Positions 1-64,000 of a stretch of DNA of 64,000 nt are shown piece after piece (positions within the stretch are counted from its first letter, which is position 1; each line of letters begins with the position of its first letter). The DNA comes from Minisyncoccota bacterium. Its GTDB lineage: Bacteria > Patescibacteriota > Minisyncoccia > Phycocordibacterales > UBA9973. Both the position numbers and the translations under genes were made by a program. The notes under the pieces are model-generated. The model saw nothing but the letters and a program-made list of their open reading frames with translations. It ran no database searches and was not told the origin of the DNA. The stretch lies in the NCBI GenBank assembly GCA_025453495.1, contig JALOQM010000002.1, positions 12,680-76,679 of the forward strand, given 5' to 3'.

Positions 1-45
1 ACAATGAAAGCTTTTCGCTTTCAGATAGAGTAAAAGTACATAATC

Positions 46-129
46 GCGCAGGTGGCGAAATTGGTAGACGCACTACCTTGAGGTGGTAGCGCCCGCAAGG
101 GCATGGAAGTTCAAATCTTCTCCTGCGCA
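46..129 (+). tRNA. tRNA-Leu (anticodon GAG), type II with long variable arm
   Basis: Manual fold: acceptor GCGCAGG/CCTGCGC, anticodon stem CTACC/GGTAG with loop TTGAGGT (GAG), long variable arm, T-loop TTCAAAT. CCA not encoded. Confidence 0.8.
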
Positions 130-210
130 CAGGGATAACATTGTTTTATTGATTTTTATAGCAGTTTATAGTAGTATCCGAGGGTAATTAATTAGATATA
201 TTCCTAACAT

Positions 211-372
211 ATGGCATCACAAGACAGACTCATAAAGCTCGCCTGCACAGCCTGTAAACGCGTGACCCACTGGTCAAGCAAGAATAAAAAGCTCGTTACT
301 AGAAAAATTGAGCTCAAAAAGTACTGCAAATGGTGTAAGGGGCAGGAGCCACACAAAGAAACAAAAAAATAA
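211..372 (+). CDS. rpmG: 50S ribosomal protein L33
   Basis: 53-aa ORF MASQDRLIKLACTACKRVTHWSSKNKKLVTRKIELKKYCKWCKGQEPHKETKK with two CxxC pairs typical of L33. Under 60 aa, so absent from the ORF track. Confidence 0.8.
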   Translation: MASQDRLIKLACTACKRVTHWSSKNKKLVTRKIELKKYCKWCKGQEPHKETKK

Positions 373-376
373 AAAA

Positions 377-407
377 GAAAATCCCACCAAGGGATTTTCT
401 TTTTTTA
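377..407 (+). terminator. Rho-independent terminator after rpmG
   Basis: Hairpin AAATCCC-ACCAA-GGGATTT followed by a T-run. Confidence 0.7.
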
Positions 408-526
408 GCAGCAGAGTGAGATTACAAAACTAGAGTTTCTTGTGAATGAATGCAAGCTAGATCTAGCTATAAGACTTCGATTGCTGAAGTAGGTAATCCT
501 GTCCTTGCGGCCCTGTGCCTTACTCT

Positions 527-1331
527 TTAATCTCTTTCGACAAACCAAGGAGGATCAGAATGCCACTTTTTTTGTCCCCAGAAATATACTGTTGGCATAT
601 CGGGTAGCACAACTTGAAGTTTTAGATCAGAAAACGCATGGAATATATATCCTTTGAACTCATTTTCCAACATTGTCTTTTCAATATCACGCATCGCATA
701 ATATTTTTTGAGCTGCGATACGAGGAACATCTTTTTTGTTTCGGAGAAGTGCGCCCTGTTCAATTTTTCCTCGCTCTGTAATAGCATCCCACCACCCCTG
801 AGGTCTTTTCTGTATATCGTCAGCTATTCTCTCAAAACTGATTCCATATCTATTCCATAAGGTATCAAGGAAAATATATTTGAATCCGTATTGATTGAAT
901 AAGGGAATTATGCTTTCAATATATGAATCTATATATTCCTTTGGATACCCATTATTAATTCCATGCATATTGGCAAATACAAAAGTAAACTCTATGCCTG
1001 ATGTGTAGACAGTTTTAATCTCTTCATTTAATTTACTCAAAAAAACACAGGATGCTTCGTCTGCCTAGTTTCATTCTTCTTTAGGTCCTACACCCCAAAA
1101 GCCAACAAGACGGATAGGTCTTTTTTGTGACACAGTTTCTTCTATAAAGCCATGGATATTCTGGCTGAGATGAGGATTCCCGCGAGTATATTTTCGCTTG
1201 ATCAGAATCTTGTAAGTTTCATCTGGAATGTTAATAGACATATTTTTATAGATAATATAGGCACTTGAGTCATACGATACTTTATCTTCTTGGCGGGCGA
1301 TGAGAAAATCGGTCAGGAGTTCTGCGTTCAT
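527..1331 (-). pseudogene. Degraded gene: three consecutive minus-strand ORF fragments (possible hydrolase-like protein), interrupted by stops and a frameshift
   Basis: ORFs 1071..1331 and 687..1040 share one frame and are separated only by TGA-AAC-TAG. ORF 527..787 overlaps the previous one by 100 nt in another frame. Together they look like one ~270-aa gene broken up. Confidence 0.4.
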
Positions 1332-1435
1332 CGTCGCTCACACATCCTCACGACCCTCGCTCGGTATCTCGCATTGCTATGCTCAATATACCTGCGCTTA
1401 TCGATTCCCTCGGACAAGCGATGCTTGTCCATTGC

Positions 1436-1505
1436 GGGCGATGAGGGAATCGAACCCCCGACATCGGTTTTGGAGACCGAAGTTATGCCACTTAACTAAT
1501 CGCCC
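1436..1505 (-). tRNA. tRNA-Trp (anticodon CCA)
   Basis: Reverse complement GGGCGAT...ATCGCCC with anticodon stem TCGGT/ACCGA, loop CTCCAAA and T-loop GGTTCGATTCC. The plus-strand ORFs overlapping it are spurious. Confidence 0.75.
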
Positions 1506-1585
1506 TTTTGTGCAAAAGTATACTACAATGTGCTATTTTTCAAAACTACTCTATCATTTCTAATCTATTCTATAATTCTAACGAA

Positions 1586-2500
1586 TTATAGAATAGTATG
1601 AGTAGGTTGTAGAAATTTTTTGATCATACGCAATACTTTTTTGCGTTCAGAAATTTTTCTTGGGTCGATCCAGATGATGTTTTTGTTTCTTTTGAACCAT
1701 GTTTCTTGGCGCTTTGCATACTGGAATATCTCATTTGTAAGCTGTTCGATCATTTCTGTTTTTGTAATACTGCCTTGGAGATACCGTGCTTGGTAGCGAT
1801 ACTCAAGTCCAAGTGCCTCCATGCGTTTGTAGGAAAGTCCATTTGTATGTAGTCGTTTCGCTTCGGCAAGCATACCAGCTTTTAATCGTTTCAAAAGACG
1901 TATTTGTATTTTTTGCTTGAGTATCTCGCGGGGAAGTGAAAAGCCAATCACAAGCGACTGCCATTTTTGCTCAGTTTTTATATAGGGCACTTTTCCAAGA
2001 TGCTTCACAATCTCGATTGCACGTATCAAGCGCACTGGATTGTTTTGATCAATTGTCAGTGCCCGTTTGGGATCATGTTTTTTGAGTATATTGAAAAGTT
2101 CGGCTGTTGAATATTTCTCGAGTGTATCACGGAGCTTTTTGTTCGGCGGAACTTCAGGATATTCTTTTCCAAAGACTACTGCATCGATATAGAAGCCTGT
2201 GCCACCGCAGAGAATCGGTACTTTTTTTCGCTTTAAAATATCTCTTATGCTTTTATCAGAAAGGCGAGTGAAGTCTGCCACAGTAAATTGCCGCTTTGGG
2301 TTTACGACGTCAAGCAGATGGTGTGGAACTTCGCGCATTTCCTTTTTTGTGATCTTGCCTGTGCCGATAGCAAGTCCTTTGTATACTTGACGTGAGTCAG
2401 CAGAAATGATTTCACCATCAATCGCTCGAGCGACTTCGACTGCAAAATCACTTTTCCCAGTTGCCGTCTGTCCAACGATAGCGATGAGTTTTTGAGTCAT
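1586..2500 (-). CDS. miaA: tRNA dimethylallyltransferase (tRNA isopentenyltransferase)
   Basis: N-terminal P-loop GQTATGKS, then ADSRQVYKGLAIGTGK and VPHHLLD, all MiaA hallmarks. 304 aa. Confidence 0.85.
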   Translation of the reverse strand: MTQKLIAIVGQTATGKSDFAVEVARAIDGEIISADSRQVYKGLAIGTGKITKKEMREVPHHLLDVVNPKRQFTVADFTRLSDKSIRDILKRKKVPILCGGTGFYIDAVVFGKEYPEVPPNKKLRDTLEKYSTAELFNILKKHDPKRALTIDQNNPVRLIRAIEIVKHLGKVPYIKTEQKWQSLVIGFSLPREILKQKIQIRLLKRLKAGMLAEAKRLHTNGLSYKRMEALGLEYRYQARYLQGSITKTEMIEQLTNEIFQYAKRQETWFKRNKNIIWIDPRKISERKKVLRMIKKFLQPTHTIL

Positions 2501-4023
2501 TAGCGTTCGGTTAGTACAGTAATGTCTGCACCGACCTCATTTAGGCGCTCAGTGATATTTTCAAATCCACGGTTGATCATATAGACATTGCGGAGGATCG
2601 ATGTACCTGGAGCAGCAAGCATGGCAATCATGATGACGACAGAAGGGCGAAGTGCTGGCGGACAGACGATCTGCGCGGCTTTTAGTGGTGTACCACCATC
2701 AATATATAAACGATGGGGGTCAGCGAGTGTGATATGTGCGCCAAGGCGGTTGAGTTCTGTCAGATAAATTGCTCGGTTCTCATAGACCCAATCATGAATA
2801 AGTGTTTGCCCTTTTGCTTTTATTGCTGGAATAACAAAATAAGGCAGATTATCCATATTTACTCCAGGATAGGGATTGGAATGGATTTTGTCATCGAGTG
2901 CAACGAGTTTTGATGGATAGATGGTTACATTGGTAAGATTAGTGCGACCATTTGCACTTGTATACTGTTTGCCGATTTTGTACTTGAGTCCCATCTTTCC
3001 GAGTTTATAGAGTTCAAGTGTAAGAAAGTCGATAGGCACATGACTTATGGTGAGTGTCGAATCAGTCGCAATTGCAGCTGCGATAAATGTCATTGATTCG
3101 ATAGGATCCTCACTATTGTGATACTCAATGGTTGTATTAATATCTGCGACGCCATGTACGATGAGCGTCGAGGTACCGATGCCATCGATTTGTACTCCAC
3201 ATTTCTCAAGAAAGAAACACATTTCTTGTACCATGTAGTTTGCGCTGGTGAATTGTATAGTTGTCGTGCCCGGGATCTTTGCGGCAGCCATAAGGACATT
3301 TTCTGCTGCTGTGTCTCCAGCTTCATACATGATGACAGTATTTGCTATTTTTCGTGGCGCGGTTATAAGGTAGTTGTGTTGAGTTACCTCAATTTTAATA
3401 CCGAGTTCTTCAAGTCCGTATTGATGTGCAGCGATAGTGCGCTTGCCGAGATGACAGCCCTGCGCGTGAGGGATTGAGAGCGAAGGGAGGAGGTGGATGA
3501 GTGGACCGATCGTCATGAGAATTGATCGTGTCTTTATAGCAGCTTCGGCATCAAGCTTTTTGAGATTTGGTTTTTTGGGTGGTGTTATCTCTACGGTATT
3601 TTTCTCGATCCATTTTATTGTTGTACCGATTGATTCGAGGATTTCAATAACACGATAGACTTCCTCAATGCGTGCAATGCCGTGGAGGATGGTTTTACCG
3701 CGATTGAGGAGTGCGGCGCACAAGAGTCCTACTGAGCCGTTTTTTGAGTAATTGGTACGGATAGTGCCAGAGAGTTTGCGTCCGCCACGGATTTCAAAGT
3801 CAATTGAACTATTGATCGCTACTACTTTGTGATCAAGAATTTTCGATATTTTTTCAAGGGCACCAGTAGTGAAATTTTGTTCGCCTTTTTCCATTCGTGC
3901 TACTGCGCTTTGTGAAGTACCAAGTGCTTGGGCAAAAGCGCCTTGTGTAATACCGCGTGACTCACGAAGTGTTCTTATGAAACTACCAATTTTTTGTTGT
4001 TCAGAAGATTGTTTCTTTTTCAT
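2500..4023 (-). CDS. murA: UDP-N-acetylglucosamine 1-carboxyvinyltransferase with an N-terminal XRE-family HTH domain (fusion)
   Basis: Residues ~10-70 form an HTH_XRE motif (GITQGAFAQALGTSQSAVARMEKGEQN). The remaining ~420 aa is an EPT/MurA fold (GGRKLSGTIRTNYSKNGSVGLLCAALL..., C-terminal PGTSILRNVYMINRGFENI). Confidence 0.8.
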   Translation of the reverse strand: MKKKQSSEQQKIGSFIRTLRESRGITQGAFAQALGTSQSAVARMEKGEQNFTTGALEKISKILDHKVVAINSSIDFEIRGGRKLSGTIRTNYSKNGSVGLLCAALLNRGKTILHGIARIEEVYRVIEILESIGTTIKWIEKNTVEITPPKKPNLKKLDAEAAIKTRSILMTIGPLIHLLPSLSIPHAQGCHLGKRTIAAHQYGLEELGIKIEVTQHNYLITAPRKIANTVIMYEAGDTAAENVLMAAAKIPGTTTIQFTSANYMVQEMCFFLEKCGVQIDGIGTSTLIVHGVADINTTIEYHNSEDPIESMTFIAAAIATDSTLTISHVPIDFLTLELYKLGKMGLKYKIGKQYTSANGRTNLTNVTIYPSKLVALDDKIHSNPYPGVNMDNLPYFVIPAIKAKGQTLIHDWVYENRAIYLTELNRLGAHITLADPHRLYIDGGTPLKAAQIVCPPALRPSVVIMIAMLAAPGTSILRNVYMINRGFENITERLNEVGADITVLTER

Positions 4024-4104
4024 TGAAAGTAGAATAGTACTTATAATTTTTTTCGCTTCACTACACTTTGAGCAAGCAAGACCGCATGCAACTCATATAT
4101 TTGC

Positions 4105-4126
4105 AGTATATCATATATGATATACT
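4105..4126. promoter_or_regulatory. Perfect 22-bp palindrome AGTATATCATATATGATATACT in the divergent murA/murB intergenic region; candidate operator
   Basis: Exact self-complementarity seen directly. It lies 7 nt upstream of the murB ATG and ~80 nt upstream of the HTH-murA start. Confidence 0.5.
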
Positions 4127-4132
4127 TTTTGC

Positions 4133-5158
4133 ATGCTGGAAAAAGAAGAAAACGCTCTAATTGGATCGCACACGAGCTTTGGTGTTGGGGGACGGGTCGC
4201 TTACTTGGTGCGGATCAAAACTGAAGCTGCTATTCCAAGGGCGATTGCACTTGCAAAACAAGAAGGACTCCCGCTCTATTATCTTGGCCAAGGGTCAAAT
4301 ACGTTATTTGGTGATGGGCTTGTCGCTGCAGTAGTACTCAAGATTGAAATTTCTGGCTTTACTGTAGCTTCAGAGACTGATGTGTATGCAGACATTTTGA
4401 TCGGTGCGGGTGAGAATTGGGATAGCGTTGTCAAACAAGCGATTGACCGTGGACTCTCTGGGATTGAAGCAATGTCAGCAATACCTGGGACGTCGGGAGC
4501 AACTCCATTTCAAAATGTAGGTGCCTACGGTCAAGAGATCAAAGATACACTTATTTCTGTACGCGCATATGATACTAAGACAGAGGCGTTTGTCAGTCTT
4601 TCAAATGCTGAATGCAAATTCGGCTATCGTGACAGCGTATTTAGAAGTGGTGAAAAAAACAGATATGTGATTACCTCGATTACACTCAGACTCTCAAAGA
4701 AACCACCATGTGTGCCTGAGTATCCAGGTGTACAAAATTATTTTGCCGAAAAGGGAATAGCTGTGCCGACACTGCATGACATACGAGAAGCGATTATTGC
4801 TATCAGAAGTACGAAGTTACCAGATCCGAAGCGTATACGTAATGCTGGTTCGTTTTTCAAAAATCCAATAGTTTCTACTATGACGGTTATTGCACTCAAG
4901 CAATCATATCCTGATATCGTTAGTCACCCGACAGCAGACGGAATGATGAAACTCTCCGCAGGGTGGCTTATCGAACGTGCGGGCCTCAAAGGGTGCTCAT
5001 TTGGTACTGTTGGGATATACGAGAAAAATGCGCTTGTGCTTATAAACAAAGGAGATGCAACATTTGCAGATGTTATGGCAGCAAAAGAATATGTCATAGA
5101 GAAGGTAAAAGATTCTTTTGGTATTGAACTTGAACCTGAGCCGATTTGTATACAGTAA
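4133..5158 (+). CDS. murB: UDP-N-acetylenolpyruvoylglucosamine reductase
   Basis: FAD-binding-domain motifs (GVGGRVAYLV, LGQGSNTLF) and a MurB C-terminal domain. 341 aa. Confidence 0.8.
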   Translation: MLEKEENALIGSHTSFGVGGRVAYLVRIKTEAAIPRAIALAKQEGLPLYYLGQGSNTLFGDGLVAAVVLKIEISGFTVASETDVYADILIGAGENWDSVVKQAIDRGLSGIEAMSAIPGTSGATPFQNVGAYGQEIKDTLISVRAYDTKTEAFVSLSNAECKFGYRDSVFRSGEKNRYVITSITLRLSKKPPCVPEYPGVQNYFAEKGIAVPTLHDIREAIIAIRSTKLPDPKRIRNAGSFFKNPIVSTMTVIALKQSYPDIVSHPTADGMMKLSAGWLIERAGLKGCSFGTVGIYEKNALVLINKGDATFADVMAAKEYVIEKVKDSFGIELEPEPICIQ

Positions 5159-5265
5159 GATAGTTCTTTGAAATAGAGTGATTTCAGGACATTGGATGAG
5201 TATACGAGAATATTGACTTTTATACTATAATATGATATAAAGTAGTCAGAACAAACTAAAAACCA

Positions 5266-5529
5266 ATGGTCTTTAAAATCCTCTTTTCTTTTGCCATAAC
5301 TATCGCTTTTATGTGGGCGATAGTGCGCGCTATCACTAAAATTATGGGTCTCAAAAAGTTGGATGATTGGTATGTCCGAAAATCAAAAGACATACTAAAA
5401 TTCATTTGGAAACACCTTTTCAAAGTACCAGCCATCTATTTATGGAAGCATTACAAGAAAGAAGTTCTCAGCTTCTTCGGTGGTGTTGTGATTACACTCA
5501 TAGTATTACACCAATGCGGTCTTATCTGA
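5266..5529 (+). CDS. Small hypothetical membrane protein
   Basis: 87-aa ORF with two hydrophobic segments. No recognisable family. Confidence 0.35.
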   Translation: MVFKILFSFAITIAFMWAIVRAITKIMGLKKLDDWYVRKSKDILKFIWKHLFKVPAIYLWKHYKKEVLSFFGGVVITLIVLHQCGLI

Positions 5530-5555
5530 GTAGATAGGATCGCATTTCGTTTTTG

Positions 5556-5637
5556 TGCCCGAGGTGGGAATCGAACCCACACATCTTTCGATACACGATT
5601 TTGAGTCGTGCGCGTCTACCAATTCCGCCACTCGGGC
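5556..5637 (-). tRNA. tRNA-Leu (anticodon CAA), type II
   Basis: Reverse complement GCCCGAGTGGCGGAATTGGTAGACGC..., anticodon loop CTCAAAA (CAA), long variable arm, T-loop GGTTCGATTCC. Confidence 0.8.
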
Positions 5638-5747
5638 ATGTTATATATTTTTAAAAAATCTTTACCAATTCGCGCGACCGCTATCAGATAGGCGCAACTC
5701 GAACACGGAAAATCAAATAACTCACTGAGTATAGTGCACTTTTTTAC

Positions 5748-6785
5748 ATGAAGCAAACTTGTGCTACAATGCTCCTATATTTTTATTTACATACCATGTC
5801 TCAACTTTACAGCGATTCAATATTTTGGATAGAAACAGAAAAAATTAAGCCAAACCCGTATCAGCCGCGTCGTGAATTTGACGAGCGTGCACTTCGTGAT
5901 CTTGCGGATTCCATCCGTCAGTACGGTATTCTCCAGCCGTTGACTGTCTCTCGTATTGAAATCGAAAAGCCCGAAGGTGGTCTTGCAGTTGAATACGAAC
6001 TCATTGCTGGTGAACGTCGCCTGCGTGCTTCAAAGATCGCTGGGCTTGCACAAGTGCCTGTTGTTATCCGTGTCGGAGATGATTCGATGGCGAAGCTTGA
6101 GCTTGCGATCATCGAAAATCTACAGCGTGAAGATCTCAATGCTGTTGATCGTGCCCGGGCTTTTATGCGTTTTGTCGATGAATTTAGTTTCACTCATGCA
6201 CAGATCGGAGTGAAGGTGGGGAAGAGTCGTGAATATGTCTCAAATACACTCCGACTTCTCACGCTTCCAGAAGAGATATTGCAAGCGCTCTCAGAAGGGA
6301 AAATCAGCGAAGGACATACACGACCGATCATGATGCTCAATGATCGTCCAGAAGAGCAAATGACACTTTTTAAAGAAGTACTCTTCAAGAAGATCACTGT
6401 ACGTGAAGCAGAACGGATTGCACGACATATTGCACATGACAAGATACGCAAGCGTGAACTTGCTCCTGATCCTGAGATTATCCAAATTGAAGGCGTTCTC
6501 AAAGAAAAACTAGGAACACGAGTAAATATTGAGCGCAAAGAGACTGGAGGACACATCACTATTCACTTCTTCGACAATGACGAACTCAAGCACATCATTG
6601 ATATGCTACAAGCAAAGCAGAGTGAGATAGCAGCACAAACCGAAGCTATTACTCCAGAGACTGCTGCTCCAGAAGTGCTTCAAGAGGATAATGCACCAAT
6701 TGATGATCGTTCACCAGAAGAGATCAAGCAGGAAGAAGATATAGATGACGCTGATCTGTATAACATCAAGAATTTCTCTCTCTAG
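5748..6785 (+). CDS. parB: ParB/Spo0J-family partition protein with a long acidic C-terminal tail. The true start is probably the Met at 5796.
   Basis: ParB box IKPNPYQPRREF and HTH region LIAGERRLRASKIAGLAQVPVVIR. No parA nearby. Confidence 0.75.
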   Translation: MKQTCATMLLYFYLHTMSQLYSDSIFWIETEKIKPNPYQPRREFDERALRDLADSIRQYGILQPLTVSRIEIEKPEGGLAVEYELIAGERRLRASKIAGLAQVPVVIRVGDDSMAKLELAIIENLQREDLNAVDRARAFMRFVDEFSFTHAQIGVKVGKSREYVSNTLRLLTLPEEILQALSEGKISEGHTRPIMMLNDRPEEQMTLFKEVLFKKITVREAERIARHIAHDKIRKRELAPDPEIIQIEGVLKEKLGTRVNIERKETGGHITIHFFDNDELKHIIDMLQAKQSEIAAQTEAITPETAAPEVLQEDNAPIDDRSPEEIKQEEDIDDADLYNIKNFSL

Positions 6786-6915
6786 GTTTTGCCCATATCT
6801 CAAATAAGGTCAATTGCAATAAAAAACTACCAGTATATATTGGTGGTTTTTTTGCTGGACTTTTAATACTTTTTGTGTTACTATATATTTAGTTGTATCA
6901 CTGTTCTTTCCAAAC

Positions 6916-8547
6916 ATGTCGATTTATTTGATACACATAATTCGACAATCAAACCAAAAACAATATCATATGAATCCAATCCCGATATTCCAGTCGACTT
7001 CCGCGTTTACCAGGAAGTACCAGAATTACTTTAAAATTATTCTGCTGTTTGCAGTTGCAATTGCAATCAACGCAGCGAGTGTTTATGTTTTTCAGTACCT
7101 CTTATGGAGAGGGGAAGCCGACCCTGATGCAAAAGCAACCGGGACAACTCTCTGGGTAATGTCACTCATACTGTTTTTCGGGTGGGCATGCCTTGAGCTT
7201 ACTAAGATATCAAAGAATCAGCCAAAAGGAAACATTTTTCCATCCTTTGCACTCCAACTTCTCCTAAGTATTATTCTGCATGATGCACTTTCTCCACTTT
7301 CGTTTGAATTACGGACAATGGTGGTCACCTGCACAATTCTCGGTTCAGTAATTTTGAAATTTGGCGGTGACGAAGTAGAACGGACATTATTTCGAAAAAT
7401 TGCTCTGCCTACTATCTTTATTGCAGTTGTCGGATATATTGTCATGTTCAGTAGTACACTAGGAATACTGTTTGGTCTCAATTACTTCTTTCCTGGTTTT
7501 ATAGATCCAACAACAGCAGTATTGTTTTCAGCGCTTATGGGATCCACAGATCCTGCAGCGCTGATGTCGACCCTCACTGGAGTGCCTTTTAAAGAAAGAC
7601 ACAAAAAGCTTGTTGGGGTTAGTGTTGCTGAATCTGCAATTAACGATGCAGTCTGTGCAATTTTTGTGACAGTACTGATAGATATGGCGGTAAAAGGCTA
7701 TGCTGTAGATACTTTTGCAAGTATTTTTTCAGGACTTGCAGAAGTTCATAATCTCGTGCATTTTGGTCTTGAAGTTTCTGTCGGGGTTTTGGCTGGTCTT
7801 GTTGGTTGGGCTTGTATGTGGCTATACGAACGTCATAAGTTTATTCACAATGAGACAAATTTTGACCTCATGATTCCACTTGCTGTTCCATTGTTCACAT
7901 ATCTATTGTCGTGGATATTTTTTGGAAATGGTTTTCTTGCTGCATTTGTTGCTGGCTTGATGGCCAACTATAATCACAACAATCATGGTAAGGAAAAAGA
8001 TCAAAGAAAAAGTGATCAAAAGAAACCGATTTTCGACCACACCCTCAAGGTTATGGATACGAAGATTGAATCAATTGCAAAACCTGTCATCTTCATGATG
8101 GCTGGCCCGTTAATTTCGTTAGGAGATTTGGCAAATACAGCAGGCACAGGATTTGTGATTTCACTTCTCTTTATCTTAGTAGCTCGCCCGCTTGCAGTTT
8201 TTTCATCACTACTGCTTGCGAATGGAGCAACTTATGTGTTGTCGAGAATATTTCCATCACGAGAATATTCTATGATTTCATGGCGTGAAATGTTGTTCAT
8301 GTGTGTTGTTGGAGAGCGAGGTGTTATCCCGATCATTCTAACAGTTGTGACTCTGGCAAAATTACCTCATCTTACAACATTGTTGCCATTTGTCGCTTGG
8401 GTCGTGATCTGGACGCTGACGCTACTTCCTGCTATCACTCCGTGGTGGGCAAGAAAACTTGACCTAACGGAAACAGTCGGAAAGGAGGAAAAGAATGGAG
8501 AAGAGCACAATCATTCACTGGGTGCGGAAGCTTCTGTGCATGTTTAA
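6916..8547 (+). CDS. Cation/proton antiporter, CPA1 (NhaP-like) family
   Basis: ~12 TM segments with an NhaP-like motif LMGSTDPAAL (compare ATDPVAV). 543 aa. Confidence 0.45.
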   Translation: MSIYLIHIIRQSNQKQYHMNPIPIFQSTSAFTRKYQNYFKIILLFAVAIAINAASVYVFQYLLWRGEADPDAKATGTTLWVMSLILFFGWACLELTKISKNQPKGNIFPSFALQLLLSIILHDALSPLSFELRTMVVTCTILGSVILKFGGDEVERTLFRKIALPTIFIAVVGYIVMFSSTLGILFGLNYFFPGFIDPTTAVLFSALMGSTDPAALMSTLTGVPFKERHKKLVGVSVAESAINDAVCAIFVTVLIDMAVKGYAVDTFASIFSGLAEVHNLVHFGLEVSVGVLAGLVGWACMWLYERHKFIHNETNFDLMIPLAVPLFTYLLSWIFFGNGFLAAFVAGLMANYNHNNHGKEKDQRKSDQKKPIFDHTLKVMDTKIESIAKPVIFMMAGPLISLGDLANTAGTGFVISLLFILVARPLAVFSSLLLANGATYVLSRIFPSREYSMISWREMLFMCVVGERGVIPIILTVVTLAKLPHLTTLLPFVAWVVIWTLTLLPAITPWWARKLDLTETVGKEEKNGEEHNHSLGAEASVHV

Positions 8548-8653
8548 TAAATATCTATCAGATCACAGGAACTTTTCTTTCAGACTCGGTTCTCACTTCC
8601 GAAGTACAGAATGGCTTGACAATAAAACAAAAGAAGGCAATTAATGTACATTA

Positions 8654-8690
8654 AAAATCCCCGCATAGAGCGGGGATTTCTTTTTTTTTG
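8654..8690. terminator. Bidirectional rho-independent terminator between the convergent antiporter and DsbA-like genes
   Basis: Hairpin AAATCCCCGC-ATAG-AGCGGGGATTT with T-runs on both strands. Confidence 0.75.
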
Positions 8691-8691
8691 C

Positions 8692-9543
8692 TTATCTAAT
8701 ACCAGCTGACCGGATCGTTTTTTCCATGTCAGTATAGTTGTAGGCACCAGCGTACAGTGTCTCATTGAGATAAAATCCTGGCGTACCTTGCGCATTTAAA
8801 CTTACTGCAATCTCTTTGTCGATAGCAAGTTGTCCATCGTAGCTCCCACCCGCTAGGCATGTCTTGAGCAGGGTGGTGTCGACAGCTCCAGAGAGAAATT
8901 CGACAAATTCTCCTGATCTTGCAGTATCATTTTTGACACTTTCGATAAGAGTAAAGCCAGTATTGCTCATGATACGATCGTGTGCTTCCCAAAATTTCCC
9001 TTGCTCGTGTGCACAGTAGAGTGCTTTCATCGCAACTTCACCGGTCCCATGACCTGGATAGTAGACATAGGCAAATGCTATTTCTCCTTTATCAAGTAAA
9101 TTTTTGAATTCTGGTACTGGTGCTACATACGTGCCACCATCAGCAACAAGTGTAAATCTTGGTCCTGCCATTTTATTGAGTTCACTGTTTTTTCCACCTG
9201 CAACTTGGCAGTACGGGCAGCTCGGATCAGCGATTTCAATGACCGTAAGTTTTGCATCTGGATTGCCGAAGCGAATCGTGCTCTTTGCAAATGCGTCTTT
9301 GACCGCAGCAAGCGATACTTTTTGACCCGCTGGAGCTGCTTGTGGTTGTGCTGGCTGCTTTGTCGTCCCGCCAGTCTCTGTCTGAAATGCCGCATAGCCG
9401 AAAGTAAGCACTGCGACGACAAGTGCAATTGAGGCGAGCATCTTTGCTGCATCAGCCTTTTTAATAGCTTCTTCAAGAGAAGCTGGTTCTGTTTGTTTTT
9501 GTTCCATACACTCTATCGTAGACACAGAGCGTGATAGAGTCAA
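8692..9543 (-). CDS. DsbA-family thiol:disulfide oxidoreductase (thioredoxin fold), membrane-anchored
   Basis: CPYC active-site motif (IADPSCPYCQ), N-terminal TM helix and DsbA-like helical insertion. The start may be the second Met (MEQKQ). Confidence 0.65.
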   Translation of the reverse strand: MTLSRSVSTIECMEQKQTEPASLEEAIKKADAAKMLASIALVVAVLTFGYAAFQTETGGTTKQPAQPQAAPAGQKVSLAAVKDAFAKSTIRFGNPDAKLTVIEIADPSCPYCQVAGGKNSELNKMAGPRFTLVADGGTYVAPVPEFKNLLDKGEIAFAYVYYPGHGTGEVAMKALYCAHEQGKFWEAHDRIMSNTGFTLIESVKNDTARSGEFVEFLSGAVDTTLLKTCLAGGSYDGQLAIDKEIAVSLNAQGTPGFYLNETLYAGAYNYTDMEKTIRSAGIR

Positions 9544-11051
9544 GCTCGCTTTTTTCCTGGTTTCTGTTTTTTTACGAACACGTTATCTGGTGCATGTTTG
9601 AGGAGATATGATCTGATATGCCGACGAGCCATACTTGTCTTTGCATATTCAATCCACTTTGGGACTGGTTTCGCTGACTCTTTGGTGATGATCTCGACAA
9701 TTGCACCATTACGTAAACGACTATCAAGAGACACCATTTTGCCATTCATTTTTGCCCCAAATACATGATCTCCGATATCAGAGTGTATTGCATAGGCAAA
9801 ATCAATCGGTGTGGCATCTTCAGGAAGATCAACAACGTCACCTTTTGGTGTCAGTATAAATATTCGGTCTTTGAAGAAATCCATCGCCAAGTGCTCGAGG
9901 AATTCTTCGGGTTCAGCAATTGATTTTTGTATGTCAGCAAGTTGGGCGAGCCATGCGAATTTCTTTGGTAATTTGTCACCTGGTTGTCGTTCTATATCTT
10001 CCTTGTATGAAAAGTGTGCAGCGATGCCGTATTCGGCTTCATCGTCCATATCTCGTGTGCGGATTTGTATTTCTGCGATCGTACCGTTTGTCGAAACAAC
10101 TGTCGTGTGCAGACTCTGATAGCCATTTGGTTTTGGTAGTGCGATGTAATCTTTGATGCGTCGTGGAACCGGCTTCCAGGTGCTATGTACAAGACCAAGT
10201 ACACGATAACATGCTTCCACGTCTTCTACGATGACACGAAGCGCGACAATATCGAGCACTTTGTCAACATTCATATCGTATTTTTTGAGCTTTCGATAGA
10301 GACTAAACGTATGCTTCACTCGGTACTGCAGTGTAAAGGTCATTCCAAGTTCATTGAGTGCTAATTCAAGAATCTCTTTTATTTCCTCAAGTTGTTTTTG
10401 TGCTTCTGGTGTATGCTCAGCAATTATTTTTTTGGTAAACGCGTATTCTTCTGGATAGGCAAAAGGGAAGGCGTAGTCTTCAAGTTCGCCTTTGAGTTTG
10501 CCCATACCGAGTCGCCCCGCAAGCGGAGCATATATCTGAATTGTTTCAAGCGCGATACGTCTTTGTTTGTCTTGGTGTACATGAGAAAGCGTCGATATGT
10601 TGTGGAGGCGGTCAGCAAGCTTGATCATGAGTACACGTACGTCCTCAGCTACTGCAACAAAGAATTTACGCAATGATTCTACATGGCGATCACGACCACG
10701 GTATTTGAGTGCACCGAGTTTGGTAACTCCTTCAACAAGAAAAAGGATTTCTTTGCCGAATTCTCGTTCGATTTCATCTCGTGTAGTTTCGGTGTCTTCC
10801 AGTGTGTCATGGATAAGTCCAGCAGCTATAGTGCGAGCATCCATACCAAGCGCGGCGAGATTCTTGCCGACGGCGAAGGCGTGTGTGAAGTATGGTGCAC
10901 CGCTTGCTCGAAACTGCCCCTCGTGTTTAGCCTTTGCGAAGTCGTGTGCTTTTTGGATAAGCGCGCACTCATCGTTTTCGGGGTTGCTTCGCATGAGTGC
11001 ATATATCTCGTCGATGGCGGTCATGTGTGTATCGTACGGGACTGGGAACAA
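9540..11051 (-). CDS. rel: Short bifunctional (p)ppGpp synthetase/hydrolase (RelA/SpoT homologue, Rel) lacking the C-terminal ACT domain
   Basis: HD hydrolase domain (HDTLEDT), synthetase domain (SLHTTVV...GTIAEIQIRT) and TGS domain. 503 aa. Confidence 0.8.
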   Translation of the reverse strand: MFPVPYDTHMTAIDEIYALMRSNPENDECALIQKAHDFAKAKHEGQFRASGAPYFTHAFAVGKNLAALGMDARTIAAGLIHDTLEDTETTRDEIEREFGKEILFLVEGVTKLGALKYRGRDRHVESLRKFFVAVAEDVRVLMIKLADRLHNISTLSHVHQDKQRRIALETIQIYAPLAGRLGMGKLKGELEDYAFPFAYPEEYAFTKKIIAEHTPEAQKQLEEIKEILELALNELGMTFTLQYRVKHTFSLYRKLKKYDMNVDKVLDIVALRVIVEDVEACYRVLGLVHSTWKPVPRRIKDYIALPKPNGYQSLHTTVVSTNGTIAEIQIRTRDMDDEAEYGIAAHFSYKEDIERQPGDKLPKKFAWLAQLADIQKSIAEPEEFLEHLAMDFFKDRIFILTPKGDVVDLPEDATPIDFAYAIHSDIGDHVFGAKMNGKMVSLDSRLRNGAIVEIITKESAKPVPKWIEYAKTSMARRHIRSYLLKHAPDNVFVKKQKPGKKRA

Positions 11052-11164
11052 AAGTCAAAGTTAATTTGACTTTTGTTATTCCACGTGTTACTTTTATAGA
11101 GAACTAGTTGCAATCTATCTACATAGATTGCATTAAAATAAAATAAACCAAAAAACTGCTAAAC

Positions 11165-12139
11165 ATGAAACGCTTGACCATTTTCTCCACCCTCGTGGCG
11201 CTACTTTGTATCGCTAGTACTCTATTCCACACTGAGTCTGCTTATGCAAGACGTGGTGACAAGAATTTTCTCGATTCCACCTCTGCTACTATACCTATGG
11301 CGGATTCACTATTTGGTGATGCATTCCTTGGACCAGAGGCAATTAGTGTGGCCTATGGTGTATCTATCGATAGCATCACAGTACCGCCAATCCCGTATAC
11401 TATTGGTGAATTGAAATTTTTCCGACGACTCGGATATATACTCGTTTTCCAGATTGATTCTATAGATGGAAAACCACTGACGATGCAAAGGCAAATAGAA
11501 ACATACCAGAAATGTTCTGCTTATACTGAAAAGCTTAGTTTTACGATTGATTCCCAGAAAGAAAATTTCTTTGTTTCTGAGGTGCCGCAGGCAGGATGGC
11601 GACTGGTGTCTGGTACTGTTATTCCTGGCTCAACTGGTCAAGACTATATGCTGCAGACTGCATTGCTGCAAACATATCCGGAGGATTACCGAATTCCCGG
11701 ATATACTGCGAATAACACGACAGTGTTTGCTGATGCTATGCAGAAAGCAGACTCCTGTTTAAAGCGGAACAAAAAAATTCGCAAATCAACTGGTAATCAG
11801 TATGATACAACTGGCTTGCAACAAGCAGCAAAACTACTTGCGACAATGCAGACGAATATCTCATATCGTGAGACAGCTGTAGAAGTATGTTATCGCATAA
11901 TTCTTTTTCATGCGATGCACCAAGAGTCACTTTTCCTTGATGAATACGTCTGGACAAATTCATTATCTTCAGATAATAAATTTGTCGGCGTTGGTAGCTT
12001 CTTTGTTGCTACCTCACAAAAGTATCGAAATAACGGGAAAACTGAGGTTGAGGTGTTAGTCAAAAAAGACTATCCAAATACCTGCGGTCCGGTTCGGGGT
12101 ACTACATTTGTATATCCCCCTGTGCGTACCATGAAGTAG
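11165..12139 (+). CDS. Hypothetical secreted protein
   Basis: Signal peptide MKRLTIFSTLVALLCIASTLFHTESAYA. 324 aa, no recognised domain. Confidence 0.45.
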   Translation: MKRLTIFSTLVALLCIASTLFHTESAYARRGDKNFLDSTSATIPMADSLFGDAFLGPEAISVAYGVSIDSITVPPIPYTIGELKFFRRLGYILVFQIDSIDGKPLTMQRQIETYQKCSAYTEKLSFTIDSQKENFFVSEVPQAGWRLVSGTVIPGSTGQDYMLQTALLQTYPEDYRIPGYTANNTTVFADAMQKADSCLKRNKKIRKSTGNQYDTTGLQQAAKLLATMQTNISYRETAVEVCYRIILFHAMHQESLFLDEYVWTNSLSSDNKFVGVGSFFVATSQKYRNNGKTEVEVLVKKDYPNTCGPVRGTTFVYPPVRTMK

Positions 12140-12214
12140 ATATTTTGAATACAAAATGCGTTTCATTTTTATGAGACGCATTTTTTGCTTCTTACTTTGT
12201 ACTGCGTACTTCTC

Positions 12215-14422
12215 TTACTCACCCTTGTGTTTGTGTGGATTATGGTTCTTGCAGTTCTTGTTTGAACATCTTTCAGGAATTGTCTTGGTGCCCTCCATCA
12301 TGAGTGAGTTACACAGATCACAGATGCGGCCGGTTGGCTTTGCTTTGATTGCGTGTTTGCAATCAGGATAGTTTGTACATGAGTAGAAAATACCAAATCG
12401 TCCACGACGCTCCATCATCTCTCCACTGCTACACATTGGACAAGTGACTCCAGTCATTTTTTTCTTTTTTTCTTCTTCATCTTCCTTGATGAATTTACAC
12501 TTTGGATAACGGTTACAAGAGATAAATTTACCGAAACGTCCTTCACGTTCGATTAGTTTGCCACCACCATTTTTGCCTTCTTTGTCTCCACAGAGTGGAC
12601 AGAGTTCTCCAGTTTCTTTTGGACCTTCCATTTCCTTGCCTTCCATTGTTCGTGCGCCGTCGCAATCAGGGAAACGTGAGCAAGAGAGGAATTTGCCATT
12701 TTTACCGAGCTTGACGATCATTTTTGCTTCGCACTTTGGGCATGGGAACTCATCTGGTGCGTCACCGAGATTGGTGATTTTTTCTATTTTGTCTTTTGCT
12801 TTTACTTCTTTCAAAAACGGGCCATAGAATTCTTTGAGTGTTTTTTCATATGTGCGTTTTCCTTCAGCGATTTCGTCGAGTTCATCCTCCATTTCTGCAG
12901 TGAATGCATCACTGATATACTTTGTGAAATTTTGCTCGATAAAAGTGCTCACTACTTCGCCAGTGTCGGTCGGGAAGAGTGTGCGATTTTGTTTTGTCAC
13001 ATAGCCGCGCTCTTCGATGGTACGAATGATCGATGCATAGGTTGATGGGCGGCCAATACCACGCTTCTCGAGTTCTTTGACGAGTCCTGCCTCTGAGTAG
13101 CGGTCGGGAGGTGTTGTTTGCTTTTCTTCAGTTATGAGTTCTTTGAGACGGAGTGCTTCATTTTCGTGCGTTTCAGGTAATTCGACATCATCACCACGTG
13201 ATGCAGTATCAACTTTGAGCCAGCCAGGGAAGAGGAGTCTTGATCCGATTGCACTAAACACAGGGAAGTTTTTTTCATTTTCTACCGTGGCAGACACTTT
13301 TGTCTTTAGCATTTTTGCGTCACTCATCTGACTGGCGACAGTACGCTCCCAGATGAGTCGGTAGAGCCTCTTTTGTTCGTCTGTTGTCCCCGCGGAATGA
13401 AGTTCGATATGTGTCGGTCGGACCGCTTCGTGCGCTTCTTGGGCATTTTTGCTTTTTGTTTTGAAGACTCGTGCCTCAAGATAGTCTTTGCCGTATTCGG
13501 ATTCGACAAGTGAGCAGATCTGCGCCTGAGCTTGCTTGGAAAGAGTTGTCGAATCAGTACGCATATAGGTGATCATGCCAGCCTCGTAGAGTTTTTGTGC
13601 GATACTCATAGTGCGTGACGGTGAGAAGCCAAGGCGTGAGCTTGCCGTCTGCTGGAGTGTGGAAGTAGTGAAGGGTGCTTTTGGTGAGCGCTTCATTTCT
13701 GATTCTTTTATTGTATCAATCTTCCAGTTGCCAGTATTTGCGGTATGAGCGACGTAGTCCGCACGTGCTTTGTCGCGCGGCTCTTCTTCACAGAAAAGGG
13801 TAATGTCTTCATCGCGACGTGTTTTGAAAAGCCCTGAAAGGACATAGTAAGTCTCAGGGATAAATGCACGGATTTCACGTTCGCGCTCCATGAGGATACG
13901 AAGCGCTGGTGATTGCACTCGCCCAGCCGAGAGCCCATAGCGGACTTTTTTCCAGATAAGACCTGAGAGGTCGTAGCCAAAAAGACGATCAAGCACACGC
14001 CGCGCTTCTTGAGCTTTGACAAGTTTTTCATCAATATCACGCGGATGTATGAGTGCTTCTGCGACAGCATCCTTCGTAATTTCATGGAACACAGCACGTT
14101 TCACTGGACGTGCTTTTGTGTTTTTGAGTCCAAGTGCTTCGGTCAAATGCCATGAAATCGCTTCACCTTCACGATCAGGGTCGGTCGCAAGGACAACTTC
14201 ATCTGCCTTCTTTGCAAGTGCAGCAAGCTCGTCGACGACTTTTTCTTTGCCTTTTGATATCTCGTAGTGGGGGACGAAGCCTGCAGGAATGTCGATCGCC
14301 TTTTTCTGGCTCTTTGGTAGATCACGAATATGCCCGACCGATGCGCGGACAGTGTATTTGCCATCGAGGTATTTCTCGATAGTTTTCGCTTTTGCGGGGG
14401 ATTCGACGATTAAAAGTTTCAT
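12215..14422 (-). CDS. topA: DNA topoisomerase I
   Basis: Toprim N-terminus (MKLLIVESPAKAKTIEKYL...GHIRDL), type IA core and C-terminal Cys4 zinc ribbons. 735 aa. Confidence 0.9.
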   Translation of the reverse strand: MKLLIVESPAKAKTIEKYLDGKYTVRASVGHIRDLPKSQKKAIDIPAGFVPHYEISKGKEKVVDELAALAKKADEVVLATDPDREGEAISWHLTEALGLKNTKARPVKRAVFHEITKDAVAEALIHPRDIDEKLVKAQEARRVLDRLFGYDLSGLIWKKVRYGLSAGRVQSPALRILMEREREIRAFIPETYYVLSGLFKTRRDEDITLFCEEEPRDKARADYVAHTANTGNWKIDTIKESEMKRSPKAPFTTSTLQQTASSRLGFSPSRTMSIAQKLYEAGMITYMRTDSTTLSKQAQAQICSLVESEYGKDYLEARVFKTKSKNAQEAHEAVRPTHIELHSAGTTDEQKRLYRLIWERTVASQMSDAKMLKTKVSATVENEKNFPVFSAIGSRLLFPGWLKVDTASRGDDVELPETHENEALRLKELITEEKQTTPPDRYSEAGLVKELEKRGIGRPSTYASIIRTIEERGYVTKQNRTLFPTDTGEVVSTFIEQNFTKYISDAFTAEMEDELDEIAEGKRTYEKTLKEFYGPFLKEVKAKDKIEKITNLGDAPDEFPCPKCEAKMIVKLGKNGKFLSCSRFPDCDGARTMEGKEMEGPKETGELCPLCGDKEGKNGGGKLIEREGRFGKFISCNRYPKCKFIKEDEEEKKKKMTGVTCPMCSSGEMMERRGRFGIFYSCTNYPDCKHAIKAKPTGRICDLCNSLMMEGTKTIPERCSNKNCKNHNPHKHKGE

Positions 14423-14596
14423 TAGTGTTATTGTATAGCGTCTCTAAAGAATGGCACTACATAGGATGTATCTTGGTAACTACTCTAGTTGATGAGCTAT
14501 TGCGCGTAGTTATAATACTAAAATCTAATCAATGCAACTATATATTTGGAATACACTGTACCTAAACGCGATGATAGAATGTTTTTTAGTAAGCAG

Positions 14597-14640
14597 TAAA
14601 AAAGAAAAAGCTTACGCAAAAGAAGCTTTTATTTTTTATC
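14597..14640 (-). terminator. Putative terminator downstream of dprA
   Basis: AAGCTT...AAGCTT hairpin with a flanking T-run on the minus strand. Confidence 0.35.
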
Positions 14641-14671
14641 AAAACTAAAAATGGTACACTTTTCGGTGTTT

Positions 14672-15562
14672 TCAATTCTTCCGTACATACCCTGCTTCTT
14701 CGACGATCACTCCTTTAATCTCCATCATTGAGAGCATGGTCTGTGCTTCAGCTGTTGGTGTTTGCATCTCACGGATAAGATCGTCGCGTGTCTTTGGTTC
14801 ATAGAGTAATTTTAATACTGCAATTTCTTCGGGCGAGCACTCTTGTAATTTCTTGGTGTCAGTCTTTGTCGTGTCGACAGAAAATCCAAGCGCGCGAAGG
14901 ATATCCGCGCTTTCAAGTACCACAGTGGCGCCACCGCGGATGAGTGCGTTTGTGCCACGTGAGTTATCTGAAAATACTGAACCAGGCACAGCAAAGACAT
15001 CGCGATTGTAATCAAGCGCGAGTCTTGCGGTGATGAGCGCACCTGACTTTTCTTTTGCTTCGATTATGAGTACTGCGCGAGATATGCCGGCGATAAGACG
15101 ATTACGTTGTGGAAAGCTCCAGATGGTTGCTTGGAACTCTGGTGCGAATTCGGAGATAAGTGCGCCGCCTTTGGCAACTATACTTTCTGCAAGGGCGAAA
15201 TGTGTCGCAGGAGAGAGTGCTTTTTTAGAAAGCCCAGACCCAGGAAATGCGACTGTCAATAGTCCGACAGCAAGCGCTTTTGTATGCGCAATGCCATCCA
15301 TACCAAGTGCAAGTCCTGAGACAATGCAGATGGGGTAGCCAGCAAGTCCTTCAATGAGTTTCTCGCACACTGCTTTGCCATAGCTTGTCGCGGTACGTGA
15401 ACCGATAACGGCAAGGTAGACAACTCCTTCGGGCGGTAGAGTGCCACACATATAGAGCATCTTCGGCGGTTTCGGTATTTCCCGTAATGCTTCGGGAAAC
15501 TCCTCTGGTGAGAGTTTTTTTATAGTAGTATCCATACAAAAAGCTTTCTCGTAGCGTCGCAA
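14672..15562 (-). CDS. dprA: DNA processing protein DprA (Smf)
   Basis: Rossmann-like DprA core (AVIGSRTATSYGK...IVSGLALGMDGIAH). In the conserved dprA-topA arrangement. Confidence 0.8.
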   Translation of the reverse strand: MRRYEKAFCMDTTIKKLSPEEFPEALREIPKPPKMLYMCGTLPPEGVVYLAVIGSRTATSYGKAVCEKLIEGLAGYPICIVSGLALGMDGIAHTKALAVGLLTVAFPGSGLSKKALSPATHFALAESIVAKGGALISEFAPEFQATIWSFPQRNRLIAGISRAVLIIEAKEKSGALITARLALDYNRDVFAVPGSVFSDNSRGTNALIRGGATVVLESADILRALGFSVDTTKTDTKKLQECSPEEIAVLKLLYEPKTRDDLIREMQTPTAEAQTMLSMMEIKGVIVEEAGYVRKN

Positions 15563-15599
15563 TACTATATACTAGAGACATTAAACTTTTTATAAAATC

Positions 15600-16868
15600 A
15601 TGCTAGATATAAAATTTATCCGAGAAAATCGCGAACTAGTAAAGGAAGGAGCGAGAAAAAAGCACCTTACGTTTGATGTCGATGCGCTCATAGACATTGA
15701 TACCAAGCGTCTCGAACTCCTCTCTCTTGTCGAATCCTTGCGTGCTGAGCAAAATGTCATTTCTGACAAAGTCGTGACAGCGACACCAGAAGATCGCGCA
15801 AAAATGATCGAAGATATGAAGGGTTTCAAAGAACATTTGAAAGAAAAAGAAGATGAGCTTAGAGATCTCATGAAGCTTTGGCAAGATCTTATGATCCGTG
15901 TACCAAACATTCCTGATATGACCGTTCCTGAAGGAGTATCTGATGCAGAAAATAAAGAAGTAAAAGTTTGGGGTGAAAAGCCGACATTTACATTTGCGCC
16001 AAAAGATCATATTTCCCTTATGGAGTCGCTTGATATGGCTGACTTCGAGCGTGGCACGAAGGTATCAGGTTTTCGTGGCTACTTCCTCAAAAATGACGGC
16101 GCGCGACTTTCTATGGCAATCTGGCAGTATGCACTTGAGTTCTTTACTGCGCGTGGTCTTGCACCAATGATTGTGCCGTCACTGGTAACTCGCGAAACAC
16201 TGTTTGGTACTGGGTATCTTCCAGAAGGCGAAGATGACCTCTACAAGACACAAGATGGCGAATATTTTGCTGGGACTGGTGAAGTTGCAACTATGGCGTA
16301 CTACTCAGGTGAAGTGATTGATGGATTACCAAAAAAGATCCTTGCATTTTCTCCGTGTTTCCGTCGTGAAGCTGGTAGTCACTCAAAAGATGTAAAAGGA
16401 CTTATTCGTGTGCATGAATTTTTCAAACTTGAACAAGTAGTGTTGTGCGAGGCTAATCACGAGCAATCAGTGCAGTTGCATGAAGAGATAAACGGCAACA
16501 CTGAAGCATTTATCGAATCGCTCGGTATTCCTTATCACACTGTGGTGAACTGCGGTGGTGATCTTGGTCTTGGACAAGTAAAGAAATATGATATTGAACT
16601 TTGGGTACCAAAAGAAAATACCTACAGAGAAATTTCATCTGCTTCGTACTTTCATGATTTTCAAACGCGTCGCCTCAATATTCGTTACAAAGATAGAGAC
16701 GGGAAGCTTCGCTACGCCCATTCGCTTAACTGCACTGCAATTCCAACACCACGTATCCTTGTTTCATTGGTAGAAAATTTCCAGCAGGCTGACGGTACAA
16801 TCCGTGTCCCTGAAGTGCTCAAGAAATACATTGGCAAAGATGTATTGGGTGTAGCGACTGCTCAGTAG
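15600..16868 (+). CDS. serS: Seryl-tRNA synthetase
   Basis: N-terminal coiled-coil arm and class II core motifs (FRRE, GLIRVHEF). 422 aa. Confidence 0.9.
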   Translation: MLDIKFIRENRELVKEGARKKHLTFDVDALIDIDTKRLELLSLVESLRAEQNVISDKVVTATPEDRAKMIEDMKGFKEHLKEKEDELRDLMKLWQDLMIRVPNIPDMTVPEGVSDAENKEVKVWGEKPTFTFAPKDHISLMESLDMADFERGTKVSGFRGYFLKNDGARLSMAIWQYALEFFTARGLAPMIVPSLVTRETLFGTGYLPEGEDDLYKTQDGEYFAGTGEVATMAYYSGEVIDGLPKKILAFSPCFRREAGSHSKDVKGLIRVHEFFKLEQVVLCEANHEQSVQLHEEINGNTEAFIESLGIPYHTVVNCGGDLGLGQVKKYDIELWVPKENTYREISSASYFHDFQTRRLNIRYKDRDGKLRYAHSLNCTAIPTPRILVSLVENFQQADGTIRVPEVLKKYIGKDVLGVATAQ

Positions 16869-16940
16869 TAGAGCTCTCGTGTGTGTTTTACTTTATGAGT
16901 TATTTTCTAGCCGATTGCTAGAAGTTAAAAGCGATAAGTA

Positions 16941-17804
16941 ATGCAAAAGCGTGACGTTTTGAATTCAGCGAAAGTGCGAGAAAAAAAAAGAAAAGCGCGC
17001 AAGCGCCGGTTGGTTTTCTCTGTATCACTTCTTTTTGTGCTCTGTGCCATCCTTGTACTTGTCTCACGTCTTAACTACTTTGCTATCAAGGGAATCGTTT
17101 TGGAAGAGCATATAGTAACTGACACTGCACTGATCCGAAATACTGTACACACACATCTAGACGGGAACTACTTTTTATTTATCCCAAAAGATAATTTTCT
17201 TCTCTATCCTGAAAAAGCTATTGTCCACGATCTCTATGCTACATTTCCACGGATCAAGAACGTGCGTGTCTCACGTGCTTATGCTGATCACATTGCGATT
17301 GAAGTAGAAGAGTATACGCCTACCTATTTGTGGTGTGGCGAGAATCTCCCAGAGCAGGGACAAGCGGAGGAATGTTATTTCCTTGATGCTAAGGGATATA
17401 TATTTTCACAAGCGCCATATTTTTCTGGTGATGTATATTTCAAGTTTTACGGCGGGGGAATAACTAATGCGTCTGCTGTTGGTGCATACTTTCTTGATAG
17501 TTCACGCATTGAGGCACTTTTTGATCTGAGTCAGTCATTTCGAGATCTCGGGTTTGAGCCGTATGGACTTTTTGTCGATGCAAAAGGCGAAGATACACTT
17601 CTTGCCGCAGCAGCTGGCAGAGCACCGCACGACTACCCACGTATTTTGTTTCAAAGCAAAACGCCGCCTGATGCCATATTGGCAAATCTCAAGCTCGCAC
17701 TTACTACTGAGCCACTTGCATCAAAGATTGAATTTTCCGCTCATACACTAAAATATATAGATCTTCGGTATGAGAATAGGGTGTATTATAAATTTGATGA
17801 ATAG
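16941..17804 (+). CDS. Cell division protein FtsQ/DivIB-like (POTRA domain)
   Basis: N-terminal TM helix and POTRA-like segment RIKNVRVSRAYADHIAIEVEEYTPTYLW. 287 aa. Confidence 0.45.
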   Translation: MQKRDVLNSAKVREKKRKARKRRLVFSVSLLFVLCAILVLVSRLNYFAIKGIVLEEHIVTDTALIRNTVHTHLDGNYFLFIPKDNFLLYPEKAIVHDLYATFPRIKNVRVSRAYADHIAIEVEEYTPTYLWCGENLPEQGQAEECYFLDAKGYIFSQAPYFSGDVYFKFYGGGITNASAVGAYFLDSSRIEALFDLSQSFRDLGFEPYGLFVDAKGEDTLLAAAAGRAPHDYPRILFQSKTPPDAILANLKLALTTEPLASKIEFSAHTLKYIDLRYENRVYYKFDE

Positions 17805-17805
17805 T

Positions 17806-18417
17806 ATGAAAAAAATCGGAGAAGGATTGTATTACGATGTGTATGAATTGTCATCGACACGTGTTTTGAAAGTCGAGAAGCCATATTGGCGCAAACAACT
17901 TACCTATCTGAAATGGGGAATGTTGAGGTATTTTTTTAGAAATCTTATTCATCCAGGTATTTTTAAGTCATCACTTGAAGACTCAAAACGCCTTCCTGTA
18001 ATTGGCGGTGAATTATTTGGTAATACTATTTTTCACGATCATTTTACTTGCGAGCAAGACAAAGTACAGACGATTGAAGCGTATTTTCGCACACACTCTG
18101 ATGAAGAGAAAAAAGTGATTATCGAAAAATATATACAACTCACCTATATGCTTTGGGAGCGAGGATTTTCTGATGTTGTATTTAATTATTTGCGTAACAA
18201 TGGCGTTACTGAGGATGGACGCGTTATTTTGTGTGATTTTAATGAAGTAACATTTAGTAAAGAAGAAACAATACGCGCTGTCCAAAGAAAGCCATGGTTG
18301 AAACCTTGGATGCTTCGGTTGCTTTTTGGTTCTTTTGAGCGTCATGTGAAAAAACGATTGCACGCTGCTTTTACCATTGCGCATATTGAGAAATACTGGA
18401 ATACACATGGAAACTAA
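17806..18417 (+). CDS. Hypothetical protein with weak protein-kinase-like features
   Basis: Gly-rich IGEGLYYDVYEL...VLKV and a later DVVFN...ILCDFNE segment. Start placed at the ATG just after the upstream stop. Confidence 0.35.
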   Translation: MKKIGEGLYYDVYELSSTRVLKVEKPYWRKQLTYLKWGMLRYFFRNLIHPGIFKSSLEDSKRLPVIGGELFGNTIFHDHFTCEQDKVQTIEAYFRTHSDEEKKVIIEKYIQLTYMLWERGFSDVVFNYLRNNGVTEDGRVILCDFNEVTFSKEETIRAVQRKPWLKPWMLRLLFGSFERHVKKRLHAAFTIAHIEKYWNTHGN

Positions 18418-19420
18418 TTTCTGGAAACAATTAAAAAAACCCTTTTTTGTCCTTGCACCAATGGCAGATGTGACTGATGCGGCATTTCGAAGAATTATTG
18501 CTACATATTCGCGTCATGGTGAGCCAGGTGGTGGTCCAGCTGTTTTCTGGACGGAATTTGTCTCAGCTGATGGACTTTCACACCCAGACGGAAGAGAAAA
18601 GCTCATGCGTGATCTTATGTATACCGAAGCTGAACATCCAATTGTCGCGCAGCTCTTTGGGTCAAATCCTGACAATATGCGTCAAGCTGCGGCCCTTTGT
18701 CGTGAGCTTGGCTTTGATGGCATCGATATCAATATGGGCTGTCCTGATAAGACAATTGAGAAGCAAGGCGCAGGTGCTGCATGTATAAAAAATCCAAATC
18801 GTGCCAAGGAGATTATTCGTGCAGCAAAAGAAGGCGCAGGCGATCTGCCTGTTTCGGTAAAGACACGTATCGGCTACAACAAGAATGAGCTGGAAACTTG
18901 GCTCCCAGCACTCCTTGAAGAAGATCTTGCAGCAGTGACGATACATGCTCGTACACGTAAAGAAATGTCACTAGTGCCAGCACGATGGGAACACATTAAG
19001 CGTGCGGTTGAGATCCGTGATGCGATGAGGAAGGATACCCTTATTCTTGGCAACGGTGACGCACAGAGCATTACTGATGCCAGAGACAAAGTAGCAGCGA
19101 CTGGATGTGATGGGGTGATGCTTGGACGGGCGATCTTTGGCAATCCGTGGCTATTTGTTTCTCCTGAAGAGAGTCAAACTGCTATACATAACAAAGAGAT
19201 TACAATCCGAGAAAAACTTCGTGTTATGGTGGAGCATACGAAACTATTTGAAGAACTATTGGGAGATGCAAAAAGCTTTGCAGTTATGAAAAAGCATTAC
19301 AAGGCCTATGTAAATGGATTTGATGGAGCAAAGGAACTTCGCATGGAACTTATGGAAGCAAAAGATGCTCAAGAAGTAGAGGAGATTGTGAGAGTATTCT
19401 TGGCACGCGATACTATTTGA
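18407..19420 (+). CDS. dus: tRNA-dihydrouridine synthase
   Basis: TIM-barrel Dus motifs (LAPMADVTD, GIDINMGCP). The ORF-track start 18377 is probably too far upstream. Confidence 0.8.
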   Translation: METNFWKQLKKPFFVLAPMADVTDAAFRRIIATYSRHGEPGGGPAVFWTEFVSADGLSHPDGREKLMRDLMYTEAEHPIVAQLFGSNPDNMRQAAALCRELGFDGIDINMGCPDKTIEKQGAGAACIKNPNRAKEIIRAAKEGAGDLPVSVKTRIGYNKNELETWLPALLEEDLAAVTIHARTRKEMSLVPARWEHIKRAVEIRDAMRKDTLILGNGDAQSITDARDKVAATGCDGVMLGRAIFGNPWLFVSPEESQTAIHNKEITIREKLRVMVEHTKLFEELLGDAKSFAVMKKHYKAYVNGFDGAKELRMELMEAKDAQEVEEIVRVFLARDTI

Positions 19421-19488
19421 TAAAGAAGCAATCTTCGTGTATAGTGTCTCCCATAGTCGCGTTTTGTTAGATTAATTTCACTACACAT

Positions 19489-19590
19489 ATGGACGAACAA
19501 GATACACAGAAGGAAGAGGTAATGTCTGAAGAGGTAATGTCTGAGGAGGTAATACCTGAAGAAGGAACTGATTCTGAAGAGATGGCGTAA
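19489..19590 (+). CDS. 33-aa highly acidic micro-ORF with tandem EEVMS repeats
   Basis: ATG...TAA frame MDEQDTQKEEVMSEEVMSEEVIPEEGTDSEEMA, with a 15-nt tandem repeat, just upstream of a strong terminator. No homology support. Confidence 0.2.
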   Translation: MDEQDTQKEEVMSEEVMSEEVIPEEGTDSEEMA

Positions 19591-19612
19591 GCTGTCTGGA
19601 CACAAGAGTAAA

Positions 19613-19653
19613 ACAACACACCCGCGCCATATGGCGCGGGTGTGTTTTTTTTG
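19613..19653 (+). terminator. Rho-independent terminator
   Basis: ACACCCGCGCC-ATAT-GGCGCGGGTGT followed by T8. Confidence 0.8.
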
Positions 19654-19680
19654 TCGAAACTGCTATACTGTCTTGTAACT

Positions 19681-20748
19681 ATGGCATCAAAAAAGGAGAA
19701 AAAAGAAATCGCACTCTATCGTAAATACCGACCCGAAACATTTGCTGACATGCTGGGACAAGAGCATGTTGTTGCTGCACTCGAAGGCGCTCTTGCCAAA
19801 GGTACTGTCTCGCATGCGTATCTTTTTTCTGGTTCACGCGGTACTGGTAAGACATCTGCGGCACGCATACTTGCACGAGAACTCGGTACTAGCGACAATG
19901 ATGTCTATGAAATAGACGCTGCCTCAAATCGTGGTATTGATGATATTCGTGAGCTTCGAGATGGCGTGCGCACATTGCCCTTTGATTCAAAATACAAAGT
20001 CTATATTATCGACGAAGTGCACATGCTTACAAAAGAAGCTTTCAATGCACTTTTGAAAACCCTGGAAGAACCACCGTCACACGTCATTTTCATCTTGGCG
20101 ACGACTGAGCTTGCTAAGGTGCCAGATACGATTGTCTCGCGTTGTCAGACATTTGTTTTTAAGCGACCACCTGAGCGTATCCTTCGAGAATTCGCTCTCG
20201 ATATCGCCGCGCGTGAAGGATTTACACTTTCGCCTGCTGCCGCGGAACTTATCGCTTTGCTTGGTGATGGGTCATTCCGCGACACGCATGGCATCATCCA
20301 GAAGATTACTAGTATTTCTAAAGACAAGAAGATTGCTGTCGATGAGATTGAGGCGGTTACTGGGGCACCAAGTGCATCGCTTGTACAGAGCTATATTGAC
20401 GCACTTGCGACAAAAGATGCAGGTAAGGGGATAGACGCAGTTCGTCGCGCAGCAGCACTCAATATGGATATGCGGCTTTTTATGAAGCTCGTCTTACAAA
20501 AAATCCGTCAAATACTTCTGTATCGTTTCGCGCCAGATATGCGAGCAGAGCTTTTCGTTGAACTTTCGGATATCGACCAGGTATTTGTCAAAAAGCACGC
20601 TGCCGACACGAGTGGCGCGATTTCTTCAAAGACTATCCTTGGACTCCTTGCTATGGCACGATATGAACGTGATGTCGCCGTCCCAGAACTACCACTAGAG
20701 CTTGCACTTATTGAGAACAGTACGCACAATGAACTCCCAAACGCATAA
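19681..20748 (+). CDS. dnaX: DNA polymerase III subunit gamma/tau, short form
   Basis: AAA+ clamp-loader motifs (YRPETFADMLGQEHV, GSRGTGKTS, SRC). The start at 19681 sits after the terminator. 355 aa. Confidence 0.8.
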   Translation: MASKKEKKEIALYRKYRPETFADMLGQEHVVAALEGALAKGTVSHAYLFSGSRGTGKTSAARILARELGTSDNDVYEIDAASNRGIDDIRELRDGVRTLPFDSKYKVYIIDEVHMLTKEAFNALLKTLEEPPSHVIFILATTELAKVPDTIVSRCQTFVFKRPPERILREFALDIAAREGFTLSPAAAELIALLGDGSFRDTHGIIQKITSISKDKKIAVDEIEAVTGAPSASLVQSYIDALATKDAGKGIDAVRRAAALNMDMRLFMKLVLQKIRQILLYRFAPDMRAELFVELSDIDQVFVKKHAADTSGAISSKTILGLLAMARYERDVAVPELPLELALIENSTHNELPNA

Positions 20749-21409
20749 ACTTATCTTTTTTGATCTTGATGGGACGCTCATTTCTGCCAATAGTTGGCAG
20801 TTATCAAATAGTGCTTTTGGTTTGACAGAAAATGAGGATGCTACATTTTTTGATTTATATCATCGCAGCATTATTACCTACAAAGAATGGATTGATCTTA
20901 TTGCAAGAATTCTTCGGGAGCGGAAACTCTGTAATAAGGACACATTTACTGCGTTCACTGAAAGACTCACGCCCCGACCAGAAGCTGCCACACTTATTGA
21001 AACATTGCGAACTATGGGATACACCACAGTCCTTCTTTCTGGCGCATTGCGACAATCTGCTGAAGCAGTAGGTAAAAAGGTTGGTATTGATCATGTATAT
21101 ACAACAACAGCACTTGTCTTTGCTGATGATGGATATGTCTCATCGATCGAGCTACACAAGAGTATGGATGCACTGCCGATGCGGACAATTAAAGATGAGG
21201 GACTTGCAAAGCGGTCTATTTTTGAAGAAGTATGTGCCGTTTTTGGAGTAGCTCCAGAACAGACGATGTATATCGGTGATGGTGGTAATGATATTGAAAT
21301 ATTCAAACAGACCAAAAAAGGCGTTCTTCTTGGTGAGTTCGCTCCACTTAGAGACTTAGCATGGAAAAAAGTGTCAAACCTTACTGATATTATCGGATTA
21401 CTTTCTTGA
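20729..21409 (+). CDS. HAD-superfamily hydrolase (phosphoserine-phosphatase-like)
   Basis: Motif I FFDLDGTL and motif IV GDGGNDIE. Overlaps the dnaX 3' end by 20 nt. Confidence 0.65.
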   Translation: MNSQTHKLIFFDLDGTLISANSWQLSNSAFGLTENEDATFFDLYHRSIITYKEWIDLIARILRERKLCNKDTFTAFTERLTPRPEAATLIETLRTMGYTTVLLSGALRQSAEAVGKKVGIDHVYTTTALVFADDGYVSSIELHKSMDALPMRTIKDEGLAKRSIFEEVCAVFGVAPEQTMYIGDGGNDIEIFKQTKKGVLLGEFAPLRDLAWKKVSNLTDIIGLLS

Positions 21410-21463
21410 TTGCGCACACGCCTTGTACGTAGTATTCTTGAGGCAGTACCAAAAAAGAAAAAC

Positions 21464-21667
21464 ATGAGTACAGTAGCACCAGTATATTTTGCCGATATTG
21501 ACAATATTGAGTTAGTTCGTCAATTTGAGCGCGCGATAGAACTTGCCATCAAAGGAGATGGCAACGGACAAACTCCTTTTGATAAAGAAGCGCTCAGAAA
21601 TGAATTACTTTCTCGCTTGGCGTCTGCGAAGAAAGAACAAGGTCAAGACAAAGGCGAAAGTTTATGA
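21464..21667 (+). CDS. Small hypothetical protein
   Basis: 67-aa ORF starting at the internal Met of track ORF 21410..21667. Confidence 0.3.
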   Translation: MSTVAPVYFADIDNIELVRQFERAIELAIKGDGNGQTPFDKEALRNELLSRLASAKKEQGQDKGESL

Positions 21668-21685
21668 TCTTTTGCTTTACAAGCA

Positions 21686-21712
21686 TAAAAGCCCCTAGTC
21701 GGGGCTTTTTTA
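21686..21712. terminator. Rho-independent terminator (convergent genes)
   Basis: AAAAGCCCC-TAGTC-GGGGCTTTTTT. Confidence 0.7.
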
Positions 21713-21742
21713 ACTTTCTTTTGTTTGCGTGTGATGATTTTG

Positions 21743-22204
21743 CTACGATACGATCTTTTTGCGAAGAGCGGCGATGGCATCAGTCAGTGTCTCAAATTCT
21801 GGAATATGGTATGTTTCAGAGACAATATCGACATTACCTTTTTTCCAGAATCCCTCTGGACACACAATGATAAGTTTTCCTGATCTTGCAAAAAGACCTT
21901 CTTCCATAAGTGAGATAGGAGATTGTGTATCAGGATCGTAGTACATGAGGATATGATCACTCGCTTCAAGCGCGGCAAGCTCCCATGCGACTTGTTCGTG
22001 AAATTCCGGATTGTCTTTGTCTTGTATCCATGAACTATCCCATTCCTCACGTCTTGGATTCAGGATAACGATATCCATATCAGCAAGCGCGCTGACAATC
22101 TCACTTTGCCAGTTCCGTGCCGTACCTACTTCGATACTTCCTGCCAGAAAAATTTTTTTTCTGGCATCATCTGGGATTTTGCCCGGCGCTTTTATTTCTG
22201 TCAT
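21743..22204 (-). CDS. Nucleoside 2-deoxyribosyltransferase-like protein
   Basis: KIFLAGSIEVGTARNWQSE matches the NDT-like (Nuc_deoxyri_tr2) signature. Start moved to MTEIK. Confidence 0.55.
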   Translation of the reverse strand: MTEIKAPGKIPDDARKKIFLAGSIEVGTARNWQSEIVSALADMDIVILNPRREEWDSSWIQDKDNPEFHEQVAWELAALEASDHILMYYDPDTQSPISLMEEGLFARSGKLIIVCPEGFWKKGNVDIVSETYHIPEFETLTDAIAALRKKIVS

Positions 22205-22301
22205 ATATTTTTTTATTATACAACCAGTATTCCTATCTTCGTACATGTAAATTGTTTTTTATCAGCTTTTGGTGTAGGTTTAGTATGTTCTTTTATTCTA
22301 T

Positions 22302-22375
22302 TGCCGGTTCGTCTAATGGTAGGACACCGCCCTTTGGAGGCGGGTATTGGGGTTCGAGTCCCTGACCGGCAGCCA
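22302..22375 (+). tRNA. tRNA-Gln (anticodon UUG) with encoded CCA
   Basis: Acceptor TGCCGGT/ACCGGCA (U1-A72), G73 discriminator, anticodon stem CCGCC/GGCGG with loop CTTTGGA, T-loop TTCGAGT, 3' CCA. Confidence 0.8.
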
Positions 22376-22377
22376 GC

Positions 22378-22540
22378 TTGAGCGCTAGTACGAAGTGCTT
22401 CATTTACGGGACTTTACGAATAAAAAGTTTCGAGTCCAGAGAGGGTCAAAATTCAAGAATTTTTGTCTACAGAGTTTTATCCTTTAATCACGGGCTGTTT
22501 TTCATATTTCAGAAAGTTCGAGTCCTTGAAAGGTGTTTTA
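22378..22540 (+). repeat. Repeat F1: ~165-nt tRNA-Gln 3' flank, duplicated at 24553-24709. Contains the 20-nt arm GTTTCGAGTCCAGAGAGGGTC.
   Basis: ~85% identical to 24553-24709 by eye. Holds two further TTCGAGTCC motifs. Confidence 0.7.
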
Positions 22541-22579
22541 TAAGAATTAAATACTAAAAGAGTATGATATAGTTTCTGT

Positions 22580-23623
22580 ATGTTAAAAGCTAAACCGCTT
22601 TATTCTGCCTCGGAAATTCAATCTTCAATCAAAGAAAGGATGCGTCTGTATAGAGTACCCGGAGTAAGTATTTCGTTTATGGACAATGGAAAGCAGACTG
22701 ATGTGGTATATGGGTTTGCCAATCTTAATAAAAAAGAGAAGATGACTGCCTCACATATTTTTCAGGCAGCATCAATCAGTAAACCTATTACCGCATTAGG
22801 GATCGTTATGCTCCATAATTCTCAGTTGATAGACATATATCAACCAGTTAATACTTACCTAAGAAGTTGGAAGTTAAAAACAAAGAAGGGAACACTTTCG
22901 GAAGCGACCATAATCGAGCTTTTGAGCCATTCGGCAGGCATTTCCATTGATGGCTTTTCTGGGTACGAACAAGGAAAGAAATTACCAAAGGAAATAACAA
23001 CTATTCTCGATGGCACATATCCATCAAATACTCCGACAATTATCGAAAACTTTAAGAGGGGTGAATTCCTATATTCAGGGGGAGGTTTTACTGTACTTCA
23101 GAAATTAGTAGAGGAGGTTACGGGTAAGAATTTTTGCGATTTTATGATGAAAGCTGTCTTAATTCCATTCGGTATGAAAAATTCTTTTTACAGCCGTGAT
23201 GCGGTTCGGCGGAAGAAAATTGCAACAGGGTATTGGAGTGAAACTGATCCTGTTGCAAGGGGCTATCATCTTTATCCAGAACTTGCGGCTGCTGGGTTGT
23301 GGACAAATCCATCAGATTTGATGATGCTTATTAAAACTATAAATAAATTATTGAAAAAGAAATCCCTCAATATAGATTTATTATTCAAGCCGATAAAAAA
23401 AGCCCGGCGCGATGCTGTCGGCCTCGGTTTTTTTCTTAATATGGTGGGCAAAGAGGTTGTTGCTGGGCACGATGGTGCAAACGCGGGTTTTAGGAGCAAA
23501 TTCCGCTTCATTGTCGGCAAAAATAAAGCTATTGCAGTCATGACGAACTCAGACGAGGGTTTCCGTTTTATAGATGAGATTGTGTCTGCTTCTGATAAGC
23601 GCTTTGCTAAAACTATTGAATAA
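22580..23623 (+). CDS. Beta-lactamase-family serine hydrolase (PF00144-like, class C-type fold)
   Basis: SxxK motif ASISKP, HSAGIS and YSGGGF...VTGKNF segments, and C-terminal GHDGANAGFRS...VMTNSDEG typical of PF00144. 347 aa. Confidence 0.7.
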   Translation: MLKAKPLYSASEIQSSIKERMRLYRVPGVSISFMDNGKQTDVVYGFANLNKKEKMTASHIFQAASISKPITALGIVMLHNSQLIDIYQPVNTYLRSWKLKTKKGTLSEATIIELLSHSAGISIDGFSGYEQGKKLPKEITTILDGTYPSNTPTIIENFKRGEFLYSGGGFTVLQKLVEEVTGKNFCDFMMKAVLIPFGMKNSFYSRDAVRRKKIATGYWSETDPVARGYHLYPELAAAGLWTNPSDLMMLIKTINKLLKKKSLNIDLLFKPIKKARRDAVGLGFFLNMVGKEVVAGHDGANAGFRSKFRFIVGKNKAIAVMTNSDEGFRFIDEIVSASDKRFAKTIE

Positions 23624-23626
23624 TTC

Positions 23627-24439
23627 ATGGATATAGGTCAAATGCAAAAAATCATAACCTCAGTCGGAGTTGATACATCGGTCTATGTAGAGGATTTTGC
23701 AACTGGCGAAATATTTGATTACAAATCTCAGGAAGTTATGGCTTCTGCAAGTTTGAGAAAAGTTTCCATTCTGATGTCGATGCTTCATCTTATTTCAAAA
23801 GGCATATATGATCTTACTCAGCCTTTTGAAATAGAAAAAGAATATCAAGATAACGATTCTGGAGTATTCCAATTTTTAAAACCCGGCTTCCGCATAATCC
23901 TACAAGACGCTCTAATGATGATGATCGTCATCAGTGATAACACTTGTACTGGAAAAATATGGGACATGATCGGAGCAGAAATGCTTAATGGATATTGTAT
24001 GCATATTGGACTATTGCAAACCGTACATGCCGCTTCACGATCTTCTGAAGAAAATAAGACCTCAGCTTTTGAAGTGTCATATCTGCTTAAAAAGATTCTT
24101 TTAGGTTGCACAAATGAAAATGAAGCTCGGAATCTAGGGGTCACGAAAGAACTTTGCCAAATTGCCTTATCTATTTTAAAGAATCAGCAATTGACTAATG
24201 GACTAAGGGATTTATTGCCCAGAAGCGCAAATGTTGCAAGTAAAACAGGTATGATAGATGGTTATTTCCATGAAGCAGGTATAGTATTCTCAAAAACATT
24301 TACTCCATTAGGCGTTTTGTGTGTTATGACCAAAAATGTGCCACAAACTATAAATGGCGTCCCTGACCATACTGCAATACGAAAATTGATTTCCCGATTG
24401 ACCTTTGAAGGATTAGAGAAGTATGTAGATCAGTTATAA
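23627..24439 (+). CDS. Class A beta-lactamase-family protein
   Basis: SxxK (SLRK), SDN (VISDNTCTG) and KTG (ASKTGMIDG) motifs in class-A order. 270 aa. Confidence 0.6.
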   Translation: MDIGQMQKIITSVGVDTSVYVEDFATGEIFDYKSQEVMASASLRKVSILMSMLHLISKGIYDLTQPFEIEKEYQDNDSGVFQFLKPGFRIILQDALMMMIVISDNTCTGKIWDMIGAEMLNGYCMHIGLLQTVHAASRSSEENKTSAFEVSYLLKKILLGCTNENEARNLGVTKELCQIALSILKNQQLTNGLRDLLPRSANVASKTGMIDGYFHEAGIVFSKTFTPLGVLCVMTKNVPQTINGVPDHTAIRKLISRLTFEGLEKYVDQL

Positions 24440-24444
24440 GACAG

Positions 24445-24709
24445 ACCCTCTCGAGCCGCGAACTCATTTTAATGAAAATTCAAATGAAAAAGTGATGATT
24501 TAAAGGGATAAAATGAAATCGGTTCGAGTCGCAGAGAGGCAGCCAGTTTGAGTGCTAGTACGAAGTGCTTCATTTACGGGACTTTACGAATAAAAAGTTT
24601 CGAGTCCAGAAAGGGTCGAATTTTATAAATTTTCACTCATAGAGTTTTGACCTTTATTGACGGAACATTTTTCATACTTCAGAAATTCGAGTCCATGATC
24701 GGTCTTTTA
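24445..24709 (+). repeat. Repeat E2: inverted arm GACCCTCTCGAG..GAAC, A-rich spacer, tRNA-Gln-3'-like core GGTTCGAGTCGCAGAGAGGCAGCCAGTTTGAG, then a copy of flank F
   Basis: Direct repeat of the tRNA T-loop-to-CCA region plus the downstream flank. Inverted 20-nt arms face each other across the cassette. Confidence 0.7.
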
Positions 24710-24753
24710 GATAATAAAAAACACCCTTGATACTATCTCAGGTGTTTTATTCC

Positions 24754-25125
24754 TCATGCGTTTTTGCAAAAGGAAATTGCGTACCTCCAGCCATGGTCAG
24801 TTGGAACGAATCGAGCTATAGGCGATGGATGTGCTTTATTATTGCAGAAATGCGGATCAATTGATTTGAGCTTTTTGATCGTACTTATACTGATATCCTC
24901 AAATACAAGTATCTTCTGTCCTTCGAAATTGTGACAGTCAGGATAATGTATTCGCACAATGGTAAAACGTCCCACTGTTTGATGTTTCAAGATTTCGAAC
25001 TTATTCGGATTGGGATTCCCAACTGAAAAAGTTTTTTTCTTGCGTCTTACGAAATTCTTTTCTTGGTTCTGTTGATTGAAAAAATTATCATGAGAACAAG
25101 TAGAAAATTTTTTGAACATACCCAT
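24754..25125 (-). CDS. Hypothetical protein
   Basis: 123-aa ORF overlapping the upstream ORF by 79 nt in another frame. Confidence 0.3.
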   Translation of the reverse strand: MGMFKKFSTCSHDNFFNQQNQEKNFVRRKKKTFSVGNPNPNKFEILKHQTVGRFTIVRIHYPDCHNFEGQKILVFEDISISTIKKLKSIDPHFCNNKAHPSPIARFVPTDHGWRYAISFCKNA

Positions 25126-25586
25126 ATCATTCTCCTTTCTTTTAGATTAGTTTGAGTAGAACATAAAGACATCCGCCATGGAGGGTCTGGTCCATTACGA
25201 CGTAGATAATCGTTCCGAATGAAGATTGCTTTTGGTCTGAGCTGTTCATCATTCCGCCTCTCCCAATAAGCTTCATCTATACGTAGGCAATTGACCACCT
25301 GTCTATAATCCAATGAGGGACAAATACCCCCCAAGAGGAAAAGGGGTGAGAAATTACCGGCAAACAGTGCAACTGTGGCGGTATACACCAGAACATGTGC
25401 TGTGCACCAGATAATCCCTTTCATTCCTTTTTGATATTTATTGTTAGTCATCGCGGCATTCTGAAAGAAGAAATCACCGATAAGGTCCCCGAAAACGATA
25501 TTGATCATAAGCTTTTCCATGGTTTCTATTTTTAGTGTTAATGAAGTTTCTGAGTCAATAATAGAGCAGTTGCCATACATATTCAA
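25047..25586 (-). CDS. Hypothetical small membrane protein. The true start may be internal (MEKLMINIV...).
   Basis: Hydrophobic segments present. No family recognised. Confidence 0.3.
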   Translation of the reverse strand: MNMYGNCSIIDSETSLTLKIETMEKLMINIVFGDLIGDFFFQNAAMTNNKYQKGMKGIIWCTAHVLVYTATVALFAGNFSPLFLLGGICPSLDYRQVVNCLRIDEAYWERRNDEQLRPKAIFIRNDYLRRNGPDPPWRMSLCSTQTNLKERRMIWVCSKNFLLVLMIIFSINRTKKRIS

Positions 25587-25588
25587 TT

Positions 25589-26377
25589 ATGTATAATAAT
25601 GACTATACAATCATGCCTAAAGAAGAAATACAAAAAATACTTCAAGAAATCGGATTGCCTTCAGCTGAAATTTCTGTATACATCTCTTTGCTTGATGGCT
25701 TAGATTCAGTAAAAGATATAATAAAAACAACAGGAGAAAAGCGTCCTACTGTGTATTATTCTTTAAACTCTCTTGAAAAAAGAGGGTTGGTCTCAAAAAC
25801 AGGAAAGGAGTATGGAAACAAGTTTCAAGTTGAGCCGCTTGATAAGCTTCTGGAGTTGGTCAACAAGAATATACGGAAACAAAATGAGCTTCTGGAGAAG
25901 ACGAAGCGACTGAAGGATTTCTATCCAAAAAATAAACTTAATAACAAGGTCCTCGTTTCGTATTTTGATAACTTGGAATCCATAAAATCAGCAATATTTT
26001 ATAGTTTATACGGCAAAACTAAAACAATCAGAACTATTGTTCCAGCGAATAATTTTTTTCATGATATGGGAAAAGATTTTGTCGAAGAATATGTTAAAGA
26101 AAAGGTAAAACGAAAGATAGGCACTAAGGCATTATGGGAAGATATACCGAATAAAAAAGCAATTGAGAACTTCTATCTCAATTCTCAAATTAAGCAATTG
26201 CCGGTCGCTATGCATAACAGTTTTGAGACAACTATCTTTATCTATGATGACAAGACATTGTATGTTGCACCAAAGAAAGAAAATCATGCCGTCCTCATTC
26301 AATCCAAAGAACATGCAAAGATGATGACCTCAATTTTTGAAAATTTATGGAGTAATGCCATGGAAATAGAAAAATAG
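25589..26377 (+). CDS. TrmB-family transcriptional regulator
   Basis: N-terminal winged HTH (LQEIGLPSAEISVYISLL...PTVYYSLNSLEKRGLV) and a TrmB C-terminal domain. 262 aa. Confidence 0.6.
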   Translation: MYNNDYTIMPKEEIQKILQEIGLPSAEISVYISLLDGLDSVKDIIKTTGEKRPTVYYSLNSLEKRGLVSKTGKEYGNKFQVEPLDKLLELVNKNIRKQNELLEKTKRLKDFYPKNKLNNKVLVSYFDNLESIKSAIFYSLYGKTKTIRTIVPANNFFHDMGKDFVEEYVKEKVKRKIGTKALWEDIPNKKAIENFYLNSQIKQLPVAMHNSFETTIFIYDDKTLYVAPKKENHAVLIQSKEHAKMMTSIFENLWSNAMEIEK

Positions 26378-26388
26378 TTTTATTTTAT

Positions 26389-26520
26389 AACCCTCTCTGG
26401 ACACGAACCTATTTTTAAGAAAACTCAAATCAAAAAGTCCTGATTTTATTGGCTAAAATCAAAGCGGTTCGAGTTGCAGAGAGGCAGCCAGCTTGAGATA
26501 GGTTCTAGTGACCGAAGAGG
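26389..26520 (+). repeat. Repeat E3: third copy of the inverted arm AACCCTCTCTGGACACGAACC, the homologous A-rich spacer, and the core GGTTCGAGTTGCAGAGAGGCAGCCAGCTTGAG
   Basis: Inverted arm 18/20 identical to 24598-24619. Spacer homologous to 24470-24525. Confidence 0.7.
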
Positions 26521-26530
26521 CTAATTGTAT

Positions 26531-26565
26531 TTAGAAAAACAAAAGCCACCTTTTGAGGGTGGCTT
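26531..26565 (-). terminator. Terminator for the minus-strand membrane protein gene
   Basis: AGCCACC-TTTTGAG-GGTGGCT hairpin with a T-run on the minus strand. Confidence 0.6.
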
Positions 26566-26587
26566 CTCGGAATCATATCCCGAAGAA

Positions 26588-27163
26588 TTACTTTTTCTTT
26601 GCTTCCCGAACAATACCGTCGATAGCAACGAGGGCTGAAAGGATCTGGAAGACTGCGATGATCGGAGAATCTGTCTTGAACATCAAGTAGGTGCATACAC
26701 TGTGACCAATGAGGTACAGGATCCATCCGATGATGTTACTCGCTTTCTTGTCGAAAGCCAAGAACAGGGTTCCAAACAGTGAAGTTACTGCAAAGATGAA
26801 TTGTATCACTACCAGTTGTGCAGTTATTACTTGAACTAACAATAAGACACACACAAACACGGTTACAATGAGTACAATCGCCGTAAACAGCACGTTCCAC
26901 TTTTTCAGCAGATCTTTAATCCGGTTACCGTCTTTCGCGCGCGCGATCAGATAACCGTAAGTCATAAGTACAACAAGTGCGACATCGAGCACTACCATGA
27001 TCCAGAGATTTGCTTTGTGTTGCAATTTCATCTGGAGATAGAAGTACAAGGTAATCACAGCTGCACCGATGATTCCATAGAACCATCCGATAGCCTTCTT
27101 TTTGCGAACATAGTATTTGTTCAGAAAGAGAAGTAGTGCGGAGAAAATCTGAAGAACGAGCAT
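26588..27163 (-). CDS. Hypothetical polytopic membrane protein
   Basis: 191 aa with ~6 TM helices. Confidence 0.45.
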   Translation of the reverse strand: MLVLQIFSALLLFLNKYYVRKKKAIGWFYGIIGAAVITLYFYLQMKLQHKANLWIMVVLDVALVVLMTYGYLIARAKDGNRIKDLLKKWNVLFTAIVLIVTVFVCVLLLVQVITAQLVVIQFIFAVTSLFGTLFLAFDKKASNIIGWILYLIGHSVCTYLMFKTDSPIIAVFQILSALVAIDGIVREAKKK

Positions 27164-27186
27164 GTGGCTGGCTTTTTGGTGAGTTT

Positions 27187-27230
27187 CAGTGAATTACTCT
27201 GGGCTCATAAAAGCACAAAGTAATTCACTG
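27187..27230. repeat. 12-bp perfect inverted repeat CAGTGAATTACT / AGTAATTCACTG with a 20-nt loop
   Basis: Seen directly in the sequence, between the membrane gene start and the DUF45 fragment. Confidence 0.5.
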
Positions 27231-27311
27231 AAAAGCCAGGTTTTGAGTTACTTATTCTGCGTATATAATATCAGAAAATAATAAATTTGTCAATAATCTC
27301 AAGTGTGCTAG

Positions 27312-27638
27312 AATATCAACTACAAGGATGCGGCGCAGGCTCTTGCGGAGAAGAAGATTGCGAAGTTTAACAAGGTCTACAAGTTCAAGTTCAACAAGGT
27401 AAGTATCAAGAACCAGAAGACACGTTGGGGCAGCTGTTCGAAGAGGGGAAATCTCAACTTCAACTACAAGATCGCACTCCTCCCTGAGAAGCTTGCTGAG
27501 TATGTTGTAGTGCATGAGCTCTGCCACCTTGGGCAGTTCAATCACTCGCAAAAGTTCTGGAATCTTGTTGCAAAAACAATGCCTGACTATTTGGACATCA
27601 AAGAGGAGCTAAAGAGGAGTGGACTTCGGTTTCATTAG
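27312..27638 (+). pseudogene. 5'-truncated fragment of a YgjP/DUF45-family zinc metallohydrolase (C-terminal ~108 aa only, no start codon)
   Basis: In-frame translation ...TRWGSCSKRGNLNFNYKIALLPEKLAEYVVVHELCHL...FW has an HExxH motif. An in-frame TAG sits immediately upstream and there is no ATG. Local GC looks higher than the neighbours. Confidence 0.55.
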
Positions 27639-27661
27639 GAGTTGATAAGCAAATTACACAT

Positions 27662-28285
27662 TTGAATACTTTTATGAAAATATCAAATAATTACGAGGAT
27701 AATACTCTTATAAAAAATTCGGTCGTTGATCCGAACCTTTATGAAGATGTGTATAAAAAGTACGCAGATAAAGTGTTCAATTATTTCTGGTATCGTACTG
27801 GTCATGATAAGTCTCTTTCAGAAGATTTGATGCAAGAGACATTTCTTAGAGCTTTCGAACGAAGAGAGAAATACAAGGCACAAGGATATTCATATCTGAC
27901 ATATCTCCTTACGATTGCCCACAACCTTCTTGTTGACCATTACCGAAAACCAAAGAGCGTGCCTGTAGAAGGTTTAGATACAGACGCTATTCCTTTTGAA
28001 ATTACGGAAGACATTGAGAAAAAATATGATGCCGAGGCGCTATGGAGAGCTGTCCAAGCTTTACCACAGCAAAACAGGGATACCCTCCTTATGTTCTACC
28101 AAGAAGATATGCCTGTTCGGGATATCGCAAAGGTTATGAACACCAGCGAAAACGCCATAAAGCTCAGCCTGTCGCGCACTCGAAAAAAACTTTCAGAGCA
28201 CCCATATCTTCAAGATATTGCCTTATTTGCGGATACCAAGAGGAAATATACAAAACCTCGATTTTCTGGGAAGAAAGCACCCTAG
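27662..28285 (+). CDS. ECF-type sigma-70 family RNA polymerase sigma factor
   Basis: Region 2 (FLRAFERREKY...LLTIAHNLLVDHYRK) and region 4 (VRDIAKVMNTSENAIKLSLSRTRKKL). 207 aa. Confidence 0.75.
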   Translation: MNTFMKISNNYEDNTLIKNSVVDPNLYEDVYKKYADKVFNYFWYRTGHDKSLSEDLMQETFLRAFERREKYKAQGYSYLTYLLTIAHNLLVDHYRKPKSVPVEGLDTDAIPFEITEDIEKKYDAEALWRAVQALPQQNRDTLLMFYQEDMPVRDIAKVMNTSENAIKLSLSRTRKKLSEHPYLQDIALFADTKRKYTKPRFSGKKAP

Positions 28286-28493
28286 ACACCTTTTGTCGTT
28301 TTCTCCGTTAAATATGGTGTAGACGGAGTGTTCGGCCGTCGCTAAGCAGAATAAAGCTTATATATGACTTTAGTAAGGCATGAATTACATGATGCTTGGC
28401 TGAAGAAATTTATTCGTTCGATTTCTGATGCCACTTAGCATCTCCAAACAATTGAATAGTGTGAGTAGATAATCTCGCGAAAGCGAAAGTCCA

Positions 28494-28555
28494 GAGGACA
28501 AATGTCCTCTACGGCCAAAGAGGTAACCAAAAGGCATCTTTGGTTTTTTGTGAGA
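28494..28555 (+). promoter_or_regulatory. Perfect 18-bp palindrome AGAGGACAAATGTCCTCT followed by a terminator-like hairpin (CCAAAAGGCATCTTTGG + T6) upstream of hsp20
   Basis: Both structures seen directly. Candidate operator plus attenuator, or the 3' end of a small RNA. Confidence 0.3.
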
Positions 28556-28620
28556 AGTATAGACTCCTTGTGTAGGTCGAATACAGAAAGACATTATCAG
28601 AAGTTAATCGTTTAGTTGTC

Positions 28621-29124
28621 ATGAAACACGAAATCCAAAAAAGAGATGATGATTCTCAGGCTCTTTCAAGGCACGATGACTTCGCCAGCCCCTTCTCTCT
28701 CATCAACCGATTCTTCGACGACTCATGGGATCCGTTCACTATGATGACACCGAGCCTATTTAGAAACCACGGGCTTGGTAATGTATCGACGGTATTCCCG
28801 AAAGTTGATGTCAAAGAAACGGACAAGGAAATCGTGGTAACAGCGAATGTGCCAGGTCTGTATCCAAAAGACATCAATGTCGAGGTTGGCGATGACTACC
28901 TTTCGCTGTCAGGAAAAGTAGAGAGAGAAAACAAAGAAGATAAGAAAGGCAAAGTCTACCGTTGTGAGAGAGAATGCGGAGAATTCAGGCGAGAATTTTC
29001 TCTTCCGACTCGGGTGAAAAAGGATGCGATTGTGGCAAAGTCGAAGAACGGAGTCCTCACAATCACTCTCCCAAAATCTGAAGAGGGAATGAAAAAACGT
29101 GTCAAGATAGAGGTTGAGAACTAA
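28621..29124 (+). CDS. Hsp20/alpha-crystallin small heat-shock protein
   Basis: ACD core: VDVKETDKEIVVTANVPG...GVLTITLPK. Confidence 0.8.
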   Translation: MKHEIQKRDDDSQALSRHDDFASPFSLINRFFDDSWDPFTMMTPSLFRNHGLGNVSTVFPKVDVKETDKEIVVTANVPGLYPKDINVEVGDDYLSLSGKVERENKEDKKGKVYRCERECGEFRREFSLPTRVKKDAIVAKSKNGVLTITLPKSEEGMKKRVKIEVEN

Positions 29125-29128
29125 CCTC

Positions 29129-29166
29129 GAAACCCCGCACTTTCAATTGATACGGGGTTTTGGTGT
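29129..29166 (+). terminator. Terminator after hsp20
   Basis: AAACCCCG...CGGGGTTT hairpin with a downstream T-run. Confidence 0.55.
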
Positions 29167-29220
29167 TGGTTTTTCATACTCAATTATTAAAAGTGTCATT
29201 AATCACAATATAAAGTAACT

Positions 29221-29511
29221 ATGAAAAGTATCAAACCGATTGGAAACAAAGTATTAGTGGAACTTTTGAAAGTATCGAATACAACCGAATCAGGCTTTAT
29301 TCTTTCGAGTGAGGATAAAACGGAACAGCAGAAAGGAAAGGTGCTAGATGTTGGAGTCGGGTATGGTGAAGAGAAAGAACTTATGTCGAGCGTGAAGGAG
29401 GGTGACGTAGTCTTCTTCTCGCGGTATGGAGGCGAAGATATCAAAGACTCTACAGGAGAAGTGATTCAGAAAATTATTGGTATCAAAGATATTTTTGCGG
29501 TCGAAAAGTAA
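29221..29511 (+). CDS. groES: Co-chaperonin GroES
   Basis: 96 aa, IKPIGNKVLVE...mobile loop...VVFFSRYGG. Confidence 0.9.
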   Translation: MKSIKPIGNKVLVELLKVSNTTESGFILSSEDKTEQQKGKVLDVGVGYGEEKELMSSVKEGDVVFFSRYGGEDIKDSTGEVIQKIIGIKDIFAVEK

Positions 29512-29548
29512 TATTACTCATATATCTAATCAAAATAAACACAAAACT

Positions 29549-31162
29549 ATGGCAAAAAAGAAAATCGTGTACGGCCCTGAAGCCAGAAAAGCTATTCAGG
29601 AAGGAGTGAATGCTGTTGTGAATGCTGTGAAGACATCCTATGGACCAGTTGGAAGAACTACTGTCATTGGACAGTCGTATGGAGATCCAACGGTCACTAA
29701 TGATGGCGTAACAATTGCTAAAGCAGTAGAGCTTGATGGGGTCGAACAAATGGGCGTGAAGCTGGTTCAGCAAGCGGCAAACAAGACAAATGAGGAAGCT
29801 GGTGATGGTACGACACTCACTACCATTCTCACTGGCGCAATAATCAACGAAGGCATAAAAGTAGTAGAAGCTGGAGCCGATCCTGTAAAGATTAAGTCTG
29901 GCATAAACAAGGCAGTATCATTTGCAAAAGAAGAGCTGCAGAAAATCACGGTACCTGTGAAGACAAAAGAAGATCGCAAGAATGTTGCATATATTTCGAG
30001 CCGATCGGAAAAAGTTTCTGATATCATTGCCGACATCTTGGAAGAAGTTGGTACCGATGGTGTGGTAACGATTCAAAATGGCGACACTAACTCGATTGAG
30101 AAGGAAGTGACGACAGGTATGCAGTTCGATAAGGGTTACAAGTCGCCGTATTTTGTGACTGATAACGTGAAGATGGAGGCAGTGGTTGAGAATCCCTATG
30201 TCCTTATCACTGACAGAAAGGTGTCTGCTGTATCCGATGTTGTGGGAGTCATTGAGGCTGTGGCGAAGTCTGGCAAGAAGGATCTCGTTATCATTGCTGA
30301 CGATATTGACGGAGAAGCCCTTACCACATTCGTTCTCAACAAGATCAGGGGTACCTTCAACATCTACGCAGTCCAGGCCCCTTCGTTTGGCGACAACAAG
30401 AAAGCCATTCTCGAAGACCTCGCTATTCTCACCGGTGCTGAATTCATCAAGTCTGATCTCAATGCTCAACTCAAAGATGTAACTATTGATAAACTCGGCT
30501 CTGCACAGAAAGTCATTATCTCAAAAGACACGACAACCATTGTCGGCGGTGAGGGCGACAAAAAAGAGATTGAAAGTCGAGCTGAGTATCTCCGATCTCT
30601 TATCTCGAAGGCAACTGCTGATTATGAAAAAGAGAAGCTTTCTGAGCGCTTGGCGAAAATTAAGGGAGGCGTCGGCGTGATCAAGGTCGGGGCGTCATCC
30701 GAAGTTGAAATGAAGGAACTCAAGTTTATTGTCGAGGATGCGCTCAATGCCACAAAAGCAGCTATCGCGGAGGGTGTGGTTCCTGGTGGTGCATCGACAC
30801 TCGTTCGCTTGTCTCATAAATTGTCTTCTCTCAAGGCTGAGAACGACGATGAAAAAATTGGTATCTCAATAATTGAGAAAGCATTCATGATGCCGTTTAG
30901 GGCCATGGCTGAAAACTCAGGTATGTATGATGTTGCTATTGCTATACATGATATCGTTGGGGGTGCAAAGACGGGTTTCGATTTCCGAACCATGAAGTCC
31001 GTAGAGGACATGCTGGAAAAAGGAATCATCGATCCGAAGATGGTGCTTCGAGAAGCTATCGACAATGCATCATCAGTTGCTTCGTCAATCATTACCACTC
31101 AGGTGGTGATATGTGAGGAGGAGAAAGCAGAGAAAGGCAATCATCTGCACGATCTCGACTAA
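29549..31162 (+). CDS. groEL: Chaperonin GroEL
   Basis: MAKKKIVYGPEARKAI...GDGTTLTT... Start taken at the internal Met (the track ORF starts at 29477). Confidence 0.9.
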   Translation: MAKKKIVYGPEARKAIQEGVNAVVNAVKTSYGPVGRTTVIGQSYGDPTVTNDGVTIAKAVELDGVEQMGVKLVQQAANKTNEEAGDGTTLTTILTGAIINEGIKVVEAGADPVKIKSGINKAVSFAKEELQKITVPVKTKEDRKNVAYISSRSEKVSDIIADILEEVGTDGVVTIQNGDTNSIEKEVTTGMQFDKGYKSPYFVTDNVKMEAVVENPYVLITDRKVSAVSDVVGVIEAVAKSGKKDLVIIADDIDGEALTTFVLNKIRGTFNIYAVQAPSFGDNKKAILEDLAILTGAEFIKSDLNAQLKDVTIDKLGSAQKVIISKDTTTIVGGEGDKKEIESRAEYLRSLISKATADYEKEKLSERLAKIKGGVGVIKVGASSEVEMKELKFIVEDALNATKAAIAEGVVPGGASTLVRLSHKLSSLKAENDDEKIGISIIEKAFMMPFRAMAENSGMYDVAIAIHDIVGGAKTGFDFRTMKSVEDMLEKGIIDPKMVLREAIDNASSVASSIITTQVVICEEEKAEKGNHLHDLD

Positions 31163-31187
31163 TTATTAGTTAATTGTTTTAAAAATC

Positions 31188-31592
31188 ATGACAACAGATT
31201 GGAAAAACAAACTGAAGGATTGGTTCAATGGGTCAAATCTAGTACTAATCATACTTCTTGCTGTTAGCATTCTTGCAAACGGATACCTTCTGTATCAAAT
31301 GAAAGATAACGGCAAGAAATTGGCATCACAAAATATTCGTACTCTTACCACTCAAAACCTAGACGGCTCTAGTGTTGCGACCATTGAGTCTCCATATGGA
31401 GTGAGAAACGAGGTGTATTCCAAATATGAGGATGGAAAATGGAAAACATACTCAACCTCTACTCCGATTACGGAAACTGAAGTAAAAGAGATGAGAGCCA
31501 CCATCAATGCCCGGCATAAAGCTCTGATGGACTATTTCAGAAAACAGGATGAGCTCATGAACCAATTCTGGAGTTCGTTCTACGGATTCTAA
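31188..31592 (+). CDS. Hypothetical membrane-anchored protein
   Basis: 134 aa with an N-terminal TM helix. Confidence 0.4.
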   Translation: MTTDWKNKLKDWFNGSNLVLIILLAVSILANGYLLYQMKDNGKKLASQNIRTLTTQNLDGSSVATIESPYGVRNEVYSKYEDGKWKTYSTSTPITETEVKEMRATINARHKALMDYFRKQDELMNQFWSSFYGF

Positions 31593-31630
31593 AACAGACA
31601 GCACTCACAATGTGAGTGCTGTCTGTTTTA
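31591..31630 (+). terminator. Strong rho-independent terminator
   Basis: Perfect 18-bp stem AAAACAGACAGCACTCACA-ATG-TGAGTGCTGTCTGTTTT. Confidence 0.75.
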
Positions 31631-31649
31631 GTCAGGTCAAGAATATTCC

Positions 31650-31760
31650 GAATCTGCTGAGCCGTCAGAGACTCGAACTAAAAATTTAGACAATTTCAAA
31701 AATCTAAGTATATATTTAGATCCATATTATTTAAAAATGTTCGAGTCGAATATCCACAGC
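31650..31760. repeat. Relic of the tRNA-Gln-3'-derived repeat family: inverted pair GAGACTCGAAC ... GTTCGAGTCGAA
   Basis: The reverse complement of 31656-31678 reads GTTCGAGTCTCTGACGGCTCAGC, close to the tRNA-Gln 3' end GTTCGAGTCCCTGACCGGCAGCC. 31739-31755 resembles the E2/E3 core. Confidence 0.45.
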
Positions 31761-32037
31761 AAAGTCTTACTAGTATGATATGTCAACGGAACCCAGGCGC
31801 TCGAGATTATTAGAAAGATTGACTTCGTCGAAAAGCGGCTAATGATTTCATTTATCAATGAAAGTAGTTTTATTACAAGAAAAAATACTGATTCAATCAT
31901 AGGAGCTGTGTATTTTGATTTTGACTGCAGAGAGATTCTTCCGCAGCATCCTTGCCTGACTCTAAAACTATTCAAGTAATTGTACGATCTATGCTGGGAG
32001 CTCGACGCAAAGCTGATATAATTGTACTATATAGCCT

Positions 32038-33540
32038 ATGCACGAAAACCTGCCCAAAAAGTTAGACGATTCCAAAGAGTATATAGATACTGAGCTTGAG
32101 AGTGTCAAAAGTCCTGAAAAAAGGAAATATCTAGAAAAGATGTATTTAGATATTGCGGAAATAGTTGCATCAATAGATGCGGAGGCAAAAGAAACACACA
32201 CTGAAGATAGTGTTGTGTATAAAAAAAGACGTAATGCTCTTGATGAAGCACAAGTAATTATTCATGGAATTGTAGCTCCACACAAGAAAGTTGAATCACT
32301 TGCGTCAAATAAAATTATGGTTTCCTATTCTAGAAGAAATGAAGAATGGGCTCGTATTTTGCATCTTGCACTTAGAAAAATGGGCATGGATGTGTGGTTT
32401 GATAATCAAGAGACAAACGTCACTTCGGATGAAGCAGAAGATGGGTATGAAGAACGTGGTGGCGGTCTTGATTTTGGAAATGAATTAGATACATCTATAC
32501 ATGAACAAAGAGGTATCGGTATTGGAAATGAATGGAAAGAATCGATAAATAATGGAATCTCTGAAAATGGGCATGCTGTGGTACTCCTTACGCATGATGT
32601 ACTTGATAAATTTGATGTTATTGGTGGTCAAGAAATTCCTAAAATGATAGAAAAAAATACATCGATTGTTGTTGCTTGTGTTGATAATCCACAAAGGGGA
32701 TCAGTCTTTGAGCGGCTTAAAAAATTTACTCAAGAAAATGAGACACACAAAAAGTATCGAAATTCTATCGAAGTATTGTCAAAGGCGCCACGTGTCGCTC
32801 TTTCGGAAGGAGACTTTACCGCCCCAAAAAGCAACTTAGGTGAAAAAATTGTCGAATCAATTCCTGTAACTGATGCAGATGCAGTCATGACACCTCAAGA
32901 CAATGGTACTCCTGCACAAAGTAGCAACATTCTAGAGTCTATAGATATACTAAAAGAACATGTATCAGAAGATGATTCATACAAAGGACAAGTACAGAAA
33001 CGTGCGTTGGAAGAGTGTCAAATAATTATAAAAAGTCAAACTGATCCAAAGAAACTCGTTGCCAGAAAACATTTGCGATCTCAGTTCTTTCATTATCCAA
33101 AGAGGCAATTGCGCACTCCAGATATATACGACCAAGTGAGTGCCACTTTCGAAGATATGGGTTTGTGGAAAGAAGATACGCAACAAGAAGGTGGATATAC
33201 ACTTTTGCCACTTACTAAAGAAAAAATGAATGATTATACAGCGAGTTTTGTTAGTAATTTTTCTGAATTTGTAGATTCGGATACTCTATGGATTTTAGTA
33301 GGAGAACCAGGCTTTTTTGATTCGCTAAATGAAGTCCTTGAAAAAGCGATACAAGAAAGAGATGTGCTAAAAAAGGGACAAGATACTCGCAAGATAGATG
33401 AGATGCTAAAAAAAATTGCTATTTTAGAAAAATTCAAAAAAACACAAGGACTTTTTGTCAGCGACAATGATCTAAAAAATCCCAAAGGTCTCGCTTCGTA
33501 CTTACTGATGAAACAAGCTCTTTCTGAAGTAAAAAAATAG
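32038..33540 (+). CDS. TIR-domain-containing protein: N-terminal coiled coil, TIR-like core ~aa 95-240, C-terminal ~260 aa of unknown function
   Basis: IMVSYSRRNEEWARILHLALRKMGMDVWFDNQE...AVVLLTHDVLDKF matches the TIR box1-to-alphaC pattern (xSYS..D..W...L...G..VW.D). 500 aa. Confidence 0.55.
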   Translation: MHENLPKKLDDSKEYIDTELESVKSPEKRKYLEKMYLDIAEIVASIDAEAKETHTEDSVVYKKRRNALDEAQVIIHGIVAPHKKVESLASNKIMVSYSRRNEEWARILHLALRKMGMDVWFDNQETNVTSDEAEDGYEERGGGLDFGNELDTSIHEQRGIGIGNEWKESINNGISENGHAVVLLTHDVLDKFDVIGGQEIPKMIEKNTSIVVACVDNPQRGSVFERLKKFTQENETHKKYRNSIEVLSKAPRVALSEGDFTAPKSNLGEKIVESIPVTDADAVMTPQDNGTPAQSSNILESIDILKEHVSEDDSYKGQVQKRALEECQIIIKSQTDPKKLVARKHLRSQFFHYPKRQLRTPDIYDQVSATFEDMGLWKEDTQQEGGYTLLPLTKEKMNDYTASFVSNFSEFVDSDTLWILVGEPGFFDSLNEVLEKAIQERDVLKKGQDTRKIDEMLKKIAILEKFKKTQGLFVSDNDLKNPKGLASYLLMKQALSEVKK

Positions 33541-33703
33541 AATACTCACATCCTACCTGTATTCAATAATTCTGAAAACATACAGTACAACTACATTTAC
33601 AAACACAGCTTCGTGTTTTATTGTAAATTTCTACATTTTCTTGTATAGTAAACGTGTCATCAGCAAGGTGCTGGTGAAGAATGTACATTTAAAATAAATA
33701 ACC

Positions 33704-35263
33704 ATGAAAAAACTGTTTCTCATGTACACTATGTGTGTACTGTTGCCGTGTACTGCTAGAGCGCAGACCAATGCTGCGCTTAATGCAAACAATATCTGGA
33801 TTGCCTTTAGTTCTAATGGTGACCTCTATTCGAGTTCGACATTAAATTTTAGCAATGGCATGCAAGTTGCTAATCAGAATCACTTTTCACTCGGTCAACT
33901 TTGGATGGGTGGTTTTGATCAAGGTACTTCATTGCATCTTGCTGCGCAAACATACCGGCAAGCTGGTACTGATTACTGGCCTGGTCCGCTTGATACTACT
34001 ATCGGATCTATTGCTCCTGCTGTGTCAAATCAATGGGACAGGGTGTGGTTTGTGCGAAAGACAACCATTGATAGCTTCAGGCTTGGTCTGTTTGGAAGTC
34101 AGATACCAAGTGCGGTAGCTGATTGGCCTGGTAATGGAGCAAGTGCTGCTAATCAAGCCAAGATACTTGCACCATTTGTGGATCTCAATGCCAATGCTTT
34201 GTATGAGCCACAGCTTGGCGATTATCCAAGGATTAAAGGCGATGAAGCAGTATATTGTATCTTTAACGATGCACAGACTGGTTCTCTTCATGGTCAAAGT
34301 GGGGGAATTCCGTTCGGATTTGAAATTCATGTGATGGCATATGCGTTCTCGTGTCCCAGTGACTCTGCTCTTATGAATTCTGTTTTTGTCCATTTTGACA
34401 TTTACAATCGGACTGACTCTGTCTACACTGATTGTCATGTTGGGCACTTCAGCAACTTTAATTTTGCTTCGAGTATTTTCCAATATGCAGGGACAGATTC
34501 TCTTGGGAAATATCAGTATTTTGCAGATGAGTATATAAATAGTGCAGTGGGAATCGTTTTTCTGGATAAAGAGTTAACAGGTTCATTTTGGTTCAGTAAC
34601 AATGTATGGACTCAGACACAACTTTCACTTAGTACTCCAGGCGATTACTATGAAATGCTCCGAAATCAGTTCCCAGACGGCACTCCATTAACCTATGGAG
34701 GAAGTGGGTATGGAGGCACAAATCAAACCTCGTATTGCTACACGGGGAATCCAGCAACAAATACCGGTTGGCTTGATACGATCGCCTCTGACAAGAGAAT
34801 TGTAGCAAGTTCTGGGCCATTCATTATGCAACCACGAGGTAAATACGAGTTTGATATCGCTCTTATTTATGCAAAAGATTATGTAGGTACTACTCCGTTT
34901 CAATCGACAGTGGTTTTGAACTCGCGAGTTCAAACACTACGTCAATATTTCCAGACAGGCCTAAGTCCTTGCGGAAATATTTCAAGTATCACTGATCCAT
35001 TGCAAGTGGGTACCCTTCATGTCTTCCCAAATCCTGCGCAAGATATACTAACGCTTGCGTTTGATTGTTTGGAAAGCAGTGATCTTATCGTCAATATATA
35101 CGATATTACTGGGAAACTCGTTAAAACAGTAAATCAAGTGACAGTACCTTCGGGTGCACAAGCAGTAACGCTATCGGTGGAAGACTTGGCAACAGGACTC
35201 TATTTGGTAGAGCTCAGCACAACAACCACTCGCAAGGTCGTACAGATTAATGTACTAAAATAA
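33704..35263 (+). CDS. Secreted protein with a T9SS-type C-terminal sorting domain (Por_Secre_tail-like)
   Basis: Signal peptide, then C-terminus LHVFPNPAQDILTLAF...IYDITGKLVKTV...GLYLVELSTTTTRKVVQINVLK typical of T9SS CTDs. 519 aa. Confidence 0.6.
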   Translation: MKKLFLMYTMCVLLPCTARAQTNAALNANNIWIAFSSNGDLYSSSTLNFSNGMQVANQNHFSLGQLWMGGFDQGTSLHLAAQTYRQAGTDYWPGPLDTTIGSIAPAVSNQWDRVWFVRKTTIDSFRLGLFGSQIPSAVADWPGNGASAANQAKILAPFVDLNANALYEPQLGDYPRIKGDEAVYCIFNDAQTGSLHGQSGGIPFGFEIHVMAYAFSCPSDSALMNSVFVHFDIYNRTDSVYTDCHVGHFSNFNFASSIFQYAGTDSLGKYQYFADEYINSAVGIVFLDKELTGSFWFSNNVWTQTQLSLSTPGDYYEMLRNQFPDGTPLTYGGSGYGGTNQTSYCYTGNPATNTGWLDTIASDKRIVASSGPFIMQPRGKYEFDIALIYAKDYVGTTPFQSTVVLNSRVQTLRQYFQTGLSPCGNISSITDPLQVGTLHVFPNPAQDILTLAFDCLESSDLIVNIYDITGKLVKTVNQVTVPSGAQAVTLSVEDLATGLYLVELSTTTTRKVVQINVLK

Positions 35264-35280
35264 TCATTTTTACAGTTACA

Positions 35281-35316
35281 AAAACACCGCTTTGAAACAA
35301 AGCGGTGTTTTTATTT
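35281..35316 (+). terminator. Rho-independent terminator
   Basis: AAAACACCGCTTT-GAAAC-AAAGCGGTGTTTTT. Confidence 0.75.
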
Positions 35317-35366
35317 CAAAATAGTATAACGTTTCCACTCTCGTCACTCTTCGCTATACTTAGGCT

Positions 35367-35924
35367 ATGGAATCAAAGTATGAAATAGCTGTTTTTGGTG
35401 GTGGATGCTTTTGGTGCACAGAAGCAGTGTTTGCGATGCTCAAAGGTGTCATCTCAGTCGAGCCGGGCTATGCCGGAGGTACTGTCACAGATCCGACGTA
35501 TGAAGAAGTCTCGACAGGTACAACCGGACATGCAGAGGTGACACGAGTGGTATTTGATCCCACATGTATGTCGTTTGATACACTTATGACAGTATTTTTT
35601 GCTTCACACGATCCATCAACTCTCAATCGCCAAGGCAATGATGTGGGTACTCAGTATCGATCAGTAATTTTTTATACGACACCAGAACAAAAAGGCAAAG
35701 CTATAGACATGATTGCAAAGCTCGAGAGAGAAAGCAGAGAAGGCAATCCCATTGTTACTGAAGTCACGCCACTTGAGTATTTTTGGTCTGCGGAAGACTA
35801 TCACAAAAAGTATTATGCCAGGCACAAAGAGCAAGCGTACTGCCAGCTTGTCATTAATCCGAAACTTAAGAAAATACAAAAAGAATTTGCAGAACTTCTA
35901 GAGGGGAAATCTCTCGAATCCTAA
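35367..35924 (+). CDS. msrA: Peptide methionine sulfoxide reductase A
   Basis: Active-site GGGCFWCTE. 185 aa. Confidence 0.9.
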   Translation: MESKYEIAVFGGGCFWCTEAVFAMLKGVISVEPGYAGGTVTDPTYEEVSTGTTGHAEVTRVVFDPTCMSFDTLMTVFFASHDPSTLNRQGNDVGTQYRSVIFYTTPEQKGKAIDMIAKLERESREGNPIVTEVTPLEYFWSAEDYHKKYYARHKEQAYCQLVINPKLKKIQKEFAELLEGKSLES

Positions 35925-36107
35925 GTGTTTACAAATGATTTGTATTTACCGTATAGTACATACGTGTAAAAAATACGACATATTTTAGAGAATCCATACG
36001 TTCGCACTGCACTAAGTTTCCTTAATTCATGAGTACACTAGTATATTCTTTGGTTATGCGAAAATGTAGTAGTACATAATTTTTTTTGACCTGAAACACT
36101 AAAATTC

Positions 36108-37286
36108 ATGCAGAGAGTACACGCTATTTTTCTTATACTCATTATTACGCTTATTTTTTGGCGTTTTCTTGCTGCACCAGTTTTTGCTCAAGAGGTTGTC
36201 ATTGATACAACAGTGCTTCTGAAGGCTCGTGTTATTGCTGTTTCGGAATCACCACAGAAAGCACTTCCAGGTGTCTCAATTTCTTCAGAGACACAGATGA
36301 TTTCTGTTGAGCTTCTGGAAGGTGAACGAAAGGGAACTACTGTTTCTATCTTTAATGATTATTTGCCGTTTTCTGAAGGTGACCTGTTGTATGTCCTGCA
36401 TACGACCAATCCGATTGACGGTATTGATACGTATGCGGTATCAGAGCCGTATCGACTTCCGGCATTGTTGCTTTTCTTTGTGCTTTTTATCCTAGTAGTG
36501 TTTGCGGTCGGTGGTAAACAAGGTATCCGAGGACTTGCTGCACTTGCGGGTGGACTGGCACTTATTGGTTCATTTCTTTTGCCAGGTATTATTGCCGGCT
36601 ACTCGCCAGTGCTTGTGTCAGTTATCGTCGCTTCACTTATTTCTATACTTGGCTCCTACGTCACACATGGCTTCAATAAGACGACATCTTCTGCAGTATT
36701 GGGTATGGTTGCGACGATTCTCTTCACAGGTGCGCTCGCATTTCTTGCAGTACATTTGACGCGCCTCACAGGTCTTTATAGTGAAGATGCGGTCTATCTC
36801 AATTTTGATACGAAGGGCACGATTGACCTGCAAGGTCTTTTGCTTGGCAGTATCATTATCGGTTTACTTGGAGGACTCTATGATGCTGCAATCGGGCAGG
36901 CTGCTGCAGTTGATGAATTGCGCTCCGTTGCTCCACATTTACCGCGCACTGTTATTTATCGTCGTGCGGTGCGGATTGGGAGAGAGCATATCGGTGCGCT
37001 CGTCAATACACTCGCTATCGCGTATGTCGGCGCTGCATTACCGCTTATCTTGCTATTCTACAATTCCGCGAGTGGTAGTACTCTTTCGCATTTAAATCAA
37101 GAAGTATTTGCTACAGAGATCATTCGCACGCTTGTTGGTTCTATCGGACTTGTCCTTGCCGTGCCACTGACGACAGTTATCGCTGTATGGATGCTTTTTC
37201 CTAAAAAAGAAGAAGCAAGCGCAGAGGTGCTCAAACAAGAAGAAAAGCTACTCTCACGTATTGGACATACACATTCACATACTTGA
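36108..37286 (+). CDS. YibE/F-family membrane protein
   Basis: N-terminal signal/TM helix, periplasmic domain, then ~7 TM helices with a YibE/F-like pattern. 392 aa. Confidence 0.5.
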   Translation: MQRVHAIFLILIITLIFWRFLAAPVFAQEVVIDTTVLLKARVIAVSESPQKALPGVSISSETQMISVELLEGERKGTTVSIFNDYLPFSEGDLLYVLHTTNPIDGIDTYAVSEPYRLPALLLFFVLFILVVFAVGGKQGIRGLAALAGGLALIGSFLLPGIIAGYSPVLVSVIVASLISILGSYVTHGFNKTTSSAVLGMVATILFTGALAFLAVHLTRLTGLYSEDAVYLNFDTKGTIDLQGLLLGSIIIGLLGGLYDAAIGQAAAVDELRSVAPHLPRTVIYRRAVRIGREHIGALVNTLAIAYVGAALPLILLFYNSASGSTLSHLNQEVFATEIIRTLVGSIGLVLAVPLTTVIAVWMLFPKKEEASAEVLKQEEKLLSRIGHTHSHT

Positions 37287-37346
37287 TACAAAGTATAGCT
37301 ACACCGTATACTGTACGTACTTATTATTTTTTTATAAAACAGTAGT

Positions 37347-37814
37347 ATGAACAAAACGCTAAGTACTGTCATATTGGTTGCCATGTTTATATTTGCAGGG
37401 TACTTCTTTGTCAAAGGGAGAGAAGCACAAAAAGATAACACACCGCCGCATATATATATGGCTGACAGTACTGTAGATAGAAAAGTGTCTGAAGCACCTT
37501 TGCCTCTTGCGCCTACTGCCACACATGACATCATTTTTTCTGATAGCGGCTTTTCACCAAATCAGATACGCATCAAGAAAGGGGACACTATTATATTTAA
37601 AAATGAGAGTTCTTCGGCGATGTGGCCGGCCGCAAATGCTCACCCGACGCATCGCGAGTATCCAACGACTGGTGGTTGTCTTGGGAGTGCATTTGATGCA
37701 TGCAAGGGAATCCCTGTCAAAGAAACATGGTCATTTACCTTTGATCATATCGGCACATGGAAGTATCACGATCACTTGTCTCCACAGTGGAGAGGCAGTA
37801 TTATAGTTGAATAA
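37347..37814 (+). CDS. Membrane-anchored cupredoxin-like domain protein
   Basis: N-terminal TM helix and a beta-rich C-terminus with spaced His/Cys residues (HPTH...GGC...C...YHDH). Low certainty. Confidence 0.35.
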   Translation: MNKTLSTVILVAMFIFAGYFFVKGREAQKDNTPPHIYMADSTVDRKVSEAPLPLAPTATHDIIFSDSGFSPNQIRIKKGDTIIFKNESSSAMWPAANAHPTHREYPTTGGCLGSAFDACKGIPVKETWSFTFDHIGTWKYHDHLSPQWRGSIIVE

Positions 37815-37832
37815 GATAACTTTATTTACTAT

Positions 37833-38573
37833 ATGCAACAATCAAACAAATCATTTGCACTTTGGCTCGGTCTCCTTATTGGTGGTAGTCTTTTGGTAAG
37901 TTCTGTAATTTTCGCACTTACACTCTATCGTGCACGTACCTCTGATAATGCTCTTTCTGTGACTGGGTCAGCAACGACTGAAGTAGTATCTGATACTGTC
38001 AGATGGACTGGTAGCTTCACCCGCACTGCGAAGCTTGCTGCGCTTAAAACAGGCTATGAACAAATGGCAAAGGATCTTACGCTTGTGCGTGAGTTTCTCC
38101 TCATAAATGGTATTGCAGAGTCTGATGTCACTGTATCCACAATCTTTATGAATCAAGATTATAGCAGTATGAATCAAAACGTCTCAGCTAGTGAGCGTGA
38201 GTACATACTAAACCAGACTATTGAGATCAATTCAACCGATGTTGCAAAAATTACAGCACTTGCAAAAAATGTCCAGTCACTTATCGACAAAGGAGTGATC
38301 TTCTCGTCAAATCCACTCGAGTACTACTATTCAAATCTTCCTGAAACACGTGTCGCGCTTCTCTCTGATGCACTCAAGGATGCAAAGGCACGTGCGCAAA
38401 AAATTGCTGAAACCACAGGCGATCGCGTCGGTGCCCTGCAGTCGGCTTCAAGTGGAGTTGTGCAAGTACTTTCACCAAATTCAGTTGATGTTTCTGATTA
38501 TGGTGCATACGATACTGCAAGTCTCAACAAATCAATCATGGTGACAGTGAAAGCATCTTTTAATCTTCGTTAG
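37833..38573 (+). CDS. SIMPL-domain (DUF541/YggE-like) protein
   Basis: N-terminal TM helix and SIMPL-like repeats (VTGSATTEVVSDTVRWTGSFTR...). 246 aa. Confidence 0.5.
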   Translation: MQQSNKSFALWLGLLIGGSLLVSSVIFALTLYRARTSDNALSVTGSATTEVVSDTVRWTGSFTRTAKLAALKTGYEQMAKDLTLVREFLLINGIAESDVTVSTIFMNQDYSSMNQNVSASEREYILNQTIEINSTDVAKITALAKNVQSLIDKGVIFSSNPLEYYYSNLPETRVALLSDALKDAKARAQKIAETTGDRVGALQSASSGVVQVLSPNSVDVSDYGAYDTASLNKSIMVTVKASFNLR

Positions 38574-38577
38574 TGCA

Positions 38578-39426
38578 GTGTACACACGTTTCTTCTCGAT
38601 AGTACTTAGCATCGTTAGTTGTGTGTATTTCTCTTGGGCGCCCATTTCCACATATGGGGCTTTGAATGCGCTGCATGGTACTGGCTTTGTCGAAAAGGCA
38701 ATTTGGTTTTCTGAGGCAGTGCCGAAAGAAGGCACTACGGTAACTATCTATACTGCAGTATTTAATCCACATCCAGAAACACTCTCTGGTACCGTGGTGT
38801 TTTATGACAAGTCAGTCATCATAGACAAGAAATCATTTTCAGTCCCGGGAAATGGTGTAATGGTTGTTTCGACAAACTGGAATGTCCCAGCGGGAACACA
38901 TCTTATCCGTGCTGAGATACTTGACCCTGTCCTTGTCTCAGAAGGGAAAGAGTCACGCATATTTGTCACCGACACAAAGGCGCTTAGTGAAGAATTTTCG
39001 GTACAGAAATCAATTACTATTTCCGAAAAAGCACTACCTCTGCCACAAGAAAAGACAAACACTGCCGAAAAGACTGGTACTCTTGACGAGGTAAGTACCA
39101 CCGTTATGGGATCGCTCACTACCAAAGCTCAGTCAGTTGATGCATGGCGTTCTGTCACGGCAGAGACGCTTTCAAAAAAAGAAGTACTAGCAAAAGAAGA
39201 ACTACTTCTTGCCAAAGAAGCACCCAAGGCAACAGCGACAATTAATAGTGATGGCATCACAGTCTCTCCGACAAAAGACGTTATCAAGACGCCGCTTGCA
39301 CACGGCAAAGCTTTTTTCTTTACTTTCGCGTCATATATCTTTAGTCACAAAATTCTATTTTATAGCATAACTCTAATCTTCCTCTTTCTCATTCTAAGAG
39401 CGCTATGGCGTAGATTCTCGAAATAA
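38578..39426 (+). CDS. Hypothetical protein with N- and C-terminal TM helices
   Basis: 282 aa. No family recognised. Confidence 0.4.
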   Translation: MYTRFFSIVLSIVSCVYFSWAPISTYGALNALHGTGFVEKAIWFSEAVPKEGTTVTIYTAVFNPHPETLSGTVVFYDKSVIIDKKSFSVPGNGVMVVSTNWNVPAGTHLIRAEILDPVLVSEGKESRIFVTDTKALSEEFSVQKSITISEKALPLPQEKTNTAEKTGTLDEVSTTVMGSLTTKAQSVDAWRSVTAETLSKKEVLAKEELLLAKEAPKATATINSDGITVSPTKDVIKTPLAHGKAFFFTFASYIFSHKILFYSITLIFLFLILRALWRRFSK

Positions 39427-39429
39427 AAA

Positions 39430-39459
39430 ATACCGCACAACGTTTATGTTGTGCGGTAT
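39430..39459. terminator. Bidirectional terminator
   Basis: ATACCGCACAAC-GTTTAT-GTTGTGCGGTAT. Confidence 0.65.
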
Positions 39460-39466
39460 GTACTAG

Positions 39467-40336
39467 TTAAATGAGGTGTGGTTTGAGTAAGCTCTTGCGC
39501 GACGAATGTTTTAAGCGAAAAAGTGCTCTGGATTTTATCTGACGTACACGTTCGCTGGTGAGACCCAAACGTTCACCGATTTCAGTGAGCGTAAGAGGAG
39601 TTTCATTATTGAGACCAAAGTAAAGCCTTAACACAGCTGCCTCACGTTCGGGTAGTGTAGAAAGTGCACGTTGGACATCCTGACGCAAGGACTCAGTGAT
39701 CAGTCCAGCTTCCGGGTTTGAAGTATTTGTGTCGGATAATATCTCGTACATAGTACTCTCACCCTCACTACTAGTGAACATTGGAGCATCCATAGACACA
39801 TCACGACCTGTATTGCGCAAAGCCTCTTTGATGTCTTTGGGCGAAAGTTCGAGCGCGGCAGCTATTTCATCGGCGCTGGGCTCGCGTTCGTATTCCTGCT
39901 CAAGCCGGGCACATGTTTGGTTGATTTTGTTGATGAAGCTGATTTTATTGAGCGGTAACCGCACAGTACGCGACAGTTCGGCCAAGGCATGAAGAATTGA
40001 TTGACGAATCCACCACACAGCATAGGAAATAAATTTAAAACCGCGTGTTTCATCGAAACGCTGCGCAGCTTTAATCAAACCGAGGTTACCTTCGTTGATA
40101 AGGTCAGGCAGGCTAAGGCCTTGGTTCTGGTACTGTTTGGAAACGGAAACGACGAAGCGGAGGTTAGCTTCTACCAGCTCGGTCAAAGCAGTCTGATCTC
40201 CTTGTTTGATCCTGCGGGCTAATGCAACTTCTTCTTCTGTCGTAAGCATATCTATCCTTCCGATTTCTTGAAGATATTTGTCGAGCGAGGCGCTTTCGTG
40301 GTTCGTGATCGACTGTCCGATTTTTATCTGTCTCAT
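39467..40336 (-). CDS. rpoD: Primary RNA polymerase sigma factor (sigma-70/RpoD), short form lacking region 1.1
   Basis: Regions 1.2-4 (LTTEEEVALARRIKQGD..., NLRFVVSVSKQY, GLSLPDLINEGNLGLIKAAQRFD, region 4 HTH). Start moved to the Met at 40336 (MRQIKIG). Confidence 0.75.
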   Translation of the reverse strand: MRQIKIGQSITNHESASLDKYLQEIGRIDMLTTEEEVALARRIKQGDQTALTELVEANLRFVVSVSKQYQNQGLSLPDLINEGNLGLIKAAQRFDETRGFKFISYAVWWIRQSILHALAELSRTVRLPLNKISFINKINQTCARLEQEYEREPSADEIAAALELSPKDIKEALRNTGRDVSMDAPMFTSSEGESTMYEILSDTNTSNPEAGLITESLRQDVQRALSTLPEREAAVLRLYFGLNNETPLTLTEIGERLGLTSERVRQIKSRALFRLKHSSRKSLLKPHLI

Positions 40337-40423
40337 ATTTAGTTTTTTTGGTTTCTGCTTGTACAATACCATTTTATACAATTTAGTCAAAAAATTGCAC
40401 GTTTCCAGTAATGTACTGGAAGT

Positions 40424-40717
40424 TTGCTTATATATCGGTATAATATGCCTGTTGTGACATGGAGAATTGCCGCAGGTATTGGTATTTTTTTGAGCGCATT
40501 CTGGCTGCCGTTCTGGGTGACGGTGGTACTTGCTGTTTTTTTTCTCTACCAATTTGATTCTTTTTATGAGGTGTTTCCTGCATTCCTCCTTGTCGACTTA
40601 CTGTATGCGAGTAAGGAGGTCCGATTTTTTGACTTTTCACTTATTGCATTTTCTCTCGCATTTCTTTTGTATATCAGCATGTATTTCCTTAAACGTACAT
40701 TGCTCGCAAAACAATAA
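40424..40717 (+). CDS. Small two-to-three-TM membrane protein upstream of mrdA (possibly MreD-like)
   Basis: 97 aa, hydrophobic. Sits where mreD would be expected. Confidence 0.3.
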   Translation: MLIYRYNMPVVTWRIAAGIGIFLSAFWLPFWVTVVLAVFFLYQFDSFYEVFPAFLLVDLLYASKEVRFFDFSLIAFSLAFLLYISMYFLKRTLLAKQ

Positions 40718-40725
40718 GATATTGT

Positions 40726-42420
40726 ATGTCGCTATTTACTAGAAAAAGAAATACGCGTCTGGACTATGAAATCGAACCTGATGAAATATTTCTCGATGCA
40801 AAAAATATCCCGAAATTCGACCAGCAACAATTTGAAGGAAGACTTGAGACGCCGATTCGGATCTCAAGTCTTCGGATACTCTTAGTTGTTTTTTTGGGAG
40901 TGTTTGTGGTATTTGCTTGGCGTCTTGGTAATTTGCAAGTTGTCGGAGGAAAAGCGTATTATGAGCGCAGTCTGCAAAATAATCTCAATAGAGTCCCATT
41001 GTTTGCAAATAGAGGAGTTATATACGATAGAAACAATGTACCACTTGCGTGGAATGACGAAAGTAAGACTGGAAATTTTTTCTCTCATCGCTCGTATATC
41101 AAAGAGCCAGGATTTGCACATCTACTCGGATATGTAAGCTATCCATCAAAAGATACCTCTGGCAATTATTGGCGAGAAGATTTCCTTGGCAAAGATGGCC
41201 TAGAAAAATACTATGATGCGCTTTTGCGTGGAGAGAATGGGGCAACAATCGTTGAAGTAGATGCTGAAGGAGCCATTACCTCACAAAATATTGTCGACAC
41301 TCCAGTTCCTGGAGAGAATCTCTATCTCTCTATTGATGCACGTATACAGACAAAGTTGTATTCACTTATTGCATCACTTGCAGAGACACGCAATTTCTCA
41401 GGTGGTGCTGGTGTCATCATGGATGTGACGAATGGCGAATTACTGGCATTAGTCAGTTTCCCGGAATATGATCCTGAAGTGCTCTCTCTTGGTGATGATG
41501 CCAAGGCGATCAGTAGCTATCTCAATGATAGACGCAAAGTCTTTCTCAATCGTGCAGTCTCTGGACTCTATTCTCCTGGTTCGATTGTCAAACCATTTGT
41601 CGCAATTGCAGCACTCAATGAAAACATTATTGATCCCAAGAAGAATATACTTTCTACTGGTTCGATTTCGATACCAAATCCGTATACGCCGAGCAAGCCA
41701 ACAGTGTTTAGAGATTGGAAGGCGCATGGGTGGGTCGATATGCGCCGCGCTATTGCAGTGTCTTCCGATGTGTACTTTTATGCAGTTGGCGGCGGATATC
41801 AAGACCAAAAAGGCCTTGGCATAGAAAAGATTGATAGATATATGCGTTTCTTTGGTATTGCAGAAGCGACTGGTGTTGATCTTCCTGGAGAAGTAGAAGG
41901 TATTATCCCAGGTCCTGAATGGAAAGAAAAAAACTTTCCTGGTGACCCATGGCGTATCGGTAATACGTATCATACTGCAATCGGCCAATATGGTTTTAAG
42001 GTGACGCCGATCCAGATGGCTCGTGCGCTTGGCGCGATTGCAGACAATGGTGTACTACGAAAGCCGCATGTCGTCACTAATCCTGATCTTGTGTATAGCA
42101 GTGAGAAGAGGATTGAGATACCGGAGGAATATTATACGATTTCGCGTGAAGGCATGCATGCAGCAGTAAAAGGTGATGGTACTGCACGAGCACTTAATAT
42201 CTCAGCTGTCGATATTGCAGCCAAAACAGGTACCGCACAGGTTGGCGTGCGCAATGAATACGAGCACTCGTGGGTGACAGGATTCTTTCCATACAAAGAG
42301 CCGCGCTATGCTTTTGTCATCCTAATGGAGCGCGGTCCGGCTGGTAATCTTGTCGGTGCTTCCTTTATTGGTTCACAGCTTTTCCAGTGGATGGCACAAG
42401 AGACGCCAGAGTATTTTTGA
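40726..42420 (+). CDS. mrdA: Penicillin-binding protein 2 (transpeptidase)
   Basis: SxxK (SIVK), SxN (SSDVY) and KTG (KTGTAQ). N-terminal TM helix and dimerisation domain. 564 aa. Confidence 0.8.
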   Translation: MSLFTRKRNTRLDYEIEPDEIFLDAKNIPKFDQQQFEGRLETPIRISSLRILLVVFLGVFVVFAWRLGNLQVVGGKAYYERSLQNNLNRVPLFANRGVIYDRNNVPLAWNDESKTGNFFSHRSYIKEPGFAHLLGYVSYPSKDTSGNYWREDFLGKDGLEKYYDALLRGENGATIVEVDAEGAITSQNIVDTPVPGENLYLSIDARIQTKLYSLIASLAETRNFSGGAGVIMDVTNGELLALVSFPEYDPEVLSLGDDAKAISSYLNDRRKVFLNRAVSGLYSPGSIVKPFVAIAALNENIIDPKKNILSTGSISIPNPYTPSKPTVFRDWKAHGWVDMRRAIAVSSDVYFYAVGGGYQDQKGLGIEKIDRYMRFFGIAEATGVDLPGEVEGIIPGPEWKEKNFPGDPWRIGNTYHTAIGQYGFKVTPIQMARALGAIADNGVLRKPHVVTNPDLVYSSEKRIEIPEEYYTISREGMHAAVKGDGTARALNISAVDIAAKTGTAQVGVRNEYEHSWVTGFFPYKEPRYAFVILMERGPAGNLVGASFIGSQLFQWMAQETPEYF

Positions 42421-42514
42421 CCTGTTTGACTTGAGAATGCAAATTGAGTAGAATCGTCCTACATAGAAGAAACGCGCTTATAACATAACTGTTTCGAAGC
42501 AATCGAAACACATT

Positions 42515-42994
42515 TTGTACAAAGATATGGATACAGAAGTTGATTACATAACTGAAGAAAAAAAGAAAGAGCTTGAGATAGAGCTTGTGCAGCTTTCTGG
42601 TCCTCGCCGCAAAGAAATACTTGATGCACTTGAGTTTGCAAAGTCACTTGGTGATCTTTCTGAAAACGCAGAATATCATCAAGCAAGAGAAGATCAGGCA
42701 AAGCTTGAGGAGCGCATTTCGAAGATTGAATACATGCTCATGCATGCCAAAGTCGTATCTCGCCACCATTCAACGATAGTAGAAGTCGGTGCGACAGTGG
42801 TAATTCAGAAAAAAGGAAGCACAGAAAAAAAGAAAGTCCAGATTGTAGGAGTAGAAGAAGCTGACATGGCGCAGGGTAAGATTTCTACAAAGTCACCTCT
42901 TGGTGCTGCTTTGTTTGCAAAGAAAAAAGGTGATACTGCCTCTTTCACTACACCATCAGGTGCGGTAGAATACAAAATACTCGATATTGAGTAG
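42515..42994 (+). CDS. greA: Transcription elongation factor GreA
   Basis: N-terminal coiled coil with the acidic tip (DLSENAEY) and C-terminal FKBP-like domain. 159 aa. Confidence 0.85.
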   Translation: MYKDMDTEVDYITEEKKKELEIELVQLSGPRRKEILDALEFAKSLGDLSENAEYHQAREDQAKLEERISKIEYMLMHAKVVSRHHSTIVEVGATVVIQKKGSTEKKKVQIVGVEEADMAQGKISTKSPLGAALFAKKKGDTASFTTPSGAVEYKILDIE

Positions 42995-43064
42995 CTTATT
43001 GCTTTTAGTTATTTGCTTGTAGCTTCCTAAAAGTACAAAGCATTAAGCAAAAAGCATACACACT

Positions 43065-44957
43065 ATGGCATCACTCGAAGAACTGCGTGATACACGCATA
43101 CAAAAGATAGAGAAACTCAAAGCGGCAGGAATGGATCCATATACTGCTGATTCTTTTCGTACACATACGATTGCAGAAGCGAGTACAGTTTTTGACACAC
43201 TGAGCACATCAGGAGAAAGCGTCACACTTGCTGGCCGCGTACTTGCTATCCGTGGACAAGGTGGTCTTTTGTTTTTTAATTTTACTGACGGCACTGGAAC
43301 GTTTCAAGGCATGGTTAAGAAAGAAGCACTCGACGAAACACTCCTTGCTCTTTTTGTAGACACAGTAGACAATGCGGACTTTATCGAAGTCACTGGCACT
43401 CTTATCGTCACCAAGACAGGCCAGCAGACGATCCTTATACAAACATGGCGGATGCTTACCAAGGCGCTCGCACCGCTTCCTGACAAATGGCATGGTCTCC
43501 AGGATCAGGAAGAGCGTTTCCGCAAGCGCTATCTCGATATCCTCACTGATCCCGCTATCCGTGAATTGTTTGAAAAGAAATCGAAGTTTTGGGACGTGAC
43601 GCGCACGTTTATGAAAGAATGCGGATTCATGGAAGTCGAGACGCCGACGCTCGAAGTGACGACTGGTGGCGCCGAAGCCAATCCGTTCAAGACACACCAC
43701 AAGGATTTTGATATTGATGTCTATCTGCGTATCTCTGTTGGCGAGCTCTGGCAGAAGCGCCTCATGGCTGCTGGATTCCCGAAGACATTTGAGATTGGTC
43801 GCGTCTACCGTAACGAAGGCTCAAGCCCCGAGCACACGCAGGAATTTACAAACATGGAGTTTTATTGGGCGTACGCAAACTATGAAGATGGCATGAATCT
43901 TGTGCAGGATTTATATCGAACGATTGCGACGGAAGTATTCGGCACAACAAAGTTTACAACACGCGGACATACGTTTGATTTTGCCGAAGAATGGCCTCGT
44001 GTTGACTATGCTGACGAAGTACTCAAAAGAACCGGCATCAATGTCTTTGAATCAACAGAAGAAGAGATGAAAGCAAAGCTCGACGAGCTTGGTGTCTCAT
44101 ATGAAGGCGAGAGTCGTGAGCGTCTCATGGATACACTCTGGAAATACTGCAGGAAGCAGATTAGTGGTCCGGCATTTCTCGTGCATCACCCGGTGCTCGT
44201 GTCTCCGCTTTCAAAAGTGCTCGCGAGTGATCCGCGGAAGACCGAGCGCTTCCAGCCGCTTATCGCCGGCAGTGAAGTAGGCAATGGTTTCTCCGAGCTT
44301 AATGATCCGATCGACCAGCGCGCGCGATTTGAGCTCCAGCAAAAGCTTATCGAGCGTGGCGAGGAGGAAGCAATGATGCCGGAGTGGGAATTTGTGGAAA
44401 TGCTCGAGCACGGTATGCCACCAACCTGCGGTTTTGGTTTCGGCGAGCGACTCTTTGCCTTTATGGTAGACAAGCCAATTCGCGAGATACAGCTGTTTCC
44501 GCTCATGCGACCGAAAGATAGCACTCCTAAGAAAAAAGAAACGATGATTGCTGCAGCGCTCATTAATGTGAATGCAGGATTACTTAAGTGGCAAGAAATG
44601 AATACCGTCGCGCATTTGAATGCAGCATTTGGCGCGCGTGTTGGTAGAGAGCTTTTTAGTAAAGATGTAATTCTTTCTCAAGACGAACAAAAAATTAACC
44701 TCAACATCAAGAATGCGATTATGATTCGTGCAGCTGATTCTGCTAAGGTGCTACGAGAAGTTGCATTGAAAGCAAAGGAGGAAGGTTTGCAAGTAGATGA
44801 ATTTACTCGAGAAATGCTCGAGACAACTAATGACAAGAAGATTACAGAGATAACTGCGGCAAAGCCTTTTGAAGAAATAGAGTACCTGGGAGTATTGGTG
44901 TACGGTCCAAAGGAAGCAGTTGAAGAAATAGTCAAAGAGTTTCCGTTGTTCTCATAA
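43065..44957 (+). CDS. lysS: Lysyl-tRNA synthetase (class II) with a ~140-aa C-terminal PTH2-like extension
   Basis: OB anticodon-binding domain and class II motifs 1-3 across ~500 aa. The extra C-terminal segment MIAAALINVNAGLLKWQEMNTVAHLNAAFGA...GVLVYGPKEAV resembles peptidyl-tRNA hydrolase PTH2/DUF2000. 630 aa. Confidence 0.8.
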   Translation: MASLEELRDTRIQKIEKLKAAGMDPYTADSFRTHTIAEASTVFDTLSTSGESVTLAGRVLAIRGQGGLLFFNFTDGTGTFQGMVKKEALDETLLALFVDTVDNADFIEVTGTLIVTKTGQQTILIQTWRMLTKALAPLPDKWHGLQDQEERFRKRYLDILTDPAIRELFEKKSKFWDVTRTFMKECGFMEVETPTLEVTTGGAEANPFKTHHKDFDIDVYLRISVGELWQKRLMAAGFPKTFEIGRVYRNEGSSPEHTQEFTNMEFYWAYANYEDGMNLVQDLYRTIATEVFGTTKFTTRGHTFDFAEEWPRVDYADEVLKRTGINVFESTEEEMKAKLDELGVSYEGESRERLMDTLWKYCRKQISGPAFLVHHPVLVSPLSKVLASDPRKTERFQPLIAGSEVGNGFSELNDPIDQRARFELQQKLIERGEEEAMMPEWEFVEMLEHGMPPTCGFGFGERLFAFMVDKPIREIQLFPLMRPKDSTPKKKETMIAAALINVNAGLLKWQEMNTVAHLNAAFGARVGRELFSKDVILSQDEQKINLNIKNAIMIRAADSAKVLREVALKAKEEGLQVDEFTREMLETTNDKKITEITAAKPFEEIEYLGVLVYGPKEAVEEIVKEFPLFS

Positions 44958-45038
44958 TCGTTTGATGACTAACTAGGGATTGTGAAATAAAATCGAAAGA
45001 GCAGGAAGAGTGAAGAAAGCAATATGCAGCATGAAAAT

Positions 45039-45062
45039 GCCCCGCGGTATACCGCGGGGCTT
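45039..45062. terminator. Bidirectional terminator
   Basis: GCCCCGCGG-TATA-CCGCGGGGC. Confidence 0.7.
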
Positions 45063-45082
45063 TGTAGTATATCCACCAGAGA

Positions 45083-45553
45083 TTAATGATAGTGGATGAC
45101 GATAACAGGTTGTCCTGTTATCGCGGCAATTTCAAGTGCGGAAGGGAATCTCTCCACTTTTCCTGGAGGTACCCACACGCCACAGTAGTCAGCGCCGGAT
45201 TCAGTACAGTCGCTGCATTGGCAACCGACCAGCTGAAGGGGATTTTCCGAATACACTTTTGCGTGCCCAGGAATTTTGAAATCCTTACTGACGGGGGAGT
45301 ATAGCGTTATCATGTCACCGATAAATATCGGTGACTTGCACCACGCGCACTGTATGGCCATTTTTGCGAGACACGCATGGCAGTATTCGATCTTGCCATC
45401 TTTCAATGGTACTCGTGTTTTTATCAGGCGACCGAACGCACGCACTTCATCGTGTATTTTGCTTACATGTCCGCATTCAGCAATATACATTTTTGCGAAG
45501 AATCTTTTGAATCGCCAGAAGCGATATTCAAAGAAACCCGGTATTTTTCTCAT
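45083..45553 (-). CDS. Hypothetical Cys/His-rich protein
   Basis: 156 aa with several CxxC-like pairs (CHAC, CAWC, CQCSDC). No family recognised. Confidence 0.4.
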   Translation of the reverse strand: MRKIPGFFEYRFWRFKRFFAKMYIAECGHVSKIHDEVRAFGRLIKTRVPLKDGKIEYCHACLAKMAIQCAWCKSPIFIGDMITLYSPVSKDFKIPGHAKVYSENPLQLVGCQCSDCTESGADYCGVWVPPGKVERFPSALEIAAITGQPVIVIHYH

Positions 45554-45683
45554 TAAGTTGCTCCTTTCTTTTTTTAAATACCTCTGCTATTTAAATTTCA
45601 TTTAATTTCTCATTTTGTCAAAAAAACCTTTTATTATCATTGTCTCATTTATCCACAGAAAAGTGGTTTGTATTGTTGGCGAT

Positions 45684-45729
45684 GTGGGATGAAGTGGTAT
45701 ATACTATAATCAAGTGGGAAAGTGTGGGA
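45684..45729 (+). promoter_or_regulatory. MraZ-box array: four GTGG(G/T)A direct repeats spaced 10/20/10 bp just upstream of mraZ
   Basis: GTGGGA at 45684, GTGGTA at 45694, GTGGGA at 45714 and 45724. MraZ is known to bind such direct repeats in the dcw promoter. Confidence 0.5.
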
Positions 45730-45742
45730 AATAAATAAAAGC

Positions 45743-46177
45743 ATGTTGATCGGCGAATACATTCATACCATGGACGGCAAAAACAGGATTTCGCTCCCTG
45801 TGCGTTTTCGCAAGGAGATGGGAAAGAAAATCATTGTCGCCCCAGGTCTTGATAACTGTCTTTCTGTATACACACAGAAAGAATGGGAAAAGATTTCGTC
45901 GCGTCTTTCAGAGTCTTCAATGCTTGCTGCAGACAATCGAAGCTTCAATCGCTTCATGTTTGGCGGTGCAGTCGAAGTCGACGTCGACAGTATCGGCAGG
46001 ATATTGATTCCAGAATTTCTCGCTGATCGTGCGCTGCTCAAGGAGAAAGTAGCGATGATTGGTGTGCAGAATCGAGTTGAGATCTGGAATGAGAAGCGCT
46101 GGCATGAGTACAAGAAAGTGGTCGAGCTTCAGGCAGACCAGCTCGCAGAGAAGCTCGGTCAAGTAGGAGTCTTGTAA
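45743..46177 (+). CDS. mraZ: Transcriptional regulator MraZ
   Basis: Two MraZ repeats (LIGEY...DGKNRISLP and later DSIGRILIPEFL). Start at the ATG at 45743 rather than the track's GTG. Confidence 0.85.
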   Translation: MLIGEYIHTMDGKNRISLPVRFRKEMGKKIIVAPGLDNCLSVYTQKEWEKISSRLSESSMLAADNRSFNRFMFGGAVEVDVDSIGRILIPEFLADRALLKEKVAMIGVQNRVEIWNEKRWHEYKKVVELQADQLAEKLGQVGVL

Positions 46178-46179
46178 TC

Positions 46180-47061
46180 ATGAGCCACGTCAGCGTTCTT
46201 TTACACGAAGCGGTCAACGGTCTTGCTATCACAAAGGGAGATATCGTCCTTGATGGAACGCTCGGTGGTGGGGGGCATACCGAAGAAATATGCAAAAGAT
46301 TCGGTGCTGACGTGAAGCTCTATGCTACCGACCGGGATAGCGATGCCATTGAGAGAAGTCAGAAGCGACTCTCGGGTGCAGCATGTCAGGTATCATTTTT
46401 CAACAAGAACTTTCGTGACATGGACACAGTGGTGCCAAGCGGTGTCGACAAAATCTTGCTTGATCTTGGATTGAGCTCCGACCAACTTGATACTTCCGGG
46501 AGAGGCTTTACTTTTAGGAAAGATGAGCCACTTAAGATGACTATGGGGGCAGGGATGAAAGAAGAAGTACTCACCGCTGAAATCATCGTCAATGAATGGG
46601 AAGAGAGCAGTATTGCAGATATCATCTATGGCTATGGCGAAGAACGGTATGCCAAGCGTATTGCCAAGGAGATAGTTCTTGCAAGAGAATTCGGACCAAT
46701 CAAGACGACATTTGCACTTGCAAGCATCATTGCGAAAGCAGTACCAGTCTCTTATAGGAAAGGACGTATTCACCCAGCAACACGGACGTTTCAAGCCATT
46801 CGCATCGCAGTCAACGACGAACTCGGTAGTCTCAAAGAAGGGCTTACCAAAGCATATGCACTGCTTCGTCCTCGTGGTCGTATCGCGGTTATATCTTTCC
46901 ATAGCCTTGAAGATCGGATCGTAAAGCATTTTTTTAAAGACATGGCAGCACTCGGAACAGCGAACATTGTTACTAAACGACCAATCGTGCCGACTGAGGA
47001 AGAAATACAACATAATCCACGAGCACGAAGCGCTAAATTACGTATTCTCGAAAAGAAATAA
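46180..47061 (+). CDS. rsmH: 16S rRNA (cytosine1402-N4)-methyltransferase RsmH/MraW
   Basis: HVSVLLHEAV...DGTLGGGGH SAM-binding motif. 293 aa. Confidence 0.9.
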   Translation: MSHVSVLLHEAVNGLAITKGDIVLDGTLGGGGHTEEICKRFGADVKLYATDRDSDAIERSQKRLSGAACQVSFFNKNFRDMDTVVPSGVDKILLDLGLSSDQLDTSGRGFTFRKDEPLKMTMGAGMKEEVLTAEIIVNEWEESSIADIIYGYGEERYAKRIAKEIVLAREFGPIKTTFALASIIAKAVPVSYRKGRIHPATRTFQAIRIAVNDELGSLKEGLTKAYALLRPRGRIAVISFHSLEDRIVKHFFKDMAALGTANIVTKRPIVPTEEEIQHNPRARSAKLRILEKK

Positions 47062-47100
47062 CATTTTATACAAAGATACTATATTCACTATTCACACTAT

Positions 47101-47448
47101 ATGACAATTAGCAGTTTTAAAATACATACACGCATCGTAAACAATGACAACCTCATGGAGCGTTCTTTTCGCGCACTATGCTTGACACTTGGACTACTCT
47201 TTCTTGCGTATCTTTATTTCCTTGGGACTATCACATTTGGTATCGTTGAACGTAGAGCACTTGAAGCACAAGCAAAAGAACTTGCTTCAGAAGTGAGTAC
47301 TCTTGAGCTTCAGTATCTCGCGCTTTCAAACAACATAGACATAGAACTTGCTGAGACGCTCGGTTTTACTGAGACGAAATCTGCACGGTTTGTATCGCGA
47401 GTTCCAGATGCACCGAGCTTCGCGATTCGCGATCATGTCGTCCAATAA
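47101..47448 (+). CDS. ftsL: FtsL-like cell-division protein
   Basis: 115 aa with a single TM helix and coiled coil, in the dcw position between rsmH and ftsI. Confidence 0.45.
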   Translation: MTISSFKIHTRIVNNDNLMERSFRALCLTLGLLFLAYLYFLGTITFGIVERRALEAQAKELASEVSTLELQYLALSNNIDIELAETLGFTETKSARFVSRVPDAPSFAIRDHVVQ

Positions 47449-49156
47449 TATTGCTACAGCACGTATACGACTAGTATCCGGTACCATTATCGTGGTTGCG
47501 CTTGTCTGCATAGCAAAGCTCTTTCACTTGGGTGTCATTCATGGCGCATCATATGTTGAGCGTGCAGATAGACAATACGCGACACCAGCTGGTGATGTAT
47601 TTGAACGTGGTTCTATTTTTTTTACTCAAAAAGACGGCACGCTTGTCTCTGCTGCTGCAGTGGTCTCAGGCTACCAACTCTCGGTAAAGCCATTTCTTAT
47701 AGAAGCTCCTGATAATGTATATGAAAAGCTTAGTGCTGTAACTCCAATAAAGCGAGACGTCTTTGACCGAGCGGTATCACAAAAAGATCGCAAAGATAGG
47801 GAAGTGCGCATCGCTTCACGCCTTACCAAGATACAAGCAGATGCAATACAGGCACTACAGATTCCTGGGACTATTGTCGCTAAAGAAAAATGGCGTTTCT
47901 ATCCAGGTGGGAGTATGGCAGCGCACGCGCTTGGTTTTGTGGCATACAAGGACAATGAGTTGTCCGGGCGCTATGGTATTGAGCGGTACTACAATGATGT
48001 GCTCTCAAGAAAGCAAGATGGCCTGTATATAAACTTCTTTGCCGAAGTATTTTCCAATATTAGTGATTCACTTTTTCGCGGGGAGACAAGAGAGGGTGAT
48101 ATCGTAACTACAATTGAACCATCAGTGCAAAACATACTTGAAACCGAACTCAATAAAGTCATGTCTGAGTGGTCGTCGGATGCAGTAGGTGGCATAATTA
48201 TGAACCCAAAAGATGGGAGCATCTATGCACTTTCTGTACTTCCTGATTTTAACTTGAATGAATTTTCAAAAGTCGCCAACCCACTTACGTACGGTAATCC
48301 ACTTGTTGAGGATGTCTACGAATTCGGTTCAGTTGTCAAAGCGCTGACGATGGCGGCGGGGCTCGATAGTGGAGTTGTGACTCCTGAGACGACCTACAAT
48401 GACAAAGGATATGTCATTTTGGATAAAGCACGAATCAATAACTTTGATCTAAAGGCACGAGGAGTCGTGCCAATGCAGGAAGTACTTAGTCAGTCGCTCA
48501 ATACGGGTGTCGTACACATCATGCAAAAAATGGGAAAGCAAAAATTCAAAGACTACATGTTTGCTTATGGTATCGGAGAAAAGACAGGTATCGATTTACC
48601 AAATGAGATAAGTGGGCTCGTCGATAATCTACATTCACCGCGCGCTATCGAATATGCAACTGCATCTTTTGGTCAAGGTATAGCATTGACGCCGATGGCA
48701 GCGACACGCGCACTTGCGGTGCTTGCGAATGGCGGGACACTCGTGACACCGCATATCGCAACGAAGATTCGGTATGTGGATGGTACAGAAAAGAAGCTCG
48801 AACATCCTATGGGACAACGCGTACTCACACCTGAAACATCAGAAGAAATATCTCGGATGCTCTCTGTCGTTGTCGATAGAGCGCTACTTGGTGGTACAGT
48901 CAAGATGGAGCACTATAGTATTTCGGCTAAAACTGGTACCGCGCAAATGGCACGAGAAGATGGACGTGGCTATTACGATGATAGATATTTGCACTCATTT
49001 TTTGGCTACTTCCCATCATATGATCCCCGCTATCTTATATTTCTCTACAATGTCAATCCAAAAAATATCGACTATGCTTCAAAGACTCTTACAACTCCGT
49101 TTATCAATCTTTCCAAGTTCTTATTGTCTTATTATGATGTGCCACCCGACCGCTAA
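47435..49156 (+). CDS. ftsI: Penicillin-binding protein (FtsI/PBP3-type transpeptidase)
   Basis: SxxK (SVVK), SxN (SLNTG), KTG (KTGTAQ). Start at the ATG at 47435, overlapping the ftsL stop. Confidence 0.8.
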   Translation: MSSNNIATARIRLVSGTIIVVALVCIAKLFHLGVIHGASYVERADRQYATPAGDVFERGSIFFTQKDGTLVSAAAVVSGYQLSVKPFLIEAPDNVYEKLSAVTPIKRDVFDRAVSQKDRKDREVRIASRLTKIQADAIQALQIPGTIVAKEKWRFYPGGSMAAHALGFVAYKDNELSGRYGIERYYNDVLSRKQDGLYINFFAEVFSNISDSLFRGETREGDIVTTIEPSVQNILETELNKVMSEWSSDAVGGIIMNPKDGSIYALSVLPDFNLNEFSKVANPLTYGNPLVEDVYEFGSVVKALTMAAGLDSGVVTPETTYNDKGYVILDKARINNFDLKARGVVPMQEVLSQSLNTGVVHIMQKMGKQKFKDYMFAYGIGEKTGIDLPNEISGLVDNLHSPRAIEYATASFGQGIALTPMAATRALAVLANGGTLVTPHIATKIRYVDGTEKKLEHPMGQRVLTPETSEEISRMLSVVVDRALLGGTVKMEHYSISAKTGTAQMAREDGRGYYDDRYLHSFFGYFPSYDPRYLIFLYNVNPKNIDYASKTLTTPFINLSKFLLSYYDVPPDR

Positions 49157-49197
49157 TTTGTCATAAATGCTATACTTATGCTATATACAAAATTCAT

Positions 49198-50502
49198 ATG
49201 CTAAAACAACTCGCAAAAAAAACCATCGCACATATACTTACTTGGCAAGCAAGGATGGTGCTTGCGCGATATACACCAAACATAGTTGCTATTACAGGCA
49301 ATATTGGCAAGACCTCTGCCAAAGATAGCGTGCATGCAGTGCTTTCTCGTTTTTATACAGTACGGAAAAGTGAAAAGAGCTTCAATAGTGAGATAGGATT
49401 ACCGCTCACTATACTCGGTATACCAAATGCGTGGAATGATCCTCTAGGTTGGGTAAAAAATATCGCATATGGTTTTTGGCTGATCATCAAAAAGCAGCAG
49501 TATCCAGAATGGCTCGTGCTTGAAGTTGGCGCTGATCGTCCTGGTGATATAGCTGCAGTTTCGAAATGGCTCAAATCTGACATCGTAGTGTATACCCGTT
49601 TCGGCAATGTACCGGTCCATGTCGAATTTTTCAAAACACCAGATGAGCTCTTTCGAGAAAAAAGTAATCTTCTCGATGCACTCAAACCAAATGGCACACT
49701 CATACTCAATGCTGACGATGAGCGCATCATGACACTCAAAGCAAAAGCACGGACGAAGGTAGTCACCTTCGGTTTTGATGAACAAGCGATGATTCAGGCC
49801 TCAAACGATACTATTGCATATAGTCAAGCTGGCATGTATGGTGCACCATCTGGGATCGTATTTCGTATAAATTATGGTGGCTCAAGTATCCCAGTACAGA
49901 TTGATGGGGGATTCGGACGAAATCATGTTTACTCTGCACTTGCTGCCCTTGCGATCGCATATGACAGAGAGTGCAATATGCTCACCGCAGTAGAAGCACT
50001 CAAAAATCAAGATCTTCCACCTGGTCGCATGCGAGTTATCGCTGGTGTCAAAGAGTCCGTCGTTATAGATGATACGTACAATGCCGCGCCGCTTGCTACT
50101 GAAACTGCGCTTGAAACACTTGGCTCACTTGCTGTAGAAGGCAGGAAAATCGCAGTCCTTGGAGATATGCTCGAACTTGGCAGGTATACACAGGAGGCAC
50201 ACAAAAAAGTAGGGGAATATGCGGCGCGTCACGCCGACATACTTGTAACAGTCGGTATCCGTTCACGCTATACTGCAGAAGGAGCGCTCAATGCTGGCAT
50301 GAGTGAGAAAAATATTTTTCAATATGAGGATGCTCGTGTAGCAGGGAAATTTGTCGAAGGAGAACTTAGCAAAGGTGATATAGTGCTTGTCAAAGGTTCA
50401 CAGGGTATGCGTATGGAACGTGCGGTAGAAGAAATAATGGCACATCCAGAAGACAAAGAACGACTTCTTGTCAGGCAGGATAGTGAGTGGCGCAAGCGAT
50501 AA
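49198..50502 (+). CDS. murF: UDP-N-acetylmuramoyl-tripeptide--D-alanyl-D-alanine ligase
   Basis: Mur ligase P-loop ITGNIGKTS and MurF-type domains. 434 aa. Confidence 0.8.
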   Translation: MLKQLAKKTIAHILTWQARMVLARYTPNIVAITGNIGKTSAKDSVHAVLSRFYTVRKSEKSFNSEIGLPLTILGIPNAWNDPLGWVKNIAYGFWLIIKKQQYPEWLVLEVGADRPGDIAAVSKWLKSDIVVYTRFGNVPVHVEFFKTPDELFREKSNLLDALKPNGTLILNADDERIMTLKAKARTKVVTFGFDEQAMIQASNDTIAYSQAGMYGAPSGIVFRINYGGSSIPVQIDGGFGRNHVYSALAALAIAYDRECNMLTAVEALKNQDLPPGRMRVIAGVKESVVIDDTYNAAPLATETALETLGSLAVEGRKIAVLGDMLELGRYTQEAHKKVGEYAARHADILVTVGIRSRYTAEGALNAGMSEKNIFQYEDARVAGKFVEGELSKGDIVLVKGSQGMRMERAVEEIMAHPEDKERLLVRQDSEWRKR

Positions 50503-50509
50503 AATAAAA

Positions 50510-50540
50510 AAGCACAAAGACATTATCTCTGTGCTTTTTG
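50510..50540 (+). terminator. Putative terminator after murF
   Basis: AAGCACA...TGTGCTT hairpin with a T-run. Confidence 0.45.
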
Positions 50541-50558
50541 CTTCTAAGCTTTTTCAAT

Positions 50559-50957
50559 TTAAGCAGTTTGCATGGCTGCTTTCATCAGCATGATAGGGAT
50601 GCCATACGGCTTAGCAACATACTGATCTGAATAAATGGTAAAGATCATTTTTTTTACTGGCAGACTCTGCGGAGCTTTCTCACTTCCTGAGGCGTTTTTA
50701 GGTACTGATTCTCGAATGATTTCGAGCACTCCGATGACTATCACACTACCTGTAGACAAATCGGTAGTTTGGAAGATTTGTTTTCCAGTTTCGTCATACT
50801 GAATCATGAATTCTTTTGATGAAACATACTCATTAGCAGGAGTTATTTGTGCCTGCCAAGTATTTTTCTTTTCTTCGTTAGAATTAAAAGAAATAATGAA
50901 CAGTGGTACGTCTTCAAACGTGGAGATCTGTAAAAGTAGTATCTGTTTGTTATTCAT
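50559..50957 (-). CDS. Hypothetical protein
   Basis: 132-aa ORF. No recognised family. Confidence 0.4.
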   Translation of the reverse strand: MNNKQILLLQISTFEDVPLFIISFNSNEEKKNTWQAQITPANEYVSSKEFMIQYDETGKQIFQTTDLSTGSVIVIGVLEIIRESVPKNASGSEKAPQSLPVKKMIFTIYSDQYVAKPYGIPIMLMKAAMQTA

Positions 50958-50992
50958 TTATTCTTTTTTTTGGTGCAACTGCGAGTAGAATA

Positions 50993-51021
50993 ACATATTG
51001 TACTGATAGTACAATATGTTT
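50993..51021. promoter_or_regulatory. Perfect 13-bp inverted repeat AACATATTGTACT-gat-AGTACAATATGTT upstream of tRNA-Glu and the divergent 50957 gene
   Basis: Seen directly. Candidate operator. Confidence 0.4.
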
Positions 51022-51066
51022 ATTGCCGATTTTTTCCTTTTGCTATATACTCCAAATGCTTTTCAT

Positions 51067-51141
51067 GGCCCTATCGTCTAACGGTTAGGACGGAAGCTTC
51101 TCAAGCTTCAAATCGGGGTTCGATTCCCCGTAGGGTCACCA
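51067..51141 (+). tRNA. tRNA-Glu (anticodon CUC) with encoded CCA
   Basis: Acceptor GGCCCTA/TAGGGTC, anticodon stem GAAGC/GCTTC with loop TTCTCAA, T-loop GGTTCGATTCC, 3' ACCA. Confidence 0.8.
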
Positions 51142-51306
51142 TCAACAGCTAGCACGAGAGGGTTATATTTTCAGAGGATTTTGCAGACGAAAAACTCCAT
51201 CCTTCTCGAATCGAATTTGCTTGGGATCTAAATACAGACCTTTTGAAAGAAGGTTTGTATTTAGAGTAATTGTATAAAAGTGGTCTGAAAATGATAAAAT
51301 TGCTCT

Positions 51307-54300
51307 ATGAGTAGCCAAATTGACAGGAGATACCTGTCGCTTCAGTTTTGGAAGAAAGTACACGAAAAGAATGGCTCTGAATTTCAGAGCTTGTTTTCTG
51401 ATGTGATGGAAAAAGCTGTTCCTGAATTCCAAAAAGTTAGACCCTATGGAAATGTAGGAGACGGAGGCAATGACGGCTACATACCTAGCAAGGGCATCTA
51501 TTACCAGGTTTATGCACCTGAGAACCCTTCTGACAGGAGTACTGAAGCCGCCAAAAAGATGGTGGACGATTTCAATAAGTTAAAGAATAGTGGTTGGAGT
51601 GAGATTTCAAACATAAAGGAATATCACTTTGTTTTTAATGATAAGAACAATGGATTGGATAGTGTTCTTGAGTCAGCACGGGCACAGCTAGTGAGTGAAA
51701 ACCCTGGAATTACTTTCGACACTCTTCTACCTAGGAAGCTTGAAGAAACTTTCTTGAGTCTAAGTAGCGACCAGCTTATCTCACTGGGTTTTGATGTAGA
51801 CCAAAGAAAAGCCTTAGAAGTATCAAGAGAATATCTTAAGGGATTGGAGGCCGAGTTAGATAGAGGTCACGCAAACTTCGTTTCTCAAACTCTAGATACA
51901 ATGCGTGACATTGTTTCGTCACAAGGAGACGAAGCATTGTTGCTTGATTTTGAGCTTATTGAAGCCCGCACGCTTCAGCGTCTTGAAAAAGTGCCTGAGG
52001 CAAGAAAGAAATATGAGGATTTGTATAAAAGATATCCAAGGGATGTCCGAGCACCACTTTATTTGGCAGAACTTTATGCAATAGCTGGCGACTATCCTGA
52101 AAACCAGAGACTGTTAGATGAAGCGAAAGCAATTGATGCTTCCCACTGGCTTTATTTGCTCGAAATCCTGGTAAGAAAGAGTTTTCTTAAGGAGGAAGTC
52201 TCGATAAACGAAATAGATACCGATGCTTTTCCTGCTGACCCAAAGATTAAGTCTGACTATTATCGGCTTTATGGAAATATCCTGAAGCAGTCTGAGGATG
52301 GTGCAAATGCAACAGCTTTTATCGAAAGAGCATTGCATTTTAATCCCGAAAAGATATCCAACTATGATGCAAAGATTGCGATGGATATCAATAATCTTGT
52401 ATCTGAGACCGATGAGGTCAAAAGAAAGAGTAAAACTGAAGAAATCCTTAAGGAAATAAAAGCAACAAACGATAAGTTTAAGGCTTCAGGCAATATCGGT
52501 GTTCGCAATCAGGTCTACTTGAATTATAAGCAGGCAATGCTTCTTGTTCAAAACGAGCGTTTGGACGAGTTCGCTTCGGTGGTTAAGGACACATTTGAGC
52601 TAATACTTTCTTGCCATTTTGATAATGTCATTGACGGCATACTGACCGACCTCCTTGCATTTGCAGGTCTACCGAAAGTGGTATTTGAAAAACTTATTAC
52701 TTATTTAGATAAGGCAGAAAGACCACTATCTGACGGATTTGCAAAGAGAATGTTTTTACAATTCCTCGACCAAGGCACTCTAGAGACCAAGGGTAAAGAA
52801 TTCTACACAAACAAGAAGCTGGATAATTTCGTTGCACTCATAGACGACTTAGAAAAGAAAGACTATGACGGCTTTGTTGCCAAAGTAAAAGACGACCATT
52901 ACTTTGCCGTTATGACTTGTATCGCAATCAACCAGCCTGATTTGCGAAAGAAAATAATTGAGGCTCTTCCTAATACTGGAGAAATACACAAAGACAGACT
53001 CTATTTGCTTTTGGAAGACGAAGCAGGAAATCCTGACGGAGCTTTTGATGTGCTGAAGAAAATGGATTTATCGAAAATTGGATATGTAGACAGCCAAAAA
53101 TTTCTGGGTGTTGCAAAAAGAAAAGAAGCCTGGGACTTTGTCCTAATTTTTGGTGAAAAGATACTCACCTACGAAAAAGAAGCCGATAAGATAGTTCGGA
53201 TTAAGCTTGAGCTATTTACAGCAAACTTCAAACTTGGACGCTTGCCTGAGACGGTAAAGATTGGAGAAGAGATACTTGGAAATAAGGAATATGTATCACT
53301 ATTGGATGAGAAAAATAGGGCTATCCTGTTGTGCCAAACTATCAGTGCACTTCTACGGAGAAATACTGATGTGGATAACCAAAAAGCAAAGGAACTTGTT
53401 GAGACATATAAGGACTATTTCTCTGATTTTGAAAGCAATGCTCTGCTTGTATCAGAAGTATACTTGAGACACAACGATGCAAAGACTGCTCTTGAAGCGG
53501 TTGTTCGTGGTGCAACACTAGCACGAAGACCGTCCCCTGAAGAGTACGCGGGTCTTTTTATGGTCTTTAACAAAATTGGAAATATTCTCGACATAAAACT
53601 AGAAACAGACGGACAGATTGAGAAAGAGAGGTTTGTTAAGTTCAAAGAAGAAGAGAGTTGGTATTTTGTTGGTGACGGAGAGTCCCTAGATGCACAACCT
53701 ATCCCAACAGCAAAACAAGGTGATTATATTGGAAAGAAAGTTGGCGAGAAAATCGCCCTCACTAATGCATATGCTTCTGATAAAAAAGAAAAGACTATAG
53801 AGAATATACTGCCTATAGAAAAATACATTATGTGGCAGACTTACCATCATTTCCAAAAACTATCTCTTGAGGGAATGTGGGATGCGGCTGTTTCAATTGA
53901 AGTACCTCAGACCGAAGATGGAGGGATTGATTTAAAGAATGTCATTGCACTGATGAAAGCTCAGCAGGAGCGTGGTCAGGAATTCTTTAACAATTACTGT
54001 GACCAGAATCTACCTTTTGCTCTCCTTGTTGTTAGCGAGGGAGGGTTCACAAATGCAATCGGAAGAATACAAAATGAACAACGAGGCTTCATTAGAATGA
54101 GCGATGGCACAATGGCAGAATTTAATGCTCAGAAAGATGTTGTAATCAGAGTTCTTGCCAATAAAGAGCCGTTCTATCTGGATGGTACTTCAGCTTGGGT
54201 CCTCGCAGAGACAGGTCTCTTGAGTAAGCTCCATCAGCATTTTCCAAATATTAAGGTGCCCCAATCCGTTATTACTTTGCTTTTAGAAATCAAAGACAAA

Positions 54301-55134
54301 TTGAGCTACACGCCAGGGCAAGCTGGTCAGATGTTCTATTCCAATGGGAAAATCGGATATTCAGAGCTAAACCCAGAAGCACGAGAAAGAGTTGGACAAA
54401 GAATTTCTGAGACCATTGCACTTCTCGAAGCTAATTCAACCAATATCGGAGTCATATCTTCTGCCAGCAAGGAGGATGTATTTTCAGAAAGAGAAATCCC
54501 AGGAACTGTGACAGACGCAACAATCCTCGCACAAAGAGAAAATATTCCTGTTCTCACTGAAGATTTCTTGTACCTGCATATGAATGAGCTTGAGACAAAA
54601 AAGCCAAAGCCTCAGTATTTCTCATCTTTCGTCTTGATGCGTGTGCTTTATGAACAAGGTCGCATTAGTTTCGAGGAGTATTTAGATTTCTTCTCGTATC
54701 TTGCTTCCTATAGGTTTAGGTTTCTTCAAATTACCACTGCGGACCTAGAAAAAGCCCTATTTGGAGATGGTGCAATCACTATTGTGCAACTAGAAAACAT
54801 CAAAAAATTGCATCTGCCAATGACTCTTTCCAGTGAGTACGGTGTAGACCCAAATAATGCACTGAAGTTGGTATTTCAATTTATACTCAAATTGCTTATA
54901 GACGACTCAGTATCTGTAGATGTGATAAAGCAAGTGTTTACAGAAATAATGTCCAAGTACCCAACAGAAAAAAGCAGAACCTTGCTTGGTAGAGCTTTGA
55001 TATCTTCAGCGGTTAAAGTAATTAACGAGAACAGAACCATAGTTGTTGGAGTAAATACACAAGAAAAAATTGATGCTTTGGTGCGAGTAAACGAAAAAAT
55101 AGACACCTTACCATCTATAGTTATTCCTAAATAA
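51307..55134 (+). CDS. Large (1275 aa) multidomain protein: N-terminal Mrr-like restriction-endonuclease-fold domain, central TPR-like alpha-helical repeats, uncharacterised C-terminal region, no NTPase motif. Candidate defence/conflict protein.
   Basis: The N-terminus aligns by eye with the Mrr catalytic domain: SEFQSLFSDVMEKAVPEF vs Mrr SPQEFERLVAELLRAMGY; GNVGDGGNDGY vs GRSGDGGIDGI; EYHFVFND vs GIFITTSSF. The Mrr (Q)xK lysine is replaced (YQVY). aa 200-800 are helical repeat-like. No GxxxxGK[ST] found anywhere. Confidence 0.6.
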   Translation: MSSQIDRRYLSLQFWKKVHEKNGSEFQSLFSDVMEKAVPEFQKVRPYGNVGDGGNDGYIPSKGIYYQVYAPENPSDRSTEAAKKMVDDFNKLKNSGWSEISNIKEYHFVFNDKNNGLDSVLESARAQLVSENPGITFDTLLPRKLEETFLSLSSDQLISLGFDVDQRKALEVSREYLKGLEAELDRGHANFVSQTLDTMRDIVSSQGDEALLLDFELIEARTLQRLEKVPEARKKYEDLYKRYPRDVRAPLYLAELYAIAGDYPENQRLLDEAKAIDASHWLYLLEILVRKSFLKEEVSINEIDTDAFPADPKIKSDYYRLYGNILKQSEDGANATAFIERALHFNPEKISNYDAKIAMDINNLVSETDEVKRKSKTEEILKEIKATNDKFKASGNIGVRNQVYLNYKQAMLLVQNERLDEFASVVKDTFELILSCHFDNVIDGILTDLLAFAGLPKVVFEKLITYLDKAERPLSDGFAKRMFLQFLDQGTLETKGKEFYTNKKLDNFVALIDDLEKKDYDGFVAKVKDDHYFAVMTCIAINQPDLRKKIIEALPNTGEIHKDRLYLLLEDEAGNPDGAFDVLKKMDLSKIGYVDSQKFLGVAKRKEAWDFVLIFGEKILTYEKEADKIVRIKLELFTANFKLGRLPETVKIGEEILGNKEYVSLLDEKNRAILLCQTISALLRRNTDVDNQKAKELVETYKDYFSDFESNALLVSEVYLRHNDAKTALEAVVRGATLARRPSPEEYAGLFMVFNKIGNILDIKLETDGQIEKERFVKFKEEESWYFVGDGESLDAQPIPTAKQGDYIGKKVGEKIALTNAYASDKKEKTIENILPIEKYIMWQTYHHFQKLSLEGMWDAAVSIEVPQTEDGGIDLKNVIALMKAQQERGQEFFNNYCDQNLPFALLVVSEGGFTNAIGRIQNEQRGFIRMSDGTMAEFNAQKDVVIRVLANKEPFYLDGTSAWVLAETGLLSKLHQHFPNIKVPQSVITLLLEIKDKLSYTPGQAGQMFYSNGKIGYSELNPEARERVGQRISETIALLEANSTNIGVISSASKEDVFSEREIPGTVTDATILAQRENIPVLTEDFLYLHMNELETKKPKPQYFSSFVLMRVLYEQGRISFEEYLDFFSYLASYRFRFLQITTADLEKALFGDGAITIVQLENIKKLHLPMTLSSEYGVDPNNALKLVFQFILKLLIDDSVSVDVIKQVFTEIMSKYPTEKSRTLLGRALISSAVKVINENRTIVVGVNTQEKIDALVRVNEKIDTLPSIVIPK

Positions 55135-55173
55135 TTCTGACCCTAGTATCATAATACTGTGTTTCAGAGAATT

Positions 55174-55713
55174 TTATTTTAAAAATATTTTTTTGCTCAG
55201 TAATACAATTCCGGTCTTTAGGCATCGTAAAAATTCTCGCTTCTCATACATCGACCCCTCAATCAAAATAAACTTCGCATAGTTGCGTATGTCGATATCT
55301 TTCACCGCAATAGGAGTTTTTGTTCCTAACAACATCTGCTCAAACTTCTTAAACCGTTGAACTTCTGCCGTGATCTTCTCCCTCATGGGTACAGTTTGTA
55401 TTTCCAGATCGTCCATGAGGTCTTGAAGTTGTGCCACCAAGTCTTCTTCGTTTATGAATCCGCACGGACAGTCCTGATCTCTCGTTCTAGTACATTTGTA
55501 ATAAACATAGCGGTTCACGTTGCCATTCTTCTGATGTTTGAATTTCTCATCAGCGGTGATGCCTGATCCGCATAGTCCGCAGGTCATAATCTTGGTGAAA
55601 GCGAACTCTTTCTGTGACGATCTTGGCTCTAGCGTTTGGCTCTTTATCTTTTCTTGAACGAGATCAAAAAGTTCTTTGGTGATGATTGGTTCGCGGGCAC
55701 CGTCATGCGCTTA
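55174..55713 (-). pseudogene. 5'-truncated large serine recombinase (integrase). Only the C-terminal linker, recombinase zinc beta-ribbon and coiled coil remain.
   Basis: In-frame translation AHDGAREPIITKELFDLVQEKIKSQ...KEFAFTKIMTCGLCGSGITADEKF...NRYVYYKCTRTRDQDCPCGF matches the Zn-ribbon recombinase domain of large serine recombinases. The frame opens straight after a TAA at 55714-55716, and there is no room for the ~300-aa catalytic N-terminus before the next gene. Confidence 0.65.
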
Positions 55714-55808
55714 TAATTTCTCCACCTGGGTCAAACAGTCGGCTATCTTCGCGACCCAAATGGCTTCTTAGTAGAGATATGCACAAAGATACAGTAAAAG
55801 CTGTTTTA

Positions 55809-56720
55809 CTAGTGTTTACTGTAATATTTCTTTTTTATGTCCGATAGCGCAGAATGTAAATCGTCGAATGCGAATGTGAAACCAGCCTTCTTTATTTTCG
55901 TCGAATCGATTTTCTGTCCACCTAAAAGAGCATGTGCAAATTCTCCCTTCACCATTTGTGCGATAAAAGCGGGGATAGGTAGAGTCCAGAAAAAGCCAAA
56001 CACCTTTTGAATACTTCGCATAAATGTTTTTTGTGACAGCGGAGTTCCTGTAGCGGTATTGTAGACACCAGTCATTTTTTTATTTTCAAGTGCAAAGATG
56101 TATTGAGAAACCAAATCTTCCACATGCACCCATGGCATATATTGCGTGCCATTTCCAAAGTAGCCGCCGAGGCCAAGTTTGAAGAGCTTGAGCATCTCCG
56201 ACAAGATGCCACCTCGTCCTAGTACATGCGCAGTCCGAAGGGCGACAACTCTCGTCCCCATTTTTTCAAAACTAAAAGCTTCTTTTTCCCAATCAACACA
56301 AATCTGCGCTAGGAAGTCATTACCCGGGGAAGCATTTTCATCTAGGGCTATATCTTTGCCGTTTCCATAGAATCCAACAGCTGAGGCAGATACAAATACT
56401 TCTGGTGTGAGTGCTGCTTTTTCAAAAGACAGACGCAGATTTTTTGTTGTCTCAATGCGACTGTCTCGTAATAGTTTCTTGTACTCTTTTGTCCATTTAC
56501 CAGAAATCGGTGCACCTGCGAGGTGTATGATTCCATACACGCCATCCAAGATTTCTTTGGAGATAAGTTCTCTATGAAGCGCGATAGTGTAAAAGTGCAC
56601 CTTTTCATTTTTACTAGGCACAATGTCAATAACAGAGACTACATAGCCTTTTTCCAAAAGCCGTTCTGATAAGATGCTCCCAACAAATCCTGAACCACCA
56701 GTGATAATAATTTTTTTCAT
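55809..56720 (-). CDS. NAD-dependent epimerase/dehydratase family protein (YfcH-like, SDR39U1) with a DUF1731-like C-terminus
   Basis: GGSGFVGS Rossmann motif and a YfcH-like C-terminal segment. 303 aa. Confidence 0.7.
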   Translation of the reverse strand: MKKIIITGGSGFVGSILSERLLEKGYVVSVIDIVPSKNEKVHFYTIALHRELISKEILDGVYGIIHLAGAPISGKWTKEYKKLLRDSRIETTKNLRLSFEKAALTPEVFVSASAVGFYGNGKDIALDENASPGNDFLAQICVDWEKEAFSFEKMGTRVVALRTAHVLGRGGILSEMLKLFKLGLGGYFGNGTQYMPWVHVEDLVSQYIFALENKKMTGVYNTATGTPLSQKTFMRSIQKVFGFFWTLPIPAFIAQMVKGEFAHALLGGQKIDSTKIKKAGFTFAFDDLHSALSDIKKKYYSKH

Positions 56721-56723
56721 ATT

Positions 56724-58166
56724 TTATTGTACCCAAGTTGTAATATATTTTTGTACATCAAACTTTCCCTCACACCCACCGCGAGACATATATCTAATTG
56801 TGCCAAAAATCGGTCGTGGGAACCATGCTCTGTCATGTACACCACCGATAGACCAGGCAATACCTGCGTAGCCATTTGGATCACGCCCATCAAGCTCATA
56901 GGTATCATTTAGATAGATGGCTATTGCGAGTGCTTCTTCTGGTGAATGTGTCCATTCGAGAATCTTTTTTGCCCAATACATACGCATATATCCGTGCATT
57001 TTCCCAGTCTGTATCATTTGTGTTTGTGCGGCATTCCAGAGGGAGTCATGTGTCTTTGCTTCTTCGAGCTGTTTTTTGGTATACACATATTCTCGCGTAT
57101 CTTTCGCTGCTTTCTCGAGGGATTTTTTTGCCCAATCGGCGAAACACTCTGTACTGTCGTACTTCTTTTCATAAAAACAAAAATTATCCGAAAGTTCTCG
57201 GCGGACAATAAGCTCTTCGAGGAATGCCCCTGCATGGTCTATGAGTGTTGGTTTTTTGTCATCTTCTATCTTTGCCTTGTTTTTTATATGATGCAGTATA
57301 TGTGTAATGTCTTTTCCGGCTACTTTTGTCGTTTCAAGAGCCACTCTTTGTGGTGCAATCATTCCATAATGTAAATAAGGAGAAAGGTTTGATTGTCCGT
57401 CTTCGTTTGGATCATTTCGTATAGCACCATAGCGATGAATCCCGTCTTTCAGAAATCGCTTCAGTGCTCCATGCGCAGCTTCTTCTCCTGGTGGCGCCCA
57501 AGAGATGGACTGCAATGATTCCTCCAGCTCTTTTTTACTCAAGAGACTTTCGAAATCGTCACCTTTTATTTTTTCTGTAAAAGCATATGTTGAAGACGTC
57601 ATTTCGGGAAATGTGTCCAAAAATTCTGGTAGCAGTCTAAAAATCTTTGGTCGTATGGTGTATGCGCCATACTCTCTTTTGTCTGAGGTAATCCATACTG
57701 GAATGATGTTATGTGCATCTACGCCAAAAAAAGAGCACGCTATATTTTTTCGCACATAGTCGCTCCAAGAACGACTTATTCGTAATGGATACAAATCGGT
57801 GATGACTGCTCCTGCAGAAATGTTCTTCGTGAATTCTGCAATATGCTTTCCACTTTGTTTTCCATCTGCATCTACTAAGACAAAAAATGAAATATTTTTC
57901 TCTGCTAGATCTTGCTTTATTTGCTTAAGTGCAGAAATTTTAAATGCGAGTTGTCTGTTTCGTCCACCCAAAAATCCTGGCACCAAGGTATAGACCACAA
58001 CAACTGGTGCTTTTTGCTCGTCAGCCAAACTTTTTGCGTACAGCAAGGACCAGTTGTCACGAACGCGCATCTCGCGATTCATCCAGTAGATAATTGGACC
58101 ATCTTTTGTATCCTTGGAGTTTAACTTCAAGACACGTTTTGTATTCATATGATAAATGTACCACAA
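56724..58166 (-). CDS. phr: Deoxyribodipyrimidine photolyase/cryptochrome-family protein
   Basis: N-terminal photolyase alpha/beta domain (IIYWMNREMRVRDNWSL) and FAD-binding C-terminal domain (GYMRMYWAKKILEW, WSIGGVHDRAW). 480 aa. Confidence 0.8.
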   Translation of the reverse strand: MWYIYHMNTKRVLKLNSKDTKDGPIIYWMNREMRVRDNWSLLYAKSLADEQKAPVVVVYTLVPGFLGGRNRQLAFKISALKQIKQDLAEKNISFFVLVDADGKQSGKHIAEFTKNISAGAVITDLYPLRISRSWSDYVRKNIACSFFGVDAHNIIPVWITSDKREYGAYTIRPKIFRLLPEFLDTFPEMTSSTYAFTEKIKGDDFESLLSKKELEESLQSISWAPPGEEAAHGALKRFLKDGIHRYGAIRNDPNEDGQSNLSPYLHYGMIAPQRVALETTKVAGKDITHILHHIKNKAKIEDDKKPTLIDHAGAFLEELIVRRELSDNFCFYEKKYDSTECFADWAKKSLEKAAKDTREYVYTKKQLEEAKTHDSLWNAAQTQMIQTGKMHGYMRMYWAKKILEWTHSPEEALAIAIYLNDTYELDGRDPNGYAGIAWSIGGVHDRAWFPRPIFGTIRYMSRGGCEGKFDVQKYITTWVQ

Positions 58167-58225
58167 AATACTGATTCCTTGTTTGTATACTAGGGAGCTT
58201 GATTTAGAAATGCCGTTCAGTCATT

Positions 58226-58579
58226 ATGAGTACATTGATGCAGTCCGAGTTTTCATTTGAGGCAAAAGTGTGGCTGTACCCTGGCATGCAGACAGCATGG
58301 CATTTCGTCAGTGTACCAAAACCACTTTCAGAAGAGATCAAAGAAAGATCTACAATAAGAGGTGTTGGTCAATCTACCAAAAGACGCGGGTGGGGATCAG
58401 TTCCAGTACAAGTTACTATCGGGAAATCAACATGGAAAACAGCCGTATTCCCAGATAAAAGGTCAGGGTCATATCTTTTGCCACTCAAAGCAAAAATACG
58501 GAGTGCCGAAGACGTCTTCAATGGTGACACTGTGTTTGTCTTGATACAGTTAGCTTACCCACGACAACCACAGAAATAA
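58226..58579 (+). CDS. DUF1905-domain protein
   Basis: FEAKVWLYPG...AWHFVSVP pattern typical of DUF1905. 117 aa. Confidence 0.45.
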   Translation: MSTLMQSEFSFEAKVWLYPGMQTAWHFVSVPKPLSEEIKERSTIRGVGQSTKRRGWGSVPVQVTIGKSTWKTAVFPDKRSGSYLLPLKAKIRSAEDVFNGDTVFVLIQLAYPRQPQK

Positions 58580-58581
58580 CT

Positions 58582-59355
58582 ATGACAAAAAAGCCATCAC
58601 AAAAAGAACACTATTCAGTGAATCCCGAAACAGGGAGAGTTTCAATAACAGAAGCTTTTGGCGCGAACCTCGCGCAGCTTTTGGCAGAAAAAATAACACC
58701 GATATACAAGAAGTTTGATGCAAAAGGTTTTGTTGGCGCCACTAAAAAAGCAGTTATTGGCAAAACGTATACACAGCGGATTGAGATCATTGCCTGTCTC
58801 TTGAAAGAGTATTTACCAGAAAAATATACACAAGCACTTGCTATCCTCATGCAGATTCTAGGGCCAGAAAATAAAGAAGAAACAGGTATGTTTACTAACT
58901 TCTACTGGCTCATGCCGGTTGGTAAATTTGTTGAGAAATACGGGTTGGATAATTTCGCCGAGTCTATAAAAGCAATCGAAGAAATTACCAAAAGAAATAC
59001 TGGTGAGTACGCGATACGCCCATATGCTCGTGCATACCCAGCAAAGACACTTGCAGTCTGTACTAGGTGGGCAAAGAGTAATAACTTCCACTTGCGCCGG
59101 CTTGCCTCAGAAGGTCTCCGCCCTAAGCTTCCATGGGCACCAAAGCTGTATCTATGGAATGATGCACCAAAACCGGTATTTAGAATTCTTGCAGCACTCA
59201 AAGAAGACAAGGTGAAATTTGTAAAAAAGTCGGTTGCCAACCATGTTCGTGACTGGCGTAAAGTGAATCCTAAAGAAGCAAAGATATTGATCACAAAATG
59301 GTCAAAATCGAAAAACGAACATACAAAATGGATACTGAAGCATGCGCAGAGATAA
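58582..59355 (+). CDS. DNA alkylation repair protein (AlkD/AlkC-like HEAT-repeat glycosylase family)
   Basis: EYAIRPYARAY...CTRWAKSNNFHLRRLASEGLRP...KSVANHVRDW matches the DNA_alkylation family pattern. 257 aa. Confidence 0.6.
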   Translation: MTKKPSQKEHYSVNPETGRVSITEAFGANLAQLLAEKITPIYKKFDAKGFVGATKKAVIGKTYTQRIEIIACLLKEYLPEKYTQALAILMQILGPENKEETGMFTNFYWLMPVGKFVEKYGLDNFAESIKAIEEITKRNTGEYAIRPYARAYPAKTLAVCTRWAKSNNFHLRRLASEGLRPKLPWAPKLYLWNDAPKPVFRILAALKEDKVKFVKKSVANHVRDWRKVNPKEAKILITKWSKSKNEHTKWILKHAQR

Positions 59356-59444
59356 CTTAGTTTTGTACTAAATACTATGCATACGACTCAGAGAAAGATT
59401 GTCTAAATTTTTTGAAAACAATCAATGATGTTATTTTATTTTTT

Positions 59445-59837
59445 TTAGCCTATTATTTTCTGTGCTGCTTTCTCAGCAATACGCTTGATTCGCTTGTACA
59501 TTGCGCGAGAGATGAGAAACCAAATTGCGTATATGATAGAAAAAAACCAGAAAAAGAATCTTGCAATACCACTTGCATCTACAACCCAATTAGAAAAGCC
59601 AAGTACGCCGAGGAAAATGATAACTGGTAGAGCTAGTATTGAAACAAGGATTAGAAAGCTCTTGAGTGCGTCCATGGCCTTTTCAACAGCGAAATCTTTT
59701 GGATTAGCAACACCTTCTTTTATTTCTTTATAGATACGAAATGCTGCGAATAACATATGTACCGATTCTACCACATCTGCTAGAATAGCTTCTATGGAAA
59801 ACACACCACGCAAAGAAAAGAGTATTCTTGGTTTCAA
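59445..59837 (-). CDS. Hypothetical small membrane protein
   Basis: 130 aa with 3 hydrophobic helices. Confidence 0.35.
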   Translation of the reverse strand: MKPRILFSLRGVFSIEAILADVVESVHMLFAAFRIYKEIKEGVANPKDFAVEKAMDALKSFLILVSILALPVIIFLGVLGFSNWVVDASGIARFFFWFFSIIYAIWFLISRAMYKRIKRIAEKAAQKIIG

Positions 59838-61008
59838 AAAGAATATTTTTTATCTCGGACTAGTTAGTTTTTTTAATGATTTTTCGTCTGAAATGGTCCA
59901 GTCAGTCATGCCTATTTTTATTACTTCAGTGCTTGGTGCACCAGTGTTCGCAGTCGGTCTTATCGAAGGTGTAGCAGACGCACTTGCAAGTGTTCTCAAG
60001 CTTTTCTCAGGTTGGTTCTCAGACAAACTAGGGAAGCGTAAAGCTCCTGCTATTTGGGGATACTCCCTTTCGGTGGCGACACGCGCATTTCTCGCCAGTG
60101 CTGGTACATTTGGCCAAGTGTTCGGTTTGCGCATTATCGATAGAGTGGGTAAGGGTCTACGCAGTGCGCCGCGCGACGCTTTGATTGTTGATTCTGTAGA
60201 AAAATCTGAACTTTCAAAGTCATTTGGTTTTCATCGTGCTATGGATACACTTGGCGCGACGCTTGGGCCACTCCTTGCATTTGCGCTTATACCACTCTCA
60301 CACGATGGGTACAGACGGATTTTCTGGATAGCATTTGTGCTTGGCATCTTTGCTGTTCTTTCTTTTGTATGTGTCAAAGAAAAAAAGAAAGACGCTCTCA
60401 CACCAGCTGCAAAGCCAAAGCTCAACTGGGCGCTGTTTCGTGAACATACAGCATTTGTGTCTATTGTTGGCTCAATTTTTATCTTTGGCCTTGGTACATT
60501 GCCAATCGGTCTTGTGCTCTTGAGATCTCAAGAGCTTGCTGGTGCAAGTATCGCTAATGTACCGTTTATGTATTTTGTCTACAGTCTTACATTTGTCCTT
60601 GTGGCGGTACCTATCGGTAAGCTTGCCGATAGACTAGGGGAGCGCAGAGTTATCGCTTCTGGATTTCTCTTGGCTGTCCTTGCGTATGTATTTCTTGTCA
60701 AAGCACAATCCCTTCCAGCTCTTATTTTGTGCTTTGTTCTTCTTGGTCTCTATAGTGCGGCAACAGATGGCATACAGCGTGCACTTGCAGGGAAGCTCAT
60801 GAGTAAAGAGCTTGTCGCAACTGGACAAGGATTTCTCAATATGGCGATCGGTTTCTCGTCACTTGGCGCAGGACTCATTGGTGGTACACTCTGGACAGTG
60901 TATGGCTCACACGCGGCATTTTGGTATGCTGCCCTAGCTTCGGTTGTAGGATTGGTTCTCTTTTGGTATGTGACCCATGAGAGAAAACCTGCTATACTCG
61001 AGGTCTAA
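59794..61008 (+). CDS. MFS transporter
   Basis: 12-TM topology with an MFS-type GxxxD(R/K)xGxR-like loop (SDKLGKRK). 404 aa. Confidence 0.65.
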   Translation: MENTPRKEKSILGFKKNIFYLGLVSFFNDFSSEMVQSVMPIFITSVLGAPVFAVGLIEGVADALASVLKLFSGWFSDKLGKRKAPAIWGYSLSVATRAFLASAGTFGQVFGLRIIDRVGKGLRSAPRDALIVDSVEKSELSKSFGFHRAMDTLGATLGPLLAFALIPLSHDGYRRIFWIAFVLGIFAVLSFVCVKEKKKDALTPAAKPKLNWALFREHTAFVSIVGSIFIFGLGTLPIGLVLLRSQELAGASIANVPFMYFVYSLTFVLVAVPIGKLADRLGERRVIASGFLLAVLAYVFLVKAQSLPALILCFVLLGLYSAATDGIQRALAGKLMSKELVATGQGFLNMAIGFSSLGAGLIGGTLWTVYGSHAAFWYAALASVVGLVLFWYVTHERKPAILEV

Positions 61009-61022
61009 CATACTCAAAGTAT

Positions 61023-61496
61023 ATGCTTGGAAAAATGAAATCAAAAAAGTTCCCGATCATTGTAATTATCTCACTTGCAGTGCTTATGCTGCTTATCTAC
61101 GGTGTTTTCAATTTCTATAAGGCACGGAATGCGAAACTAAATCCAAATACAAATATGCTTGGCGCCGCAATCGAAACGTCTGTTGGTGTTATACGCCTTG
61201 TCTATATGAATGGTGCGACTATGATTGATAGTGAGCTTTTGCGTTCGACACCGTGTGTAGACTGGGATATCACTGTTGATAAGACTGCTACTGGCGCGAC
61301 GATTAAGATCAAAGACATAAATATGGCGGAGGTTTGTGTGCAGATGCTCGCTACACCAGAGGTGCTCACTGAGAGAATTAGTGGCACAACAAAAGGTAGT
61401 GTATACAGTGTATTCTTGGAAAACGCTACCATATTTGAGGGAGCGCTCTCTCCGATCCAGATGCCACAAGCACCTACGGAAGGAATGGCACAGTAA
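61023..61496 (+). CDS. Hypothetical membrane-anchored protein
   Basis: 157 aa with an N-terminal TM helix. Confidence 0.4.
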   Translation: MLGKMKSKKFPIIVIISLAVLMLLIYGVFNFYKARNAKLNPNTNMLGAAIETSVGVIRLVYMNGATMIDSELLRSTPCVDWDITVDKTATGATIKIKDINMAEVCVQMLATPEVLTERISGTTKGSVYSVFLENATIFEGALSPIQMPQAPTEGMAQ

Positions 61497-61935
61497 TACT
61501 ATTATCTTTTAAAAACCACCTGATAAGAGTGTTTTTTAAAGGTAACTCGCATCCACTCGCTTACCCCATCGTGATCATATAACAAATAGTGTTCTCTTTT
61601 GTACCGTTCTGTTTCAAAAGTCCTCAGGGTCGCTTCGCTTTTGAGGTTTTTGCAAAAGCAAAAACAAACAAAGCTTGCTCAACCAGACATTTTGAAACTG
61701 AATCGGTGGGATATATATAAAAAGCCCTGCCACACCCGCTTTCTTTCGTAGTGAGGACAGGTCTGCGGGTATCACCAAAAGATAAAGTAATGAGCTTATT
61801 TTACTTCATGTCCCAAAGAAGCAAGACAGACTAGTGTGTCTACGCAGACCCGCAGCTAGAAAAAAATGGGGCGGCGAAAAAATATACATAAATGAGGAGT
61901 ATTGCTGAACGATGAGCGAGCGGAGTGAGTTTTTT

Positions 61936-63471
61936 TTATTTATATACTGTCTCGTAAAGCTTTTTCCAAATCGCATACATCGCGTAGGTATCAAGCTTGC
62001 AGTATACCTTGAGATTGTACGCGATCTCTTCTCGTTCATTTTGAGGAAGTGTTCCTCCTGTCATTTGATTCCATTTTTCACTTGCGGTACCACCCTCACG
62101 AATGGCAAGGTCTTTGTATGTGAGTTCTGGAGCAAGGACTGGGAGTACATATTTGATCGATGTCGAGCCCATGAAGTCTCGCTCGACATAGTGCTGTTTG
62201 GTGAAGACATCCATAAGGTCATAAATACGGTTGTTGATGTTTGCCATGAGCGGCGCGAAATCGGCATTTCGCGCCGCAATTTCTACATTCCGCCCAATCT
62301 CAAATTTTTTGTTCCAGACGATTATACTGCCTTCTGTACCGATCCATTGTGACAGCGCTGTGGCAAGCGCGTCTGTCGGATCATCTGATTCTTCGTGTAA
62401 GTACTCGTAGTGTTCAGGCACTTCATCTGGGGTGCGAAGGACATGCAGTGAAAATTGAAAGGGTATCTGCTGATAGGGGGAAAAGCCCGTAAAGCGAGGA
62501 ATCGCTGACGGATAGGTTTCGTAGTCGAGGAAGTAGAGCGGGAAGGTCAGTTTCTCAAGCTCATATCGGATGCCAAGCATATCTTTGTGCGGACCATATC
62601 GATAGGCGTCGATTTGTGCCTGTTGGTTTTTTGAGAATTCCATGCCTTCAGGAATATCATCAATCTGCCATATTTCTCTATCAACGAGTTCTTTGAGCTT
62701 TGTTTTACTCGCGCCGATTCGTGCAATGTCATGGATACTGTAGTCGGGAATATCAGGATTGGAATAGGGGAATGTCGTACAGTGCTTACTGCGACCCTTA
62801 TAAATACATGAGCAATAGCCGGCTGGTTCATACTCTTGCCCGAGATACTCCTTTGCACGTTGCATCTTTTCTCGGGTTTCTTGTTCGAGTTCAGTCACTT
62901 GTTCTGTCATGTCATCAGAAACAAAAAGCTTCTCAAGCTCAAGTCCTCCTCTTCGCACGTATGTCGGATCCATATGAAGGATGAAGCATCTGCCGACTTG
63001 TATACCCGCGTCCATGAGCACGACGCGCTGAAATGCGAGGTCATCGACGTGGTTACGGTCACCAGTTTCCTTCACGCTATTTGACGCTTTTACTTCGTAA
63101 ATGTTCCATGTTCCTGTCTGTCCTGAGCTTGTCGAAGGATCGTATTCGAGTATGTCCGCCGCTGCAAGGAAACCATCTGAGACGAACACAGGTTGGAAGA
63201 TGACAAGAGGTCCTACATTAGTAGCGAGCGAAGCTGAATCGATTAATTCTTGTGTTTTCTTCTGCCAAAATGCATCCCGCCCGTCGATAAGAGTGCCGGC
63301 AGGGAAGAGTGTACGCGCATAATCCTCGACTTCGTTACCAGTCTCAATAATAGACTTCTCAAATTCAGAAAGAGGAAATTGCTTATATACTTCACGCTTG
63401 TGTATCTTGATCCACGCGTTTTTGGGACACTCAAGATAGGTGAGATAGTCTGTTTTTGATATTGGTCGCAT
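61936..63471 (-). CDS. DUF2779-family protein: predicted fused RecB/Cas4-like PD-(D/E)xK nuclease and DEDD 3'-5' exonuclease
   Basis: N-terminus SKTDYLTYLECPKNAWI is typical of DUF2779 starts. Central Cys cluster (CSCIYKGRSKHC) and C-terminal FLDYETYPSAIPRF (DEDD exo motif I-like). 511 aa. Confidence 0.5.
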   Translation of the reverse strand: MRPISKTDYLTYLECPKNAWIKIHKREVYKQFPLSEFEKSIIETGNEVEDYARTLFPAGTLIDGRDAFWQKKTQELIDSASLATNVGPLVIFQPVFVSDGFLAAADILEYDPSTSSGQTGTWNIYEVKASNSVKETGDRNHVDDLAFQRVVLMDAGIQVGRCFILHMDPTYVRRGGLELEKLFVSDDMTEQVTELEQETREKMQRAKEYLGQEYEPAGYCSCIYKGRSKHCTTFPYSNPDIPDYSIHDIARIGASKTKLKELVDREIWQIDDIPEGMEFSKNQQAQIDAYRYGPHKDMLGIRYELEKLTFPLYFLDYETYPSAIPRFTGFSPYQQIPFQFSLHVLRTPDEVPEHYEYLHEESDDPTDALATALSQWIGTEGSIIVWNKKFEIGRNVEIAARNADFAPLMANINNRIYDLMDVFTKQHYVERDFMGSTSIKYVLPVLAPELTYKDLAIREGGTASEKWNQMTGGTLPQNEREEIAYNLKVYCKLDTYAMYAIWKKLYETVYK

Positions 63472-63557
63472 GAAAATATAATAACATCACAACTAGATAT
63501 TGACAAAAATATTGATATATTATATATTTAAACAGTTCACCAAAAAAATAATAAATA

Positions 63558-63992
63558 ATGGCTATTATCCTTGAAAAGAGAGATTTTTTACTCTTCATTG
63601 AGCCGGCTGGTAAATGTCATACACCGGTCATCGATAAGTACACCAAAAGGCTTACCGGTGCATTTCGCTCCGCAAAAGTTGGATTATCAAATTATAGCAA
63701 TATTGCAAGAGAATATGACACAGAGGCTTTCTTTGACGAAAACGGCGGTGGCTGGAAAGGATCTCATGTTTGCATATGTGGCGCCATGAGTTCAAACAAG
63801 GACTATGCGATGTTGACACGTGATGTATTATCATTGCATATCGATCATCAGCAGATTGTACTGACGAATTCTTTGTGTATTCATTATGTAGCATGCCACA
63901 GAGATGATGTGCCTACAGAAATGCTTGAGCAAATCATGCTCCTTTCAGCTGATGATGCGGAACCGACTCAAACTGAGCTTGGATTAGGATAA
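63558..63992 (+). CDS. Hypothetical protein
   Basis: 144-aa ORF. No recognised family. Confidence 0.35.
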   Translation: MAIILEKRDFLLFIEPAGKCHTPVIDKYTKRLTGAFRSAKVGLSNYSNIAREYDTEAFFDENGGGWKGSHVCICGAMSSNKDYAMLTRDVLSLHIDHQQIVLTNSLCIHYVACHRDDVPTEMLEQIMLLSADDAEPTQTELGLG

Positions 63993-64000
63993 TTATTCAG

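Follow-up and report, generated by a model that had tools for sequence, protein, structure and literature searches.

CIMEs (cis-mobilizable elements) in which attL and attR persist although the integrase has been lost, and tandem elements with partial tRNA copies between them, have been described previously (PMC5704250; bioRxiv 10.1101/2020.12.28.424599). The locus analysed here, at 22.3-26.5 kb of a 64-kb window (the whole stretch of DNA that was analysed), resembles the CIMEs of streptococcal ICE/IME islands (PMC5704250) in that it carries direct repeats of attL/attR type derived from the target gene's 3' end, its units have no integration or transfer genes, and the tandem pair is parted by a hybrid att site. 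Unlike those CIMEs, its units are only ~2 kb in size, no ICE, IME or integrase related to them is known, and the att region is long (~266 nt) and holds several tRNA-3'-like 20-mers in both orientations. As in the Prochlorococcus islands seeded by tycheposons (bioRxiv 10.1101/2020.12.28.424599), the full-length tRNA is proximal, successive elements are parted only by partial tRNAs, and degenerate remnants and more partial tRNAs are found deeper in the island. Tycheposons encode a tyrosine recombinase and, as a rule, a replication module (bioRxiv 10.1101/2020.12.28.424599), whereas the array has neither, and inverted copies accompany its partial tRNAs. The array has the look of a scaled-down version of a known island-building route, with unusual hairpin-like boundaries. 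Conjugative elements are not expected in Patescibacteria (CPR), the group of the uncultured host. Small recombinase-less units bounded by inverted repeats, with the enzyme encoded elsewhere, also occur as the pdif/Xer modules of Acinetobacter plasmids and as MITEs. The array units are likewise small, without a recombinase and bounded by inverted repeats, and would depend on an enzyme from elsewhere, but their inverted arms are imperfect (15-18 of 21) and their boundaries are set by tRNA-end direct repeats rather than by the inverted ones; no dif-like 28-mer was seen in the array by eye, nor a target-site duplication.

Self-comparison of the window confirmed the direct and inverted repeats reported in an initial annotation of this DNA and placed them far above chance. 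As had been proposed there, two tandem units lie at the 3' end of a tRNA-Gln gene, bounded by direct repeats derived from that end, and the repeat features are the following.

22302..22375, + strand: tRNA-Gln(UUG/ttg) with encoded CCA, the anchor, junction J0 (ARAGORN; Rfam tRNA 55.7 bits)
22351..22382, + strand: core copy 0, tRNA T-loop to CCA plus GCTTGAG (three-junction alignment)
22368-22382, + strand: proposed crossover block GGCAGCCAGCTTGAG in core copy 0 (three-junction alignment)
22376..22540, + strand: left flank 1, P'-arm-like (direct repeats)
22380-22401: hairpin in left flank 1
22405-22422: anti-T-arm segment TACGGGACTTTACGAATA in left flank 1
22427-22447: arm 1 of left flank 1
22515-22536: arm 2 of left flank 1, matching the 3' end of the resident tRNA-Gln at 15/22 positions
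24444..24520, + strand: right flank 1, P-arm-like, with core copy 1 forming module M1 (direct and inverted repeats)
24521..24552, + strand: core copy 1, a pseudo tRNA-Gln 3' end with CCA, GGTTCGAGTCGCAGAGAGGCAGCCAGTTTGAG, junction J1
24553..24709, + strand: left flank 2, homologous to left flank 1 (direct repeats), with arm 1 at 24597-24617 and arm 2 at 24684-24705
26389..26465, + strand: right flank 2, inverted arm and A/T-rich spacer, with core copy 2 forming module M2
26466..26497, + strand: core copy 2, junction J2

The tRNA-Gln 3' end and ~160 nt of its trailer (22351-22540) are repeated at 24521-24709 at about 84% identity. Within it, 22351-22515 matches 24521-24685 (165 nt, 84% identity); extended to 22540/24709 the repeat reaches ~190 nt in total at 81% identity, and 57 nt of it are without mismatch between the left flanks (22384-22440 and 24554-24610). 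Another direct repeat, of 108 nt and 81% identity, pairs the right flank and core at 24445-24552 with those at 26390-26497. Both units have homologous arms, about 160 nt on the left and about 76 nt on the right, and the flanks, being 81-84% identical, are diverged homologs rather than the product of a recent duplication. The 32-nt core GGTTCGAGTYGCAGAGAGGCAGCCAGYTTGAG was found at 24521-24552 and 26466-26497, with a chance expectation of 0; the core repeats of the initial annotation are real, with coordinates (24525-24556 and 26468-26499) 2-4 nt off. The core copy at the tRNA (22351-22382) has GGTTCGAGT and GGCAGCCAGCTTGAG in common with these pseudo-cores and differs from them at 4 (J1) or 5 (J2) places, all mid-core at positions 10-19, where both pseudo-cores have the same variant, and the 3' block GGCAGCCAGYTTGAG is common to all three copies. 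The pseudo-core is unable to pair with the 5' half of tRNA-Gln, and its source could be a foreign tRNA-Gln or a sequence specific to the element.

The arm GTTTCGAGTCCAGAGAGGGTC is present at 22427-22447 and 24597-24617 (20/21). It does face inverted copies across each cassette, as claimed earlier, matching at 18/21 (26389-26409) and 15/21 (24444-24464) positions with a chance expectation of 0, and in right flank 1 the inverted arm is followed by a ~56-nt A/T-rich spacer with two small hairpins. It had also been held that every junction reads inverted arm, spacer, core, arm. This layout is complete in J1, the middle junction, only; in J0 the tRNA stands where the inverted arm would be, and the core of J2 is not followed by an arm. 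The motif TTCGAGTC, for which at least 9 occurrences had been given, was counted 8 times in the window against 2.5 expected, 6/8 being in the junctions and the other two at 31670(-) and 31740(+).

We consider with moderate confidence, from the layout of the sequence, that the region represents two integrase-less mini-elements of CIME type that accreted in tandem by site-specific recombination, with crossover in GGCAGCCAGYTTGAG. The composite islet would have arisen by two successive insertions at the tRNA-Gln 3' end, each inserted unit presumably being a small circle with an attachment region of ~266 nt made of the right flank, the pseudo-tRNA 3' end (core) and the left flank. The crossover with the tRNA 3' end would most likely fall in the 15-nt block (G73-CCA and 7-8 nt of trailer), and the outcome would be an intact tRNA followed by a left flank, a full hybrid site between the units, and a right flank with core distally. 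It is from this arrangement that we infer the circular intermediate, the position of the crossover and any mobility, present or past. The flank distribution matches the geometry of attL, hybrid att and attR: the left flank is found 3' of core copies 0 and 1, with a ~20-nt remnant resembling its start 3' of copy 2 (26498-26520), and the right flank is found 5' of copies 1 and 2 only. With next to no left flank after copy 2 and no right flank before copy 0, this distribution is easier to reconcile with crossover at the core than with duplication of a single block, and a mosaic core would be expected if the element owns the pseudo-T-arm and crossover takes place in the 3' block. Against this reading, the several T-loop-like 20-mers of the arms, in both orientations, are not typical of arm-type integrase sites; the unpaired pseudo-core, the position of module U31 and the outcome of the searches for an integrase, for second copies and for excision (below) also speak against it. 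The arms need not serve a recombinase: they may be relics of partial tRNA ends or belong to a structured element that trails tRNA genes.

The repeats might instead stem from a local event, segmental duplication or unequal homologous recombination, that involved the 3' part of tRNA-Gln and its trailer, the intervening genes having come or been shuffled by unrelated events and a dedicated site-specific system never having been involved. A long repeat (~190 nt) with a 57-nt identical block is what gene conversion or homologous exchange would leave, ~20 nt of left-flank-like start are kept at J2, and even L043, the closest relative, shows rearrangement here. We nevertheless regard this origin as quite unlikely, given the near loss of the left flank after copy 2, the missing right flank before copy 0, the differences between tRNA and pseudo-core, which are clustered rather than scattered, and two cargos that are mutually unrelated and foreign-looking.

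Two Logan unitigs from a separate assembly (run SRR12684587) were identical to the window (100%) and interrupted at the 57-nt repeat only. It could be argued that the array is a mis-join at this repeat, for example with cargo 1 as a separate 2.17-kb circle, as the k=31 unitig L002 (2173 bp) starts and stops inside the repeat, a topology compatible with a circle. The break points are, however, exactly those expected of a linear tandem array at k=31, the repeat copies are distinguishable on both sides within read length and are resolved by a 178-kb JGI contig, and an independent Logan unitig continues across J2, so that an artefact seems extremely improbable. The cassette variation between strains that had been envisaged did not appear in the single other assembly found to carry the same organism, in which no excision, empty site or presence/absence polymorphism was found.

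The genes carried between the junctions are listed below.

22580..23623, + strand: cargo 1a, PF00144 serine hydrolase / PBP-like, 347 aa (Pfam 2.5e-44)
23627..24439, + strand: cargo 1b, PF13354 class-A-fold serine hydrolase, 270 aa (Pfam 9.8e-43)
24754..25125, - strand: cargo 2a, 123 aa, phage family phrog_13501, function unknown (PHROGs 1.6e-29)
25047..25580, - strand: cargo 2b, 177-aa membrane protein, phrog_2470, weak DUF3307
25589..26377, + strand: cargo 2c, TrmB-type winged-helix regulator, 262 aa (Pfam PF01978 4.7e-10)

By Pfam the gene content was as previously annotated, but the beta-lactamase matches were far below the NCBIfam cut-offs, with 61 bits for cargo 1a against class C (cut-off 415) and 46.5 bits for cargo 1b against class A (cut-off 200). 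Among 5.8 billion proteins the best non-self homolog of cargo 1a had ~40% identity; its nearest relatives are longer enzymes, the few organism-named ones being from Acidobacteria and Bacteroidota. Cargo 2a had no match in Pfam or NCBIfam, and cargo 2c had weak PHROG matches to replication-initiator-like wHTH proteins and no sequence relative in the PDB. The two cargos are mutually unrelated, the cassettes are multi-gene with genes on both strands, one has a promoter-like site of its own, and the GC content of the cargo is 0.36-0.39 compared with about 0.42 for the window. The cargo looks acquired and foreign, judging from remote homologs, the presence of phage-family proteins and a GC content below that of the window.

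No integrase, transposase or relaxase domain was detected in the five cargo proteins with Pfam, PHROGs and NCBIfam, in line with the earlier view of an array without integrase. Since neither unit has a recombinase, the mini-elements would be decayed or non-autonomous (CIME-like), and, unless decayed, as cargo-only units they would be movable solely by an integrase supplied in trans. The cognate integrase that the initial annotation called for was not found in the 64-kb window, in which a truncated gene for a serine recombinase, at 55.2-55.8 kb and 29 kb from the array, is the sole relic of this kind. Nor did exact-pattern scans of viral, metagenome and species-representative genome collections give a second copy of the core or arm; the scans missed the source contig as well, and coverage is therefore poor.

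A third, more diverged module was recognized 5 kb beyond the array, at a synteny break.

31655..31765, + strand: module U31, in the same orientation as M1 and M2

It is composed of GCCGTCAGAGACTCGAAC, which copies the 3' end of the resident tRNA-Gln in inverted orientation (about 17/19), followed by 63 nt of A/T-rich sequence and GTTCGAGTCGAATATCCACAGC. U31 follows a conserved sigma-groES-groEL block, which belongs to the core genome in relatives, a position that a simple serial integration history does not explain, and no U31-like module was present 3' of the homologous gene in relative L041.

We also observed a structured element of 140-190 nt (element E) behind many Patescibacteria tRNA genes, including the tRNA-Trp of the window. 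Two copies of the local tRNA 3' end, one inverted and one direct, close the element, which shows strong covariation and is not in Rfam 15.

1293..1433, - strand: canonical element E behind tRNA-Trp, comparator outside the array (covariance model R1, 29.3 bits)

In 12 copies, 88.7% of cells were paired, whereas shuffles gave 64.5% and slid controls 39-47%; both-side changes were seen in 21/27 pairs, and 17 G.U pairs against 4 A.C favour the tRNA-sense strand. Element E was found behind tRNA-Gln, tRNA-Leu, tRNA-Trp and tRNA-Ala, the closing stem of complete copies matching the local tRNA and the tRNA-Ala copy being a partial match without terminal repeat. The tRNA-Trp copy, which R1 recognized with expectation values of 1.4e-4 to 3.3e-4, comprises a hairpin, GAGGGAATCGA (tRNA-Trp T-arm complement), a conserved core and CTCATCGCCCGC, in which the 3' end of tRNA-Trp is directly repeated over 12 nt.

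Like element E, the array boundaries lie directly behind a tRNA and have inverted and direct tRNA 3'-end copies that close an insert of 100-190 nt with small hairpins, a likeness of layout that need not mean homology, and the layout of left flank 1 resembles that of a decayed element E. The modules could accordingly be members or derivatives of this RNA element rather than recombination sites, each acting on the incoming transcript (3'-end formation, processing by tRNA enzymes, stability), with the array formed by duplication and spread of modules behind + strand operons. Element E is real, structured and covarying; M1, M2 and U31 each lie directly 3' of a + strand gene and share an inverted arm, two small hairpins and a direct tRNA-3'-like arm; and the left flank has the position and length of element E and closes in a 15/22 tRNA 3'-end copy. 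Yet the junction modules are A/T-rich and without the core motifs GGAGCG, CGAGGYGGGGTCG and GTGACC, canonical element E is without genes, and R1 gave M1 only 6.2 bits (expectation value 0.66, no junction module doing better) and likewise failed to recognize M2, U31 and the left flanks. Compared with shuffles, folding was no better for M1 (z = -0.5), with z-scores of -2.5 for M2 and -3.7 for U31. The foreign cargo between modules and the attL/attR-like flank distribution are left unexplained by an RNA role, which we find unlikely.

The likeness to integron cassettes and attC sites drawn in the initial annotation, whose interpretation was partly supported overall, did not hold. CALINs, the integrase-less arrays known for integrons, also have each unit closed by an imperfect, hairpin-capable inverted-repeat site of ~100 nt (PMC11389934), and the sites of the array are within the attC size range. 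An active integron-like platform would use the tRNA 3' end as attI and the junction hairpins, with the inverted arm paired to the core or the next arm, as folded single-strand sites at which a recombinase encoded elsewhere inserts, excises and reshuffles cassettes; cargo-less E elements would then be possible empty units, and one in L012 has a 400-nt ORF-bearing insertion inside its terminal repeat. Unlike in CALINs (PMC11389934), the arm ends (CGCGAAC/GTTCGAG) depart from the R''/R' consensus (RYYYAAC/GTTRRRY), a tRNA end takes the place of attI, and the window has no IntI-like gene. The multi-gene, two-stranded cassettes, one with its own promoter-like site, and the conserved 160-nt left flank are also foreign to integron cassettes. 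With no polymorphism in the sample and no other copies in the collections scanned, such a platform appears highly unlikely.

Serial insertion of mini-elements at this tRNA may be set beside the same locus in relatives. In the nearest relative, L008, in which flanking genes are 72-74% identical (DNA) and the tRNA region 86% identical, the same tRNA-Gln is followed by unrelated ATPase, MazG and helicase genes, and L043 (GroEL 95% identical) is collinear with the window only from 28285 onward. Further loads at tRNA-Gln in other Patescibacteria include an ORF of 484 aa with an N-terminus resembling that of a large serine recombinase, an IS30-like ORF, a 400-nt insertion bounded by tRNA-end repeats, and 140-190-nt elements closing in exact 9-20-nt tRNA 3'-end repeats. 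These observations support tRNA-Gln being a variable insertion hot spot in relatives.

The array behind tRNA-Gln lies in a 178-kb contig (Ga0392395_0000068 of JGI metagenome 3300037462), whose proteins are labelled by NCBI as those of a MAG of 'Candidatus Pacebacteria' (Patescibacteria/CPR), and is surrounded by housekeeping genes (topA, dprA, serS, dus, holB-like, groES/groEL, mraZ, and mur and PBP genes). Self-comparison of the window bore out both families of long direct repeats that had been reported at this locus. In the first, 22351-22515 matches 24521-24685 over 165 nt with 84% identity and extends to 22540/24709 at 81%; in the second, 24445-24552 matches 26390-26497 over 108 nt with 81% identity. 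A 32-nt core, expected zero times by chance, is present in three copies of the same orientation, and was recognised in the initial annotation with positions that were off by 2-4 nt. The motif TTCGAGTC is indeed enriched, with eight occurrences against 2.5 expected and six of the eight within the junctions, rather than the nine or more that had been counted.

Features of the array
22302-22375, tRNA-Gln(UUG) with encoded CCA (ARAGORN and Rfam, 55.7 bits), containing core copy 0; junction J0
22427, start of a 21-nt arm in left flank 1
24444-24464, inverted copy of the arm (15/21)
24521-24552, core copy 1; junction J1
24597, start of the 21-nt arm in left flank 2
26389-26409, inverted copy of the arm (18/21)
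26466-26497, core copy 2; junction J2

Read 5' to 3', the tRNA is followed by a left flank of ~160 nt, the cargo of unit 1, a right flank of ~76 nt and core copy 1, and then by a second left flank, the cargo of unit 2, a second right flank, core copy 2 and about 20 nt of left-flank-like remnant, past which there is unrelated sequence with a terminator in common with a convergent pnuC-like gene. The left flank stands after core copies 0 and 1 and the right flank before copies 1 and 2, which is how attL, a hybrid att and attR should be arranged once two circles have undergone recombination at the core. In sequence the core is a mosaic, in which the universal T-loop, GGTTCGAGT, and a block of G73-CCA plus trailer, GGCAGCCAGYTTGAG, are common to the tRNA and to both pseudo-cores (copies 1 and 2), while the four to five differences between tRNA and pseudo-cores all fall between these two blocks, where the pseudo-cores are alike; this would place the crossover in the 3' block.

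We consider tandem accretion of small integrase-less elements at the tRNA 3' end, of the cis-mobilizable element (CIME) type, to be the most economical reading of the array, and give it about an even chance of being correct. Two circles, each bearing a right-flank/core/left-flank site, would have recombined at the core with the end of tRNA-Gln, the crossover likely lying inside GGCAGCCAGYTTGAG. Tandem accretion of integrase-less CIME-type elements at 3' ends has already been described (PMC5704250), and a similar pattern is found in tycheposon islands (bioRxiv 10.1101/2020.12.28.424599). Like CIMEs, the units of the array are bounded by attL/attR-type direct repeats that take in the target gene's 3' end, and are devoid of genes for integration, excision or transfer when their five cargo proteins are searched against Pfam, PHROGs and NCBIfam. 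As in tRNA-targeting integrative elements, the identity block GGCAGCCAGYTTGAG in all three copies extends slightly beyond the 3' end of the tRNA, which itself remains intact (55.7 bits); such elements, however, encode an integrase beside one att site, which the units of the array do not. The pattern of accretion is a known one, here with an unusually small form and a CPR host.

The initial annotation had also likened the units to integron cassettes, an analogy that fails on the attC boxes, on the architecture of the cassettes and on the conserved left flank. The attC boxes RYYYAAC (R'') and GTTRRRY (R') are not matched by the arms, which end in CGCGAAC/CACGAAC and GTTCGAG and have AAC...GTT alone in common with the consensus. 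As a rule integron cassettes are single ORFs without a promoter and share an orientation, whereas cargo 1 comprises two genes and cargo 2 three genes on both strands, with a promoter-like site (11/12) at 25570-25597, and the conserved left flank of the units likewise speaks against the analogy. Miniature inverted-repeat elements (MITEs) are short, non-coding and present in many copies with target-site duplications, whereas the units hold two to three genes, no target-site duplication was seen at the arm ends, and arm-like 20-mers are confined to the array, the sole other T-loop-like pair in the 64 kb being a diverged module at 31655-31765 (U31).

With regard to assembly, two Logan unitigs (run SRR12684587) are identical to the window at 100% over 22411-24583 and 24581-32455, and break solely at a 57-nt block identical between the two left flanks; the second spans J2 unbroken. 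The first, of 2173 bp, was entertained as a circular form of cassette 1 and rejected, because a k=31 graph of a linear tandem array has to break at the 57-nt repeat, so that the unitig ends give no evidence of a circle.

Patescibacteria (CPR) genomes are tiny. To our knowledge descriptions of mobile elements from them are few, and little has been established of the routes by which they gain genes. Stacked 2-kb packages without a recombinase at a tRNA gene suggest that classical tRNA-end accretion does occur in this phylum, in miniature form. The cargo they carry is foreign-looking, combining cell-wall-type hydrolases with phage-family 'morons', and the array segment has a slightly higher A/T content than the whole window. 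Cargo 1 encodes a PF00144 and a PF13354 protein (Pfam), which had been called beta-lactamase-family hydrolases. The fold family holds, but their scores of 61 bits against the NCBIfam cut-off of 415 (class C) and 46.5 against 200 (class A) are far too low for beta-lactamases, and they are better described as serine-hydrolase/PBP-fold proteins than as demonstrable resistance genes. Among 5.8 billion proteins the PF00144 protein has no relative above ~40% identity, its nearest relatives being longer enzymes, the few named ones from Acidobacteria and Bacteroidota; cargo homologs consequently offer no comparison with a sister cassette. Cargo 2 comprises three genes:

123-aa protein, phage family phrog_13501 (E-value 1.6e-29)
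177-aa membrane protein, phrog_2470
TrmB-type regulator

The absence of an integrase from the array, as first proposed, was upheld, since Pfam, PHROGs and NCBIfam give no domain of a recombinase, transposase or relaxase for any of the five cargo proteins. A scan for promoters and terminators gave no excess and pointed to no role of the junctions.

There is no integrase in the 64-kb window, and an IntI-type tyrosine recombinase is absent from the Pfam tables covering it; the sole recombinase relic is the following:

~55174-55760 (-), truncated large serine recombinase with the Zn_ribbon_recom and coiled-coil part only (phrog_95 integrase, E-value 5.5e-5)

Found 4 kb downstream from tRNA-Glu (51067-51141), this gene is without the N-terminal catalytic domain; a 1275-aa PIN-TPR-GreABC gene stands between the two. 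It could be what is left of a further element anchored at a tRNA; a repeat of the tRNA-Glu 3' end was not found. The pseudo-core pattern had no match in viral or metagenome contigs, and the arm pattern none in viral or species-representative genome contigs, which is weak evidence of absence as these scans, which accept exact matches only, also missed the source contig. In BLAST searches of the whole region phage records matched the tRNA alone and plasmid records not at all, and no integrase-bearing element related to the array was found.

The window's cassettes were not found in any relative reached. In the nearest genome with the same neighbourhood (L008), in which the flanking genes are 72-74% identical (DNA), a near-identical tRNA-Gln is followed directly, and with no repeats, by an AAA_15/21 ATPase, a MazG protein and a helicase. 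The closest relative found (L043; GroEL 95% identical in protein and 84.5% in DNA) is collinear with the window, from its position 860, only from 28285 onward, the end of an ECF sigma gene; the whole stretch from tRNA-Gln to 28285, with pnuC, a 97-aa gene and the sigma gene, is different, so that the plastic region exceeds the two cassettes. A scan for the tRNA body in public genomes and metagenomes gave 31 further Patescibacteria loci, in which the content downstream of tRNA-Gln is highly variable, some having ordinary genes there, so that tRNA-Gln is an insertion hot spot in the phylum. At one locus (L011, CAZWKU010000001.1) a 484-aa ORF abuts tRNA-Gln by its 3' end and, judged by its N-terminal sequence alone (MRYFLYARKSTD...), resembles large serine recombinases, the next ORF resembling an AAA_15-type ATPase. 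At another (L026, JAKAJJ010000005.1) an IS30-like ORF, called from its N-terminal sequence, lies behind tRNA-Gln.

CCA is not encoded in most of the sampled Patescibacteria tRNA-Gln genes (...CCGGCAG|CAA; loci L008 and L010-L028); it is encoded in those of the window, L019, L026, L028 and L029, as well as in the pseudo-cores. The pseudo-cores end in A72-G73-CCA, as tRNA-Gln does, and cannot pair with the 5' half of the resident tRNA. All of the T-loop-like 20-mers are in register with a tRNA (loop 7, T-stem 5, acceptor 7), and the tRNA-like arms may be binding sites, fossils of earlier events, or pieces of an E-like structured element such as is described below. It was also noticed that arm 1 (22427-22447, TTCGAGTCCAGAGAGGGTCA) fits the 3' end of the window's tRNA-Glu (51119-51141, TTCGATTCCCCGTAGGGTCA) at least as well as that of tRNA-Gln, with acceptor GAGGGTC versus TAGGGTC and discriminator A in both, and the arms might have descended from an att site in a tRNA-Glu-like gene.

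In U31 (31655-31765, +), a third and more diverged module akin to the right flank plus core of the cassettes, a 63-nt A/T-rich spacer separates an inverted copy of the resident tRNA-Gln 3' end (~17/19) from a decayed direct copy. The module stands 5 kb past the array, between a conserved groESL-134aa block and a variable pair of TIR_2-like and Por_Secre_tail genes, at a synteny break relative to L041 and L008. As a simple model, U31 as the distal attR of one island spanning 22.4-31.8 kb was rejected, because the conserved sigma-groES-groEL-134aa block is core genome in L041 and L043. Three serial insertions in simple succession do not account for a module behind a conserved block and at a synteny break; rearrangement between such modules, or else their independent spread, must be assumed.

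More surprising than the array is a small gene-less element that was found behind tRNA-Gln at ~40% of the loci with enough sequence. This tRNA-trailer element (E), of 140-190 nt, was seen behind tRNA-Gln in L012, L013, L018, L020, L022, L024, L036, L039 and L009, and follows a constant plan. A hairpin immediately 3' of the tRNA is followed by a segment that copies the tRNA 5' acceptor strand and/or is complementary to its T-stem and T-loop, then by a conserved two-hairpin core with the motifs GGAGCG, CGAGGYGG(G/T)G(T/C)C, and GTGACC or GAGAAATGTAATCATGG, and last by a second copy of the tRNA 3' end in direct orientation, which in most cases matches exactly over 9-20 nt. A covariance model (R1) trained on nine copies recovers others outside its training set, behind tRNA-Leu (L012), tRNA-Ala (L044) and, in the window, tRNA-Trp (1434-1505). 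The last occupies 1293-1433 (-), the model hit at 1286-1414 (-) scoring 29.3 bits (E-value about 1e-4 to 3e-4), and its inverted segment GAGGGAATCGA and direct repeat CTCATCGCCCGC fit tRNA-Trp and not tRNA-Gln.

Copies of element E in relatives, by locus
L012, 5847-5995 (-) and 975-1070 (+)
L013, 4398-4572
L018, 5070-5264
L020, 4972-5141
L022, 4821-5005
L024, 2548-2727
L036, 558-742
L039, 1532-1713
L009, 428-687
L044, 873-939

Across 12 copies, in an alignment that was fitted to the model and hence leans towards structure, 88.7% of cells are paired against 64.5% after shuffling and 39-47% with slid partners, and two-sided changes are seen in 21 of 27 pairs. G.U exceeds A.C by 17 to 4, which favours a structure on the tRNA-sense strand. 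Rfam searches of the window and its relatives at gathering and permissive thresholds returned tRNAs only, E being unmatched in Rfam 15 even at an E-value of 1, and it is not recognised as a group I intron, tmRNA or ribozyme. E differs from the group I introns reported for tRNAs of Patescibacteria, whose place is the anticodon loop (PMC13011429). Relaxed ARAGORN runs gave inconsistent calls, and a single viral contig matching the core pattern proved to be a chance match in a GC-rich coding region.

E is present behind about a quarter of the sampled non-Gln tRNA genes, and its closing helix always copies the adjoining tRNA, mimicking that tRNA's acceptor/T-arm helix. This calls for a mechanistic explanation, and suggests either a role of the transcript that is tied to tRNA maturation enzymes or the target-derived end of a small insertion. 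With its strong covariation, E is in our view a candidate for a new family of structured RNAs associated with tRNA genes.

The boundaries of the cassettes resemble E in several respects. The right flank plus core of unit 1 (M1) and unit 2 (M2), like U31, have in the orientation of the tRNA an inverted arm that is separated from a direct arm, similar to a tRNA 3' end, by an A/T-rich spacer containing small hairpins, and predicted folds pair the arms with z = -0.5 (M1), -2.5 (M2) and -3.7 (U31). The left flank has the position and length of E and an anti-T-arm segment, TACGGGACTTTACGAATA, and its terminus agrees with the 3' end of the resident tRNA-Gln at 15 of 22 positions. R1 recognises none of these, giving M1 6.2 bits (E-value 0.66) and M2, U31 and the left flanks worse scores, so that the resemblance is one of architecture, with homology not demonstrated. 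It is conceivable, though in our estimation improbable, that the junction modules are working sites of a tRNA-anchored cassette system specific to Patescibacteria, of which E would be the cargo-less and the islets the cargo-bearing units, and in which a folded single strand mimicking the acceptor/T-arm would be recognised by an enzyme acting in trans or by the host machinery for tRNA processing or recombination. Should the boundaries be functional sites, they would define a helper-dependent class of elements and provide a handle on the helper recombinase.

In L036 the terminal repeat of E is followed by 11 nt (CTCGTAGGGTA) that in L037 and L040 stand immediately after a near-identical tRNA-Gln. 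This is the sole candidate empty-site comparison, between loci that are not demonstrably orthologous. Its reading as an occupied and an empty site was downgraded, since the tRNA of L037 is Gln(CUG), the upstream flank is unrelated, and only the tRNA and the 11 nt are common; the pair may represent presence and absence of E or exchange between tRNA-Gln paralogs. In L012 (CAZFAS010000007.1) an insertion of ~400 nt with a 70-aa ORF is nested in the terminal repeat of the tRNA-Gln copy of E, with GTCCCTGAT direct repeats on both sides and GTACTGGTCCTGTA repeats inside, showing that the duplicated tRNA end of E is itself usable as an insertion target.

Follow-up and report, generated by a model that had tools for sequence, protein, structure and literature searches.

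TIR NADases have a central place in the immunity of bacteria, plants, and animals, and the control of their self-association is an active question. These enzymes need head-to-tail assembly to form a composite active site, and an intact BB loop with its conserved glycine (G174 in AbTir) is needed for both assembly and activity. Defence systems are normally operonic. One of them, antiphage Thoeris, has a small bacterial TIR protein, ThsB, which produces cyclic ADPR as a signal for the adjacent ThsA. SpbK of Bacillus subtilis is set in a mobile element. It constitutes a one-gene abortive-infection system, a TIR NADase whose TIRs must assemble head-to-tail, with a phage protein as trigger (PMC12847820). 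In AbTir, the E208A variant is inactive, K202 contacts the diphosphate, and W204 on helix alphaC is required for 2'cADPR formation; an aromatic residue occupies the W204 position in all cyclic-ADPR producers of Manik et al. (bioRxiv 10.1101/2022.05.07.491051). Diverged TIR pairs are found in eukaryotes, where the RRS1 TIR without the catalytic Glu heterodimerises with the RPS4 TIR (PMC7282519), and where two diverged tandem TIRs are present in one chain in Dictyostelium TirE (PMC13142454) and in molluscan Tolls (PMC4929906).

The gene that we compare with these systems is located in a window of 64,000 nucleotides from a Minisyncoccota (Patescibacteria) contig. It extends from an ATG start to a TAG stop (32038..33540, plus strand; stop codon at 33538-33540) and, as reported in the first-pass annotation, encodes a complete protein of 500 amino acids, which is identical to NCBI record MCU0660299.1, a "TIR domain-containing protein" from a Pacebacteria MAG. 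Its homologues align over >90% of the length with 28-39% identity. The family comprises ~14 representatives in a collection of 1.84 billion, in which Patescibacteria were the sole group where it turned up, unlike the AbTir group, and a set of 185,579 species genomes gave two matches. No relatives were recovered from phage or plasmid records, viral contigs, or PHROGs, a result that says nothing about a defence role, and a search of the literature on TIR proteins in Patescibacteria/CPR found nothing specific. The protein consists of two modules, each a helical leader followed by a TIR or TIR-like domain, and since the full-length AF2 model reaches a pTM of 0.75 despite 87 disordered residues, the predicted arrangement of these domains seems to be fixed. 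Within a well-known enzyme family of immunity and toxins, the novelty is modest and lies in the tandem of a catalytic-type TIR and a degenerate TIR copy.

The first leader (residues 26-87; 32113..32298, plus strand) is a helical hairpin in the AF2 model, with helices 26-53 and 59-79 at pLDDT 85-94, in agreement with the N-terminal helical segment that had been described from the sequence. It terminates in the conserved motif YKKRxxALxExxxIxxGIxxPH, and G77 and L88 are invariant in the family alignment. This leader is followed by the TIR domain (residues 88-275; 32299..32862, plus strand), the same order as in AbTir, BtTir, TcpB/BtpA, and PdTir. The proposal of a TIR-like core came with the suggestion to search TIR HMMs, and Pfam TIR_2 (PF13676) indeed matches the intact protein with 37.7 bits (E 3.4e-9), above the curated gathering threshold of 28 bits; all 12 family members searched match this profile as well. 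When the insertion in the BB loop is excised, the TIR_2 score rises to 52.8 bits (E 7e-14; profile positions 1-93 of 122), and a profile search of the PDB finds AbTIR (4.9e-7), BtTir (7.4e-6), TcpB (1.2e-4), SARM1 (1.3e-4), and PdTIR (1.1e-3), so that the AbTir group contains the best sequence matches among solved structures. Loop excision is needed, since with the loop kept the profile search gave only E 0.09-0.9, and a single-sequence search of PDB sequences found nothing. Foldseek with the full-length model returned double-SIS proteins as best matches, none significant in the PDB, which are uninformative because they only mirror two alpha/beta domains; against BFVD the only match was a TIR/WD40 protein (E 0.06).

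Several sequence elements of the domain can be placed. IMVSYS at residues 93-98, which had been recognised as box 1, aligns with TIR betaA (IMVSYSRRN), and the W/D positions likewise hold, with VWFD at residues 119-122 aligning with betaB (VWFDNQETN). The segment VVLLTHDVLDKF, taken for alphaC-like in the first-pass annotation, is instead strand betaC (VVLLTHDVLDK) plus the CC loop, and alphaC itself is formed by residues 193-205. The candidate catalytic glutamate, which was to be located by structure prediction, is on this model helix: Glu199 (GGQE199I; codon GAA, 32632..32634, plus strand) is invariant in 14 of 14 family members, among them P0012, P0014, and P0015, which are divergent. Lys191 (codon AAA, 32608..32610, plus strand), invariant in a nine-sequence alignment, aligns in the HMM alignment with the diphosphate-contacting Lys202 of AbTir. 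With D193 anchored on AbTir D203, K191/D193/E199 correspond to K202/D203/E208, where E199 is located six residues past D193 and E208 five residues past D203; the equivalence of E199 thus stems from a sequence alignment shifted by one residue, in a helix that the HMMER alignment did not extend through and with no structural superposition behind it. Because the TIR HMM match exceeds the threshold and E199 is invariant, neither the lack of any significant profile or structure match nor a missing catalytic glutamate with homologues confined to housekeeping contexts, the findings that had been named as fatal to the TIR assignment, was encountered.

This protein thus has in common with the AbTir group the motifs of betaA, betaB, and betaC and the diphosphate Lys as well as the catalytic Glu, and since the invariant Glu199 and Lys191 align with catalytic residues of AbTir, competence as an NADase is plausible at the sequence level. 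The position of AbTir W204, in contrast, is occupied by V194/I195 and is aliphatic in most family members, so the aromatic residue of cyclic-ADPR producers is absent. Because this position governs cyclic-ADPR formation, plain NAD+ hydrolysis would be the favoured reaction. The TIR of SARM1 is comparable as well, sharing the AA-loop motif 'SY(S)RRN', the betaC end 'ALDK', and a catalytic Glu (E642) on the helix after betaC, although its betaC-to-Glu loop is six residues longer.

In comparison with the AbTir group, the BB loop is 6-33 residues longer across the family and disordered (residues 128-165; 32419..32532, plus strand). The acidic/Gly-rich insertion described previously corresponds to residues 129-164, which have a pLDDT < 50, and a counted 25-residue segment contains nine D/E and five G residues. 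The extra sequence is unconserved among family members, and it splits the Pfam TIR_2 match into two stretches. In most members a glycine, G163 ('GNEW') in this protein, aligns with AbTir G174 and is preceded by the variable disordered insertion.

The 260-residue C-terminal region, for which no family had been assigned, turned out to be an internal, degenerate duplicate of the helical leader and TIR module. Alignment of the N-half with the C-half by hhalign gave a probability of 96.7% and an E-value of 3.8e-10 over 178 columns, and the TIR core alone against the C-half gave E 1.8e-4. The second helical hairpin (residues 298-347; 32929..33078, plus strand), which aligns with leader 1 by hhalign and is present in the AF2 model, carries the repeated motif KRALEExxIIxxxxxPxxL. 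It leads into a TIR-like alpha/beta domain (residues 348-500; 33079..33537, plus strand) with a conserved C-terminal helix LASYLLxKQAL. No Pfam match was found in the C-half of any of the 14 family members. The AF2 model of this half has a pLDDT of 91.8, and its eight best PDB matches in Foldseek are all TIR domains with probabilities of 0.99-1.00, borderline matches with E 3.5e-3 to 3e-2 and TM-scores of 0.41-0.50. In the model, betaB' (377-379) joins betaC' (387-392) directly. Because the BB loop, helix alphaB, and the catalytic Glu have been lost, we refer to this domain as a pseudo-TIR, and for the same reason it is predicted to be unable to form an NAD+ pocket. Compared with the AbTir group, the second degenerate leader and TIR are an addition. 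The RPS4/RRS1 pair, TirE, and molluscan Tolls are eukaryotic, of the NLR or Toll type, and have other domains besides, whereas the pair described here is fused, bacterial, and derived from duplication of the whole leader plus TIR unit. No homology to these eukaryotic pairs was found beyond the TIR fold.

Taken together, we tentatively favour, at somewhat less than even odds, a cytoplasmic, self-contained TIR enzyme that arose by internal duplication and acts as a pseudo-TIR-regulated NAD+ hydrolase, a one-gene effector of the abortive-infection or toxin type. The catalytic part would be the first module, a helical hairpin and a TIR in which Lys191 and Glu199 of the NAD+ site are retained and the BB loop is long, disordered, and hypervariable. 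The second module, a helical hairpin and a TIR-like domain with no NAD+ pocket, would provide a built-in regulatory partner, with the pseudo-TIR packing in cis on the catalytic TIR through a putative interface. By occupying a TIR-TIR surface, the pseudo-TIR may hold the enzyme inactive until a trigger allows the catalytic TIRs of several molecules to assemble head-to-tail via their BB loops. The active enzyme would then hydrolyse NAD+ and arrest the cell, with linear ADP-ribose, and not a cyclic signal, as the most likely product; it is this self-contained NAD+ hydrolysis with cell arrest that would make the protein an abortive-infection or toxin-type effector of Patescibacteria. By analogy, SpbK, also a standalone TIR NADase without a partner gene, may serve as a working model, although SpbK contains just one TIR, no homology beyond the TIR domain was detected, and the gene in the window is located among housekeeping genes. 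SARM1 is likewise an NAD+-depleting executioner that is held inactive by other domains of its own chain, yet these are ARM and SAM domains rather than a pseudo-TIR, and the protein assembles into an octameric ring.

The RPS4/RRS1 pair, in which a Glu-less TIR is combined with a catalytic one, suggests a more specific version. Here the protein would be a one-polypeptide immune module, an in-cis bacterial counterpart of RPS4/RRS1 with an executor TIR fused to a Glu-less sensor or guard pseudo-TIR, in which a phage protein displaces the hypervariable BB loop and thereby causes assembly and NAD+ depletion, a minimal defence for genome-reduced Patescibacteria. We consider this version unlikely. As a catalytic TIR naturally fused to its own degenerate copy, the protein would be a compact system to study cis-regulation of TIR assembly. 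It would also be a further candidate for defence or toxicity in Patescibacteria, for which experimental knowledge of the immune repertoire is poor. If it is inactive or has a housekeeping role, it would simply be a TIR paralogue specific to this lineage whose second domain lacks an annotation.

The gene neighbourhood bears on these possibilities. The surrounding genes have housekeeping and stress functions (Hsp20, GroES/EL, MsrA, YibE/F) and show no defence matches beyond generic HTH similarity. The first-pass annotation had seen no ThsA, SIR2, or STING partner, and none of these domains was found in the ORFs scanned ~10 kb on either side of the gene; cyclase and Argonaute genes were not found near it either. 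The search for partners in homologues upheld the standalone status, as 11 homologous loci share no conserved partner gene. Genes of ~550 amino acids adjoining the homologues in four loci (L005, L006, L020, and L021) were considered as a conserved partner and rejected, since they are mutually unrelated and the one in L021 is a family paralogue. No defence island was present in any locus, and most homologous loci are as unremarkable as the window. The placement of the protein with Thoeris, CBASS, and related defence systems was not borne out: its best match in PADLOC-DB 2.0 is a weak one, to PDC-S66 (E 8.3e-4, 16.9 bits). Fusion to a SAVED, STING, CAP12, or APAZ sensor, as in the TIR effectors of CBASS, Pycsar, and SPARTA, was not found either, with only traces of SAVED_TIR (E 0.01, confined to residues 91-125, the betaA-betaB part of the TIR) and of CAP12-PCTIR_TIR, weakly matched by two of 12 family members. 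Evidence that the gene belongs to Thoeris, CBASS, or another catalogued defence system was thus not found.

A signal-generating TIR of the ThsB/CBASS type, with its effector (ThsA, SIR2, SLOG, or STING) encoded elsewhere in the genome, would be compatible with the resemblance of the TIR core to AbTir, a 2'cADPR producer, and with the limited reach of the window, 64 kb out of a contig at least 178 kb long. However, the operonic organisation that is normal for defence systems would place such a partner nearby, and none was found among the window ORFs scanned or within ~10 kb in the 11 loci; this includes ThsA-type effectors (SIR2/SLOG or Macro/TM), with no ThsA, SIR2, SLOG, or Macro gene in any locus of the family. 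In addition, in contrast to ThsB, the cyclase-linked residue is aliphatic, and we regard such a role as quite improbable.

The housekeeping and stress neighbours, together with the lack of defence islands, also fit a housekeeping enzyme, a metabolic one, or a scaffold without enzymatic activity, in each case with no conflict role, for example in regulated NAD+/ADPR turnover in an importer of NAD precursors. In line with this, a PnuC-like NMN transporter is encoded 5 kb upstream, and NUDIX hydrolases are located 1-5 kb from the homologue in two loci (L006 and L008). Against this stand the extremely patchy spread of the family, the tandem paralogues in one genome, where they lie beside a SLATT/DUF4231 gene (L021), the hypervariable BB loop, and a deviant GC3, which are untypical of core metabolism and make this alternative doubtful. 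In another locus (L006), the TIR homologue has a serine recombinase and a tRNA as immediate neighbours. Rarity of the family, the L021 paralogues, the L006 recombinase and tRNA, and low GC3 were cited as accessory-gene traits for an effector role, and the housekeeping and stress context and the weak PADLOC matches were counted against it.

The gene directly downstream (33704..35263) encodes, as previously indicated, a secreted T9SS-CTD protein (Por_Secre_tail, E 1.7e-13). Patescibacteria are mostly episymbionts, and TIR NADases are among the toxins used in warfare between bacteria and against hosts, so the presence of this secreted neighbour could point to an NAD+-depleting toxin that is delivered into the host bacterium of the episymbiont or into competitors. 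Yet the TIR protein has neither a signal peptide nor a transmembrane segment nor a domain associated with secretion, the N-termini of the family are polar, disordered, and variable, and no conserved adjacent immunity or secretion gene was found across the homologous loci. Delivery is accordingly the least probable of the roles considered here, and the cytoplasmic NAD+ hydrolase remains our preferred interpretation.

The TIR gene has the lowest GC3 of the 48 genes in the window (z -2.47) and was probably acquired horizontally. No copies of the 406-bp intergenic region upstream of it were found elsewhere. A perfect 21-bp inverted repeat (31589..31631; 100% complementary in the repeat search) resembles a terminator, overlaps the stop codon of ORF 31188..31592, and lies between the groES-groEL unit and the TIR gene. 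Behind it lies the inverted pair of segments that had been pointed out earlier, with TTCGAGTC at 31670-31677 (minus) and 31740-31747 (plus); this motif occurs eight times in the window against 2.5 expected. The first-pass annotation considered one arm a close match to the 3' end of tRNA-Gln, which suggested to it another decayed integration junction. The match holds for an 18-nt core, GTTCGAGTCTCTGACGGC (31661..31678, minus strand), which agrees with the T-loop/acceptor part of tRNA-Gln (22352-22370) in 17 of 19 aligned columns with one gap; the local alignment score of 26 was reached by 0 of 500 shuffles and by one of 147 other window segments. By BLAST, in contrast, the match has an E-value of 3.1, and neither ARAGORN nor Rfam found a tRNA at the site. 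A tRNA pseudogene or known RNA was looked for in 31550-32080 and rejected, the only matches being spurious miRNA matches to the terminator hairpin. A tRNA-Gln relic, as read from this alignment, may thus be called suggestive but unproven. The tRNA-like core and the low GC3 speak for a possible integration junction. Against it, the single core has neither a partner direct repeat nor a downstream minus-strand tRNA and does not qualify as a tRNA-targeted island, an integrase is missing from the window ORFs that were scanned, and the same bases form a palindrome that may be a regulatory or terminator hairpin. tRNA genes within ~1 kb of the homologue are no more frequent than expected, at two of 10 loci.

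What the second arm shares is confined to the 9-mer GTTCGAGTC, whose inverted copies (31670-31678 and 31739-31747) form the 9-bp main stem of a nested imperfect palindrome (31655..31761). This palindrome is not repeated elsewhere in the window or in homologous loci, and folds with an MFE of -24.5 kcal/mol, compared to -13.2 +/- 3.1 for shuffles (z -3.67). It therefore has nearly an even chance of being simply the stem of a ~100-nt nested hairpin, serving as a terminator, regulatory RNA, or protein-binding palindrome, in which case the T-loop likeness would be coincidental and no integration scar. The stable fold with the two 9-mers as main stem, the poor BLAST match without a tRNA or Rfam match, and the missing integrase and partner repeat are consistent with such a hairpin. 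On the other hand, the match runs past the 9-mer into acceptor-stem bases, the neighbouring TIR gene is compositionally foreign, and the repeat array at tRNA-Gln contains the same T-loop core six times.

The 500-aa open reading frame at 32038..33540 (+ strand) that was proposed in the first-pass annotation was confirmed, including an ATG start, and the encoded protein is identical to MCU0660299.1 (NCBI), which is encoded on a contig of 178,081 bp that is also in JGI. The protein had been called a TIR protein from its sequence, and searches with TIR profiles bore this out. Pfam TIR_2 matched the intact protein with 37.7 bits (E 3.4e-9; curated threshold 28 bits), in two stretches because of an insertion, and after removal of residues 129-162 the score rose to 52.8 bits (E 7e-14), in a single stretch covering profile positions 1-93 of 122. 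With the insertion trimmed, TIR_2 was matched by 12 of 12 members of the small Patescibacteria family to which this protein belongs. A PDB search with a profile of the trimmed core returned TIR domains only: AbTIR (E 4.9e-7), BtTir (7.4e-6), TcpB (1.2e-4), the SARM1 TIR (1.3e-4) and PdTIR (1.1e-3), followed by weaker matches to Roq1, the SPARTA TIR-APAZ and Cat1. The TIR_2 score and the TIR-only PDB matches therefore show that the assignment was right. This TIR annotation is already public; new here are the second domain, the expanded BB loop and the restriction to one lineage.

A full-length AlphaFold2 model based on nine family sequences (mean pLDDT 74.8, pTM 0.75) places a helical hairpin (helices at residues 26-53 and 59-79) in front of the TIR domain. 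The latter comprises betaA (92-96, IMVSY), alphaA (99-114), betaB (118-120, VWF), a disordered stretch (129-164), alphaB (166-173), betaC (179-184, VVLLT), a short helix (186-190), alphaC (193-205), betaD (209-215), the alphaD helices (223-249), betaE (252-255) and alphaE, which runs to residue 272. Since the disordered stretch lies between betaB and alphaB, the insertion is, in the model, exactly within the BB loop. Its acidic and glycine-rich character, noted earlier, holds, with 9 Asp/Glu and 5 Gly among the 25 residues counted, and across the family the extra length of this loop varies from 6 to 33 residues, without conserved sequence. The segment VVLLTHDVLDKF, previously described as alphaC-like, is actually betaC plus the CC loop.

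The C-terminal region (residues ~240-500), to which the first-pass annotation could assign no family, proved to be TIR-derived by profile, core alignment and model. Pfam models matched none of the C-terminal halves of 14 members (0/14), and a search of PDB sequences with a C-half profile gave no match. A profile-profile comparison of the N-terminal half (residues 25-285) with the C-terminal half (residues 297-500) aligned 178 columns with 96.7% probability and an E-value of 3.8e-10. In this alignment the leader helices coincide (YKKRRNALDEAQVIIHGIVAPHKKV in the N-half, VQKRALEECQIIIKSQTDPKKLV in the C-half), as do betaA and betaA', alphaA with its "GM" and alphaA' with "GL", and betaC and betaC', and the correspondence continues up to betaE and alphaE. 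With the leader removed, the TIR core still aligned colinearly with the C-half (E 1.8e-4, 112 columns). When the C-half was modelled alone from 14 sequences (pLDDT 91.8, pTM 0.85), the best eight Foldseek matches in the PDB were all TIR domains, of RUN1 and RPV1, with individually borderline scores (probability 0.99-1.00, E 3.5e-3 to 3e-2, TM 0.41-0.50), and the Roq1 TIR ranked 15th; these predicted-fold matches agree with the profile-profile result. In the model, betaB' (377-379) passes almost straight into betaC' (387-392), and the C-half lacks the BB loop, alphaB, the SYSRRN and FDNQE motifs and the conserved Glu, because of which it cannot form the TIR NAD+ pocket. G375, P391, Q470 and Y488 are invariant in the C-half in the nine-sequence alignment; with 14 sequences aligned G375 and Y488 still are, and Q470 nearly so. 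The best PDB matches of the full-length model were double-SIS proteins, which fit two similar alpha/beta domains in one protein. Although 87 residues are disordered, this model reaches a pTM of 0.75, so that the two modules may be packed in a fixed arrangement. Altogether, we consider the two-module architecture, a TIR followed by a pseudo-TIR, well supported.

The N-terminal TIR has retained candidate active-site residues. Invariant in the nine-sequence alignment are, among others, S96, Y97, S98, R99, R100, N101, F121, D122, E125, L184, K191, G197 and E199, and E199 remained so when the divergent homologues P0012 (AREI), P0014 (AWEV) and P0015 (QQEI) were added. In an HMM alignment with AbTIR, K202 and D203 correspond to K191 and D193, and the candidate catalytic Glu follows one residue later than in AbTir (E208 at D203 +5, E199 at D193 +6); in the SARM1 alignment, C629 corresponds to F192, and the loop that leads to E642 is longer. 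In AbTir, the E208A mutant is inactive, K202 touches the NAD diphosphate, and activity requires G174 and S176 of the BB loop (Manik et al., bioRxiv 10.1101/2022.05.07.491051). Judged from these residues in sequence alignments, NADase competence of the domain is plausible. Cyclisation by AbTir requires W204, a position that is aromatic in every TIR making cyclic ADPR (Manik et al., bioRxiv 10.1101/2022.05.07.491051) and that corresponds to V194 or I195 here, and linear ADPR, with NAD+ depletion, is more likely to be the product than a cyclic signal. In a rival reading, the protein would act in trans as a Thoeris-like signaller. Membership of Thoeris itself, and likewise of CBASS, Pycsar or SPARTA, was ruled out, because their defining partners or domains were searched for in the protein, among the window ORFs scanned and in 11 homologous loci, and are absent.

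TIR NADases, as shown for AbTir (bioRxiv 10.1101/2022.05.07.491051) and SpbK (PMC12847820), are active only in head-to-tail TIR assemblies, in which each BB loop opens the site of the neighbouring TIR. Here, a catalytic TIR bearing an oversized and variable BB loop shares its chain with a second copy of the domain that has no Glu. We propose that the pseudo-TIR may act as a partner in cis, controlling or sensing how the catalytic TIR assembles, and that the latter, once released, would deplete NAD+, so that the protein would be a one-gene toxic or abortive-infection effector. A comparable pair is known from plants, where the RRS1 TIR, which lacks the Glu, pairs with the RPS4 TIR (PMC7282519), whereas in our case both are fused in one chain. 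The bacterial coiled-coil-TIR NADases are closest to the N-terminal module, which itself belongs to the TIR_2 family. Tandem TIRs occur in eukaryotes, in Dictyostelium TirE (PMC13142454) and in molluscan Tolls, and a narrow search of the literature on tandem bacterial TIRs did not find a bacterial fusion of a TIR with a pseudo-TIR.

The family is small. A word-indexed search of 5.8 billion clusters gave 10 entries, two of which are alternative starts of one gene, and an exhaustive HMMER search of 1.84 billion representatives gave 15 proteins at E <= 1e-10, 14 of them family members or fragments; the other ~160 matches concerned the TIR core alone. The family profile also matched P0016, an unrelated protein of 1773 aa, in six distinct segments (E 1.6e-14), a hint that the database contains a multi-TIR architecture outside the family. 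Of 185,579 species genomes, just two encode a member, both of them Patescibacteria/Paceibacterota MAGs. A metagenome scan added no new member, and searches of viral contigs, phage records, plasmids and PHROGs gave none.

The search for partner genes that had been suggested was run on 11 homologous loci, a family too small for neighbourhood or covariation statistics, and revealed no conserved neighbour. Four loci have special neighbours, each a single case. In L021, tandem TIR/pseudo-TIR paralogues (846-2435 and 2604-4229, +; 35.6% identity to our protein) are transcribed divergently from a DUF4231/SLATT two-TM gene (248-667, -; 28.7 bits, cut-off 24.7), the only conflict-system-type neighbour among the 11 loci. 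In L006, the TIR homologue is followed after 44 bp by a tRNA-Arg (7990-8062, +), with which the end of a convergent gene for a large serine recombinase (8030-9625, -) overlaps; a MerR gene comes next, and the arrangement resembles an integrated element that borders on the homologue. In L001, which carries the closest homologue, a DGR (RVT_1 reverse transcriptase and bAvd, 3597-4732) adjoins a 1390-aa Peptidase_S74-like protein, ~5 kb upstream of that homologue. In L022, the TIR homologue is preceded at 33 bp, on its own strand, by the end of an HMUDK_hel gene (PF18723; 3763-4668, +); this domain is the helical domain of a 5-hmdU DNA kinase and is associated with hypermodified phage DNA. A defence role can be suggested tentatively from the habits of the family, its patchy occurrence, the paralogues and the composition. 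Rival explanations are a role in metabolism or as a scaffold, and delivery as a toxin.

The gene content of the window is typical of a Patescibacteria chromosome (MiaA, MurA, MurB, ParB, TopA, DprA, SerRS, Dus, HolB, tRNA-Gln, TrmB, PnuC-like, an ECF sigma factor, Hsp20, GroES/EL, MsrA, YibE/F, RpoD, PBP2, GreA, LysRS and MraZ/W), and among the neighbours scanned with PADLOC there was no defence-model match past generic HTH similarity. The TIR gene has the lowest GC3 of the 48 window genes (0.246, z -2.47) and a GC of 0.361 (z -2.0), which is compatible with horizontal acquisition. The PnuC-like NMN transporter gene (26588-27163, -; PF04973, 2.4e-9), which precedes the putative NADase gene by 5 kb, has an unusually high GC3 (0.531, z +2.67). 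Downstream follow genes for a Por_Secre_tail protein, MsrA and YibE/F. The first of these, reported earlier as a T9SS-CTD protein, indeed carries a T9SS C-terminal sorting domain (519 aa, 33704-35263, +; E 1.7e-13) and a signal-peptide-like N-terminus. T9SS is known as a Bacteroidota system, and its sorting domain is present here on a Patescibacteria contig. Further on, a LysRS-type protein (43065-44957, +) combines tRNA-synt_2 and an OB fold with a C-terminal DUF2000 (2.7e-21), an unusual fusion.

Upstream, a 21-bp perfect inverted repeat with a 1-nt centre (31589-31631), overlapping the stop codon of ORF 31188-31592, sets the groES-groEL-134aa unit apart from the TIR gene and looks like a bidirectional terminator; Rfam miRNA matches to it were spurious, produced by the inverted repeat. 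The 406-bp spacer between this hairpin and the TIR gene contains the inverted pair of TTCGAGTC segments that the first-pass annotation regarded as a tRNA-Gln-derived relic. TTCGAGTC is over-represented in the window (8 copies, 2.5 expected), and 6/8 copies are accounted for by a 165-nt direct repeat (22351-22515 and 24521-24685, 84% identity, 2170 bp apart), which starts within tRNA-Gln (22302-22375), in its 3' end. Between the two repeat copies lie two beta-lactamase-family genes (22580-23623, PF00144; 23627-24439, PF13354) and no integrase. Each repeat copy, with ~10 nt beyond, holds three T-loop-like TTCGAGTC cores spaced 76-88 nt, a pattern that resembles an array of att-site relics.

The other two TTCGAGTC copies form the inverted pair (31670-31677, -; 31740-31747, +). 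The minus-strand copy lengthens to GTTCGAGTCTCTGACGGC (31661-31678) and is identical to the T-loop/acceptor 3' part of tRNA-Gln in 17 of 19 aligned columns, a score attained by 0/500 shuffles and by 1/147 other window segments. The BLAST E-value of the match is nevertheless 3.1, tRNA and Rfam models did not match, and the plus-strand copy has the 9-mer alone in common. No partner repeat is present, and scanning ORFs across the window turned up no integrase. Pairing of the two 9-mers gives the main stem of a nested palindrome (31655-31761; MFE -24.5 kcal/mol, z -3.67). We give about equal odds to an ancient att-type scar and to a simple palindrome with a regulatory or terminator function. Directly upstream of tRNA-Gln, 21743-22246 (-) encodes a nucleoside 2-deoxyribosyltransferase-like protein (PF15891, 8.6e-34), a family that is also among the weak PDB matches of the TIR profile.

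Follow-up and report, generated by a model that had tools for sequence, protein, structure and literature searches.

The window, a stretch of 64,000 nucleotides from a Paceibacterota (CPR) genome, carries an intact tRNA-Glu(CUC) gene at positions 51067-51141 of the forward strand (ARAGORN; Rfam RF00005 at 63 bits), which is the attachment-site landmark at the locus. On the same strand lies an intact open reading frame (ORF) of 1275 amino acids (51307-55134), and the coordinates of both features bear out the gap of 165 nt that was reported between them in the original prediction. The product is a REase-TPR-GreA/B-C-PIN (TGP) protein. Flanking the TGP gene are ORFs for a Mur ligase and for a protein of 132 aa, the remnant of a recombinase, and an ORF of 303 aa that was read as an epimerase gene and ends at 55809. 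The 132-aa upstream ORF (50559-50957, reverse strand) was considered as a partner gene and rejected, having no family match and being absent from relatives.

The recombinase remnant (55174-55710, reverse strand) corresponds to the last ~178 codons of a large serine recombinase gene. Frame analysis extended its ORF (55174-55587) in frame upstream to 55710, beyond which stop codons occur. Zn_ribbon_recom was the sole domain matched (E 1.2e-9), while no Resolvase catalytic domain was found and most of the Recombinase domain was also lost; a further match was obtained to the integrase PHROG 95 (profile positions 378-468 of 651). The 5' truncation assumed for this gene downstream of the ORF is thus supported by both the exclusive zinc ribbon match and the upstream stops. 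In the related locus L001, which harbors a homologous TGP gene, an intact serine recombinase is present at the same tRNA, and the two recombinases are distant kin only (E 0.012). The tRNA-Glu of the window shares 95% identity with the tRNA-Glu upstream of the L001 gene, and in L003-L005 its last 21 nt precede the homologue as a stand-alone fragment. Between the window and L001, identity is 90% for the TGP protein but no more than 44% and 51% for the neighbouring MurF and PBP. Because of this difference, the TGP gene is considered to have moved horizontally relative to the core genes, and together with the recombinase remnant the values sustain the mobile-element scar that had been proposed at the tRNA. 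The GC content of the TGP region is only slightly lower. Neither a second copy of the tRNA 3' end (attR) nor an att direct repeat was found within the window, and an empty-site search via the downstream epimerase returned no close relatives, the best match being 42% identical and from Bacteroidota. As a result, cargo of an island and a resident beside an integration hotspot are inseparable here.

The N-terminal region of the protein (aa 1-175; 51307-51831, forward strand, as are all following domains) is predicted to be an effector domain of the PD-(D/E)xK fold whose core is non-canonical, and the alpha-beta-beta-beta-alpha-beta core fold of PD-(D/E)xK/Mrr-like nucleases is present in the prediction. 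Its conserved core consists of E25, D52, D56, Q67-x-Y69, K84 and N111-D112-K113. The expected GDGGxDG motif was recovered as GDGGNDG at aa 51-57, and the replacement of the canonical lysine by tyrosine likewise held, with Q67-V68-Y69 occupying the Mrr-type QxK position; the catalytic D...(D/E/Q)-x-K signature is absent, its K position being Y69. D52, D56, Q67, K84 and N111 do not vary among 121 family members, and E25, D112 and K113 are almost fully conserved (K113 in 120 of them). Y69, found in 120 of the 121 members, therefore characterizes the family and does not indicate decay. Nuclease activity of the REase-fold domain is uncertain because the canonical lysine is missing (Q-x-Y), and judged by sequence an alternative lysine (K84 or K113) may substitute for it. 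From the proposed Mrr-type nuclease the predicted REase fold remained, but sequence models did not support the assignment to Mrr, as no Pfam match to Mrr_cat or Cap4 was obtained at E <= 1. In PADLOC, the only match was LmuA to the N-terminus (E 1.1e-6), with no model for the whole protein. The module 'GDGGNDG...YYQVY...NDK' is common to more than 1000 protein clusters of TGP proteins, ABC-3C/Lamassu-type CTD10 effectors and P2-like phage morons; recurrence of the REase module was seen in ABC-3C CTD10/LmuA-like effectors and in one P2-like phage moron.

The effector domain is followed by a TPR/helical-repeat region (aa 176-770; 51832-53616). TPR_16 matched at aa 219-277 (E 2e-5) and TPR_19 with an E value of 0.004, both under the Pfam gathering score, TIGR02917 gave a partial match at aa 227-354, and most homologues carry precomputed TPR family assignments. 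These matches are in line with the ~600 aa of TPR-like helical repeats that had been suggested. The subsequent ~450 aa, initially described as uncharacterized alpha/beta sequence, were resolved as known domains, a GreA/B-C-like domain and a PIN domain. The GreA/B C-terminal-like domain (aa ~771-836; 53617-53814), a predicted RNA polymerase docking module, is placed by the prediction between the repeats and the PIN domain, and the sequence-level GreA match of the protein is not significant. A helical linker or bundle (aa 837-955; 53815-54171) leads to the TGP-type PIN domain (aa 956-1100; 54172-54606), which passes the curated threshold of Pfam PF20698 ('PIN domain associated with the TPR-GreAB-C-PIN system') and harbors a complete acidic site (D959, E968, D1070, T1084-E1085-D1086) with four conserved acidic residues. 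The C-terminal helical domain (aa 1101-1275; 54607-55131), delimited on the model, belongs to the constant core and evolves faster than any other part of the protein (dN 0.14-0.16 vs 0.03-0.08 elsewhere). As stated in the original prediction, the protein has no Walker A motif (regular expression) and no NTPase family in Pfam or NCBIfam; the motif occurs in just 1 of 120 homologues.

More than 300 full-length homologues of ~1270 aa with 41-90% identity exist. In comparison with the L001 and L003 copies, dN/dS is 0.04-0.06 in every domain, indicating that the TGP gene is functional. By tblastn, the Fluoribacter plasmid protein WP_012187551.1 was found, which aligns over aa 419-1274 (E 2e-57), the C-terminal helical domain aligning through to its end, while its N-terminus differs and is HNH-like with a weak HNH_2 match; the effector is swapped on a constant core. 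A C-terminal profile homology search for TGPs with other N-termini returned the same ~1270-aa subfamily only. PDB sequence searches with the whole protein and the family profile gave only weak TPR noise and no related solved structure, and no match to PHROGs was obtained for the 1275-aa protein. The homologues are distributed patchily over Patescibacteria, Acidobacteriota, Legionellaceae plasmids and Asgard archaea. One is located in a prophage beside an HpaII restriction-modification (R-M) system, one between integrases and one adjoining a PemK toxin-like gene (weak Pfam match), and the homologue of an Asgard archaeon adjoins Cas4, PLD-SNF2 and an Eco57I-type enzyme. Homologues in mobile or defence contexts, which a defence role had led to expect, were therefore found in prophage, integrase-flanked, plasmid and R-M/Cas4 settings. 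Across nine neighbourhoods no shared gene, cognate antitoxin or conserved neighbour was detected, and the TGP gene is thus stand-alone.

The architecture corresponds to that of the TGP systems (Kaur, Iyer, Burroughs & Aravind, eLife 2021; PMC8195603; PF20698), in which a constant TPR + GreA/B-C + PIN core in this order is combined with a variable N-terminal effector including 'DNase (REase, HNH)'. For the family itself, RNA polymerase binding, predicted in that study, and transcript cleavage by the PIN domain are hypotheses. Shared features further include the stand-alone gene without conserved neighbours and the spread in bacteria with sporadic occurrence in archaea. No architectural difference was seen; the window copy differs in being located in a CPR (Paceibacterota) genome, in its REase core with D...QxY instead of D...(D/E/Q)xK and in the ~175-aa helical domain after the PIN domain, which is unnamed in the published description. 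Agp, the TGP member of the Bab/Agp system of E. coli ECOR25, mediates anti-phage abortive infection and is required against T5, and a point mutation in its GreA/B-C domain abolishes anti-T5 abortive infection, while no Bab-independent activity of Agp was found (Ibarlosa et al., bioRxiv 2024, 10.1101/2024.11.07.622273). Compared by description, Agp activates the separate pore-forming partner Bab through an N-terminal amyloid (BASS11) motif, whereas in the window protein a nuclease-fold effector is fused to the core and a partner gene is lacking.

A homologous N-terminal REase-fold module (GDxGNDG...YYQVYAPE...NDK, 37-44% identity to ~310-aa CTD10 proteins) is found in ABC-3C/Lamassu-type effectors (PADLOC LmuA PDLC03852, PDC-M68A; Pfam CTD10 PF20275). 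According to the family descriptions, those proteins consist of the module and a CTD adaptor and work with an ABC/SMC ATPase, whereas the window protein has no CTD10 domain and no adjacent ABC/SMC gene, so that only the effector domain is shared. Upx (Nat Commun 2026, PMC13099982; PMC13601566), a single-protein dual PD-(D/E)xK defence protein that is auto-inhibited and released by a phage protein, follows a similar principle, being one ~1200-aa polypeptide with an atypical N-terminal PD-(D/E)xK core and no NTPase. Avs/STAND proteins with Mrr-like or other nuclease effectors differ from the window protein, which has GreA/B-C and PIN domains and neither a STAND NTPase nor Walker A, and the separation from nuclease-NTPase-TPR architectures drawn earlier was upheld. 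GreA, GreB and Gfh1 differ as well, since the window protein is devoid of the N-terminal coiled coil reaching the active site and its Gre-like domain is embedded in 1275 aa. This coiled coil carries the catalytic function of Gre.

The ORF very probably encodes an intact TGP conflict protein of the REase-fold effector subfamily, beside tRNA-Glu(CUC) and either cargo of or neighbour to a decayed serine-recombinase integrative element in this Paceibacterota (CPR) genome. The 1275-aa protein is a genuine candidate for defence, but of a kind already known. It had been put forward as a previously undescribed single-protein defence system composed of an Mrr-like nuclease, a TPR sensor and an unknown C-terminus without NTPase. 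Nuclease fold, repeats and missing Walker A are all real, and the N-terminal LmuA match as the only PADLOC hit and the lack of a related solved structure are compatible with novelty; yet this is very improbable and the label 'undescribed' had to be given up, because the C-terminal region contains a GreA/B-C-like and a PIN domain, the latter passing PF20698, the REase-effector architecture is already contained in PMC8195603 and the family member Agp is validated. The GreA/B-C-like fold and the PIN RNase domain would suit a housekeeping transcription or RNA-quality-control factor, namely a Gre-like factor of RNA polymerase that is also an RNase. The patchy occurrence across Patescibacteria, Acidobacteriota, Legionellaceae plasmids and Asgard archaea, the horizontal transfer relative to core genes, the prophage, R-M and integrase contexts and the missing Gre N-terminal coiled coil make such a role extremely improbable.

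Two other explanations concern the nuclease domains. With QxY in its core, the N-terminal REase-like domain could be dead and serve as DNA or ligand sensor or oligomerisation module, leaving the PIN domain as the only catalytic effector. This is rather unlikely given the invariant D52, D56, Q67, K84 and N111, the nearly invariant E25, D112 and K113 and the strong purifying selection; such conservation suits a metal-binding active site whose lysine has moved, ABC-3C CTD10 proteins have the same module in the effector position, and Upx keeps nuclease activity with an atypical, simplified core (PMC13099982). Two potentially toxic nuclease domains and a location always on or beside mobile DNA, often adjoining toxin-antitoxin pairs (PemK-like, GNAT/DUF1778), might point to a selfish module for addiction or inter-element competition, which stabilizes its mobile element instead of providing anti-phage immunity. 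However, no cognate antitoxin or conserved neighbour occurs in nine contexts, the mobile element of the window is decayed and the gene still under strong purifying selection, and the validated relative Agp acts against phage, which renders this idea improbable.

For the TGP conflict protein, a likely mechanism can be drawn from the model that Kaur et al. (2021) give for the family, together with the Bab/Agp experiments. The GreA/B-C-like domain would dock on the rim of the RNA polymerase secondary channel (beta' coiled coil), the TPR and helical parts might sense a phage-induced change or mediate assembly, and the PIN domain would cleave RNA. The N-terminal REase-fold module could then act as lethal DNA-directed effector, leading to abortive infection without an NTPase switch. 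By analogy to Agp the window protein may have anti-phage activity, and it may engage RNA polymerase as predicted in PMC8195603. More speculatively, and with rather little confidence, the N-terminal module would be no ordinary DNase but an effector with a different chemistry or target, and REase-TGPs would be NTPase-free, RNA-polymerase-docked immune sensors spreading among deeply diverged CPR bacteria via the tRNA-Glu(CUC) hotspot. In our reading, a predicted TGP immune protein encoded by a single gene of 3.8 kb, acquired horizontally at a tRNA-Glu hotspot, is maintained by strong purifying selection in an episymbiotic CPR bacterium with a small genome. The locus adds a TGP member and its context, no new principle, and the hypothesis of RNA polymerase surveillance by TGPs makes the family a worthwhile experimental target.

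The 165-nt spacer contains a near-perfect inverted repeat, detected by repeat search and not assigned to a strand, with arms of 16 nt at 51227-51242 and 51250-51265 (15/16, 94% complementary) and a 7-nt loop. The palindrome indicated for the spacer therefore exists, but the coordinates given for it (51216-51258) were off. It forms the dominant hairpin when the spacer RNA is folded (z = -2.6). No T-tract is present, promoter and terminator scans showed no promoter signal above chance, and an Rfam search of the palindrome gave no family. It may serve as an operator, or as a hairpin that insulates or resembles a terminator. Its sequence is not kept in L001, and L003 carries an unrelated palindrome with 22-nt arms at the equivalent position.

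A curated Pfam model for the PIN domain of TPR-GreA/B-C-PIN (TGP) proteins (PF20698, 'PIN domain associated with the TPR-GreAB-C-PIN system') matched aa 957-1089 of the 1275-aa protein encoded at 51307-55134 (+) with 49.1 bits (curated cutoff 27.8 bits), and TPR models matched aa 219-279. The structure predicted for aa 760-1275 (pLDDT 92.4) includes a helical linker and a C-terminal helical domain, and each of the PIN acidic residues (D959, E968, D1070, D1086) is retained in no fewer than 120 of the 121 sequences. The C-terminal ~450 aa, which the original prediction had described as uncharacterised alpha/beta sequence, were therefore resolved as GreA/B-C, PIN and a helical tail. A search of the protein for Walker A motifs revealed none, bearing out the proposed absence of an NTPase. 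The sole PADLOC match was to the LmuA model (aa 20-153, E 1.1e-6).

The architecture, initially thought to be undescribed, is thus known: a TPR-GreA/B-C-PIN system in which the N-terminal EAD10 is swapped in other members for one of 13 effectors, 'such as DNase (REase, HNH)', has been reported (Kaur et al., PMC8195603). It was named TGP by Ibarlosa et al. (bioRxiv 10.1101/2024.11.07.622273), who showed for Agp, a TGP protein of E. coli, that with its partner Bab it provides resistance to T5 by abortive infection and that signalling is lost when GreA/B-C carries a point mutation. The protein studied here is a new member of this family and belongs to the REase-effector subfamily. A 1280-aa homologue is encoded on pLD-TEX-KL, a plasmid of Fluoribacter dumoffii. 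The alignment covers aa 419-1274 of the protein studied here (25% identity, E 2e-57), while the N-terminus of the plasmid protein is unrelated to the head analysed here and gave a weak HNH_2 match, which directly verifies the 'variable head, constant core' property of the family.

Compared with more than 300 homologues of ~1270 aa the gene is full length. dN/dS was 0.041 against the closest homologue (P0001, locus L001) and 0.057 against the 86%-identical protein of locus L003, and stayed below 0.09 in every domain. In both comparisons dN of the C-terminal helical domain was ~3 times that of the rest of the protein. This domain (54607-55131, aa 1101-1275), which may form a specificity or sensor surface, is conserved as far as the Fluoribacter homologue; the published family description leaves the helical domain after PIN unnamed.

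The motifs ascribed to the N-terminal domain were present, with GDGGNDG at aa 51-57 and Q67-V68-Y69 at the site of QxK in Mrr-type enzymes, and the predicted nuclease fold was upheld. Invariant residues were G48, G51, D52, G54, N55, D56, G57, G63, Y65, Q67, P71, K84, W97 and N111, and the lysine position is occupied by Y69 in 120 of the 121 family members. Because the core is non-canonical in this respect, the REase-like head is regarded as a putative nuclease; K84 or K113 may stand in for the absent lysine. When aa 1-175 were used in a phmmer search of 1.84 billion representatives, 1004 clusters were obtained that fell into two length classes. Proteins of ~1260-1290 aa were TGP proteins, and those of ~300-350 aa carried Pfam CTD10 of ABC-3C systems and matched PADLOC PDC-M68A and LmuA. 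A large class of ~310 aa that combines this type of module with CTD10 (PDC-M68A) includes P0196, P0202, P0207, P0210, P0215 and P0235. As the CTD10 proteins bear the same module, the REase core in its QxY form is an effector type common to two conflict-system families, and the sharing of this non-canonical core with ABC-3C effectors is a residual point of interest.

The same motifs were found in a 347-aa protein (41% identity) that occurs as a moron in P2-like Klebsiella phages, between tail-morphogenesis and baseplate genes. In Klebsiella phage ST147-VIM1phi7.1 (MK416018.1; locus L010, 4968-6011) this hypothetical protein, QBQ71558.1, has the baseplate V gene on one side and a virion-morphogenesis gene on the other. 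It contains a GDxGNDG...YYQVYAPE nuclease-like module, matches PADLOC LmuA and is probably a phage-borne defence moron. The occurrence of the module in TGP, CTD10 and phage-moron proteins indicates that the N-terminal domain is an effector module common to known conflict systems.

Of the more distant homologues, one lies within a prophage with an HpaII R-M pair alongside, another has a tyrosine integrase on either side, together with methylases and a NYN nuclease, and a third adjoins a gene that matches PemK toxin weakly. A fourth, on a Promethearchaeota contig, neighbours Cas4, a PLD-SNF2 protein and an Eco57I/MmeI-type enzyme, and others are close to transposases. The Fluoribacter homologue with the HNH-like N-terminus (WP_012187551.1; NC_009966.1, locus L031, 3088-7518) is carried by a conjugative plasmid of Legionellaceae, where its gene immediately follows that of a small recombinase of the resolvase type and has a GNAT/DUF1778 toxin-antitoxin pair nearby. 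Across the contexts examined no conserved neighbour was found, in agreement with the family description, according to which the genes mostly stand alone (Kaur et al., PMC8195603). A role in defence, as originally proposed, is the reading we retain. Drawing on the literature model and the domain identities, we commit to a mechanism in which the protein would act as an NTPase-free sensor-effector, its GreA/B-C domain docking on RNA polymerase, PIN cleaving RNA and the REase-like head serving as the lethal effector.

The gene starts exactly 165 nt 3' of tRNA-Glu(ctc) (51067-51141, +; Rfam tRNA 63 bits) and is followed by a large serine recombinase fragment (55174-55587, -, in-frame reading to 55710; Zn_ribbon_recom E 1.2e-9). 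Only the zinc-ribbon and C-terminal part are retained (PHROG 95 integrase, positions 378-468 of 651), and the 5' half is absent, since the next gene ends at 55809. P0001 (90% aa, 82% nt identity) is encoded in Candidatus Paceibacterota assembly GCA_036400935.1, likewise downstream of an rsmH-PBP-murF cluster and a 95%-identical tRNA-Glu(ctc). Whereas the TGP proteins are 90% identical, MurF and PBP of the two genomes share 44% and 51% identity, respectively, so that, set against the core genome, the TGP gene has been transferred horizontally and has ended up beside the same tRNA. Together with the tRNA and the recombinase remnant, this bears out the suspected mobile-element scar. That the gene has spread at a single tRNA site between CPR bacteria so deeply diverged is a further point of interest.

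In L001 the tRNA and the TGP gene are separated by an insertion of a recombinase, small ORFs and an HTH gene (6923-9963), an arrangement resembling a mini integrative element of ~3 kb at the same site, which in the window is empty. This recombinase, a large serine enzyme preserved intact at 570 aa (Resolvase domain E 2e-11), has a 3' end that overlaps that of tRNA-Glu(ctc), and it is a different gene from the window remnant. In L003-L005, the loci with the 86%-identical protein, the tRNA is absent and the genes downstream of TGP differ again. Located 113 nt before the conserved leader of TGP is a stretch of 21 nt identical to the tRNA-Glu 3' end, with the rest of the tRNA missing (L003 383-403; L004/L005 99-119); this fragment is att-like, and the assemblies end just upstream. 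A search of the window for a repeat of the tRNA 3' end found none. Given the L001 element, the 21-nt fragment, the different remnant in the window and its single tRNA 3' end, we read the site as a tRNA-Glu hotspot of repeated integration and decay, where the TGP gene may be cargo of the element now decayed or may reside next to the hotspot.

The palindrome predicted in the 165-nt spacer exists, but not at 51216-51258; its 16-nt arms (15/16 paired, 7-nt loop) lie at 51227-51242 and 51250-51265. It forms the dominant hairpin of the spacer upon RNA folding and lacks a T-tract, and promoter, terminator and Rfam scans gave no match. Its sequence differs in relatives, L003 carrying an unrelated palindrome with 22-nt arms at the equivalent position. 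A structural role is possible, e.g. as an operator or in insulating the TGP gene from tRNA transcription.

Between murF and the tRNA lies a 132-aa ORF (50559-50957, -), for which neither Pfam nor PHROGs gave a match and which L001 lacks. The 303-aa ORF beyond the recombinase remnant (55809-56720, -) was read as NAD-dependent epimerase-like, an annotation made without family search. Its best match (42% identical) is from Weeksellaceae (Bacteroidota), no close relative was present among GTDB species representatives, and it may have been acquired horizontally too. Directly 3' of the murF stop codon, an inverted repeat with 21-nt arms (50500-50546) probably serves as terminator for the cluster of cell-wall genes.
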